This document shows positions 1-64,000 of a stretch of 64,000 nucleotides of DNA, piece by piece (position 1 is the first letter of the stretch; each line of letters begins with the position of its first letter). The DNA is from Octopus vulgaris (lineage: Eukaryota), in the NCBI GenBank assembly GCA_951406725.2, contig OX597814.1, forward strand, positions 75,206,001 through 75,270,000, given 5' to 3'. The position numbers and the translations under genes were made by a program. Under the pieces are notes generated by a model that was not told the origin of the DNA, did no database searches, and worked only from the letters and a program-made list of their open reading frames with translations.

Positions 1-3000
1 TTGTGTTTGCATTCTAGAGAATATATTATAGCATTTCTTTTGCAATTCTGCAATTTCTTAAAGGTCTAAGAAACCAATTTTTTCTTAACACTTTTTCATT
101 ATCCTTAACTGTGGAAAGTAGTTTTATATACTAATCTATCTTTCATTGAGGAATGTCATTTTTAAAAATATTTTTTTGTTGAGATAACATCAGTTTTATT
201 GAGGCAGCATAACTTGAAGAAAATACCAATTCTATTTTTTTTTGGTATACATTTAACATCATTACTGGAATAACCATGAAATTTGATTTGCAGTTAAAGG
301 ATTAAAATTTTTGTTATCCCATTACATTATATAAGTAGAACATCTTTCAGTACTTAACTGGAGATTTTATAAAAACAAAGAAGAAAGAGAAAAAGAGAAA
401 AAACAGTTACAGAATTACTGGGATTTTCACTGACAACTTACAAAACCATATTGAATTAATTAACAAAATGTATTTGACAAACAAAAATTCATGTGAGCAT
501 TGCATTTCTAAACTAATGTGCACAGGCAGTAAAATCAGGGTAACTATGAAGAAATGTTAACTATTTGGATGGATGATTTATCACCCACTACTCTCCCAAA
601 CTTAAAAGCACTGAATATATTAAATCAGTTGAACAAGAAGCTGAAGAAGTTAGCCAAATGTTTGTTGAAACTACCTTAATCAATGATAGTTTTGTACAAA
701 TGGAGCAGAAGGTAGGATCTGAAGAAGCCAATGTTATATTCAAGAGATATTGTATGTTAATAACAAGACCTTCAGCTGTGAAGATTCTAAGGAGTTAAAA
801 GTAGGTAGGTGTTGACTTCACAAAGCAAAGAAAAAAATCCTCCTTAGTTGGCTTTAACAATACAGATTAGTGAAATAACATGCTTTACTTTCAGAAAATG
901 ACTCACATATTGAGTGAAACATGACAAAAGATCTGTAATAATAGTGCTGAATTTCTATAGACATTTGTAAGGTAGCAACTAAGTAACTAACTTGTGATGC
1001 ATATTTTTGTATAAGTCTAACAGAACCAATAATCTTATATACAACTTTTTTTTGTTTAATAAATAAATTAGCTATTTTGTTTAAAGTATCTCTTCCATAT
1101 AAAGTATACTTGTGGTTTAATTGAATTTTATTCAAAGAGGACTACTGTATTTTAACCCTTTCAACCCAGAATTTTTTCTCAAGATTTGCATGCATTTTCT
1201 CTAAAATTTTGGTAAAACTATATAATGTAGATGCTTATTAGACGGTTTATGATGGTGTCAGTTATGTAGACACTATTTTTAATCTGGTACATATTTGTAC
1301 CATTTGGTTTATCTAATCTACCATGCATGTATCATTGTATTTAGATGAAGTACCATGTATGTACCAGTTGCATCAAAATATTGCAGTGAATCTTGCAAAA
1401 AAAAAAAAAAAATGAAAATTTCAAATATTAGGGAGTAGTATGAAGGTTGATTGAAAAATTGTATATGTATGTTTGATTCACAACAAAATGAAGTTTCTCT
1501 ATAGAACAGTTTATAACACAACTGGAACAATCTTAGCTATACAACAAACAAACAATGGTACAAGAGTGTACCTATACAAATCCACAATGGTACAGGAGTG
1601 TACCACTAAAAATTATTTACTTTTAGAAATATGTATTGCAAGAATTACTATCCAAAGCTTATAAACTATGCACAACATGTTTATGATTAAGTAAATATGT
1701 TTACAGTGAAGAAAATGTTATAAATAACTTACCAAAGCATGAGAACCAATAATAAACACTTAAAAGCAGTCGGTAATGGCAGGGATTAGGGTGACATGTG
1801 AGCCTTTTGAGCTGTCATTATAGTGTCATACACTCCAATTATATGTCTGATGCTACATACTTACCAGAAAACCAGAGCGATACTATACTGCATTACACAG
1901 AATGGGAAGTTTAAAGATTTGGGTGGTAAAATTTTTGACTGGTACAAATATGTACCAGCCGAGCCAAAATGGTTAAATACGTATACTATTTCTTTCAATA
2001 ATTTAAAGAACTTATCTACATAAAACCTACTGTTTACTTTCGTCTGATAATGAAGTTTCTCATAATGAACTAAAAGAGTGGAACATATTAATTTCAATAA
2101 TGGTGGTATTGACTAGTCTGTGGGTATGTCTATGTATCATCAAATGCTAGTTTGTAAATGTAAACTGAAGACACTACTAAATACATTGTGCTGAGTCTTT
2201 TTCATAAATGTATTTAAATTGAGAATTTGGCAACGACTTAAGTTTTATACTTTGCAATTATTCAAACACCCGAAAGACTGGAGAGAGGGGGGAGAGGGAG
2301 AGAGAGAAAATCCTGTATGATGGCTGATTCCCTAGTTTGTATTAATTTCATAAATGTAGTTAAAACCTTATTTAATAATATAATTTTAGCCTTACAGTAA
2401 AAATAGAATGTGTAATTAAATGAAAGAGATCTTAGCAACCATGAACTAGCTTTCAGAACTAGTTTACTTTGCTCTGTTTACTGAGCCAGTTTAGTGAGCA
2501 TTCTGTTATGAAACATGTAAACATGTTTTGAATAGGCTCATTCTCATGTGCATAATCATGTAAAATTGGCCACATGTTCAATTTTTATAGAAAATTGTCT
2601 TTTAAACATGGTTGTAAATCAGTTTGTAAACTTGATCTCTAAGATGTGTTTGCAATGATGATGGCAGCCACACTAATGCCATTGCCACCATCCTCATCAT
2701 TTAATGTCTTTCTTCCATACTGGCATGAAATAGGTGGTTAGACAGGATCTGACGAGAATGGAGACTAGCATCTGCACCAATGTCTGCTTTGGCATGGTTT
2801 CTATAACTGGATGCCCAGTGTAGTGCCAATCACTTTACTGTGTGTACTGAATGTTCTTTTTCATGGTACCAGCACTACAAAGGTTGTCTTGCAGCTTGTC
2901 AGACTAAGGACATAAAGTGAACCCTATAACAAAAGGTGAATAGAAGAGGATATGATGATTCTAAATGAGGAGACAAGAAAGGATAAAGTATGATGATAAG

Positions 3001-3959
3001 AGCAGATAATTGAAAGAGGGTGGTAGTGAAGAGAGTAACAGAGTAGACACTGTTGTAGGAAGGAATGAGGAAGGGACAGGAAAGTGAGTACAGTGTAGAG
3101 GGCTGTTAAGTTGGGTTGCATGGGAGGGGTTCAAGAGCTTTCTAACATTATAAGGGCAAGTATGGACAGGTATGAGGGAAAGGGAACAAGAAAGTTAGAA
3201 ATAGATGAGGATGGCAAAGAATTTGAAGCCATTGAAAGAAAGAAAGGTGAGTGGATTGCACAGGTAGACCAGACAGAGAGACAAGAGGAGGTCTTGAAGA
3301 AGCAGAGATATTGTGAGAAGAGGATAGTGAGAGAAAATGAAGTGGAGGGTGAGAAGCAGATGAGTGTAACAAGAACAATGAGAGAAAGAGAGGCTGGAGG
3401 ATACCACAGAGGTAATAGGCAAGAATAAAGTATAAAAACAGAGAAAGCATCCCAAGAGGCTGTGGAGAGAGGATGATGAGAGAAAGGGATAGTGGGGGCA
3501 AGGAGTGAATACAGTGAGAGCGGTAAGAGAGAGAAAGGCTGGTGGGCTCCCTAGAGGTGATCCAGGAGCAAGCAAGACAACATTAAAGTGTGGGAGAGTG
3601 CCTTTGTCAGAGGGAAGTGAAGTGGTCTGCCCAGATGGTGGAGATGAGATAGGAGTGATGAGAGGATGCAATGAGTTAGTAAAAGTTATGAGTCATGGAG
3701 GAGTGAGAACACAAAGCGAAGTAGGATCAGTAAGTAGGCTTGACAGGGAACAAACATGCTAACTCACAGGTATGTGCAAAAATATTACAGCTTCTAAAAA
3801 CACTATCATTGTGTCAAGGAAGAGAATTTTGTTATATGAAGGTGGAGATGAAAAATGATGGGGAGGACAGTAAGTTAAGCTTGGTAAACAACACACACAC
3901 CATGATTTTTAGTATTACCTTTGTGTCAAGGTAAGTTTTGCTATAGGTGGAAGGGTTTT

Positions 3960-4320
3960 CTGTAGAACTGCACATCACCAGTTAGCATAATCCTTTATCA
4001 TCTCCATGGGATGCACTATCTTCAGGATAGCTTCTATCACTTTGTGTCCAAGTCTTATTTGGATTTTCTCTTCCATAGGTTGCTCTAACTTGCTGCAAAT
4101 GCAACATTGGCCATACCAGCACAGCCTTCTCTCTTGACCATAACATACGATTCCATTTATAGCCAGTTGTTCCCTTACCTCATTTGTATTGTAGTGTTCA
4201 TTCACACAAACACTGTACATCTAACAATGTTTCCTGACTTAATTTATAGTCTTTGCAAGCATTCTGCATTCAAAGCCTGCATTTCACTACCATGCTCACA
4301 TACTTACATTGATACATACA
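3960..4320 (-). mobile_element. RTE LINE C-terminal fragment
   Basis: VREQLAINGI...QERRLCWYG relic, matching the reverse complement of 49700-50050. Confidence 0.65.
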
Positions 4321-5914
4321 AACATATATAAATGGTGTGTTGAAATGTTCTACCAATATTGGCTTGCTTCTAAGATTGCTATATAGGTATTTGAAATTTT
4401 TTTTTATTTGCACATGAGATCAATTGTATACATGCCACAAGATTATTACTGCTTATTTTACCAACACATGAAGGATGAAAAATAATTCAGTCTGCCATAT
4501 TAACTGAAGGAAAGGAAGTATTGAGTTAAACACAATATAGTCTACTTCTTGAACATTAATGCTAACATTAATGATTTCTAACAATGTAACACAGATTTGG
4601 AGAAGTACCAGTACTCCACTGGTACTTCAACAGTTTGGGTTTAGATAATATATGATTGCAATGTAATAAATCCATTATCAAATACCAAATCTCAACTCAT
4701 TAAAACATAAAACTACTACTTTTGCTTTTATTTGCAATATATTTTTAACCAAAAACTTGCAGCATTTCCCATTATGATAGGTTGCTGCAAGTGATTTTAT
4801 AAGGGTAAAAAATGGCTTTCTCAAACTTCAATTTGATTTCAATAAAAACAAAAAAAATATAAAATAAATAACACTATTGTACTTATTCAATTTGGTAATA
4901 TAATCTTGCTGTTTTCTTTCCTTATTTGTTCATAATGATGCTTTAAAATGTTGCTGTTGTTGTCCAATCTTCATTCAAAGTCTAAATGGACATATTTTAC
5001 ATTTACACAAGCAGGAGTAATCACATTTCAAGTGCCTTAGTATCTCATAATTTGCTGTATATCTGACACCCATTATACAAAGTATAAATTTTGAAAATAA
5101 ATAGACGGCAACAACAATAAGAACAGCATTTTGGAAGAAAAGTAAACAAGTAGAACACTTCTAATTATTAATTTGACAATGGCTACATTTCTTAAAAATT
5201 ACCAAGTTTCCTAAGCACATTTCAAGTAGGCAACAACTAAATACCAATCCAAGAGTTTCTATTAGCTCATTGATTTTTCTTAGTTTCAGTTCTTACTGTC
5301 CATGTGTAGCTTCTTCATCTTTCATCTGATTCAGATCTGACAACCATCAAATACAAGAAAATAGTAATTCCCATCTAGTACACACCATTAAATCTCATCT
5401 TATGCAAATCATTACAATCATCTTTAGTGGTAACTTAGTGCATCAGATGGACCTTCTCCCTTGAACATGTAGCATATGATCATATCTATCTATATTTCTA
5501 TATTTACAACATTATAAAACATGGTTGACTCTGTAAGCTTATCTTTACTTAAAAATGGCTAACAATACTGTTTTATTTATTTATTCATTTATTTATTTAT
5601 GTTTATTGAATACTTTAAAATTTCTGTGGCTTTGATCTCTAACTTGTTACATATTGTTTATACAACCACCTCCATGATTATATATCATACACACATATCA
5701 CACACACACACAAAGATATATTACATACATAGATGGGTACATAAACAGAAAAAGATAAAAAGAAAGTGTAGGGAAAATGAGAGAGTGAAAAGTGAAGACA
5801 AAGTGAAGGTAAGAAGTACACAGATTGGTGATAAGTTATAAGGAATCAGTAAGTAGTACATTGTTTGAAGACACCAGTTGAAATGTCAAGTTTAGAATTT
5901 ATTTGTCTAAAGGA

Positions 5915-5916
<2 letters not shown>

Positions 5917-5968
<52 letters not shown>
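5917..5968. repeat. (GT)n microsatellite
   Basis: Perfect GT run. Confidence 0.97.
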
Positions 5969-5975
<7 letters not shown>

Positions 5976-6369
5976 GAATCTGTGTGGTGCATAATAATGA
6001 TAGACTGAAGGTGATTATTGAGTATTATGGATCTATGGAGAGTGCTGGGTCAATAAGGAACCAAAAAGTTATGTTATCACTGATATGGCATTGTGTCTAT
6101 GACCAGCTGCTTGGTACACCAAATTATAAATAGGAACAATTTGAGTTTGTATATGGTAGTGAAAGTAAATTAAATGAATGCTTTGTTTGTTTCAAGAACT
6201 GAATTTAACTTCTCTTACAGTGGACAACAGCTTGGAGTTAGTCTCTAAGATAATTTCCTCTAGATACAGTATACAAAGACAAAGTCTTCATGCTCTTCAG
6301 ACTTTGTTTCCCCCAAATATCAAATCAGTTGACAATGTCAACGTTATCGGACTTAAGAGAATCAGTGTT

Positions 6370-6638
6370 TGGTTATGTAAAACTATGGCCCTAATTCTAA
6401 CTAATTAATTGCCTCTAATGCAGTCACAGCTTTTTACTCCGCTTACACTTAGATAAATCTATTACCCCTTTAGCATTTAAACAAACCATACATAGCCTTT
6501 ATGTTCAAACTGGTTATGTAAAACTATGGCCCTAATTCTAACTAATTAATTGCCTCTAATGCAGTCACAGCTTTTTACTCCGCTTACACTTAGATAAATC
6601 TATTACCCCTTTAGCATTTAAACAAACCATACATAGCC
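6370..6638. repeat. exact 128-bp tandem duplication (period 141)
   Basis: 6370-6497 is identical by eye to 6511-6638. Confidence 0.93.
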
Positions 6639-7743
6639 CAAATATTCTACCTCCTTTATGTTCAAACTAGTCAGACCAAGCTTCTCACACCTATCCCACA
6701 ATGTCAGTCTTAAAAATAATCACATCATCAAAATCTTAAAACTATGAGATAATGCATGATGAACTCAAAAGGATGTGAATAAATATGTATCACATTTGAC
6801 CGAACCTTTTTCAGGTGGTCCACAAAAATTCAAAAGGAATATTTCATAAATTACCAAATATAAATTTACTTTTAATTGCATTATGCAGCACTATAGGACA
6901 TATACCTTGTGTATCAATATATTAAAGAAACAAAGTACACTTGCAGTATAATGTAATGCCAATTTGAGATGCCCTTCAGTACAAGATAACACATGTATTT
7001 AGTGGTGTCAATACAATACAATGGATTATGGGAATTACCATTACTCAAATGCATAGAAACATAAAGAAACAAAAAGAGAAAAAAATTAAACAAGTTGATA
7101 AGGAAAATAACCTGCCTCTCTAATCAAATATTTATATAGAAAAGAAAATGATAAAATTTCTGGTTCAGTGTCACATTCAGTTATCAGCAATGATCTGCAT
7201 TTTACTTTTGGTTAGACATTAATGAGAATAGACATTACGTATGATTTTGGAAAGCAATAGAAAGTTGTTTGTGTGTGTGTGTAGCATGAGGTAGTCATTG
7301 TTCAAGTAACTTAACTGAATTAAAAAAAGAATATATTTTAATGCCAGGAAGTAAAATATTAAAAAAAAAATATTACACAGTATTCTCAGGGCTTCAGATA
7401 ATGTGTCGATAAACATTGTTCAGCTATCATGCAAAACCAAACAAATGATATTTTTTCCCCCCTAATGACATAATTATCAACAAATAATTTAGAAACACTA
7501 GCTATACATGAACATAAAATGATCTATACAATCATGATTTCCCTAGTCAGAAGAATATCTACGTCTGATTAAAGATGCGAAGTGAGAAAATAAAACTTTT
7601 AGCTAACACACATGTCAATTTTCAATTATTTTCCTTTTATGTTATTTTTTCTATTTTTCTTTTTTTTTCTTATGAATTCTGATAATCATCTTGAGAAAAA
7701 AAAGTCATGGTGAAAAATAAGAGTGAATACAAATCAACTGTAC

Positions 7744-7913
7744 CTCTTTCACTGGCATCATCTACCATGATAACTTCTTCCAGTAATTCTGGAGGAGATC
7801 TGTTGATGATACTATGTACAGTCCGTAGTAGTGTAGACCAAGCTTCATTATGAAACACTATAATTATACTTGTTTTTAGATATTTTTCTATGGTGTAAGT
7901 TTTTTTCTTGCAC
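7744..7913 (-). CDS. GALNT1: GALNT1/13-type polypeptide GalNAc-transferase, internal exon (start of GT-A catalytic domain)
   Basis: Translates (G)[56 protein letters not shown], the [20 protein letters not shown]...VDDAS hallmark of ppGalNAc-Ts. Acceptor tttccag|G and donor AGAG|gtacag; 170 nt, phase 2 to phase 1. GALNT1 versus GALNT13 cannot be resolved, since an invertebrate gene would be co-orthologous. Confidence 0.96.
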
Positions 7914-8239
7914 CTGGAAATCATAAGGAGTAAAAATTATAAACATTTTCAAGGTCATGTAACAAGCAAAATAAAACAGACAAAAACCATTAGAATATTT
8001 AAGAAAATACATACACTTCAGCAATTTATAATTCTTTGCAGTACACCTTAAAATAAATCAAAATGACTACTCTACAAAGTAGAGTATTTGTTTTGTACTC
8101 ATTCAGCCTTGAGCTGTCTCCATAGATGACACTGAACTCCTGCAGGATCAGTCTGCTTAACTAAAAATGTTTCAACATTCAGTGGGGGTACTGCATAAAT
8201 ACCTGTTTCTGGTAGTAGAGATACAAACAAGACTTGAAA

Positions 8240-8425
8240 GTTGAGGGTAGGTGTTAGTCAAGAACATAAACCCCAGTACTTAACTAATATTCTATTTTAT
8301 TGACCCCCAAAGAGATGAAAGACAAAAATTGACCTCAATGGGATTAGAAATCAGAATGTAAAGAGCCAGAAGAGATACTGTAAAGTACTTAGTCTGATAT
8401 GCCAATGCTGCTGCTCATCTTCCAC
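8240..8425 (-). mobile_element. decayed SINE (family of 34870)
   Basis: ccccagtacttaactaatattctattttattgacccccaaagagatgaaagac is the reverse complement of the Nin-like core. Confidence 0.65.
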
Positions 8426-9538
8426 TGAATAGCTGTTGATCCACTACACAAATAATAGCAGATTCATTGAGTTATAATGTTACTGAGTTCAAATATTGGA
8501 GAAGTAGTCCATTAAATGTTTATAGGACTGATAATCATCTACTGTTGAATGCATTTAATTGAAGGATGAAGTTTACATTTGTAGTACATGATGAAGGATG
8601 ACAGTTACACCTTCAGTACATATTGAAAAGTGAAAGTTGCACCTACAATGCATATGAAAATGTGGAGATGGCACTACATGTCACAATTGCATAAAATAAA
8701 ACTGATTCAATACTAATTCTTAATTACTGTTGTTTTAGTGAGAGTAAAACCTTTATTAACCTTTTTTCCTGGGTTAGCATGGGTGGGAAATTTATTGCAA
8801 ATTTGGATATTTTCATAGGATGATATGAGCAATTACTTTTCTCTTCCTATTAACTACACTGGTGTAAATGACATCACAACATCTATTAAAGCAGTTGAAT
8901 GTGACTTAAAGATTTGGTATCAATGTCTAGCAGGTAGAGCCACAACATAGAAGGTCCTTCATTGATATTATATTGCTAGAAGATGTATAGGCAATAAATA
9001 TGAGTAACTGCTTGAAAGTCAACAGATGAAATAGGATGAAATACCACTAAGTTATCAGATTGTAGTTTTGTTTGATGTATGGGCCGAATAAAGCATTCTA
9101 TAATATCTACAGCAGCTTTCCTTTTGGGGTAAGCCAAAATCCAGATCTATGTAAGTGATGTGCAGAGGAAAACAACTTTCTCCATCAAGAATCTATGTGC
9201 CAACAAAGTCTGAAAAGCCATGTTGTGAAAAAGGACAATAGACACCACATGGATAAATTCCATGAGTCCATGCAAGCAAACCATGCAAGGGAAAACTTAG
9301 GATAGAAGCTTTCTGCCAGAACTACATTTTGTGAACCAAATGTGTGCCATGGAAGGCAGATACATATACACAGGCTGCCGGATGCTAGGGACAAACAGGT
9401 GTTTATCAATAGAGAGAGCTGTAGAGATAGTAGAGAAAATAACAATGAGAGAGAATATGGAAGAGGGAAGACAGAAATGGAAAATAAAATTTGGGTTTAT
9501 ATTAGACTGTCATACTACAGTGAACAGATGTAAACCAG

Positions 9539-9750
9539 TTAACCCTTCAGCTTTTAAACTGGCCAAATCTGGCCCATATATTCTATCTGCTAGATATGGC
9601 CTCTTACACCTATGCTACAATGTCATTCTAAAACTAGACAAACACATCATTGATATCTTGAAGCTACAAGATCAAAGCATGATTAATTCAAAACAGTGTG
9701 AATAAATAAGCATTACATTTGACAGAGTAATATGAATGCTAAAGAGTAAA
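9539..9750 (+). mobile_element. MITE family A copy
   Basis: ttaacccttcagcttttaaactggcc...cattacatttgacagagtaatatgaatgctaaagagtaaa. Confidence 0.8.
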
Positions 9751-11569
9751 GAAAGTGTTGAAGGAAATTTGAGCTTCCTGTCAGAATAAGTTCTGGCTGT
9801 ACTGCCATTAAACCAGAAATAAAACAGACACATGCCACCTTAGCTGATATCTAATCACATCAGAAAATAAATCACCAGACAGTAGCTAGTCAATATATTT
9901 AAAATCCAACATTATTTATATGTTAACTTACCAATTCAGAGAAATGTACATTGGGTCAACAAAATGGCCATTATACAAGAGAATACATAAACAAGTTCAC
10001 TAAGTATTACCATCCAGTGCAGCATTTTAACACTTTATAACAGTTCAAAGATATATACAAACACGTCTTAGCTGGATGCACAGATGCTATAAACCTTCAA
10101 ATTGTAGTGACTTTATTAGGAAAGGGAATTCCACTCATGTGATGTGGAACCGAATGGGAAACAACTTCTACAACTGTGAGGTAGAATTAGGTACATAGAA
10201 ATACATAGTATCTCCGAAGAATAAAGATATGTAGTCATGCATCTCTGACCTCTAATTTACCAATCTACTGATGTTGGATGGGGGTGGGGATTTAGAGTGA
10301 AGGATTATGTAAACAAAAGAACTAAGATCTAGTAGTTAAGCAATAAATCTTAAACCAATCAATAGCTATTTGTAATGTTAATTTATTCTTGCTTTATCTT
10401 ATGCAAATTTCTTATCAACCACACACAATAAACTCAATATGTGAATGTATGAGAGAGAAAGAGATATAGATAGATAGAGAGAGAGTATTCATGAATTCTC
10501 CAGGATCACAACAGTAGAAACCCTGTGTAACTTATCATAAACAAAACAATAATACACCTCCTACTTGATATACAGAGTACCTTAACTATGCTTTCTTCAG
10601 TTTCCAATGTTTGCTTTGGTATTGTTTCTATGACTGGGTGCTCTTCCTAAAGCCAACTAGTTTACTGAGTGCGTCTTTCAAGTGACAATCAATTGAGAGG
10701 TTACCAACTAACTCACAACACTAAGATCTCTTACAACTGAATGAGAGTATAGTAGTGAGGGAGGCAGTTTATGCTGGGTGTTGAGAGGTTAAAAATGTGA
10801 AAGAAGTGGCAAGAACAAGTAGATACATGGTTACTTTGCATTACATAGGCATAGGTAGGAGTGATTGAAGTACAGATGATGGGAAGATAAGATGGTGATG
10901 AAGTGTTAGAATGAGCCCACAAGAGACATGAAGAATAGAAGAGTGATGATAGAAGAATGGGATGGGTGGATAGAGGTTGCAGGAATGTATGGGGAGAGTG
11001 AGGGATGTTTAGAGGGTGAATGTAAGTGAATGCTGAACAACAATGAAAGAAGGTGGTCAATGATAAATGGGTTGGAGCTAAGGTGATGACTGGCAGTACA
11101 GAAAGTATAAAGAGCAACTGAATAGTAATACAGTAGGCAGAGGAAAGATAAGAGAAAGAGTGATGCCTGGGTGGTAAGATTGTGAGAGTGAGAGACAGTG
11201 TGTAAGGAGAGTGAAAGACATTATAGTGATAGGAGTGTATCAATGGTAAGTGGCTCATGGAATAGGAAGTAATAGGTAGCACAGAAAAGAAATCAACGTA
11301 AAATTTGAGTGAAGAGGGACAACATAAAGAATAAAGGATGAATGACAAAGAAAGTAGTTCCAGGCAGTGGGAGAGATAACTGGTTGTATAGAAAAGAGTG
11401 ATGAAATATGTAAGCATGTTCTTATTTAATTACAACAGCAGAATACTAAAGTAGTCTGGTAAGTGATAAAGGGATCAGTGACAGAGATGAGAGAGTGGTA
11501 GGGAAAAGATTGATGGAGAAAAAAATAGAGTGAGGGGTCACAGTTGTGTATATATACAGAATGCTTTTG

Positions 11570-11900
11570 GAACCTTAGTTTTGCTCTGAAGGGTGGGTCT
11601 CCTTGAACACTGCATATTGCCAACCATCTCAGTCCTGTGATCAGCCTTTACTATTGCTTCCCATGCCTTTTTGAATCTCACTCTTCCACAAGCTCCATCA
11701 ACATTGAGTGGCACTTCTTTATGCAGATGACCTCATCCATATGGATCATGCATCCATACCAGTGCAGTATTCTTTCTTAAGTCCAGTTTTTCTCTCAACA
11801 TATTACTTTGTCATTCCTGCACATCCATCAGAGCATGCTCACTTCATTTTCTTTCCAGTATTGTGTATTCAAAGTGTGCAGGCCTTGAATGCAGACGACT
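11570..11900 (-). mobile_element. RTE LINE C-terminal fragment
   Basis: ERILHWYGCMIHMDEVICIKKC relic and the 3' end motif gaagggtgggtctccttgaacactgcatattgccaacc shared with the other copies. Confidence 0.6.
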
Positions 11901-14780
11901 TATGAAAACTTCTGCATTCTGTTCAAATTTCTCTGTAGGTTGAAAGACTGATGGAAAGCTTAACTGATTTTCAACCATTAGTAAGGTCTCATCAGAGATC
12001 TAATCCTAACAAACAAGTAGCCAGTCCATCTATATACACATCAAATCTAGTAGCTTCAGAGAACTGGAGTAACTAATTTGCATACTATAAGCTCATTCTG
12101 TTCCAAAGACCTAGTCTTATATATATCACCTTGACTTCACAACCACCTAACCTGAACATTGCTATATTTACTTGGACATATTTATATTGTTTTACTATCG
12201 AAGTATGGGAAGCTGAAAAAATATTTCATATTTTATGGTAGGCAGGCAGGGTTACCAAGTATGCAAAGAGTTAAGGAATGGAGTAGATAATATCTGGGCT
12301 ACATATGTTTCATAGCGAGTGGAACCTCGGAAGTAGTAAATATCTAAGTAAGGGGTATACCGCAGGCTACTCTTCAGGCCAAGGGTATCTTGATTAAATG
12401 AAGTATATATACATATATAATGTGAGTAGTCATATGGCTCCTCCACAGAGCAAGAAACTTGTTTGCTCTGGTCCCTTCTCTCATACTTTGATCCCTCATC
12501 TCCTAGCATAAAACTCAACTACCTTAGGGTTTGTATTCTTGTAAGCTGCATGATGACCTCACTAGTGCTGGTGGCATGAAGATGTTTCTTGTTATATAGG
12601 AGATATATGACTGATGGAGATAAGAGGATGCTAGTGTTCACAGAATATCAAGATGGTGTGTATAAGAGAAGAAGGTTAGTAGATCACAGGAGAGGATGAG
12701 AGAGTGGATACTTTCATAAGAGTGTGAGGAGGAAGTGTGGAGGTGAGTGTAGTGAGTGAAGAATGAGGGTGGGAGGTGCAGATGATGAGAAATATCAATA
12801 TGCAGAGGAGTGAGGTGGGAGATATGAGTGACTTAGGAAGAATAGAAGTGAAAGTAGTAGAATGATGTGCAAGGTATAGGAGCTGTGGAGAGAGGAAGAG
12901 ATAGGGATACATAAGGGGCTATAGTAGGTGGGTTGTGATAGTAGATATAGGAAGGCATTGAGAAAGATAAGAGGTGTTTAGAATGGCGTTTAGCAGAGGG
13001 GAAAAAAGGAGGTGCTAGAATGCACAGAAAGGAAGTGATTAGTTGAAATAGTGAGGGCAAGGATGATAAGGAATGGAAGTAGTTTGGGAGGATGGGACTG
13101 TTTGGGAAGGTATAGGATGTATTATGTGTGGTATTGCTTGCAGGTGAGTACAGCAGCCATAGATTGGGGGGGGGATGCTTGACACGGCTTCACATACAAG
13201 CCTATGTGAGTGGTTTTAGGATATCATTTTTGCTATAACGGGTAGGTTCACACATATACATGCAAACTTTCACACATGTATAAATATGATAGGCTTCCAA
13301 ATAGTTTCCATCTACTAATTTCATTCACAAGGCATTGGCAGGCTGAAGCTATAGTAGAATTTGTTCAATGTAGCACCACATAGTGGGATAGAACCTGAAG
13401 CCATTTGGTTATGAAATGAAGTCCCTCTCTATTCAGGCATATCTGCACCTTTATCCTTCAATAAGATATGTCTTTTGCAGGGTGACATACATAAAAAGTA
13501 ACTTACCACATATGAAAACATGGTTCGATTAGTAAAGTACAAAAATACACTGAAGAACTTGGGAAGTAACATTTGATATAAAGCCAGCATTAATTATGTT
13601 ATCAACCCAAATAATTAAGAACACATTTAATGGATAGAGCAGATCTTTTAAGCATTGGCAAGAAAAAGAATTATTAAAGGAAAATTACTCTCATAGATAT
13701 TCCAGAGTGAGTTATCTCTCTCTCTCTCTGTATAAATGAGTATACACACAGACACACACACAAACACATAATGAAAAGAGGAGTTAATGTGTATATATGC
13801 ATAAACTCACACAATGAGTAGAACTGTTATAAAATATATCAGCAACTCCTGTGGTTAATTTCTCAGAATATTTGATCTCCAACATGAAACATACAACAAA
13901 TATTGATTAGTACTGTCAGAGAGGTTCACTCATGGTCATTATGTATACTTGAAGCTATCATTATAAATCTCATATGCACCTTTGACGAATATCAACTCCT
14001 TAAAGCTATCCCTAAAATTTAGGGAGAGTCTAATAGTTTTATAGTATTGTCTTCACACAGAAGACAAATCATCTACAAGTGTTGCAGTAAAGGAATAGAT
14101 AAGAATATCTAACTTATACACATTGAATAGATTTTTATTTCATTTGTCATCAACAAACTTACTAACTACAAGATCATCCCTAAATCTCTAAGCCATAAAT
14201 TACAGCATTAAAAACTGAGCTATCACAGTGTTGATGAAAACTTAACTATTATATTTTCCTGTTCAATAAGAAATAAGATAGGAATGCATTTTGGAGAAGA
14301 CACAAGAATGCTAGCACATAATGGGGCTAAGATGCCATATTGATCAAGAAGCCATAGTGCAAATAGTATGTAAACATTAGTTGCAATCATAAGACCAACA
14401 TAGATACACTGTTGTAACTTCTGATAATTATATTCTGATATGATGTCATGTTCTATAGGAAGGTTGTTAAACTATTCTCAAGTACAATGAGCTGTAAACT
14501 TGTAGAAGAAGGCAGAAAAACTCCTCTGGCTAAAAATAATAAACCCTTTGCATTTGCATCTCTAAATATTATAAAACAAGCTGCTAAAATAAAATATATT
14601 GATCTACATATCTCAACAACAACATTATAGCTATCTGTCTAGCACTCATTATATATTAAACAATTGTCATAAAAAGGAAATCATAGCTAAAGTTTTACAG
14701 GGTGGTTGTTGACTCATAAACCTTAATAGGAACAAAAGTATGGATTAAATCAATATCAGCTCCAAGAAGACCCTATGGTA

Positions 14781-15886
14781 TGAGGGTGAGTTGAAAAGTT
14801 CATATGTTGATTATGGAGGAGTGATGCTACAATGGTGAAATCTTACATGCATTAATTTCAACTCTTCTTATTAATAACTGCATTGTTTCTTTCCAGGTAA
14901 ACTGACATCTTACTTTTCAAAGAAGACTTCAAAAGTAATTAGTAGTGGCTTCTCTTGAAAATGGACAAAATCTGTCATCATGGTGTTATCAAGTACCTGC
15001 ACGAAAATGGGTTTAACCAGCAAGGACATTCATGGTGATATGGTTACTACATTAGGGGATGATGCTCCAGTGTTATCAACAATGCAAAAGTGGGCAGCTG
15101 AATTTAGAATTCTGTACAATAATCTTGACATGGCAGGTTTCTGCTTGGTAGGTGTCATGTCTTCTGACATCTAATCAAAAGTGCACCGGATTGATCACAC
15201 AATGGGAAAATCTGACATTGTTTGAGGCATATCCAGCTGGTTTCCTTGAATGTTTCCTAATCCAGGATGAGTGTTGGGTTCTTCACTTTGAGCCAGAGAC
15301 AAAGAGACAATCCATGCACTGGAAATACTTCTCCTCACCTGTTCCAAAGAGCATCTACAGAGAAGATGATGGCTTCAGTTTTTTGAGATGCAAAGGGAAT
15401 TGTGTTTATTGACTATCTTCAAAAGGTTCACACCATCAATGGAGAGTACTATGCCAAATTGCTGAGGCAGTTACAAAAGGCTATTAAAACCAAATGCCCA
15501 GGAAAACTGACAAAAGGAGTCTTGTTTCATTAAGGAAAATGCTCTAGCAACCAAGTCCTTGCTTTCAATGGCTACTGCGTGTGATTGTGACTTTGAACTG
15601 GTTGATCACCCTTCCTATTCTTGTGATTTGGCTATTATCTGTTCTCCAACATAAAAATACATTTGGCTGGGAACTAGTATCGCAGTGATAATGTTGTCAT
15701 ATCTGGTGTTGATGACTTTTGGGACCAACAGGATGAAAGCCAGTTCACCAATAGGATCAAAGCACTGCAACACTGATGGAAGAAGTGTGAGGACTGCAAG
15801 AAGAACTATGTTGAAAAGTATACCTCATTTGGTCACATTCCATGAGAGTATCTAGGTCAGCTTATGAACTTTTCAACTGACCCTTG
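14781..15886 (+). mobile_element. degenerate mariner transposon
   Basis: TIRs tgagggtgagttgaaaagttcatatgttga and tcagcttatgaacttttcaactgacccttg, with TA on the left. Broken transposase from ATG 14961 (MDKICHHGVIKYL), with IQDECWVLHFEPETKRQSMHW (first catalytic D region) and HPSYSCDLA (YSPDL motif). Frameshifts, stops and an internal deletion. Confidence 0.92.
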
Positions 15887-18068
15887 GATTAATTGAATGC
15901 TTACGTTTGAAGCATATAAGGTTATAAAAAAAATCTGATGAAACAATTTACAATCTGATACTCTTAAGTGTTTAACATTCAAGGGTTTATGGTTTGACAT
16001 GAAGATGTGAATTTCAGAGAGTGTTTATCTTGCACAACATTACATGTGCTGTCGTGGATTGCAATACTTAACTGGTAAATAGACAAAAACAATACAATTA
16101 TTTTCTATCTGTAACTGACTGATGTAGCTTAAAGCTACATGGATTCAGCAAGATTCATTATTTAGAAAGGCTTTAGATATTAACTTTGTGGTAAGTGTTT
16201 TCACATTCAAATAACTATGGTAATACAAAAACCAAAATGCACCTGTGGAACCACCTTATTACAATAATGATTATGCTTTGACATGTACACATGATTGAAA
16301 AAAAAAAAAAAAGCCTCTCCTTCTATTATCTACCCTAGCTAATTAAGTAAAAATATAAAGATATCAATTAGTAATAATTGCAAGAACAAAACAGAACTCT
16401 ATCAACATGCCTAACCCAGGAACTGAATCTGGGTTAGAGTTCCTTTAGTTGTTTCATAACTAATATATACATATATATATGCAAACTTTAGGTTAGTTAA
16501 AATATGCTTGTGACATATTGCAGCTAGTAAAGGCAAATTCACTGCAGTTAAGAAAGACAAAAAATTCTCTCTTATCTGCTGAAAGTGGGTGTATTCCCTG
16601 TCATTTAAGTGTGAATTTTCAAACAAAATACATTAAATAAGAGGTAGAGAGGAAACTAATTTCAAATTAAGAAGTACTTAATCTTTTATTATATTTCTAA
16701 ACCCTTATGTATTTCAATTAAATTCTAAAATAATTGTGAATTTAGATTGGTTTCATAAAACAATTCTAACTTTTATATTTATCAACTTATTTATGTGATT
16801 TTTGGAACATGATTGCACAAAAGGTTCTTAACCAGATCTGTTTCATTATTTCTGCCTTAAAGTAAATCTAATTACAGGTAAATACAAGTAAATTCAACAA
16901 AATATAAAATTATTTAAATTTTGTTTAAACATCAGGATAGAAAATGAGTTATTAGCTAATATTCAGTGAGTATACAAAATTTTAATAGAGAAATTACTGG
17001 ATTACTTATCAGTTGAACTTAATTGTACATAAAGGTAAAACTGAATGAAATACTAGAATTACTCTTTGAAGAAAACTAGGAATGAAATACATGCCATCAG
17101 TTAAATGAAATAAACTCACACATGTATATAAATCCATAGAAACACATATAATAAAGATGATTCACAATCAAAATTAATTGTGCTTTGTCATGCATTTTTA
17201 AGGTAAATTAAAATTAAAGTTAAATAAAAAATAAAAACGAGGTAAATTTGAAAAAAAAAAAATTTCGAAATCAAATTTACACACACGCATACACACACCC
17301 ACAGTATTCTTAAAAATGCTTGGATTTCTAACTTTCTTCAAAGTATGTGAGAAACCTCAAAATATCTTTTTTTTTCTCTTTGTTTACGTTCTGTGTAACA
17401 ATTAATTTTTGTAGTAATTGCTTCAAAGGAGAAAATAAAAGAAATAGTCAAATAGTTTCATTTCCAAGAAAAGATTGTGGCTAGGTCTAATATCTTCCTA
17501 AAAAATTACTAAAAAAAACCCAGTTTTTAAATGCTTACTATATTCAGATACAAATTCATTTTCCTTTTTTATTCACTATCAGAACTGAAGTCTGAATTGT
17601 TTCACTTTAGGTAAAAAGAAATTCCTGATTCATAATCACAGACATGGTTTTTATGTTTGCCATAGATTTTCTTAGATTTTTCTGTCTTCTTTTGAAAATA
17701 CTTTGAACTCAAAATTCAGTGCTTGGCAACATGAAACTGGTATCCATTTTTCATCCATAGTGAAAAAAAACTCTCCAAAAATTCGCAACATTCAGATATC
17801 ATGTACAATTAATAGTGCATAGTGCAACTCAATTGTTTACGTAGTGAAACCATGTGTTTGCACAAATGTACTAAGATTTCCACTGAAATTCTCATTTAAA
17901 TAACAAATAGGTCATTTCAGGCAGTTTTGGTAATAATAATGACGATTTTTTCGGGAGGCTACAGCTGGGTTAGTAACCAAGACATTAAAAGTATAATAGG
18001 TCTGCTTTGTCTTTATACAATTTTACACCTTTCTGCTGCAGGTCTTTTTTTTTCCCACCTGAAATCTA

Positions 18069-18979
18069 TTCGGTCATGCCATAAATAATGTGTTGTTTTT
18101 TTTATACTTCTTTCATTTTTCAAAATTAAGATAAACAAAGTTCTTTTTTAATCTAAAATATGCTCTCCATTTTCTACAATGCTCTTCCATCTATCTGGTA
18201 GACTTGTAAGATTCCTCTTCCAAAATTCACTTGTTCGTGACAAAAAATATTCCTCCAGTACTGTTTTCACCTTGTCTGCAGAATACATATTTTTTCTGTC
18301 CAAATGATTTTGAAGATTGCAGAATAAATGATAATCTGACAGGGCAATGTCTGGTGAATATAGTGGGTGGGGTATCATTTCCCATTCAAGCTGCTCCAGC
18401 TTTTGAAATGTCATTCTCACTGTATGTGGGTGAGCATTATCTTGATATAAGAACACTTTTCGCCTTGAAACCAAAGTTGATCATTTTCCGATGGTACTTA
18501 GGTGTCTATGAAATAGTTGAATGACCAAATCCAAACTTCTCTGCTAGTTCCTCAACAGTTATGATGGGATTTTGTTCCACCAGGGTTTGCGGGATATCCT
18601 CACTGAGTCCTACAGATGAGGCTCATCTTCTAGGCTGTAGTTTCTGGCTTGGAATTTCTCCAACCACCATTGACACAGGCTTACGCATATTGTCCGATCC
18701 CCATATACTGCATTAATATTCCTCGCACTTTCTGTTGTGTTGCTGCCTTTATTGAACTCATAGAGCAAAATATGCCGAATATGCTCTTTTGTCACTTCCA
18801 TTATAGCTTTGAAATAATAACTGTTAAAATTGAACTGCAGTCTTCAAAACTTGCACTAAGTACAAGGTAAAATTACTACCTGCTTTTATAGCAAGTTGAT
18901 GTAGGTAGTTTATCTTGTCCCCCTCCAACTTTTAGTTCATGCAATTGAAAAAAACCACATTATTTATGAGATGACCCAA
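18069..18979 (-). mobile_element. internally deleted mariner transposon
   Basis: TA-flanked TIRs ttcggtcatgccataaataatgtg and cacattatttatgagatgacccaa. N-terminal HTH MEVTKEHIRHILLYEFNKG and C-terminal QDNAHPH...PHPLYSPDIALSDYHLF (DD34D). The central region with the first D is missing. Confidence 0.93.
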
Positions 18980-19340
18980 TATCATTGTATAAATAAATGA
19001 TAAACAGATATATTGTAATACAATATTCTTATTAACACCAAACACATTCACCATGTCAGGTCTGATAAACACACCCAACAAGTGAAATGTAGTTCAACCT
19101 ACTGAAGTTAGATGCACACTTCTCATTAATCACACATTTAAATGTCATACTGAACAATATAGTTCCTGCAATACAAATAATGGGATTGTCACAAAGAGAA
19201 TACTTTTTTCATAGCTTTTTGATTACAACTACTCTGGGACATGATAACATCACGGTTTCCTTTGGGTCAATGAGACAAGGCTTTTATGCAGGCATGCAAC
19301 CTGTTAAATATAGCAGCTACTAGATTTCCCTCAAATCATA

Positions 19341-20627
19341 CAGGGTAGGGGCAGAGAGGATGGACGTTTTTGAAATGAATATTAATTAGCTCCAAGGGGA
19401 GGGAGATAATACAACAGTTACCATTCGGTCTGTGGTGTTTTACTTTTTTTTTTTCCTTGAAGTGAAGCCATGGCATTGTGGATGATAGAGCATTGTGTGT
19501 TTGCCTATGACAGTTACGTGGAGAATAACAAGTCTGTCACAGAAGTTCAGCATGAGTTTCAGCACTACTTCAGCATTCACCGAAATCAGGATGTTCCCAC
19601 CTGTAACACAATCTTACGATGGGTGAATGCACTTTGTACACAAGGTACACCAATGAATAGGAAACTGGTGGAGGTGTCGCAAACAGTATGGACCCTGGAA
19701 ATGTAGAACGCATGAGACAAGTTTTGATATGGAGCCTGAATTACTCTGCTTGGGGGCATTCCACTAAACATTGCATCGGTAATCGATCGATAAGGCATAT
19801 TTTACATGAAGATCTGCATTTCCACCCATACAAATTGGTCATTGGGCAACAATTGAAACCATGGGACTATGCACAACAGCTTAATTTTGTATGTCAGACG
19901 GAAGCAATTTTTGAGGCAACTTCATCTTGTTAATGAGTGATGAAGCTCATTTTCATCTCAGTGGCATGTGAATCAATAGAATTGTCTTTATTAGGCTCTT
20001 GAAAATCCAAGAGAACTGCATGAAAGACCACAGCACAGTCCAAAAGTGATGGTCTGGTGTGTTGTTGAAAAAGCTATCATCATTGGTCCTTATATTTTTG
20101 AAGAGAATAATGGAAATGCTGTTCCTGTGACCTCTGAGCATTACATCTAGATGATAAACAATTTCTTTGTGCCTGAATTACAATGAAAACATGCCTATTT
20201 GATGTGTGTGTTTTCAGCATTCTTAGCCCTCTCTTTCATGACCACCACATTTCCAGGCTTGCTGACATGACTTGGCTCCCTTAGTCCTCTGATTTGTCTA
20301 TGTGCAATCATTTCTTGTGGGGAAACCTCAAGGCACTTGTGTATGCACACAAGCCTTGTACATTGGATAATTTGAAGGAAGCTATTCACATGGAAATTGC
20401 CCAAATTGACAGAGTAATGCTGGAGAGAGTGGAGGCTAACTTCCAAGAATACCTTCAGAAATGCATCGATGAAAACAGACACCACATGATGGATGTTATT
20501 TTTCATGCTTAATTTTGACAAATGCTAATTCAATACAAACACATTGATGTCAATAAAATTTGTTTGCAGCTAAAATTAATGATTTTGTAAATTTTTCAAG
20601 AATGTCCATCCTCTCTGCCCCACCCTG
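19341..20627 (+). mobile_element. degenerate Tc1/mariner superfamily element, DUF4817-type (rosa/DD41D-like)
   Basis: TA-flanked TIRs cagggtaggggcagagaggatggac and gtccatcctctctgccccaccctg. Peptide relics SVTEVQHEFQHYF...PTCNTILRWV, HEDLHFHPYKL, MSDEAHFHLSG, HSPKVMVWC and FLWGNLKALVY. The subfamily assignment is inference. Confidence 0.9.
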
Positions 20628-20764
20628 TACCATTATAAATTAGAAAAGGAAACAGGCTATGTACTCATATATATATATATGGATTTAAGATATATTGGTG
20701 TATTGAATGAAATCAAATGTTGGCACATGTCATACCTTTTGTGTCATAAATGTAGATTTCTCTA

Positions 20765-21118
20765 GGCACAGGCATGGCTGTGTGGTAAGAAGTTTCTTTC
20801 CCAACCACATGATTCAAAGTTCAGTATCACAGCATGGTACCTTGGGCAAGTGTTTTCTACTATATATAGCCCTGTGAATGGATTTGTAGACGAAAATAGA
20901 GAGAAGCCCATTGTATATAGACGTGTGTGTGTGTCATTGTCTGTCTCTCACCAATGCTTGACAACCAGAGGTGGGCTGTTTATGTCCCCGTAACTTTGTA
21001 CTTTGGCAAAAAGGATTGAAAGAATAAGTACTGGGGCTGATATGTGTGACTAAACTGTTCAAGGTGGTGCCCCAGCATTGTTGCAGCTTAATGACTGAAA
21101 CAAGTAAAAGTAAAAAGA
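20765..21118 (+). mobile_element. tRNA-derived CORE-like SINE with internal (GT)n
   Basis: ggcacaggcatggctgtgtggtaagaag...cttgggcaagtg...gactgaaacaagtaaaag. Reverse-complement relatives at about 30628-30875 and 13290-13450. Confidence 0.8.
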
Positions 21119-22037
21119 CAGCTACATAGCACTCTCTAAGAACCAAGGTTATGTATAAGTACCAGTTACACACTAGGGTTGATGTAATCAACTTGATCCC
21201 TTTGTCTGTCCTTGTTTGTCTCCTCTATGTTTAGCCCCCAGTGGGCAATAAGAAATAAATAATAGAGAAGACATATATGGATGAGCAGTAGTCAACACCC
21301 ATGTATATTTGTGACACAGTATTTTCTTCACTATCAATGATAATGCTGTCAGTTTCTTTCTTGTACCATTAACAAAATAACACATCATCTGAGATTAAAT
21401 GCTTACCAATGTGAAATGTTTCTGTCATCTAACCTCAATTTTGCACTTCATGGAAATCAGTCAAACCAGCAGAATGGAATTTAAAATTCCTAATTTTGAA
21501 TAGATACTGTGACTTTATTTTACATGGAAACCCACAAACCAAAGTAACTACTGAAAAATCATTCGGCCAACTCACTTGAAACTGCCACTGGTTCTATAAT
21601 ACATTTGTTTCAAACATTAGCTTAATAAGGACAAACCTATTTAACTAAATTCTTCATTATTTTCATAATTAACAGAAGCAAAGGCAGCATATTTCAAAAG
21701 AAAAATGGTAACAAAAAGCATTCAAGGGCTCAGATTAATCCAACTGCTGCTCTATGATTTGCACATGGTTCCTTAATTTAGAGGGAATGTTTTGAACTTC
21801 CATAAATATTTCTTTTAATCAGAAATTTGTTTGGTAAATGCGGATCTGATGTTAAACAATAACTCTACGAACAACACTCTTAATTAACTTAAAAGAATGC
21901 TCCCCATTAACTTCAGAACCAAAAAATCATTTCAGGTGCTCAGATCTTTTTAAGAAAATGTTTGGAATTGATCAATCACACATTCCCCTAGCATTAGACA
22001 GCTGCATTAAATAAGTCTGAACAGGAAAATTACTTAC

Positions 22038-22203
22038 CCGTCCATGCGGTAGTCAGGAAGGGATCTATTTAATGATATCATGTCACTAGCCACTAAATTG
22101 AATTGATTAATTTTAAATTTTTCTTTAGACTCTTGCTGCCTGTATGCTGGTACAATGACTGGTTTTCCATACTCCCCAGGACCTACTGGATGTGGTATCA
22201 AAA
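22038..22203 (-). CDS. GALNT1: GALNT1/13-type exon (end of stem, start of catalytic region)
   Basis: Translates [54 protein letters not shown](G), the typical GPGE.GKPV...[22 protein letters not shown] block. Acceptor catttcag| and donor GG|gtaagt; 166 nt, phase 1 to phase 2. The terminal GG joins the first G of the 7913 exon to make Gly. Confidence 0.96.
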
Positions 22204-22989
22204 CTGAAATGAAATGCAAATAATTTAATTAGAATAAAAACAGTAAGATGAATTTAAAAAGGTACTGATAAGTTGGAAATAATCATTGGCTTCAGTGATG
22301 CAGAACTACTGTAACTTACACACCACACTAGTGGTAGTAGATAATCAATAATACAGTAGTATAATTTTATGTCATCCAAACCTACCTTAGTCAATCAATA
22401 GACTAACTTACTATCATATCAAGGTGTCAATTTAACTTCCAATTTATCAAAAACAAAAAGATTGATAATTAGGTTTGTTACAAATACATCAGCTTTGAGG
22501 GATTCTAAAATAAGAAAGGTTTCCAATTCTGAAGAATCAACTCTCCCAAGCACAGAGTAACAATCACCCACATTAACAGGGATCATAAAAAGTTTCATTT
22601 CCATAAGAATACAGTAAATGAAACAGTATGACTCCCATATTGTAGTTATTATAAGTGGAAGGTTCTCAGGGTCAAGATTACATTGGTAAGTTTTACAAAG
22701 CAATGCACTGCCCCCACAAAATTGAAGTTAATCTTAAGTTAATCACTATGTCAACCTTCCCTTACATACACTGAACAGCAAAAGAAGTGCGATATTTTCA
22801 AACATCATTTTTATAAGGTAAATTCTGAAAATTAATTTTGGTGATGTAAGTGTAAATATTCCAAGACATGTACCCAAGCTATATGCACCGCACTTACAGA
22901 AACACACTCTTAGTACATCTAATGTAACTTGATATAGTGATATGCACAATCTATAGTAACATTATATGCACAATATATAGTAACGTTAA

Positions 22990-24930
22990 ATAATTTTGCA
23001 TATGTAGAAAATTTTTTATCTTTATGTACTATTTATTTATAATAATAATATGTACTTTATTTATTCAATTAATGAGCGAAGTATTTGATCTAAATATAAA
23101 TTACTTTACTTATATAATAAGTTTAATTTATTAGTTAGTATTTGTTTTGAATATTAATTTGATATATAATATATATTTGTTATAAATGACAGTCTAGTTT
23201 ATGGTTTGCAGTAATTTTTTTTTATATATTAGTCAACATGACTTTGTATTATATATTTCGAATTAGATTTATTTAGATGTTTATTTAATTAATTAATACA
23301 ATCTATTAATGAATATTAATTACATTATAGTTTTTAAATTAACTTAAGTTTATTGAATTAGTGGTTATAATATTGATACTGATTGAATTAGTACTGAGTT
23401 TATATAGAATGGGTCTAAAAGTTGATTTGTTTGAATAAAGGTTGGGCTCCAGCGTAACCATATTTATACATATGAAACAAATAAATTTGTATAAGAGTAT
23501 TAGAGAATATACAGTAAATTGTAGTTGTATAAATTAATTTTACTATATGGTGATTTGAGTATATTTTATAATAGTTAATTCTAAATTTTTGTTTTCTAGT
23601 GAATGATATTCTAGTGTATAGTGATTTTATTCTCTTTTTCTGTTAAAGCTAAAATATATTTGTAGTTTTCATTGATAAAATGTATATTTCCATCTGTTTG
23701 TTTTATTTCTTTAAGTAATGTAATTCACGAGTAATTTATAAATGCTAAATAAGATGTTTTTCGTTTTGAAATTTTTTAGTTAATAATACGCCTTTTAGAG
23801 AGATAAGTAGACTCTTTTATTTAAGAGTTAATGTTAATTTAGATATGTACATTTATTTAATTATTATTATTTTATAATTATTATATCTGAACATAAATTT
23901 TAAAATATTAGTTAGTCACTTTGGGATCTAGATCGTAAAAATGTTTTAATTTAACTAAAAGTTTCTTATTATATTTCCAGTACTATTACATTTAATAATA
24001 ATAGTAATAATAAAAATTTTATAAAGATAAGTTATATGTTTTTACTTTGGAATTTTTCAATTCTTATTTTTTATTTCATAAATATTTTTGAAAGATATCT
24101 ATAATATTTATGTAAGTAATAATGGACTAATTTATTTATTGTTTATATGTTTATTGATAGAAAAAATATAGATTTTTAATTACTATATTTGTTGATTATA
24201 ATTTAGATACTTACTTTTATGTATTTATTATTTTATAATTATTATAGGCGAACTAAAATCTAAAAATATTAAGAATAATTGTTTTGTAAAATAGTTTGGT
24301 AATTAAATATTAGAGTATAACTAAGTTAAAGATATTCTATAGTTTATTAATGTTTTTTAATAAGCTAAATTATATCTTCACAGATAAATACATTTTTCTA
24401 TCTATTTACTCTATTTTTTTACCTTAAATATTTAACATAATAAATGTATTGTAGGAAACTGATCCTAATGTTTTAAGTTTCAAATTTAGTTAATGGAGGT
24501 TTTTCTATAAGAAAAATCATTATTTAATTTTTTAAAATAAATATTGTTTAACTCTATTTGCTTATCTATTTAACTATTATTGTTAACCTGAAGAGTGACT
24601 ATAATTTTAAATTGAATTGATTTTTGATTAAATTTAAATTTAATTGTAATTCGAATTTAATTATTGTCATGAAATGTACGTAGTTTTTTTTAACTTATTA
24701 TATATTGATTATTCATTTTTATACTTTTTGTGATCTAGTTATATGTTTTATAAAAATATTTTATATTTTATTTATGATTTGGTTTATGTCTATCATTTTT
24801 GAATTGCATAATAGTGGTTTTTTCTCTAATTTACATATTATATTTTTATATTGTGAAATTTGATTTAATACTAAATTGAATTTTTCCCTGTAAGTTTGGA
24901 GTTATACTCCCTAATATTATTATTATTATA
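22990..24930. mobile_element. extremely AT-rich, strand-skewed decayed element, probably Penelope-like
   Basis: T-rich and C-poor on the plus strand, bounded on the right by a (TA)n tract, and contains the hammerhead at 24582-24694. Only weak minus-strand peptide resemblances to PLE RT (YSNHH, NSTGNIIRNF). Confidence 0.5.
24582..24694 (+). ncRNA. type I hammerhead ribozyme motif (Penelope pLTR type) with extended helix II
   Basis: aac-CTGAAGA(24588-24594)-gtgac...gtcat-GAAA(24671-24674)-tgtacg-TA|gtt. Both core boxes are intact, with a GUA triplet, a palindromic GTAC stem-III loop and a ~20-bp AT-rich helix II. Confidence 0.75.
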
Positions 24931-24934
24931 TATG

Positions 24935-25040
24935 AATATATATATATATATATATACGAATATACATATATATATGTATATATAACTTACCTTTATATAT
25001 ATATATATACCTATATATATTCATATATATACACATATAC
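24935..25040. repeat. interrupted (TA)n microsatellite between two hammerhead-bearing repeats
   Basis: Seen directly. Confidence 0.9.
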
Positions 25041-25455
25041 AAATTGAGATAGGGGTTGTAAATGCAACCCTCCATGGGATAACATATATCCAATATACTG
25101 CTAGTGAAGTACCCAACAAAGTTAATACATAAATGTTAAGGATTGCGATGCAATCAATTCATTTACTGTATTATATGGGCAAAGGTAAAATGATTTACCA
25201 CAAATTACTAATACAAGATAAGAAAATGGAGAAATACATCTAAATCAAATATCAATTATCAGATAATACTCAATCACATACTTTATTAAACCACCACATA
25301 AGAGACTGTAGGGTTAAACATAAAAAAGCAGAACAAATCAGTGTACACAAAGGAATGTACATAAAAAAGTGTACATAAAAGAGTAATATTGTATAAGTAG
25401 AATATATATAAAAAAGAGAATATAAATATAAGTAAATATAAATATAAGTATAGAT

Positions 25456-25588
25456 TACATCTTACAGCTGTTTCGGCCATGTAGATAAGTATGTCTCATT
25501 TTACCAATATTAGCGTTTTATGGTAGGTCAATATATGGATATAAATGAGACATTTACAAAAGTATCATAAGGCCTCTTTGGAGATATA
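25456..25588 (-). ncRNA. degenerate type I hammerhead ribozyme motif with extended helix II
   Basis: Minus strand tatatct-CCAAAGA-ggcc...ggcc-GAAA-cagctg-TA|agatgta. Stem I is 7 bp, stem III is palindromic, and there is an internal 11-bp inverted repeat atgtctcattt/aaatgagacat. The CUGANGA box is mutated. Confidence 0.65.
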
Positions 25589-27623
25589 CATATACAAATG
25601 AGTGCATATACTCACACTCCTATACATAAAAAAATATACATATACATAATAATGTAAATAAATAATATAAATTAGTAAACATATATGTTCCACATCCAAT
25701 GTTTCAGTTTCTCAACTTAATATTGTGATAATAAACATACACATATTAGTACCTAGATGCAAATATACATAGTCAATAGTACATTATATTACTTCCTACT
25801 AATTTCCAAAGTGTCATTAAAGTTAGCATCATTATAGTTGTCAATACCATTAATGCTACCATCATTATCATTCATAATATTGTTAATATCGCTTACGTTA
25901 GGATCCAAAGTGGCACACATTTATGTCCGGGTTCCATTTAGTAATTTTCCTTATGACATAAATACACTATTGGATTTGAATTTAAATTATCATTGTCTTC
26001 CTCATGGTTGGTCTGTTGAGAGCCGCCCCCACACCGCACAAGAAAAACATACACATCTACATCCAACCCTAAACCCACTCGTCCACATAAAGACCCACAC
26101 ACACATGACTAAACCCCGACACATCGTTACACATTCACTAGATTGCAGAGTGCATGTCTGTCATCGCATGACTTAGACAAATCAGTACAGGCCGCAGTGT
26201 CTATACACTAACACACACTCACACGCACATCCGTATATACTCATAGATATTAATACAATCTCATATACTGTATCAGGGAACATTCGCACACACATATATA
26301 CATATTTAAATATATGTCTGCGCACTCATACGTACAAATAAAACCTATACTTATATCCACCCATGAATAAATATTTGCATATACATATCCAAATACGCAC
26401 CTGCGTACTCATATGTATAAGAAAAACCTACATCCGTACATCCACCTACGAACATACCTATACGTACAAAAACATACATACGTACATACACATTTTCACA
26501 CACCTCGAAACCTCAACCCACATCCACTAAATCATAAATTAAAAATATATGTCTGCCCATCCAAAGACGTATATATATATACACAAAAAGTAAACAGAAG
26601 TTACTATTAACTTAGATATAAGTTCATTAATTATAAATTAAATTAACTTAATTATAAGTTAGTAAGTGCCAAATAAACAAAAATAATTAAATAAATAAAT
26701 ATATATATATATATATCCATGTATAGATAAATAGATAAATAAAATGGAATACAAATTAAGAAGAGTACAAAGATAAACCTAATATAGTAAATATAAGTGG
26801 ATACGCTGAAATGCAAGCATATGCACATACATGAGCATGCACGCCCCGCACGGACACGCAAATTCATGGCCGGGCCCACACGTACACGTCCCTTCCGCAC
26901 GCACGATCACCGAGATGCATACCAGAACACGCGAATGTCCACAAGCGCAGCGCGTGTGAGTGTACACGTTGATGCACATGCGTGGACGCACTCGCGCATG
27001 CATGCGTAGGCGCACAAACCCGGGTGCAGCACCACCCGAGCCCATGCTTGTGCAGCAGAAATACAACAACCCCCAACAAACCAACCATAAAAAAAAAACC
27101 CTTATATGCTCATCAGGATAAATAACTTATACTAATTATAGACTCTCACATATTACATATTGGTATCTTGTATATATATATATTCATTCATATATATATA
27201 CATATATTCATATATACACACACACACACACACACAGATATAAATATATACAAATATAGAAATATAGACATACATATACAATCAGGTATATACATATATA
27301 TTGAAGGTAATAAAAATGAAACAAATATATATAGATACATTATGAAAGGAATTGAAATTGAAACCATGTAATAGTGAAAGTATTAATAGAGATGTTATTG
27401 CTTCACTTTCGAAACATGATACTAAAATATTGTAAGACGTAAGAAATTGCTCCAGGCTCACATTAAGCAAAAAGTTGAAAATTTTTTCTGCCCTATGACA
27501 CTGCATGGACCCTAAGTATGGCATGTGTAAAATTTGGGTAGCTCTTGAGTTCTAGTGATGCACACATACAGACAGATATATATATATATATATATATGTA
27601 AGTATGTATGTATGTATGTGTGT

Positions 27624-27909
27624 AAAAGCACCATCCAAACGTGGTTGATGCCAGGTCTGCTAGACTGGCTCCTGTGCCGATGGCACATAAAAAGCACCAA
27701 CCGATCATGCCCGATGCCAGTACCCCTTGACTGGCTCCTGTGCCTGTAGCAAGTAAAAAGCACCAAGTGGTTGGCGTTAGGAAGGGTATCCAGCTGTAGA
27801 AACATTGCCAGATTAGGTTGGAGCCTGGTGCAGCCACTGATTCTCCAGACCCCAGTCAAACCGACCAACCCATGCCAGGATGGAAAACGGATGTTAAACA
27901 ATGATGATG

Positions 27910-27910
<1 letters not shown>
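27624..27910 (+). mobile_element. non-autonomous RTE-tail element with internal 66-bp tandem units
   Basis: aaaagcacc units start at 27624, 27690 and 27756, then gtggttggcgttaggaagggtatccagctgtagaaac...catgccaggatggaaaacggatgttaaac(gat)n. A truncated copy lies at 33583-33712. Confidence 0.75.
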
Positions 27911-27941
<31 letters not shown>

Positions 27942-30627
27942 CTATTTGTATATATTAATCACATCATAGATTACTGAACTTTTTCACATTGAAAATATGA
28001 CTATTTTATATCTTCTGGGAGACATTTAATCATGTTTAAAAATGCAAAAATTCACTTCATGTAGGCAAAAATCAAAAAAGAAATTAAAAAATGCTGACAA
28101 TGGATATAATATTTCACCAGCCAGTCAGAATTAAAACAAATTATTCATATAATGTCAACATTAAATATCAACATAAGAAAAAAACAACAATGAAAAAAGC
28201 ATATTTTTCAAATCAACCTTATGTGTCCCATAAAAATCACTTTTACTGAGAAAATAACAGAGTGACAAATTGCTTTGATAGCCAATTGGGACATTGTTTA
28301 CATCTGAAATTACTAAACCTTTTTGCACTGAAAGCATGACTATTTCAGGTTTCCTGGGAGATATTTTACCCTTGTTTTAACAAGTTACAGAACTTACTTT
28401 TTTTTGTTACATAGGCAAAACGATCTAAAATAGGCTGGCATTGGATCTAAAATAACTGGGTTTTTTTTCTGCTGACACAAAGTATATCGAACAAAAAGAT
28501 TTTAAAAAATTATTTTCACAATGAAAATATAATTGTTCAAAGAAATAGAAAATTGTGTAATCCATACAGAAATACTGAACAAGAATAGCAGTAAAAAAAC
28601 CCCCAAAAAAACATTCAGAATCAAAGTTGTGCTATAAACCTAACAATTGCAGTCACTTGATCTATTCATAGACGTGTATTAATTAAAAGAATTGCCATCA
28701 GTCTCTGCTTAGCATGATTAATATAAAATCTGTTCTCTCTCCAGTTTGACATCACTTCGGCAAAGTGCCACTCTAATCAGTCAATGATGGAGTGAGCATA
28801 TCACCCCCAGATCAGGTTCAGTTTCATTATAGAAAGAAAAGTATTCATTCCTCAAAATGAAAATGATGGGTATAGTATAATAGCCATTGCAATAGAAAAT
28901 AAAAATATGTTGGATAGGCATTTAAATTTAATTTAGAAAAGCTATATCAATAACTGTGAGCTGTTAGTGTGAATGAGCACTGTAGTGATATGTATAAATT
29001 ATGACTATATACCAAATATATATATATGTTTATACATCAAAAGTTAGTGCTTTATTAATATGCATTTGAACTGAATCATAAACCTAAAATTGAATTATAC
29101 ACATCAAAACATAGGAGGATTCAGTACATAATATCTTCATTGTAAATAAAACATTGGCTTTTATTTCCTTGATGGATAACTTCATATTTTCATATATTCT
29201 AAAATTTCTCTCCTGTTGCTTAATTCCATTGATGGATGTTTCCTATAACAGAACATTATTATTGTTAGGGATTACAAGTCCAATAAGGTAATTTCTGATG
29301 CCATATCATGCCAACCTTTACTAAATATTTTTCAGGTGGTAGGCTTATTAGTGTCTAGTTTAACACAATCGTTCAGCCCATGGGTAACTTTAGCAGTATA
29401 GATCTTTCTGTTGGAAGTCATTAGGCAAAGCTTCTGATCAAGTCATTTCATGCATTGATCCTTATTCCATTTTCTTTCATGTACTGCCACTGTTTCTGAG
29501 GAAGGACAGGTGTAAGAAGTTTCTCAGTGGAAACCCATAAGTCTAACACCATGAGGAACATCTCTGGTGGCTCCTCTATCAGTTGGTACAATAAACACAA
29601 ATAGCTTTCTCTTTTAGTTTCTTATTCATCTCACAGTGATCAAAATAATGGTTAGCACACTTCATCACAAACAACAAAATACTGAGAATTACATAGAACT
29701 CCTGCACAACAATCATGACACTAATAGAAGACATGGAGATAGTACAGTTTTGCATGTGTTTTACTTGCAACTGTGTGTAAAAGAGGATTGAAGAATGTGA
29801 GTGTGATATCTGTACAGGAGTGAGCCTTTTTAGAGAAAACACCAAGTACCTCATTACTGTACTAGAGGAAGAATGTGGGAGGTGTAACTAAATGACATAC
29901 AAATATACTTAGGGCACTCATAGATACCACATTTTGGTTAACAGAAAAAACAATAGGAGTGTACAAACTATTCAATCCTAGATCCTCAGTTTCTCCACAA
30001 CAAATCGTAACATACTACGAAATAAGCAAAACAGTACACTATGTATCACAAATCATACAAAATATAGCTCCAGTATAACCATGGCCATCATAGTTAAAGC
30101 AAATTATACTGAACAAAATTAAATACCAGCTGGACATGCAAGAGACAGACTGTCACTGCAAACTTCAACTTGTACTGTTGCTACCCTTAAATCATCTTTA
30201 AACACACATACATCTATCCGGGACACTACTACAACAGCATCCTAAAAACACCATTTCTCTCACTCAGTGTCAAGAAGTAAAGAATGCAAAAATAGCTGCA
30301 GCATTAATAACCTCACTAATTCTAAATCCTGTGATGGGAAGCATGCCATTAATATTGGCTTATTCAAAGTTTATCTGAGATTAAGCAACAACAACTCTGA
30401 GTTAAATTTAATATACTCTAATATATATTTTCATATGAAAATATGAAACAACTTGCTTTATCATTTACAAAAAATAAGAATAAAAGTGAATGACAAAAGT
30501 AAATTTCTAGAGATGAGAACATTAACAAGAATTTATCTTAAAATGAGGAATGATTCTTGAGCCAGTGTGTGCGTGCATGTGTGAGTGAGTGAAAGTGAGA
30601 GAGAAATAGAGAGAGAGATATAAATAT

Positions 30628-30875
30628 CTTTTACTTGCTTCAGTTACTGAACAGTTGTCATGTTGGGGCACTACCTTGAAGGACTTAGCTGATTTATTTT
30701 AAACTCCAGTACTTATTCTAGTAGTCTTTTGCTGAACAGCTAAGTTATGGGAACATAAACAAACCAACACTGGTTGTCAAGCAGTAGTGGGGAACACACA
30801 TGACATGCTTCTTTCAGTATCCATCTACTAAATCCATTTACAAGGTTTTAGGTGACCCATGGCTATAGTAGACAC
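30628..30875 (-). mobile_element. SINE fragment (family of 20765-21118)
   Basis: cttttacttgcttcagtta...ggggcactaccttgaagg...acactggttgtcaagc is the reverse complement of the 3' half of 20765-21118. Confidence 0.75.
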
Positions 30876-31769
30876 TTCCAATACTAACATGAGTGACATA
30901 AATTACTGAGACACTGTTTTAGAGCCAGACATCCTTTCGGTGGCTAATCCTTACCTGTTTCCAAGTGAGACATTTCATATTTTATGCATATGCAAAGGCA
31001 CAAAAACAATAGACCTGTTGCCAGGCAAAATGACAGCAGCATCACAACCCATAGCTGAGTGATGTGCAGTGAAGCACAAATGCTAACAAAGAAACATACA
31101 TACATATGTACAAATACACATTTTCTCTAGCAAATCCATTCACAAGCCTTTGATCAACCAGAAGCTACTGTAGAAGGCACTGGTGAGACTGATTCAGAAA
31201 CCACATGCATGCACCTTTGTGTGCACGCATGCATGCACTTAATCAAGTGATATGGTGATTAAAATAAACAACTGCAAAACTTTTGGCTTTGTAAGAAAGC
31301 AGAATGTTGTAGTCCCCAAGACAGGTAATACAGAAATCATTCTTACTAAATCAGCAACTACTTTCTATTTGCTTTCCAAAGCAAATACTCATTTCAGAAT
31401 CTGTGGGACTGAGTAATATAGTGCAGACATATATCTATTTATTGAAATTACCAATAATAGCCAGGAAATCAATTTTGAGTGTTTTGTGGAGTCAACTTGA
31501 ATTTGTCCAAGTGAAGTTGGTCAACTGAATATTTTCCATACATTTTAGAATGTATGTCACAGGGTAAATCAAGATGAATGCTTTATTAAGATACTTGTTT
31601 TTTGGCTCTTATATTATCTAGTCATGTGGCCCAATTTGAATCTATACTCTTTATTCAAAAGTAACTGTTAATTCTAATTTGTCTTCACCTGAGGTTTGCA
31701 TTCAATAAATGATACCTTTAAAGTTTAAAACTGTTTGGTGAATAGAAAATTACTATTCTTTGTTTTGCT

Positions 31770-31997
31770 TTAACTCTTCAGCATTTAAACCAGCCACATC
31801 TGGCCAAAATAATCTACCTGTTTTATTTTCAAAGTGGCCAGATCTGACCTCTTACACTTACTCCACAATATTATTCTAATAATAGACAATCATGTCATTG
31901 AAATCTTAATGTTACAAGGTAGTGCATAATTAATTCAAAACAATATGAATAAATAAGGATTACATTTGACTGAGAAATCTAAATGCTAAATGGTTAA
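31770..31997 (+). mobile_element. MITE family A copy
   Basis: ttaactcttcagcatttaaaccagcc...aaatgctaaatggttaa. Confidence 0.8.
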
Positions 31998-33213
31998 CCT
32001 AATATAAAATTATCAACTTAAGTCATTTATTTTCTAGTAATGATTCAATGGATTAACTTTAGCAAGAAGAACTTTCATAAAATAAATATCTTCATGATGG
32101 TGGATATGGTAAGGAATAAATGAAAAAAAGTATTTGCATTCAAATATAATGGCTACAGAAATATCAAACAACCCTTTTGACATTAAACAATTCCTTTTTA
32201 AATATTAATTAGAAAACAACTACAAAAGCCAACACAGTCATGTGACTTGCAGCCAAAATTCTTTCAAATTGTGTCCTATCATCTTAAAAAGAAAAGCCGA
32301 CAAACGGATATCTTAGACCTACAAAAAGAGGAGCTGGTTATAACTGGAATACACTTTTCATCATGGAACTGACAAATAAGAGTTGCCCCAGGACTGTAAA
32401 AACTACAATAGAGAGATTAATCTTAAATTTTATTGAAGAAATCTTACAGCCTACACATAGCAAAAGCTGCATTTCAAAGGTTGTGTTTCATTTCAAGCTT
32501 CAAAATATTTTTCAGACAGTTACAAAATTTTACCACATGTAACCAAATTCTTAGACATGTACTATCAGATAAGCTAGCTGGCTGAGAGACAAAGCTTTAC
32601 TATTCCCAAATGCTATCTAATTATTAAGCTGTCTATTTGAGTTTTTTTTCTTTACTTCTGTCTCATGGCAGCAGAAACACTATTGTCACCATCACTATTT
32701 AGCATGATTTTTGCAGCTGGATGGAGGTATGAGTAGTAACTGAGATGACCCACAAGTGAGTTTTTTTGGTTGGTAGTACAGTAAGGTGAAACTAGAATTT
32801 GGTGGGGCTGGTTGTGGTGATGGTCGTCTAATACTGCCTCCATCATATATATGTGGTCCAAAAGAAGAGCAAGATGGAGTCAGAGTGAAGTGGATGATGC
32901 AGGCTACCATAGTAGTAAAGAGATGAGATGGGGAGGAGGAGGTATTATTAGTGATGAAGAGATGTAAATCATGAAAGAGGTGAGGGTACAAAGTGAGAGA
33001 GGAGGATAAAGCATCAGGATCAGTAAAATTTCATATATTTCTCAAGATCAATCAATATATCAATGAAAGTAATTTTAATTAGCATCAGGTTACAAACTCA
33101 ATACACTAATAAACAAAGTATAAAACTAATTAGAATGGATACCAGTATACTTTTGAGGTATATTTTTATTAACTTGTGGTAAAGTATAAAGCAAAATCAA
33201 CCCCAGCAGGACT

Positions 33214-33390
33214 TTAATCCTTTAGCATTTAAACTGGCCATATCCAACTTCTTACACCTTCCCTACAAAGCCATTCTAAAATAAGCAATCATATCATCAA
33301 AATTTTGAAGCTATGAGATAATGCATTACTAATTCAAAACAAAGTAAATTAAACATATTTGACAGAATGATCTGAATACTAAAGGGTTAA
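33214..33390 (+). mobile_element. MITE family A copy, internally deleted
   Basis: ttaatcctttagcatttaaactggcc...tctgaatactaaagggttaa. Confidence 0.8.
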
Positions 33391-34044
33391 ATTCAATCCA
33401 GTCAGGATGGTATCTCTATAACTGCATTCTTATCCCTACCTTACTAACAACAAATCTACTCAAAGAATCAACAAAATTTAATGTAATCAATAGCAAACTT
33501 TTCTTTGCCGAATTAGATAGCAGAGTAACTCTTTCAAACAAAAGTTCACACACGCGCGCACACACACACATATATATATATAGGGCATCCAACTGTAGAA
33601 ACCTTGCCAAATCAGATTGGAGCCTGGTGCAGCCTCCTGGCTTGCTTGCTAGTCACAGTCAAACCGTCCACCCCATGCCAACATGGAAAGCAAACATTAA
33701 ATGACGATGATTATATATATAGTAAATTCCAAAAAGAAAAACAAATATAAAAAGACAACAATGCGAAGACGTGGTACGTGTAAAGTATTAGCAGATGCTT
33801 AAGGAAGGAAAGAAAGATGGTTTAACATTTTGAGCAGACGCTCTTCTTCACAAGCAGAGAAAAGTCCAATAGAAGAGAAGACGGAGGAAGAAAATTGCCA
33901 ACAACTCACATGTGGTTACATACATACATATATATATATATATATCAGAAGAAAACAGATGTAATAACAAGGGGATGGTCATCGTTTTCGCTGGTATGTC
34001 TTTAATTTAATTAGACAACAAAGAAGGAAGCAAAGATGAAGGTA

Positions 34045-34095
34045 GCATTTACGATCGTTTTTATTTACTAGTTTTAGTGAATCTCTTCGGAATGC
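34045..34095 (-). ncRNA. degenerate minimal hammerhead ribozyme motif
   Basis: Minus strand gcatt-CCGAAGA-gattcacta(aaac)tagtaaata-AAAA-cgatcg-TA|aatgc. Stems I and II and a palindromic stem III are present; the GAAA box is mutated to AAAA. Confidence 0.55.
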
Positions 34096-34869
34096 AAAAA
34101 CAGAGATACATCGGTTAGGATGCGAAAATAATTGATACATATGTAAATGTATGTGTGTGTGTGTGTGTATATATATATCAGGAGAGAGAGAGAGTATGTT
34201 TAAAAAGAATGCATGCTAAAAAGAAAGGAAAGCTTTTTCAAACTGGATTAATCCATCAATATTAAATATGCTGTTGAAAATTCCAGCAACTTCTGGTATT
34301 TGTTAGGGCAGTTGAGAATATTCTTAGAGAATTGTTCATACATTTTAAGTCACATTTCTTCAACTTGCTGGAAGATATTGAATGAAAGTCAAGTGAAAGA
34401 TGTACACATCATGTAAGGTGGGTTCTTGTTTTAGCGATGCCAAGAATCAAAGCAACATTTTAACTGAATTTTTTTTATATAAATAAAAGTACAAAAAACC
34501 CCCATTCAGATTTTGTCAATTTGCTTTTAATATCATTTCATTTGTGTGTATTTGCACAAGTGAACAACCACCTGCCAGTCCATTCCGCCATCTGTCCATA
34601 TATACATACATCAAATAGAAAAACAGTTGTGCAACTGTTTTACCATCTGGTTGTATGATATAAGCAAAGAAATAAAACTGGATTTATCTCAATCTTTTCA
34701 GCAAATGAAATAATTTGATTCACAAGACACCCCCCCCCCCCCACAAAAAAAACTAGAACTAAAAAACTTTTTAAAAAATCCCCCAAAAACTAAACATACA
34801 CAGTGTCATTAATATCATAATGTATATGTCGTCAATGAATTTTCTTGTGATATTATATTCCTCCTCTAA

Positions 34870-35345
34870 GGCAGTGAACTGGCAGAATGGTTAGAATGCC
34901 AGGCAAAATGCTTAGCAGCATTTCGTCCATGTTTACGTTCTGAGTTCAAATTCCACCAAGGCCAACTTTGCCTTTCATCCTTTTGTGGTAGATAAAATAA
35001 GTACCAGTTGAGCCCTGGGGGTTGATTTAATCGACTTAGTCCCCCACCCACCTACTGAAATTGTTGATGTAACCAACTTAACCCCCTCCCCCCAAATTAC
35101 TGACCTTGTGCCAAAATTTGAAAAGGTGACAAGATGGCAGAATTGTCAGCAAGCAAGGCAAAATGCTTAGCAGCAATTTGTTTGTCTTAATGTTTTTGGT
35201 TCAGATGTCGCTGGAGTTGACTTTGCCCTTCATCTTTTCATAGTTGATAAAAAAAGTATCAGTTGAACACTGGGGATTGATTTAATTGACTTAGTCCCCC
35301 ACCTACCAGCTGAAATTGCTGACCTTGTGTCAAAATTTGAAACCA
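34870..35345 (+). mobile_element. two head-to-tail tRNA-derived SINEs with Nin/Deu-like central domain
   Basis: A-box tggcagaatggttag, B-box gagttcaaattcc and core tttgcctttcatccttttgtggtagataaaataagtaccagtt. The second copy starts at about 35124. Confidence 0.85.
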
Positions 35346-35665
35346 ATATTATATTCTTCCTTACAACATGACTGATTTGGGGTGAAAAGGAAGAATAATT
35401 ATTTTTCATTTAAGTATGTTTATATCTTTATGTACACATACACACACCCTTCTTGAAAAAACCCCAAATATTTTTATTTTCAACACAAATGGTAAACATG
35501 GGTCCTGTCATTTTACTGTTATCCACTGCCACTAAAAGAAGGATATTAAGACACAATCCAGAATGTGAATACTTTCATTAAGGAATAATTCTGTTTTATC
35601 AAAGATGGTCATTCTACAATGCATACCAGCCATTTCGATTAATTCATGTGGCCTAAATTATTTCA

Positions 35666-35881
35666 TTAAATCTTTCAATACCAACCCAGCTGAAACTGGC
35701 TCTGGCTCTGTAATACAAATGTCTGATTTTGTAAGCTTTGAATTAAAATCTTCCACCAAACCTTAGTCCCAATTTATGTTCTTAACACTAGCTTAATGAT
35801 AACAAAATTCTTTGTTATATTTAAAATTAATTGAAAGAAACACTGATTATCTCAAAATAAATACAGTAATGAAAGGGTTAA
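35666..35881 (+). mobile_element. MITE family B (TTAA-type)
   Basis: ttaaatctttcaataccaaccc...aatttatgttcttaacactagcttaat...gtaatgaaagggttaa. Related copies at about 21565-21722 and 44588-44801. Confidence 0.7.
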
Positions 35882-37646
35882 ACTGCTGGTGATGTATTTG
35901 ACAATATTCTAACTCATATTTCCCAGTAGTATCTGATTCAGTGTCTTTTCATTTATATTATCAGTATTGATCATTTGCTAATTTAAGCTTGATACTGAAT
36001 AATTAAAGTATATAATGAACAGAAATGTTTGTGTATATAATTTCTTTCATTAACGTTTACATTTTGATAATAAAAGTATTAACATTTTGGTTACATCTTT
36101 GATATACTTCCACTGAAGGTTAATGACCTGTTTGCTAGTTGTACCCAGCTTTTAAACTCTCTATCCTTCCCTCCATCTATCCTTTTCCTATCTATCTACA
36201 TAATTGTAATTCTTAACTTACTTGTGTGTGTGTGTGGGGGGGGGGGGTTGTCTACGGCAGACATGCTGGTATTTCCAATGTGTTTTTTTAACATTTTCCT
36301 TGGTCTCAATTGGTATGAACCACAGGACATTTCAATTTTACAACCATAACTAATGATAAAGGAACAGCAACAACAATGGCAGACACTGACAATAATTACA
36401 AATATTCATGCATAAATAAACCAAGATCAATGATAAGTAAAACAAGGATATAGGTTCAGCTAATAGAAAGAACCAACAGTCAAAGCATCGAATTGCTGAC
36501 TATGAAACACTGTCTTTGATGGTCAGGACTTGTAGCAAGAATGGAATAGTCAAGGTTCCTACACGAAATCTTAATCAGCAAGCTCACTTGAAGGAAAAGA
36601 CTATGGGGTTGCACTTTTCGAAGAAACAAGGACCAACTCAAAATATTACTGAAAGCCACTGGACTTGAGCCTAAATTGTTTGGAACACAAGCCTGAGACC
36701 ATACCAAGTAGTGGTCTTTCATCACCACTGAAAACAGAAACTTAGAAGTCACCAGAAGAAAAAAATAAAAAAATTAAATGAAAGGAGAGAAAGGCCTGAC
36801 AAAACCAACCTTGTCCTCTACCAATATTACTGTGGCAGTCAATGCCATCAACTCTTCTATGCAAGAACTGGTCTACATAGTCATCAACATTATCACCTTA
36901 AAGGAAGCATTTAGCAAAGAAGACTAAATTCTCGGATACAAGATAGACACGACATTCATAGTACAAAACTCACTGATGTAGTTCATTCTGAGAGAAAACA
37001 AGATAGATAGACAGAGATAGTGTCTTTGCATTATTATATATAATTTTACATTTGCATGCTAAAAAGGGTTAGAAATTTGTGAAAATGAGTGGTTTTCAGT
37101 AAATGTATGTATGTGTGCTTTCAGGTACGTGTTCTTGTGTGTGTATATGTCTGTGTGTCAAGGTGAATGTATGTAGTGTGTGTGTGTGTGAGTACAAGTA
37201 CGTGTGGTAGTTAAATACATTTAACCCTAAGCTATGCTTTAAAACATAAATCAGAAAGAATTTAAAAAAAATAAACTCCAAGTGTAAAAGTTACAACTTG
37301 TTACAGAAAAAAGATGGCAGCTGACAAGCAGTTTCAAATTGTCAATGTTTCTTTTTGCTGAATTGTAATCTAAAGCATAGATATCTCAGGAAAAATAAAA
37401 AAACACAAACAAAAAAACACACACACAAAGTGGGTGGGTAGGGTACTTGTTTTTAATTCCACATCATCTGTTTTAGTACATGTAGTACTGTACTATATTT
37501 CTTAAAAGTGACAGGATCTGATTTGAAGGAGTTTGGGTAGTACTTCTGGCCAGTTGAACAAATATATAAAAACTACTTTTATTCTAATTCCAACAGTTAA
37601 GCCTAATGCAAGTATATATATAAATGTTTGGGCATATTTGTGTGTA

Positions 37647-37679
<33 letters not shown>

Positions 37680-39984
37680 AATCAGAGACATGCCGCCTAG
37701 GTAGGAAAGGTAGGCAGTGCCTACCTTCAATAAAATAGATCGATTGCAACAGTTTCCTTTTATGGCAAAATATGGACCTAATTCAATAAAATTATGAAGG
37801 TTATTCTGATTACTATGCATAAAATGCAATTTTTTTTATGTAGATAAGGTAGGCATAATTTGCCCCTGCCTTTCTATCTCAGTATTTCTATCTCAGCATA
37901 GTACTGCTGTAGTACATGAGCTGCATACATTTTTACAATTATTTCAAAATATTCAGATGAATATTTTGGCATGAGTTAGAATTTCCAAAATATTGTCTAA
38001 AATTTTCTCCAAATTTGCTAAACACCATCACAGTCAATATTTAATACCCTCTTCTTTTTCATTCTTCCTTTGCTCTCCTTTTGTAAATAAACAAATAAAA
38101 CAGACAATTCTTTCAAAGTATTTTTGTTTTCTGTTATAGAAAACTCTTCTTATATATAGAAGGTTCTTCCATGATTAAATGAACAAAACTGATTTTCATA
38201 ACTTTCATTTTTTTTTTTGTTTTTATCTTACTAAACCTCTCTTCTTTTGCACTACCACACACATACACACAGAAAAAAGGATAATATGCTTCATGTTACA
38301 GGAAATATTTTGAGAGTTATAATGACAGCATTTCATTGACTGTCAGCTTTCTGCCTCAGTTGAAGTAAACAATCTCTACTCAACTACATTACTGTCCAAG
38401 GAGCAAGAATTCAAGTCTATGTATAAGCCACTTCTCATTCTTGGAAAAGGAAAGAAGAAAGATACAAAAAAAAAAAAAATCTTGTGACAAATAATAGCAG
38501 GTTTTATAATGTCAAAATGAAAACTGACAGAAATTATTGCATTGCTATTTATTATGCAGGAACTCAAAAGATTAAGCTACAGGTCTCCAACTTACATGAC
38601 AATTAGTTCGGTTCTGTTTTAATTATTTGTTTATCAAATGTACAGCTGATTATGATTTAAGAAAAATTGAATTTTGACTGATTAAAATATATTCAATGAT
38701 GTAAAGTAAACTAACATGTGGGTGTTTTTAGCAAATACACTTTTAGTCGAACTGTGAGGAGAAGAAACTCTGGTTAAAATGTGTCCAAAGAAGAAACGAA
38801 AAGATGACCAAGCATGTTTCAGAGTTATTTTTAGCAGTTCATGGCAGATTGGCTACTCTTTTCTCTAACAACAGGTAACTGGAACTTATTGCTATTCATT
38901 GTATAAACAAATTTGGACAAAGGCAAGTTGTTCTAATTTACATAATAGCAGTGCAAGTGCTGTCAACATTTAATTAATAAAAGGACTACTTCATTTATCA
39001 TTAAATGGACTACTTCATTGCCAATACTTGCCCTGTTGTTATACAAATTAGGGGTATGTGTATACTATAAATAGTTTCAGGCTACAACTATATTTCCCTC
39101 TGTGATCACAGAATCAAGAAATTGAACTCTGATAAACCAGTGTTAAATGGGGAAGCATGACAGGTCAATCTCATATTTCTGGACACAAATAATAACATGC
39201 TTTAACAACACTATCTCCTTATCACAGTATGCTAAAGAATGTACTTTGACCTTTATAAATTGATATTTACAAATATGTTTTATTCTTCACTTTGATGTGG
39301 CCATTTTGGTGCACTGATTTCAAGGGTTCTAAGTGATCCTAAGGACCCCAGTATTTGTTTCAGTGTGATACTATAGCAATTTCTATTTGTTGAATTGCAC
39401 AAAACACAAAATAAACAGCATGTTTCCCATTTACCAAACTCCACCCATAAGGTACAGGTCAAATCAAGGTATAGGTGAAGATATTACACACACACACACA
39501 CACACGTACATGAGGTTTGTATGTGTTATAACAATGGGGAAATCTAACAGAAGTCAAGTTAAAATTTGCATGCAAATGATTAGAAAAAGAAAATGCAAAA
39601 AAAAGAAAGAAAGTTTGTTTTAGTTTTATTATAACAGAAAGGTAAAAAAAGACATTTTACAGTGCAAAACTGGAGAAAAGTAAATTTATCCAATATATTG
39701 GTTTATCATTTCACATGTCCATGGTTATGGATAGTTGAAGCAGAAATAGTGAATAAATTTTTCTTTTTCTTTTATTATACACATCTATATGAATTAAAGT
39801 TTTAGTAAGTAGGCAAGAAGAAAAGTCATTTCTACCCTCAAAGAAATGGTTGCACTTGATATACAGAAAAGCAGTACATTGAATTCAATTGTTGTACGCA
39901 GTGTTATGTATAAATGCACAAGCAGTATAATGGGAATATAGTCAGGATAACACAGAAGGTAGATCTGAAGCACATACATAGGAA

Positions 39985-40560
39985 TAGTAAGAATACGTGC
40001 AAAATAAACTCCCTTTAAATGCTTTGAAGGTATTCTAGAAGTAGTTGATAGTTTTTGTTATTTAGATGACCTAATTAACAGTGGAAATATGAGTACTGGA
40101 GCATAGTAGTCAGAGTAAGAATAAAGTGAAGTTCAAAGAGTTATTAACTCTGCTGGCAACAAAAGGCTTCTCTTTCAGAGTGAAAGATAGATTGCTTCAG
40201 TTTGAGGTGTGGTGCTTTGTGGTAGCAAGACTGGAGTTTTGAATTCAAAGGATGTGTGAAGAATAGACAGAAATGAACTATGACCTGCTGGATATATAAT
40301 GTAAGTGTACCAGAAATGAATACAAATGAGTTGAGAAAAAAAAAACTGGTTATAAGAGAAATCAAATGTAGTAAGAGAAGAGATTGCACTGGTGGTGTAC
40401 CTGATGTGTAAGGAGGATAACAGCTGTATCAAATGTATGCTCAGTGAATTATACCCATGGAAGACAGTGATCTAGGAAAACATAGAATAAAGTGTTGAAG
40501 GCTGGACTCAAGATTCTGTACCTCATGAACATGATAAAACATCAAAATGATGATAAGCAA
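39985..40560 (+). mobile_element. RTE LINE C-terminal fragment
   Basis: LEVVDSFCYLDDLI...VVRVRIK relics, colinear with 49400-50090. Confidence 0.7.
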
Positions 40561-41460
40561 CATATGTTGCTTCAGATCTTCTCATTCAAGGATGTAAAAC
40601 AAAACATTAAATTGTACCATACCACTGGTGTAATGTGGGATATTGTTGAATCTGTCCAATGTAATTATTCTGTACTACCAATTATCTATAGCACTCTCAC
40701 TTGACAATATCTATATAATGAGAGGTTTATTGGTGTCTCTGAGGAACCCACCATCACCCCTTGGTAATGCTAGTCATCATTCCCCTTTCTTCTAAGATAT
40801 TTATTGACATCTATCTTGCTCTCTTACCATTGCCATCTCTATAACTATCCATTTCTTATTCTCTCTTACTGATATCAGCTTGATACTGCTAGCCATCATT
40901 CCCCCATCACTCTCTTTTCTCACCTTCACAATGACTCTATGAACTTTTCATCCAATCATTGTTTCTTTCATCATACTCTCACTTATTTCGCTTCATCACC
41001 CAGTTCTTTCCTGCCATTGCTCTCTCTCTCTCTCTCTCTTCTGATAATATTGCTTTGAATGAACAGACAAGATAGAGCATGGAGAACTATTTGTTGAGTG
41101 AGGCATACAGCAACCTCACTAGAACTGGTGTCATGCAAGAAAAGCAATCAGTACATTCTGTAAAGTGGTGTGGTATTAGGAAGGGCATCCAGCAAAAGAA
41201 ATTAAGCCAAAAGTGGAACATATGAACAAGACATAGTCCTCAGCAACTGCTAGACTCACCCTATCCATAATGATTGGTTTCTTTACACACATACACAAAC
41301 ACACACTAAAATGATTATATGGGAAGTGAATTACAAGATCTTAGTATCCATACTAAAAACTTGTTTTAGAAAGTTAGAACAATCATAAGGTGAAGAATCA
41401 GTTGTTTAATTTAGTAGCTCTTCTTTTATAGTTTAGTATGCAAATGGAGATGGCACTAGA

Positions 41461-41501
<41 letters not shown>

Positions 41502-42610
41502 TTCATTTCAAAAAGTGGAGGGGGTGAAGTAAAAGTAGTTTTGTAATAGTGAAATCTAGATATTAGCAGACAAATTAGCTGGTAAGAATACACCAGAGGA
41601 AAACAATTTGCAGATGATGACAAGTGTTTGAATGAAGGATTGTATGCAATGTTTGCAGCAGGATTTAATTACAATACAAAGAAATGAGAAAGAGTGGTGA
41701 GTAGCAGAGATATGTATCCAGCAGATAGATTGAGGTCAGTGAGTTGTAATTAGTAAGTTCTGATGAAAAGATTGTTAGTGTAGCATTCAAAACTAAAGAG
41801 AGGAAACGAGAACAATATGCCATGGACTGTAGAATTTTCGGAATGTTGGAGCTTCTTAATTAACTGAATGATTTTCTTTTGAGTGATAGTTTAAAAATTG
41901 CACTAGACATATGAAATAGACTTCTATAGAGATAATTTTAAGAAAGGTTATAAGAGAAATTACTTAAAAGTATGAGTATTTATTAAATAGGTAACAGACT
42001 GAACTTTTGCAAGTCTCCTTAGGCTTTTAGCATTGTCTTTTACCTTGTAAGGGCAACAACTGTTTAAATCTCTTTTGTGCTATCATGGCAATGTTAAAGA
42101 TATGAAGCACCCAGATGTTGCAGGAGATAGTAATGTAATAAGTAAATAAGTATAATGAAGGTGGATTATCGACATTATTAGTTGTCTATGTTAAGCAGGT
42201 GTGTCATGAAATAGTTTTTCTTGAAAAACAAAAATTGTTTGCAATTGTGTGTAATTGAAGGGTACTGAATTTTTAAACACTATCAGTGGAAGAAGTAAAT
42301 ATTTTAGCTATGATTGTTAATATTACCACTGGTTACGATACTGAATGGAAGTAAACAATTGAAGAGTGCATTGCATGTAAATAAATTGGTGAAGATTCAT
42401 TAAGAGTATCATGTCTTTGTAATTTCCATTAAGATTTCATATTAACTGAACATGGTTAGAAAATACAATGGTAAGAATAACAAAAAAGAAAAGAAAGTTA
42501 TCAATGTATTATAGAAGCCACTGGTTGTTAGAACTGAATAACATTTAATAACTAGCTTTTAAAACTTAGCACTTTAAACAAACACTGAAAACTAATTTTA
42601 ATTAACTATT

Positions 42611-42666
42611 AATAAAAGATGGTTCAGATTTGAATCATCTGACTCAAACCTGAACCATCCTTTATT
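42611..42666 (-). repeat. 27-bp inverted repeat / hairpin
   Basis: aataaaagatggttcagatttgaatca-tc-tgactcaaacctgaaccatcctttatt, with three mismatches that are all G:U on the minus strand. Confidence 0.9.
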
Positions 42667-42878
42667 GCTTGATAAAATTAGTACCCCATCATACAGTCCA
42701 AAACATGGTTTCTGTTATCTCCTCATCAGAAGCATTGGGTGCATATTTAACAGGTCAAATATATTGAACCACTTCAATATATGAGTGAACATTTGCAAAA
42801 CAAAGCTAGTAAGGTATTAACAAACTATTCACAACTACAGTAAATATATTTTTGCTAAAATTAAAAAGAAATACTCAC

Positions 42879-42905
42879 AGTTTAGCACTGGAATTAAACG
42901 TTCCC
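42879..42905 (-). CDS. candidate 27-nt microexon of the GALNT stem region
   Basis: aatttttacag|GGGAACGTTTAATTCCAGTGCTAAACT|gtgagtat; phase 1-1, open frame ERLIPVLN. No homology support. Confidence 0.55.
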
Positions 42906-45900
42906 CTGTAAAAATTATGAATTAAGTAATCATCTAAAAAAAAACTGATTCTAATCTATGGAATTAGGACAGAACATTGTGTCCAAAAGAAATCTAAAAA
43001 TTGAATATATAACAAATAATACTGATTTCTTTTTGAAAGCATACAAGCTACAGTACAATTGATTAAACTGACCGCAATGTATAACAAGTAGATGACTGAA
43101 AATTAAAGAAAGGATTTGAGTTAAAGTAAAGAGGTGTAAATGTACTTGTTATTGTGACTTAGATCCAAGTCAGCCCTAACTGTGCAAATTCTATGGTTAA
43201 GGCAATTCAAACAATGACCATCCCATCTAATTTTCAGGAATTGAGTACCACAGACTAACTTGAGTCCATTTTTAAGATAGAAGAGTGTGGTTTGGGGAAA
43301 ATTTGGTGACTATTTTTAGTAAAATGAAGACTATGCAAGGCCTCCCTAAGCAATTTATTTAATACTTTTCTGCCTTTAATTTTCTGATGTAGGCTCAAGA
43401 CCAGAAAATTGGGTGGAGGTGAAACAGTGGAAAGAGATGAGCTGATTACATCCCCCACACCACTCACATTACTTGACTGGCACTTTATTTCATCATAACA
43501 CAAATTGTTGCTAACATTGGCTCAAGGCCAGAAATTTGGAAACAGGGATCCAGTTAATTATATCAACACCAGTACCTTCCTGCTAATTTATTTTATATAT
43601 CCATTATTTTCTCTTTTTTTTACAGTTAAATTCTCTTTCTAAAAATAATTAGAAATTGTATTCACCAGCGAATAATTGCAACCATTTGATTAATAACAAA
43701 ATCTAAATTTGAAGAGACCTTCAAATGACATCAGCATATAAAAATATAATTTTAATAATATTGGTATGATAATTATAAAACATGGAGCTGTATGTTTAGG
43801 CTTTATACTTTTAATGTATAATTTACATTATGAGTTGACTGACTCATCATCATGGTGGTTTGCTAGTCAAAGAATTAACAGTTCTTAAATGCAAATAGGT
43901 ACCAAGTTGAAGTATAGTACACCACTAAATATGTGGAAACTAAAATTGCTGTTAGATTCTTGTCCTGAGGAAGATACGTATTTCAATCACTTAAACTGTT
44001 TGGAAATTAGGATAAAATCAAACATATGACCCTCTTAATGGACTTGTTTATAAGCAGTTGGTGAAAGATTTTCATCAATTACACTCTAAATTAATTATTC
44101 TTGTAGTGTAATATTGTTTTTGTTTTCTTTAGCACCAGTTACTAAATAAAGAATTTATATCAAAAATATATAATGTATACAATAACCATCAAGAACAAAA
44201 AAAAAAAAAAACTATACTCCGAAATTAAAAATAAGGCACAGTCAAAAACTATAACAGAATAAGACTTATTTATACATAGTGAATAAAATCTAATTGAAAG
44301 GTGAAATGATTTCTGTTGATAAAGTGGATTCATTTTGAGTTAAATAGTTATTTGATCATCTAAACATGAAGAGAAGGATAGCATGTTTTATAACAAACTA
44401 GATCAAATTTTAACATTCCCCATTCAAACTGGTCAAGCTTGCAATTAAATCTACTTTTCTTATTTCTACTTTTTAAGATACTAATCCAACTGGAAATGAA
44501 TATACTTAAAGGTAACATATATGTAAACTCTTAATTATTATTTTCAATGCATATTGGATAGTAAATAGAGTATTTACTTTCTCTCTGCCTTTTGATGCCA
44601 ACTCACCTGACACCATGTTCTGGTTGTATGATACAAGCTTCAGGTTTTAAAGTGATCTAAAAACCTTTCAGCAAAATTTCATGTTAATTTATGTTTCAAA
44701 TACTAGCTTAATACTGGCAAAGTTATTTTACTAAATTCATTATTTCCAAATTAAAGTAAAGGCAGTGTATTTCAACAGAAATATAGTAACAAACTGATTA
44801 AGCATTTTAATTAGACAACTTTATAGGACTTTGTAATTTAAATTCTGATACATTTATGTTACTTATTTCATCAACTCAGTGGAATTAATTTGGTTATGCA
44901 AAGTACTGAAAGAGAGCATTGTGATATAGAAAATCTCCAAGTCATGGGCTCATGCATAATGTGCCACCAATAAAATTCATTTTTATATCTCTTTCTAAAA
45001 TATAGAGAGATTCATATCATGTTCAGAAAATGTACAACTATTTGGTTCTATACCATTTATATTAATACTGTTGTATTAATATTTTCTCAACCTATTTATG
45101 AACCATTTAGCTGAAAAATAACAATAGCTGTTGTCAGTCAGTTGAACCTAATCTAGCAGGGTTATGTTCTGTCCCATGACATAACACAATGACTAAAACA
45201 TTCAATACATGAGCATTTGGTCAATAATCCTATGCAACAATGACACAACTGTAAATTTTATATAATATGCATGTATAATTGAAGTCATTCAAGATATAGT
45301 AACACTCTTGTAAATGCATGAGTTTTCTATTATTGACAAAAATTACTTTTGAATAATCTCTCGCAACATATTCTTACAATATAATAAATTAAAGCTGCAT
45401 TAACAGTGTTTTGTTTCAATGCTATGCTGTACTAAAGTGTATATATATAGACTGTGTAGACAGATTGTAACATTTTGTCTTTTTATACAATATAACTGTG
45501 CAGAGAAGGGACGGATCAACTGGAGTAGTTTTTAATTTATATATTACTGATATGTTAATAGCATTTTATTTCACTGCTACATTGTATTAATCAAAGTAGC
45601 TATGAAGTAATGTCATATAAGTAAATCTAATGAGCTAATTCACCCAAGTCCTTAGTAATAGTGAAGGTTCCAAAGAGAGTACTTAGTCACTGAAGAAATC
45701 CCAACAGAAGATTAAAACTAGTCCAGTTCATCCCTCTTTTTCCATTGTATAAAAAGACAAGATATTCTGTCTATTAATAATGGCTAAAATGTACAGATAT
45801 ATTTTTCAGGACATATAGTATTAGAATATAGTGTAGGAACTTTCCATCCTATAAATATTTTCCAGAGAATGTTTTTGGAGTAAAGGTAAAAATTGTAGCT

Positions 45901-45989
45901 TCACAAGTCACAGACAATTGTGAAGATGGTGCTTAAATTTGGATTCAATAGCTATAAGACATGGAGGGATAATTTATTTCTCAATAATG

Positions 45990-47420
45990 ATGAAAGGCAA
46001 TGGGATTTGAATTCATAAGAAATACCACAAGGCATTTTGTTAAAAGAGCTAACGATTCTGCCAGTTTGCTGGTCTTTGTTTCAAATTAAAGAACAAAGCC
46101 AGGAATTTTAAAGGACAGGTTTAGACATTACCATTGATACCAGTAATGCATATAATGTTCCTTGGTAAATCTGGCAAATTTTCCGAAGAAATCAAGGTAA
46201 CTGAGATTTATAAAGTATCATAACACCAGAAATAATGAAATGCTTGTGGTGGGTGTAAGGTGACAGCCCCTAAAACATTTTACTTGTATAATAATTTATG
46301 GAAGGAAATCCAAAACTTAGTTCACCTTCTTGCTATCTACAAACATCAAATTCTTTAAAATCCAACAACAAAAGATTTATAAAAATATTTTTAAAAAATA
46401 GAATAAATAATAAATAGTAGCTGATGATGTACCACAAACCTATTTTTTGTAATATGCAACTGAAATGATGAGAAAATATTGAAAAGTGGTGAAAAGAACA
46501 TCAACAGCAGCAGGATTTGAACTCTGAATTCAGAGAAAGGAAGTTTAATACCATTAACATTTAACTCAATGCATGGGTAATTCTGTAGCAGTAGTAATGT
46601 TGCTAACAGGCATATGGCCTCAAATTTAAAGACAGGGGTTACTCAATTAAATTGACTTAATACTTAACTGACACTTTGACTTCGTGAAGGCACATGGCTT
46701 AGTGTTGGGATTACAATCATGAGGTAGTGAGTTCAATTCCTGGACGGGGCTGTGTGTTGTGTTCTTGAGCAAGATACTTTATTTCAGGTTGCTCCAGTTC
46801 ACTCAACCGTAGAAGCAAGTTGCGATGTCACTGGTGCCAAGCTGTATCAACCTTGCCTTTCCCTTGGATAACATTGGTGACATGGAGAGGGGAGGCTGGT
46901 ATGCATGGGCAACTGCTGGTCTTCCATAAATAGCCTTGCCTAGACTTGTATCTTGGAGGGGAACTTTCTAGGTGCATTCCCATTATCATTTATGACTGAA
47001 GGGGGTCTTTACCCTTTTTTACTTTGACTTTATAACTCAAAACATAAAGAGCCAGAACAAATAACACATGGCCTTGTGTCTAATGCTCTGATGATGCTGA
47101 CAATCCTCCACCTTACTAATGGTTTTGATAGTATTGACTAACCCATTCTACACTGCCTTGTACCAGCAATTTTAAGGGGAACAGGCCAGTCAATACCACT
47201 GACCCCGATACTTGACTGGTACTTTATTTTATCAACCCTCGAGGGATGAACAGCAAAGTTAACTTTAGAGATTATTTGCACTCAGAACACAAAGATCCAG
47301 AAGAATTTTTGTTTACTGCTCTAACAATTCTGCAAGCTTGTCGAACCATTAGAGTGTATAAGATCAGCAATTTTGAGGGGGAAGTGTTAGTCAATACCAC
47401 TTAACCTCAGTACTTAATGA
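45990..47420 (-). mobile_element. cluster of decayed minus-strand SINE copies (family of 34870)
   Basis: Repeated gaccccgatacttgactggtactttattttatcaaccc...gatgaa...tttgaactc motifs; the best copy is 47160-47345. Confidence 0.65.
46683..47020 (+). mobile_element. tRNA-derived CORE-like SINE with 10-bp TSD
   Basis: tggcttagtg A-box, gagttcaattcc B-box and tgtgttcttgagcaagatacttta core. TSD actttgactt at 46673-46682 and 47021-47030. Inserted in an older minus-strand SINE relic. Confidence 0.85.
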
Positions 47421-47604
47421 TAATAATGATAATTAGTTATCAAATGCACTTACCCTGAATTATGTGTTTATCAAGTATATAGAACTTAATGACAAAAACT
47501 TGAAAACAAAACAAAAAAAAAAAACGAAAAACAAAAGCCCAACCAAAAATCCTCATTGATAGAAAAGAGAACTGTATTCAAAAGTTTAAAGTAACGTTTC
47601 TTAC

Positions 47605-47631
47605 CTTCAATAAGTTTCTCAATTTTAAAAT
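47605..47631 (-). CDS. candidate 27-nt microexon of the GALNT stem region
   Basis: tctaatttctattctgtacttaag|ATTTTAAAATTGAGAAACTTATTGAAG|gtaagaa; phase 1-1, open frame FKIEKLIE, consensus AAG|gtaag donor. Confidence 0.5.
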
Positions 47632-48989
47632 CTTAAGTACAGAATAGAAATTAGATAAATCACCTGTTAACTTGTGTTACGTTGATAAGTTCTCAAAATT
47701 AAGAAAAAAGGAAAACAAAACTAAAAGAAAGTTTTTGCTTAACACTTATGTTTCTAAATGAGTATGTTGGAATATTACAAGAAAAGAGAAAAGTAATTAG
47801 GTATTTCTTTATGTCATACAACTAGTCTAATTATGAAACAGATTATATATTAAGATCATGAACAAATTTAAAACCAAGTTCAATATTGATAATAAAAAGA
47901 AAATTTAAACATTGTTTCAAAATTTACTAGATTTTCTTTATTTTTCAATTAAGACCAGTATGATATAAAACTAATACATCAAGTAATTAAAGACAGTGGG
48001 ATATGTATATTAAAAAACAACAAAAATATAATGATGATAATAATAATATTTGAATAACAAAAATACCACAAAAAAATCCAATACACTGATGTTCTTATTT
48101 AAAAGGAATACATTTTTCAAAAAATAACTAATCTGGTTTAAACTTGATTTAAAGGATTTTAAGATTTTTTTTTTGTTTTTCTCAGCTAATTGTTTGTTTA
48201 TTTATTTAGTCATTATGGAGACAATTCAGAACACCTGCTTTAATATTGTAATTAAATCTTTAATATGACGGAAGAATTTCTTCAGTGTTAAAATATAATT
48301 CCCCACATTTTTTTTATGTTTCTCGTTTAATTAATTTTTTTTTTTTTGGCTAAGATTTTCTTAAAATTTGCATCTATACCAAGAATTGTATTTAGTCCAT
48401 GCCCTGAAGCCTGTGCTTAATGTAACTACAATTCTCACCACAATCACATTTCTGACAATAATTAAAACTGAAACAGTTGGTTATTTAGTTCTGACAAACA
48501 ACTGTTAGAAGGAATAACAATTCCTACTGGAATCACATTATGCATGAGAAGTAAATGTTACCCATTTTCCTCAGATAAGGCATGGCCAAATTACTGGAAG
48601 TATGTTATATCTATTGTCTAAACAAACTGAACTATGAGAGCCATAATAATGCTACATTTTTTTCTATGATAGTGATAATATATTAAATGTTCATACATTA
48701 CATAAATAAGCATTAAAGATCTGAATTTTTGTTGTTGGTACAGATATATACACACACAATGTTTGCAATAGTCGACATACATGGCTGCTCACAACAGAGA
48801 ACATATTGATCATTGTCTGGTTAAATGCAGTAAAATTTTGCTTCTGTATTGTTGACATAAAATAATCAGAAAATAAAACTGCCATTGATAGCAATGAAAC
48901 TAATTTTTATCTAGACAGAAATTTGTATTAAAAATAGATACTATACATTTATTTATTTATGTGTGTGTCTGTATAAAAATGTGTGCACG

Positions 48990-49008
48990 TATGTGTGTGT
49001 GTGTGTGT

Positions 49009-49053
<45 letters not shown>
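48990..49053. repeat. (GT)n(TA)n compound microsatellite
   Basis: Seen directly; abuts the 5'-truncated RTE fragment. Confidence 0.95.
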
Positions 49054-49057
<4 letters not shown>

Positions 49058-49069
49058 TCTGTGTGTGTA

Positions 49070-50095
49070 TACAAGCCATGTACAAAGATGTAGCAAGTAA
49101 AATGAGAGTTAACAACAGTTTCAGTGATGAATGCAATGTGAAGGCAGGAGTCCATTGAGACTGTCCTCCCCAATTCATTACAGTCCTACAGGCCATAACA
49201 TGAGTTTGAAACTGGATGTCCATAAGAACTCTAGAATGCTGATGTTTTAGACTTCATAGCTGAATCTGTATTAGGTATTAGAAAGAAGCATGAAGCTAAA
49301 TCCAGAATCAAGAGGTCTTAAGGCAACCTAACAAAGATGAAATCTTTCATAAGAAAAAACCTGGTATCTTCAGGGAAATGGCATTGGTTGTTATGCATTA
49401 AAGAAGTAGGAATAAACTCCAAATGCTATACACAATGTAAGCTATAGAAATACAAGGGATGTAGTGGAACAGTACATACTATGAACACACAAGAAATAAA
49501 TTCTCTTAAATTCCTACATGACTCACTAGAAGTGATTAATATCTACCTAGAGGATCTAATTAGCAATGGAAATGTGAGCTCTGAAAGTATAGTAGCCAGA
49601 TTAAGAACAGGCTGGAGAAAGTACAAAGAGCTACAACCACTGTAGGCAAGAAAGGTCTTTTATTTCAGAGTGGAGGGTAGATTGTATGACATTTGTGTTA
49701 CAATTGTGATGCTGCATGGCAGTGAGACACAAGCCTTGATTGCAGAGGATTTGAGAAAACTGTAAAGAAATGAAGCTAGCATGTCCTGTTGGATGAGAAA
49801 TGTAAATGTACATGAACAACAGTGAAAATATACTGAGAGAAAAACTGGACATGAGAGGAAGCAGATGTAGTGTGCAAGAAAGTACTGGTATGGAGACTAC
49901 TATGGAAATGTGAGGACAGCTGTATAAAGAAGTGCTGATTACTTAATGTGGATGAAATTTATGGAAGAGGGAAACCCAGAAAGTCATGAGATGAAATGGC
50001 AAAAGCTGATCTCAGGAACTTGAACCCCATAGAGATGATGACAAAAAACTGGGATAACTGGTAAATATGGTTCTGAAGAAAACCCACTCACTTCA
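49070..50095 (+). mobile_element. RTE-clade LINE fragment (RT and C-terminus), degenerate
   Basis: QAMYKDVASKMRVNNSFSDECNVKAGVH, later YLEDLIS, VARLRTGWRKYKEL, MLHGSET and GRGKPRKS relics. Many stops and frameshifts. Confidence 0.85.
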
Positions 50096-51949
50096 ATGAA
50101 ACTGAGTTGGAAAGTACTGTGTGTGTGCATATATATATGCATAACTGGGCCTTTTCCCTTACTTTCTCCTCAAGACACTTCCGACTACCAATCATCTAAC
50201 TGCTGCTCTTCTTTGGTACCTCTTATTTCTTACCACATGGAGCCATTTCACTTGTTATCCATCCTTTATCCAGTCACTCTTCTTTCTACCCACCACATCA
50301 CATTGATCCTCCCCATCACTGAGCCACCAAATTACCTCTCCTTCACAACTCTCCTCATGTATTACACCTATCTCTCTCTCTCCCCCCAACTCTTGCAATG
50401 TATCCAACTAAATCTTCGCCCTCTTGTCCTTCTGTTGTCTATTATATCATTATTACTATTCTGCTACCTACTTCCCTTTTTTTCTGCACTGTCAATCATC
50501 TCCGACTCTGCACCTACTTCTACAAACCTTGTACTGTGCAAATCCACCAAAACTCCTCATCACGACTATTTTTATCTCTTTCTAGCTTCATTCACTCACT
50601 CCCCTCATCTCCTAGTATGAAGCTCCCCACCCCACCAGAGGAGGTGGGGACTGTAGTCTTGCAAATTACATAGCAACCGCACTAGTACTGGTAGTATGGA
50701 AAATGCACCCAGTACATATTGTAAAGTGATTGGTGCAAGGAAGGGTATTAGCTGCAGAAACCATGCCAAAGCACAATGATGTTGATATATATATATATTT
50801 CTCACAAAATTGTGTATGAAATAATGGCTGTAGTGGTTTAATTTTTTTCTTTGTTTTCACTTCCTGAAAATTAAAAAAAATTATTTCAATTTACTAAGAT
50901 TCTTAATTTTAAAAAAAAGCAAACTCACACTAGACAGAACAAAACTTTGTCTTCTTTATTGTTTTTTCAATTAAGAAAAATGTTGGCTGAATGTCTAAGT
51001 TCAAAACATGAAAACTGAAGACTTTATTATTATTTATTTATTGTCAGGTCACCCTTGAGCACTACTGGTAACATGTAACCTGGTACAACCTGTCGCATGG
51101 TTGGGTTGTCAGCGACTAAACTGGCAAAACCATCAAGTGAGGAGGGTGATTGTTGGACACCCTGTGGGATGAAAAATAAGCCCCATCAAAGGGCGGAAGA
51201 ACTACTGTGTAGTCAATGGTCAATTCAACAAGTACCTTGTTGCGGTGAAGTACCTGTGCTCTCCATTGACCCAGAGAGCTATGTTGGAGGGAGAGAAATC
51301 TTCAGGCAGGTCTTACCAGGCCAGACAGGTCGAAGGGTAGGAGACAGACAAAACCTTAATGACAGTAAACCGAAGCGTTGGCAGCAGGGTGTGGATTTAG
51401 TTATTGGCAGGACCTAACAGATCAGATTCCTGGCTTTGAACTAGCAGGATGTCATGCAGAGGATCTTGAATACAAGACAATGGATGAGACCCTAATATTT
51501 CCTAGTTAGATCGAAGCTGCGGGACCACATGGAGCAGCGCCCTGTGACTCCTATAGTATGTGCAACCAAAATCACTAATAGGGGTGTCCTGTGGGACGAC
51601 CTAGATGAGATGAGATTTTTATTAAAAATAATAGTTCTTGAAAAATTTAGAGGGTTTTTAAAAAGAAATTCATGGTTAAACAAATGTGTGCCCATATGAG
51701 TTTTAACAATGCAGTAACAACAACAATGATGTGAAGGAACAACATTAAGAGATTAAACACAATTCAGCAAATTACTTATTTTCTATGCAAGCACATAGCT
51801 CCTGTTCAAAAATTTAATAGCTCATGTTTCAAATAGAGATTCACCACTGAAACTGAGGAAGCCTACTTCACTGTGGTCTGTGTGAAAGATATATGGCTTT
51901 ACATCTTCATTTATATTGTCAGGTAGTAGGGTATTTTTGATGTCCTCAA

Positions 51950-53000
51950 ACACAGAGAGCTTCAATTTGTTCCTTGAAAAGGATGCTGTCTGTATGACCA
52001 TCCAGTGCAAATATGATGCAGCATTCTTTGAAAGACATTGCCACGATAATTTCAGAGAGGCTCTGCTAGACATCTATAGTAATGCGCTTCAATGCATGTT
52101 ACTATGGAAAAGATCTGATTGAGGAGTGTGACCTTTCGGAGCGATGGACTTGTGCCTTTCTGTCAGCATATGCTGAGTGATTGTCTTGCTTATACTGATG
52201 TCCAATGATTGTAGAATACTAGCAATCACATCAAGAATTATGGCAAAATCATTCATTAAGAATTTCAGTTGCCATTTCACATTAAGGTGTTAATGGCAAC
52301 TAAATGCACTACACCAGTAGGGACAGTTGTTTCAGCATATCTACATGTCATTTTGATCCATTCACTTAATTTTGTTTCAAACCTATACTTGTGGACACAA
52401 GCCTCTATTGCTTTTGGAAATATTGCTTTAGGCTGGCAGCATTTTTCTATCACTAATAATGGCTACTATCATTGTAAAATGCTTCTTTTTATTGCCAGTA
52501 ATATTGATGAGTCTTCTGGCCTTGAAATCAACTGTTTTTGTGTAGAGGATGCTAAAGATCAGTAGGTTATAATCTGCATTTACATTGTGTGATAGATTAG
52601 CTTCCTAATGTGCAAGTGATAAAATATTGACACTCCTCTAACTTCTCTTTTAAATCTGAATCAATTTTTGTAACATGTGAGTCTAGCAACACACCGACTG
52701 TTCATGTCATTCCATAAAGCACTGACTCTGCCAAATACTAATCTTGATGTCAGGCATTCTCTCTGAGACCTACAGTGGTTGAGTTGATTCTAATGCCAAC
52801 ACCACTAACTAAACTGTTCTTCCAAGTTCAGAAAGGCTACAGATTTCTCCAGTCTATCATCTTTGAGCTTCCTAAGCAGGATTTTTGTTTACATGCAATA
52901 GTAAAAAATGACAATGATGTTTACACATTTTACTTCTATAATAATGTAGCAATCCTTCTTTCAACAGGTTACATTTAATACATCACTTTTTGGCATGTGT
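51950..53000 (-). mobile_element. old pogo/Tigger-type transposase relic (CENP-B HTH plus DDE_1)
   Basis: Minus-strand relics CFME*HEQSVCC*THMLQKL (compare RFM.RH.LS.R.RT..QKLP), KTVDFKARRLINITGNKKKHFTMIVAIISDRKMLP (compare TV..KG.K.V.I.TTG.EK..FTV.L....DG.KLPP) and IASILQSLDISISK (compare TS.LQPLDV.INK). Ends not defined. Confidence 0.72.
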
Positions 53001-53840
53001 TCTATTTAGGCTAGAAAGAAACAAAGAGTTTGTCAACCATTTTATACAACTGCTCTATAGAGGAAACAACAGAGGTAGCTTGCATTAACCAGCACTGAAT
53101 ATATCCATGACCCTGATCATAATTTCTATAATGCTGACTTCAAAGCAGGTGCACTTTAATGGCCTAAAGTGGTGAAAATCAAAAGTCACTTTAAAATTTG
53201 CTTTCTTTTGCTTAGGGTGCATGAATTTTCTTGATATAACAAGATAAGTTGGTATGGACTCAAAATTTCATTCAGTACTTTATACAACAAGTACAATAAA
53301 TCTGCCTAAACGCTCCTTTACTCAAACACTGTAATGTTAATTCTCATCTTTGAAAGATGTCATTGCCTATAATTATTTAGTAATAAATAAATTCAGTATT
53401 TGTTAATATGAATGGGTCCATGCAAACCCCAAGTTATGTAAATGTTCTATTTTGATGCATACATTTACTGAGCTTTGTAAACAGTCTTCAATTTTCTTTC
53501 ATGGCTAAGCTTTTTAGAAGCATAACAAACACATACCACGATAAGTACACTAATATAGAATATTATATGGCCAAAAATTTTGTAAGAAACAATCAATATT
53601 AGAGTAGAAAAGTTAAAATTAGCAGATTAAATCAATGCCTTATAGTATTTAAGCATGTTGCACCATGTTCTGAATTCAACTCCCACTGAGCCTAATTTTA
53701 CCTTCTATCCTTATGGAGTTGATAAAATCACCAACATTCAAATTTTGCAGTTGAATGAATTGATTTGCAAATCTTTTGCTTTGTGCTGTGATGTGAAGTC
53801 ATCAAAGAAATCATCATTATTATTATTACTATTATTATTA

Positions 53841-54030
53841 AGGCAGCGAGCTGGCAGAATCATTAGCATGCTGGGCAAAATGCTTAGCAGTATTTTGTCT
53901 GCTGCTACATTCTGAGTTCAAATTCAAACAGATTGACTTTGCCTTTCACTCTTTTGGGGTTGATTAAATAAGTACCAGTTATGCATTTAATTCCCTCCTC
54001 CAAGTAGCCCTTGTAGCAAAAATTTGAAAT
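53841..54030 (+). mobile_element. tRNA-derived SINE (same family as 34870), between (TTA)n tracts
   Basis: aggcagcgagctggcagaatcattagc...gagttcaaattc...gcctttcactcttttggggttgattaaataagtaccagtt. More decayed copies lie at about 53620-53730 and 54043-54200. Confidence 0.85.
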
Positions 54031-54293
54031 TATTATTATTCATGCAGTGAACTGGCAGAAATAGTATTTTGTTATATTCATTTATATACTAAATTTTAAT
54101 CCAGCTGAGGTCAGCTTTGCCATTTAATCTTCCAGAGCCAATAATCTATGTACCAATTAAGTCTAGGACTCATTTAATTCATTATATCCTTTCTTAGCCT
54201 TATGCCACTGCTACTAAATGCTGGACTTTTGTACTTTCTTTCTCTTAATCTACATTTCTAATAATATTTGCCATTTAAGCTTTTCTATAAATG

Positions 54294-55184
54294 CGAGGAG
54301 GTACCCAAAAGAAACCGGAATTTTGCGATATTATTTTATTCACTTAGTTTTACATGTTTACACTTTTACCACCTTCAAAGTATTCTCCATTTGAAGCACT
54401 GCATCAGTCCAGATGCATTTTCCACTATTCAAAGCGGTCCTGGAACACTTGCGAAGTGATGCCTTTTAACGGTTTTGTCATTTTTTCTTCACCTCTTCCA
54501 CATCTGCAAATAGTACCAGCTTTCAACAGTGATGACTTTTGAAAAAGCGTTTGGATCAACTTGTAACTGTTCTTTCAGTTCACAACACGCATTCACTTGT
54601 AACTGCTTTTGATCTTCTGTGAGCAAGCAAGGCACAAATTTTACTGCAACACTTTCCATTTGCAATCCCTTGCTTAAAATTTGATAGGAGGAACTCCAGG
54701 ACACAGTTATATCAACAAGTTTGTCAATTATTCAGCGACAGTCCTCCACAATCAGTTCATGAATTTTCATGATGTTTCCATTTGTTCAGGAGGTTGACGG
54801 TCATCTTGAATGAGGTTGGTCTTCAAGCGACAAATGATCATTTGTAAAGCATGAAAACCACTTGTAAACATGTGTCTTTTACTCATGGCAGCATCCTTAT
54901 AAGTTGTTTGAAGCATGACAACTGTTTCAGCTACCGCTTTCCCCAGCAGAAAACAGGATTTCCTGAAAGCATGCTGTTCCTTCGTTTAAGCCATCACAAA
55001 AATTGACAAACGGGAGAAGCACAGCTAAACAAAATGCACCTCATGGCTGTAGGACTATACCTGATGATGCTGATTGGCAGACTGATGCTTGAGAGACATC
55101 AAGTGGCTTCTAGTAGCAGAAACTTGAACTACAATGGGCTTGTGCCACAGGGAACATTCCCAGTTACTTTTGGGTACCTTCATG
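54294..55184 (-). mobile_element. internally deleted mariner transposon
   Basis: TIRs cgaggaggtacccaaaagaaaccggaa and ttcccagttacttttgggtaccttcatg(ta). Relic KEQHAFRKSCFLLGKAVAETVVML (HTH) and VKFVPCLLTEDQK...KVITVESW (WVPHEL linker and first-D region), followed by a large deletion. Confidence 0.88.
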
Positions 55185-55309
55185 TACAGTCAAGGTTTGT
55201 AATGGGAAAACACTCTGTTCTATTGGAACATAAAGATCTTGCAAGAGAGCAGAGTCAACCTTAACAAACCAACCAGCCAAGGAGTTATTGTTGTTTAGTG
55301 GAAGCAGTG

Positions 55310-56255
55310 TACCAAAGAAAATCAAGATGTGGGAGAGAAATGTATGCAGAAGGGTGATGGCATGCTTGTATTTAGTGATTCTGAAAAGAAGAAGGCTTGG
55401 AAGTGTTTATGAAAGGTTATTAAATGTGGAGAATGTATGGAAATGAGAAGCTTCCTAATGTGATTTCAACAGGGGATTCAGTCATTTGTGTTGACAACAG
55501 TGTTATAGATAAAGTAATGAAGAAAATGAGATTGAGAAAGCCCCTGGTTCATCAAGAATCTTTGACAGGGAGCCCTACTAATGTGCTCTTTATAGGTCAG
55601 TAACTACAGGAGAAGTATTTAGCAAAAGATAAACCACTGTACTTATCATTTGTTAATCTGGAGAAAGCCTTTGACAAGGTGTCTTGATTTCCCTATTTGG
55701 TGGTGGCTGCTAAAGCTAGTGAGAGCTGTTCAAGCCATGTACAGAAATGCTGTTAGCAAAGTGAGAGTTAAATATGAGTACAGTAGTGAATTTAGTGTGC
55801 AGGTAGGAGTTCATCAGGGTTCACTTATCAGTCCCCTCCCATTTATAATACTCCACCAGGCTATAACAGATGAATTTGATATTGGTTGTGCATGAGAACT
55901 CCTCTACACTGATGACCTAGTTATTATAACTGAAAGTGTAGAAGAATTAGAATTAAATTCCAAGTATGGAAGCAAAACCTGGAATCAAAGGATCTTAAGG
56001 TTAACTTAGCACAAACTACAGTTCTAATTAGCAGGAAAACAGACAGAACATTAATCTCTGGGTAAATAACCCTGTTCTATATGTAGACAAGATGTGGGTA
56101 GAAATTCCATACAGTGTACTCAGTGCAAACTGCATGCCAAAGCAGACATAGAACATGGCAGAGCCCTCTTGCTCATTTGTTTGTTCTTGTCAAACTATCT
56201 AACCCATGCCAGTATGATAAAAGGGACATAGAATGATGATGCTGAAAATGATGAT
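55310..56255 (+). mobile_element. RTE-clade LINE fragment (RT core) fused to its 3' tail
   Basis: FVNLEKAFDK, LVRAVQAMYRNAVSKVRVKYEYSSEFSVQVGVHQGSLISPL and ELLYTDDLV. Ends in aacccatgccagtatg...(gat)n tail. Confidence 0.88.
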
Positions 56256-56920
56256 GAAATTTTACAAGTGCCAAAAGTAGATTCTGCAGTAAACTGTCTA
56301 TACTTCATGCGAAAACAGGAATACTTTGGTACACTGGAAATTTCAAACTGCAGTTGAAGCAGAATACTGATGCACGAGACAAACTAGATTGTAAAGCTGT
56401 TAGATAATAAAAGAATCCTTTAGCTGACAGAATAGATGTCTACATACGTCACAATACTGCATTTAATTGAAAAACTATCAATCTAATTCTTTGCAGAAGA
56501 GTTGGGTCCAGAATTCTTTCTATTAACTACTTTACATCACCACCACTGTACTGTTATGGACATTATGCCCACCATTTATATTCAATAGATATGTTTTGAG
56601 TAAAACTTAAGATGGGTTCTAAAACCCATTACATTATAGAGGGAACCACTAAAAATTCTACCCTTGTTTCTGGTGATGAGTACACACAGAACTTTAGAAT
56701 GGTCAATGATAACATTTTGAATTGAAGTCAAAATATGGCGATCTTGTAAATATTATCATCAGTTGTATAACGGAGATAAGAAAAAGTTAAGTAGATTCTG
56801 AATAGATGATTATTTATAAAAATTTACATGGTCACTCCTGTTTAGTTTAAGGGCAACCCTTATCAAGCAAGGCATTCTATTTGTAAACGTACTATCTTTT
56901 TATGGATATGTAAAATTAAA

Positions 56921-57106
56921 CCCTTTAGCATTCAGATTTCTCTGTCAAGTGTAATGCTTATTTACTCGTACTGATATCAATTAGTTATGATTATTTATTT
57001 TTAGAATAATATTGTAGGGTAAGTGTGAGAGGTCAGAGCTGGCCAGTTTGAAGATAAAAGAGGTGGATTATTTTGGCCAGATATGGCTGGTTTAAATGCT
57101 AAAGGG
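56921..57106 (-). mobile_element. MITE family A (TIR ccctttagcatt, TTAA-type target)
   Basis: ccctttagcatt...aatgctaaaggg followed by ttaa. Opposite-orientation copies at about 9543-9746, 31774-31993, 33218-33386 and 6606-6800. Confidence 0.85.
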
Positions 57107-59286
57107 TTAATATATCCTTTCCTTATTTAAGATAGTAAAGTATGATTTCAGAGTGACCTGACTGCTATTTCTGACAAGTTTAGTGACTGCAAAGAGGTTG
57201 CCTCATTGGCTGCCATATTTCAAACTCTGTCAGAGTTGACAATTTTTCCATCATGTAGTACTAAAAATAGTACTACAAGATGGTAGTGAAAATGGTGGTG
57301 AATCCATAAACATGTTGAATCATAAAGAAATCACTAAAGATTTTGTTTTCATGCAGTAAGCCATTTTAATCTATAACAAGAGTTGAATACATCACAGCAT
57401 ATTAACAGAACATTTCATTACTTTACAGTGCTGTCACTGCTTGCATTTGTCAGTACCCTTATCTGTTCTCTCAAAACATTCCTGTTGTAGCCATGATATT
57501 TTCTATTTTATTGTTCTGCAATCTACAATACAGTTAGCTCTTTTCCAACTGTATTGTGTAGATTGTAAAAGTTCCCAAATGTGTTTTGAACCGTGGTCCC
57601 TTAACTAGAAGATTCCATCCTAATGGCCATTGCTTTTCACTTTACTGTAATATCCTAATTAAAAGTATTAATTTACATACCACGCATAACAGACAATAGC
57701 ACAACATTAATGTCTATAATAGTTAATTCAAAAAACTGATTAAACATTTTCGGTTAACTCATTTAACAAAATTAATGAACTAGAGCTTTCTAAAGTCTGA
57801 TGGACATTTAATGCCTAATTCCTTGATCAATAAATTCCCAGAGTGATGAATAGATGAAAGATAATGTATGGTACATCTGTATAAATTAATGTTCCCTGTT
57901 ACTGTGTTTCCCATTAGCCCTTTCCATAGATAATCATGTCATGTTGTTACAGCCAACAATACGACCTACTCTGCAAATCATAAGTCTATTATATATAGAT
58001 TTATGCTCTAACCATCATCTAGATACTCTTTATTCTTTTTCACTATACATGTACTAAGGATTGACTTCAGTTCATGAATACCAGTATTATATTCACATAG
58101 AAGAGCAATTGATTATACTTGCTTGCTAAAATAAGAACTGACAGTATACTCTTTGAACATGAACATAGCTCATCATTGTAATGTGTTAGATTTAAAAAAA
58201 AAAAAAGGCAATCATTTGTGTTAAGCAAGCATGGTGGTGGGGGGAGGTACTAAGCAAAAATAAATCACCAGGAGTGAAACCACTGAATCAAGGGGGCCAT
58301 TTCAAGCCTGCTGGATCTGCTAGAAATGACAGCTAAAACTTCTAACTATCACACCCGACAATCTTTTTAAAGATAATATGGTCCTAGATGTACTGTATGT
58401 TAATAAAAATGTTATGCCCAAGGCAAACATAAGGGCCTTTAAGTAAAAATATTTCTTATGAAGATGAACCTGGCGTTAAAGTTGTTTTATAAATCCCACC
58501 AAAACATTAGATAATATAGTTTCAGATATTCCACAAACGATGGTATGGTCATATTTGTATCATATTTGATTATAAGGTCTGTTCTACCAGGGTTAACTTG
58601 CAGCTAAACAATACTTTGAAGTAGTATCCATATTGAGCACAATAACAAATTTTTTAAAATTAAATTTCAGCAAAGATATTTACAAGTTAGATTACAAAAT
58701 GCACAGTTCAGTTTATTTTCTATGACAAAATTTCACCTTAATTTATTTCTTCCTAATAATACAACCTAATTAGCAGGTTTCTTAAACTTTTCAATAGGAT
58801 AGTCTATACACCATTTACAGAAGTCTTTGTAAAACATCTCTCAATTTCTAAATTGCTTTTGTATCACTTTAAAGAGTAGCTTCATACAAGCATTTCCAAT
58901 AATTAAATATTTTACTTTGATAAGAACATAATTAAATTATGAAAGAAAAAGTATCTAAATAACTACTATCACTATAATCATGAGTTGTATTGTGAGCAGC
59001 AAAAATCCAAACAATACCATATTTATCCACTCTCAATATGTTCTGGCAAGTTCAGATGGAAACATGCTGATCACCGATCCTTTTCATCAGAGAGTATCGC
59101 CTACCTTTAGATGATGTATGTTCATAACACACACAAGAGTGCACTTTGCACCAAAAGCCAACATGAGAGATTTTTTCATGGTAACTAATGCAGTAAAGAT
59201 TGTTCTAACAGAACAACCACTTTTATGTGGGGATAAATACACAATTCATTGATATAAGGGTATTTTAAGACTCCATATTTTTCCAG

Positions 59287-59698
59287 CTTATAGTGTGCCC
59301 CCTCAGTCAAATTGCCCCCACCTTGCACCTGCAATCAATGTATCTAACAAGAGTACTGGCTCTTGTTTAAGGAAATCAACAAACAAATTATTTGCTAATG
59401 CATGCTGAACAACTGATACTGATTCATGAGATGCATGCAGAACAACAAGAATCCTAACAATAATGTATCCATTCTCATATTCAAGTTTAAATCTGCTAGA
59501 ATATATTGAGATTGAACAGATATGTTCTTGCTTGGATTTTTGCTGTTCAGTGTGCAACACATGAATTAATATAAGTTTGGCAGATATCAGCATGCATCAC
59601 CAAATAATTGGTTAGCTGATTTCTATAAATAAAGGGCATGTACTTTTGTTTGATTTATTGATCCAGGGGCAGCTTTGACTAAGGAGACACACAATAAG
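59287..59698. mobile_element. MITE-like element with ~33-bp imperfect TIRs
   Basis: Left cttatagtgtgccccctcagtcaaattgcccc; the right end reverse-complemented reads cttattgtgtgtctccttagtcaaagctgcccc. Confidence 0.6.
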
Positions 59699-59851
59699 GT
59701 TGAAACACTGGTGTCTCAACGCTCTCTTACGTCAATGAATTATGTATGTTATGAACACACATTGTCTATAGAGAGGAGGTGTTCTCTGATGAAGGAAAAC
59801 AATAGTGGTCAGCATATTCATGTTTGAATCTGTCAGAATGTACTGAGAATG

Positions 59852-60042
59852 TAAGGTGGCGAGCTGGTAGAAACGTTAGCACACCGGGCGAAATGCTTAG
59901 TAGTATTTTGTCTGCCATTACATTCTGAGTTCAAATTCCATCCTTTCGGGGTTGCACTGGGGTAGATATAATCGACTTAATCCGTTTGTTTGTCTTTGTT
60001 TGTCCCCTCTGTGTGTAGCCCCTTGTGGGTAGTAAAGAAATA
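59852..60042 (+). mobile_element. young tRNA-derived SINE with 17-bp target-site duplication
   Basis: A and B boxes present, CpGs retained, tail ccccttgtgggtagtaaagaaata. TSD agaatgtactgagaatg at 59835-59851 and 60043-60059. Confidence 0.9.
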
Positions 60043-60916
60043 AGAATGTACTGAGAATGGGTAGATATATTACTATAACCATTATACTGCTAATTTCGTT
60101 TACCATGCTGATAATATATAAACATTTTCCCTATTGGCAAAAACAACAACAACAATCCATGTTTCTGCATATGTAGTATGTTCTTGTACATAGAGAGGGT
60201 TCGACTGCTTGTCCTGGCATTTTAAAAAGTCTGTTTTATCTTCATTCTCTTCATTAATCTTATGGACTTCAGATGATTATGAAGAATGATTAGCTAGCAT
60301 TTCATAGACATTTGTAGTCTAATCTGACATTGTGACAAGGCTAGCTTTTGCACAGTTTCCATCCATTCAATTTCACTCAACAAGACTCAAATCAACACAA
60401 GACTATAACAGAAAATACTTGTTCAAGATGTTGTGCAGTAGGATTGAACTCAGAAACTCGTGCTTTCTAAGCAAACTTAACAAAATGGTCATGCATCTAC
60501 AACTATGGGAATGGTAGTCACACCTATACTGCATATCCTTGCAATTTTAAAGTTTTATATTTGGAAAACTTTTCAGTTTCTGATTAAAATTTTTTTTGTT
60601 ATTACTTTTTTTCCTTAAAATAAAATCAAGAGTTGCTTCATTTCCATATATCAAAATTTTTAAAAGAACCAAAATATTCCACATCTCCATAACTTACTCA
60701 AAAATATTAACTAAACACAGAATGTATAACTAAAACACAAAGATAAAAAAAAAACAAATTGCACCAATACAATTTGGAATTTAAAAATAAAAACAAAAAA
60801 AAAATGCACTAATATCCAGACTTTATATACATGGATGTATTAAAATATTCCCCAAAAAATTTTCCAAGCATTTTACTTATTTCTTTTAGTACCAGTATAA
60901 ATGAATTTCGGCTTAC

Positions 60917-60946
60917 CTCTTTTTAACAACTTATGTTCAGTCTTAT
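60917..60946 (-). CDS. candidate 30-nt microexon of the GALNT stem region
   Basis: Long poly-T tract then acctccttggtcataag|ATAAGACTGAACATAAGTTGTTAAAAAGAG|gtaagc; phase 1-1, open frame KTEHKLLKR. Confidence 0.5.
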
Positions 60947-63343
60947 CTTATGACCAAGGAGGTAAAAAAAAAAAAATGCCAATTTAAATAAAATTGTGCA
61001 ACAAAAATAATAATAATAATAAAAACCCAAAAAGACAACAGTAAACATATATGGGAAAAACATCATATGGTGAGAATACACACATACCAATATATTAAAG
61101 ATACTTTTTTTGTTTGTTTGTTTCTTCTGTAAAGCTATGCTTTACAAATAGATTTGCTGACATGCATTCACAGAGAGAGAAAACAGTGATATACAATGAT
61201 ATTGGGAGAGTGGGGTCAGGGGGGGGGGGGGTGATCCAGCTGAAGAACACAATACTGAAAATCAATAACTCTTATGGAAAAAGGTAAATAAACGTCTTTG
61301 AATTGGTGAACAACCATATGTTAGAACTCTGTTCCATCTAGCTATGGTTACATTCTTACAAAATATAAAAGCTGTATTCTCAACAGGAAATTTTCATATC
61401 TATTTATATGAATATTTATGTGTGTGTTTCAGCATATATATAATATATACACTCTCACATACATGTATACGTACTGACTATTATGCTAAAAGATAGTGAG
61501 AAAAGTGTTATTTTTTTGCCTAATATATCACATACAGGTTGGGACAATTAGTTATTACACCAAACATTCAACAAAGCACAAAAAAAGTTGTTTCAAATCT
61601 ATACTGCTACCCAGTAAAATTTAACATTGACAGTTAGGAAAGAAAAAAGTGTACATGCATGTTATTAACTAGGGTGAAGACTATGGATAGACAATAAAAA
61701 TACCTACAGTGCACATCTAATCTAATTGGCTTGATATGACAACAAACTAGAGAAGGGTAGGGATCATGAGAAAATAACAGGGGTAGTACAATATGTAATA
61801 GGGAGAAGAGAGTGTGTGGCAGGGTAAGAGTCAAAGTAATGAACATATAATTTAGAAATATATATATATATATATGAACACATAGGGAAAATATCCTCTA
61901 AAATACAAAATCAAATGAATAAAAAAATACATATAATCTTTACGAAATTTAAGAGAATATAAATACATTTTTATCTGTACACAAAATAAATTCTCTTTGA
62001 AAGTATGTCAAAATTTCTAAAAGGTTGTGTAGCACATCTAAAAATACCAAATACCAGATTACTATTTATAACTAGGGATTAAATGTAACTATAGAAACAG
62101 CAGAGATTAATTGCAAGCAGAATCAGTAGCCTAAAACATGAGTTAGTATTAATATCATACAAGAAGAAAGGAAATATATATTTCTTAAACTATTAAACTT
62201 TCAAAGTGTCTACCACAATCAATCCAGGTAGTGAGTCGTTTCACCAACTAATTGATCTATTTATTTGAAATAAAAGGCTCGTTAGTATTTTAAAATATCA
62301 ATAATTTATTTCTTGTTATTGTTTTATAATATTATATTGAACATTAAAATCCACCAATATCCCCAAAAAAGAAGAAAACTACAGTGACAACTAATGCAAA
62401 AAATTAAAAACTTAACAAAACAAAACAAAAATTAAAGCAAGCAAAACAAAAATAAGAAGCAAGACATAAAACATCTGAGAAGGGATGCAACAATCCTGTC
62501 GATAATATTGATTTCTTCCTTAAGTACAAAGGGAAAAGTGAATATAGTTAACTGAACTGACCCCAGCTTCTTAACAGTACTATTTTATTGACTCTAGACA
62601 GATGAAAGACACAGCTGATGTCAAAAAGCCTTGAACTCCAATTGTGGTGACATGCTGATAATGCTAATCCACCCCATACTTACAGGCTACTATTCTAAAT
62701 GAAAAGCTATCTTAAAAGATATTTGGATTTTGCAGCAGTGTTCAGTGAAAACTGACATTTTAAACTAGCAAAATACTGAATAGATTTTTGAAAACAATTG
62801 CTTGCAGCCTGAGTGTAGTTAAAGAAAGGTAATGATCCAGGAAGATGAGTCATAACCAGTTCCAGCGAGTGGATGTGGTTATTCAGACTATGGCACTAAT
62901 GCTCTTTGGAAAGTATGGAACTCATAATATTCAATTCATTCTCAGGAGTCAATGAGAAAAATAAACCATCAATAGATATCACTAATTATAAGAAGTCAAG
63001 CAGAAAATGCAAGAATTTCATTTACAAAAAGAAAATTGAAATTTAATTGAAATAAACAAGCTTATTAGTATTACTATATTTACATTTTATAAATACACCA
63101 ATGTTAATAACTACCAAAATTGAAAAAAATAAAACAAAACAAAAACTTCAAGTCAAGTAATACAGAATGAATGGCACAGAGAGGAGAGGAAAAAGAGTAG
63201 AAAAGATAAGGAGACAGTGGGGAGATACACACACACACAGATATAGTAGGTATGAAGTTGGAAGACAAAAAAGGGACACAAAACCAGTCCAACTGGGCAT
63301 CTTTCCAAGTATGATTATGCACATAAAAATGCAAATCAAATGC

Positions 63344-63344
<1 letters not shown>

Positions 63345-63375
<31 letters not shown>

Positions 63376-63388
63376 GCAAGTGTGTGCA

Positions 63389-63429
<41 letters not shown>

Positions 63430-63475
63430 AAAATATACATACATATTAGTGTTTGTGTGTATGTGTGTATATATG

Positions 63476-63523
<48 letters not shown>

Positions 63524-63540
63524 CACACACACACACACAC
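63345..63540. repeat. compound (TA)n/(GT)n/(CA)n microsatellite
   Basis: Seen directly; explains the overlapping YIYI ORFs. Confidence 0.95.
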
Positions 63541-64000
63541 CTGAATTCAATTGTGTCATGTGAAATCTTGGGCAAGTGTCTACTGTAATAGCCTCAGACT
63601 AATTATAAACACACACACTCACTAGCTCTATGTTATTAGACAACTAGTTAACTAAATTGATTGTTTGATTAATATTTCGGCTAATCAATAAAACAGCTAG
63701 GTTTTTGAAAGTTCTTTCTTCACTATTTCATGACCTTATGAATGACATGCCTTCTCTGTTAGTCTGCTGCAGAAAGATCTGAAGCTGTCTTTGAGTAGAG
63801 AGGGCATATCATTGATGAGGTTGCAAATGACAATGAGAGGTCTTTGATGAACCTAGTTGACTGATTGACTGGATGGGTAATCAAACATTTGATGAGTTAA
63901 TTAACTGGTTAACTATGTGTTTAATAAGAAGTGAAATAGAACCAGTGTGTTTATTTGTTATTGGTATAATGACCCTCTCAAGATACAAGAAAACCTCTTT

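What the first reader, a model, noticed from the sequence alone, without database searches (positions are those of the whole stretch)
42879..60946. Candidate array of symmetric phase-1 microexons building a modular GALNT stem
Seen: the 22203 exon needs a phase-1 partner, and I found no large coding exon in the 42 kb upstream. Three tiny minus-strand segments (30, 27 and 27 nt) each have a strong donor (gtaagc, gtaaga, gtgagt), an AG with a pyrimidine tract, a length divisible by 3 and an open phase-1 frame. Spliced in order they read [44 protein letters not shown]. Established: ppGalNAc-T stems are poorly conserved, set the reach into the Golgi lumen and can be cleaved; frame-preserving microexons are often neural in bilaterians. 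Inference: combinatorial skipping could tune stem length and include or drop a dibasic KR site. Caveat: such patterns arise by chance in AT-rich introns.
Basis: partly seen in the sequence, partly recalled or inferred. Interest (0 to 1): 0.75.

Follow-up and report, generated by a model that had tools for sequence, protein, structure and literature searches.

The report
Octopus GALNT1 stem microexon cluster
Three tiny exons, plus a fourth just outside the window, match optional stalk pieces in database isoforms of an octopus Golgi sugar-transfer enzyme, and one of them likely adds a protease site that would let the enzyme be cut off its membrane.

Summary
The pattern alone is not above chance (8 candidates, shuffles 5.65±2.4), but they are almost certainly real exons. 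NCBI isoform models of Octopus sinensis and O. bimaculoides carry all three peptides: 12 of 15 listed isoforms hold a microexon, in 10 stem versions. A fourth, 9-nt exon and the true phase-1 partner (the transmembrane exon) lie 4.8 and 11.5 kb beyond the window. They are optional: contig lengths in 3 of 4 probable RNA runs fit the all-skipped form exactly. They sit in the disordered stem. Exon 1 ends H/R-K-L-L-K-R, a furin-type site; exons 0+1 together build an N-K-T sequon. Unrelated optional inserts occupy the same junction in bivalves and a nemertean. Shedding is untested, site enrichment is not significant (p 0.11), and no neural signature was found. Real and already in automated annotation; not found in print; function open.

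The parts
22204..64000 (-). Window's share of the 53.3-kb first coding intron that holds the microexons. It runs on past the window end, where two more parts lie: ME0, a 9-nt phase-1 microexon (V-L-Q; G000:C1:75274838-75274830, 4.8 kb past the end), and the first coding exon with tail, transmembrane helix and phase-1 donor (G000:C1:75281770-75281521, 11.5 kb past the end).
   Evidence: ME0 peptide in 6 of 15 listed isoforms, all O. sinensis; contigs of 4 of 4 runs stop matching at the transmembrane donor and continue
60917..60946 (-). ME1, 30-nt phase-1 microexon, KTEHKLLKR; ends in a furin-type H-K-L-L-K-R motif; gives N-K-T when preceded by ME0
   Evidence: full form in 6 of 15 isoforms (as KTERKLLKR in both other species), a 12-nt short form in 1; junction motifs
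60934..60934 (-). A in the His codon of ME1. The other two species have Arg here; the short ME1 form of O. sinensis ends just before it, so a G there (inferred, DNA not seen) would make an internal GT donor that this genome lacks.
   Evidence: inference
47605..47631 (-). ME2, 27-nt phase-1 microexon, FKIEKLIE; likely mutually exclusive with ME3
   Evidence: in 6 of 15 isoforms, FKIGKLIE in O. bimaculoides
42879..42905 (-). ME3, 27-nt phase-1 microexon, ERLIPVLN; after ME1 it builds R-G-E-R
   Evidence: in 3 of 15 isoforms, identical in both other species
22038..22203 (-). Constitutive exon (166 nt, phase 1 to 2): end of stem and start of the catalytic domain
   Evidence: held by 19 public runs
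7744..7913 (-). Next constitutive exon (170 nt), start of the GT-A catalytic domain
   Evidence: 100% identical to P0131 over residues 140-195

Best explanation
Four frame-preserving microexons in the first coding intron of the octopus GALNT1/13-type gene are optional pieces of the enzyme's predicted unstructured stalk, and ME1 likely works as a splice-controlled furin-type cut site that would release the enzyme from the Golgi membrane when it is included. Shown here: the exons and their frame; their use in ten stem combinations in isoform models of two named Octopus species; the junction-built motifs (ME1 ends H/R-K-L-L-K-R; the residue after it is V, D or G depending on the next exon; ME0+ME1 make N-K-T). 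Inferred: all four are skipped in the commonest transcript; ME2 and ME3 exclude each other by regulation, not by spacing or frame; ME1 followed by ME2 or ME3 is cleavable while ME1 alone is poorly cleaved because Val follows (this P1' rule is recalled, not from a call); the ME0-dependent N-glycan could tune cleavage. Odds: exons real and alternative 0.95; ME2/ME3 exclusive 0.7; cleavage switch as main function about 0.35.
For: Isoform models from two species, and two annotation rounds for O. bimaculoides, place the same peptides at the same junction; 23 of 25 internal residues match O. bimaculoides, which split about 34 million years ago (PMC10700109 passage). All 16 combinations keep the frame open. 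Contigs of 3 of 4 runs go on for exactly 1253 letters past the transmembrane donor, the distance to the lectin-exon branch in the all-skipped form; included forms give 1262-1319. AlphaFold leaves residues 33-111 at pLDDT under 50; Pfam domains start at 176. PMC2820236 (passages) lists furin sites with no basic P4 and a basic or His P5/P6 (HVISKR, RGVTKR, LRIRKR); both ME1 alleles fit that class. Short optional inserts at the same junction in Magallana gigas (RAHAKR) and Tubulanus (RHRR) also carry such sites.
Against: No inclusion junction was seen directly in sequence data: laid nothing and one search showed no loose end at the donor among the rows printed. The isoforms are automated models. 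Site enrichment in optional inserts is not significant: 3 of 8 insert sets against 4 of 25 constitutive stems, Fisher p 0.11, shuffle p 0.113; five bivalve inserts have no site. Under that K/R-only rule this genome's His allele scores no site. Human GALNT2 is shed by SPPL3 at the membrane helix, not by a stem convertase (PMC8918473 passages). The microexons change faster than the rest of the protein (2 of 25 against 1 of 589, p 0.005; against the constitutive stem 1 of 57, p 0.22). ME2+ME3 absence in 15 isoforms has p 0.18 under independence, and 19 of 34 cluster members were not listed. ME2 and ME3 have no explained role beyond setting the residue after K-R.
Confidence: 0.35

Rival explanations
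1. Tolerated, near-neutral exon gain: the long first intron lies over a disordered stem, so any frame-preserving small exon is harmless, arises repeatedly and lingers at low inclusion without a specific job.
For: The intron holds several look-alike candidates by chance. The skipped form fits 3 of 4 runs. The peptides change faster than the rest of the protein. Inserts at this junction in other lineages are unrelated to the octopus ones (best of 12 octopus-bivalve pairs 13 of 1000 shuffles). None is in the listed Sepia-type (8 members) or Argonauta (1) proteins.
Against: Three exons kept with the same ends and 23 of 25 residues over about 34 million years; all four are multiples of three; the pattern of combinations looks ordered (ME2 or ME3, not both).
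Confidence: 0.3
2. Stem-length, localisation or partner tuning: inclusion lengthens the stalk by up to 22 residues and adds short amphipathic segments and an N-glycan, changing reach, Golgi position or binding, without cleavage.
For: Stem 59 to 81 aa. Luminal stems help localise human GalNAc-T7 and T10 (review PMC8840164 passage). The ME0+1+3 stem has a high helical moment (1 of 500 shuffles) and ME0+3 too (7 of 500). ME1 and ME3 junction peptides score above all but 2 of 388 pseudo-exons against the motif that ends the same exon in 22 other lophotrochozoan proteins. Several bivalve inserts are long and Pro-rich, as spacers would be.
Against: The same review passage says GalNAc-T1, the closest solved relative, localises by tail and membrane helix. 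ME1+2 and ME0+1+2 stems show no raised moment (245 and 106 of 500). ME2 fails the motif test (56 of 388). These tests were post hoc and the motif null does not control for protein-like composition.
Confidence: 0.25
3. Neural microexon programme of the SRRM3/4 (eMIC) type: the exons are switched on in neurons as part of the bilaterian programme, whatever they do to the protein.
For: Sizes 9-30 nt and 3n. Splicing is highest in octopus neural tissue (PMC9699675 passage). One TGCATG element 9 nt downstream of ME0.
Against: No TGC within 35 nt of the acceptor in 4 of 4 exons, whereas eMIC exons are enriched for it (PMC8797185 passage). TGCATG occurs 0.68 times per kb in this intron, so one hit is weak. 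No tissue data were obtained.
Confidence: 0.2
4. Chance splice-like patterns copied into automated gene models.
For: The pattern count is within the shuffle range; no inclusion junction was seen directly; the one O. vulgaris record has none.
Against: Models of two separately assembled species agree on three exons of 27-30 nt and on junction residues that the window's DNA predicts exactly; gene predictors do not-30 nt exons in 53-kb introns without spliced reads (own knowledge).
Confidence: 0.04

Closest known systems
NCBI isoform models of Octopus sinensis (XP_029633230.1, XP_029633241.1 and others) and O. bimaculoides (XP_014774705.1, XP_052825040.1, XP_014774711.1) 'polypeptide N-acetylgalactosaminyltransferase 1'
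   Same: Same gene, same junction, same peptides.
   Different: Automated models with no description or function. This genome has His where they have Arg in ME1; the one listed O. vulgaris record has no microexon.
Drosophila pgant9 exon 8A/8B switch (PMC6115407, passages)
   Same: Alternative exons change a ppGalNAc-T. The octopus gene also has a pair of alternative lectin exons.
   Different: pgant9 swaps a lectin alpha loop that gates the active site; here 9-30 nt exons edit the stem in combination.
SRRM3/4- and eMIC-dependent neural microexons (PMC8797185, passages)
   Same: Very short, 3n, cassette exons; long pyrimidine tracts in ME0 and ME1.
   Different: No UGC near the acceptor; clustered in one intron over a disordered stem; tissue unknown.
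Shedding of Golgi glycosyltransferases, e.g. SPPL3 release of GALNT2 (PMC8918473, passages)
   Same: A soluble enzyme is released from its type II anchor.
   Different: SPPL3 cuts in or next to the membrane helix and needs no optional exon; here a stem site would exist only in some splice forms.
Schistosome micro-exon genes (MEGs) (recalled, no call)
   Same: Runs of symmetric tiny exons that vary a protein by skipping.
   Different: In MEGs microexons make most of a secreted protein; here four exons add at most 22 of about 613 residues in the listed models of a conserved enzyme.

Membership tests
ppGalNAc-T (GALNT1/13-type) | Type II anchor, stem, GT-A domain, ricin-type lectin | tested here: met
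   Pfam PF00535, PF02709, PF00652 on 4 of 4 isoforms; helix 4-32 and disordered 33-111; best solved relative GalNAc-T1, E 2e-254
Alternatively spliced symmetric microexons | AG/GT ends, 3n length, open frame, same phase both sides | tested here: met
Alternatively spliced symmetric microexons | Included and skipped forms both exist | tested here: met
Alternatively spliced symmetric microexons | Junction reads for inclusion in this species | tested here: inconclusive
   laid nothing; one search printed no loose end at the donor (404 rows not shown); only contigs were available
eMIC/SRRM4 neural microexons | UGC close to the 3' splice site | tested here: not met
   0 of 4 exons have TGC at -35 to -3
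eMIC/SRRM4 neural microexons | Neuron-specific inclusion and eMIC dependence | not testable with these tools
   runs are coded, without tissue; contigs give no inclusion level
Mutually exclusive exon pair (ME2/ME3) | Never both included | tested here: inconclusive
   0 of 15 isoforms, p 0.18; longest labelled isoforms too short to hold ME1+2+3; 19 members unseen
Mutually exclusive exon pair (ME2/ME3) | Origin by tandem duplication, steric spacing, frame-based removal or docking/selector pairing | tested here: not met
   DNA similarity 252 of 300 shuffles as high; 4.7-kb spacing; no perfect complementary match of 11 nt or more within 400 nt of the two exons; double inclusion stays in frame
Furin-type convertase substrate | Arg P1, basic P2, basic P4 or compensating basic/His P5-P6 | tested here: met
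   H/R-K-L-L-K-R against the examples in PMC2820236; motif match only
Furin-type convertase substrate | Actual cleavage and release | not testable with these tools
   needs expression and N-terminal sequencing

The most novel reading that the evidence does not exclude
A splice-coded shedding switch for an O-glycosylation initiator: microexon junctions write a small code in the stem (ME1 supplies a furin-type site, the next exon sets the residue after the cut, ME0 adds an N-glycan ten residues upstream), so a tissue picks anchored or secreted GalNAc-T by splicing. Oyster and a nemertean gained convertase-type sites independently in the same intron, making it a hotspot of convergent control.
Probability: 0.2. 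Interest if true: 0.72.

Novelty: new variant of a known kind. Interest (0 to 1): 0.42.

Why it matters
The best-described splicing of a ppGalNAc-T that I found acts on the lectin domain (pgant9). A combinatorial microexon set in the stem is a different lever, and the isoforms give a ready-made natural series to ask what a glycosyltransferase stem does: reach, position or release. If ME1 controls cleavage, splicing would set how much O-glycan initiation a cell keeps in its Golgi. If it is neutral, the case still shows one junction gaining unrelated optional inserts in octopus, several bivalves and a nemertean. The exons themselves are already in automated annotation, which caps the surprise.

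Tried and rejected
Direct junction evidence: no RNA holder listed on record, all runs are contigs; the first laying gave 0 contigs in 4 of 4 runs, no proof of absence; the second gave no printed loose end at the donor; run X2's contig goes on 2105 letters and could not be assigned to an isoform. My first chance scan required C or T before AG and so missed ME1 and ME2; redone. A search for short proteins sharing the stem found no candidate. Whether squids, cuttlefish or Nautilus have homologous microexons stays open: a wider stem-only search was not run. Rejected: ME2/ME3 tandem duplication, docking/selector pairing, UGC code; homology of octopus inserts to bivalve inserts; significant enrichment of convertase sites. 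The crinoid insert lies at a different-looking junction and was left out's count of 8; the partial Sinanodonta model was not paired and was left out too. A-to-I editing restoring Arg and the internal donor at 60934 was considered and not tested; PMC9699675 says editing very rarely alters splice sites. Not in print: ten searches, of which 18, 19, 25, 28 and 38 bear on this; none listed a paper on these exons. GALNT and pgant have 0 hits in the main text of the 20-species splicing preprint that includes O. bimaculoides, but its supplements were closed and may list them. PMC9699675: 3 supplementary files searched without a hit, file 2 not searched. Three papers were not held. Earlier scan notes returned nothing.
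Full report
Setting. The window is G000:C1:75206001-75270000 of a 2.8-Gb genome. Its minus strand holds part of a polypeptide N-acetylgalactosaminyltransferase gene. The exon at 22203-22038 finds an Octopus sinensis GALNT1 isoform first, and the transmembrane exon and the exon at 7913-7744 are identical in protein to the O. sinensis models. Pfam gives GT-A and ricin lectin domains; the best solved relative is GalNAc-T1.

Observation. All three segments are as described: ME1 60946-60917, ME2 47631-47605, ME3 42905-42879, phase 1 on both sides, open. By itself this is weak. A filter tuned to pass the real exons finds 8 open 3n candidates in the 53.3-kb intron, against 2 on the other strand and 5.65±2.4 in 60 shuffles.

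What makes them real. I listed 15 of the 34 members of the Octopus cluster (searches gave the same 15): 10 O. sinensis, 4 O. bimaculoides, 1 O. vulgaris. Twelve carry a microexon peptide exactly at the junction N-K-I-P-N / L-I-P-H. Full ME1 is in 6, ME2 in 6, ME3 in 3; both species have all three. The junction residues are those the window's DNA predicts. [quoted passage not shown] These are automated models. I infer read support from how such models are built (own knowledge); I did not see inclusion reads.

More parts. Six O. sinensis isoforms have V-L-Q before the other exons. No fitting 9-nt exon is in the window; exactly one lies 4.8 kb beyond it, with a 0.95 pyrimidine tract (ME0). The transmembrane exon ends in a phase-1 donor 11.5 kb beyond the window and is the true partner of the 22203 exon. 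One O. sinensis isoform has a 12-nt ME1 that stops after K-T-E (P0134). Both other species have Arg next, this genome has His (CAT). A CGT codon would give an internal GT donor; this genome lacks it (inference; their DNA was not seen).

Optional, and mostly skipped. Laying contigs on the 22203 exon gave nothing. On the transmembrane exon, contigs of 4 of 4 other runs stop matching at the donor and go on. Three go on for exactly 1253 letters. That is the distance to the phase-0 branch between the two alternative lectin exons in the all-skipped form; the 9 included O. sinensis isoforms checked give 1262-1319. So skipping of all four is likely the main form in those runs. The runs are only guessed to be RNA and carry no tissue label.

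Order among them. Ten stem versions occur. ME2 and ME3 are together in 0 of 15. On counts alone that has p 0.18. Isoform labels fall with length in 10 of 10 O. sinensis and 4 of 4 O. bimaculoides models (current labels), and the longest (613, 608 aa) cannot hold ME1+2+3 (619, 617). I put exclusivity at 0.7. It is not explained by duplication, spacing (4.7 kb), frame or base pairing, so it would have to be regulatory.

Where they act. AlphaFold on a 53-row alignment leaves residues 33-111 at pLDDT under 50, with a weak helix on ME2. The stem grows from 59 to 81 residues. Splicing all 16 combinations in memory shows motifs built at junctions: ME0+ME1 give N-K-T, the transmembrane exon plus ME1 gives D-K-T; ME1 ends K-L-L-K-R followed by V, D or G; ME1+ME3 give R-G-E-R. 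PMC2820236 (passages) lists furin sites without a basic P4 in which a basic or His residue at P5/P6 compensates (HVISKR, RGVTKR). Both ME1 alleles fit. That an aliphatic residue after the cut blocks furin is recalled, not from a call.

Other animals. The same junction takes optional inserts in Magallana gigas (38 and 52 aa), Crassostrea virginica (34), Mytilus (22), Mercenaria and Ruditapes (35), Dreissena (41) and Tubulanus (6). None was seen in the gastropod, chiton, Sepia-type or Argonauta proteins printed. The octopus inserts show no convincing similarity to the bivalve ones. Furin-rule sites occur in 3 of 8 insert sets against 4 of 25 constitutive stems; p 0.11 by two tests. Suggestive, not significant.

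Mechanism. I commit to a splice-controlled cleavage site as the likeliest single function (0.35). Neutral tolerance (0.3) and length, position or partner tuning (0.25) are close rivals; a neural programme (0.2) can go with any of them but lacks the UGC mark in 4 of 4 exons (PMC8797185 passage). Against cleavage: human GALNT2 is shed by SPPL3 at the membrane helix (PMC8918473 passages), and the peptides change faster than the rest of the protein. Against localisation: GalNAc-T1 uses tail and helix (PMC8840164 passage).

Known or new. The exons are in public models, so they are not new to databases. Ten full-text searches listed no paper on them; supplements of the 20-species splicing preprint (passages) were closed, and one file of PMC9699675 was not searched. 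The nearest described case, pgant9, switches a lectin loop (PMC6115407 passages). PMC5288242, PMC12649860 and PMC8616257 (passages) added nothing decisive. All papers were seen as listings or passages only. Verdict: a real, correctly spotted microexon cluster, a new variant of a known kind, interest 0.42.

Noticed in passing
G000:C1:75113132-75112998 (L008) and 75110340-75110209 (L007), about 93-96 kb past the window's low end: The same gene has two tandem phase-0 exons (135 and 132 nt) for the middle lectin repeat, used one or the other in P0121 and P0123; Sepia records show both forms, and Argonauta P0003 and Sepia P0192 models include both. Resembles the pgant9 lectin switch.
   Followed up: partly
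window 60934 (minus strand): His codon in ME1 where two other Octopus species have Arg; likely removes the internal donor behind the short ME1 isoform. Fixed change, polymorphism or an A-to-I editable site is not known.
   Followed up: partly
window 47498-47454 and 30262-30212 (minus strand): Two further open 3n exon-like segments (45 nt with a 0.9 pyrimidine tract and gtaagt, 106 nt downstream of ME2; 51 nt). In none of the 15 listed isoforms.
   Followed up: partly
proteins P0136, P0140, P0057, P0208, P0220, P0209, P0200: Unrelated or weakly related optional inserts at the same stem junction in oysters, mussels, clams, zebra mussel and a nemertean; a conserved motif like F-L-x-K-I-L-P-K ends the upstream segment in 22 non-cephalopod proteins and is degenerate in cephalopods.
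   Followed up: partly
window 15152-15412, 18148-18843, 19461-20512, 54489-54985, 55623-55895: Open frames that by eye resemble mariner-type transposase and LINE reverse-transcriptase fragments in the introns (labels recalled, not tested).
   Followed up: no
L006:1838-1830 and 9 nt downstream: A TGCATG (RBFOX-type, recalled) element sits just downstream of ME0; background 0.68 per kb in this intron.
   Followed up: partly
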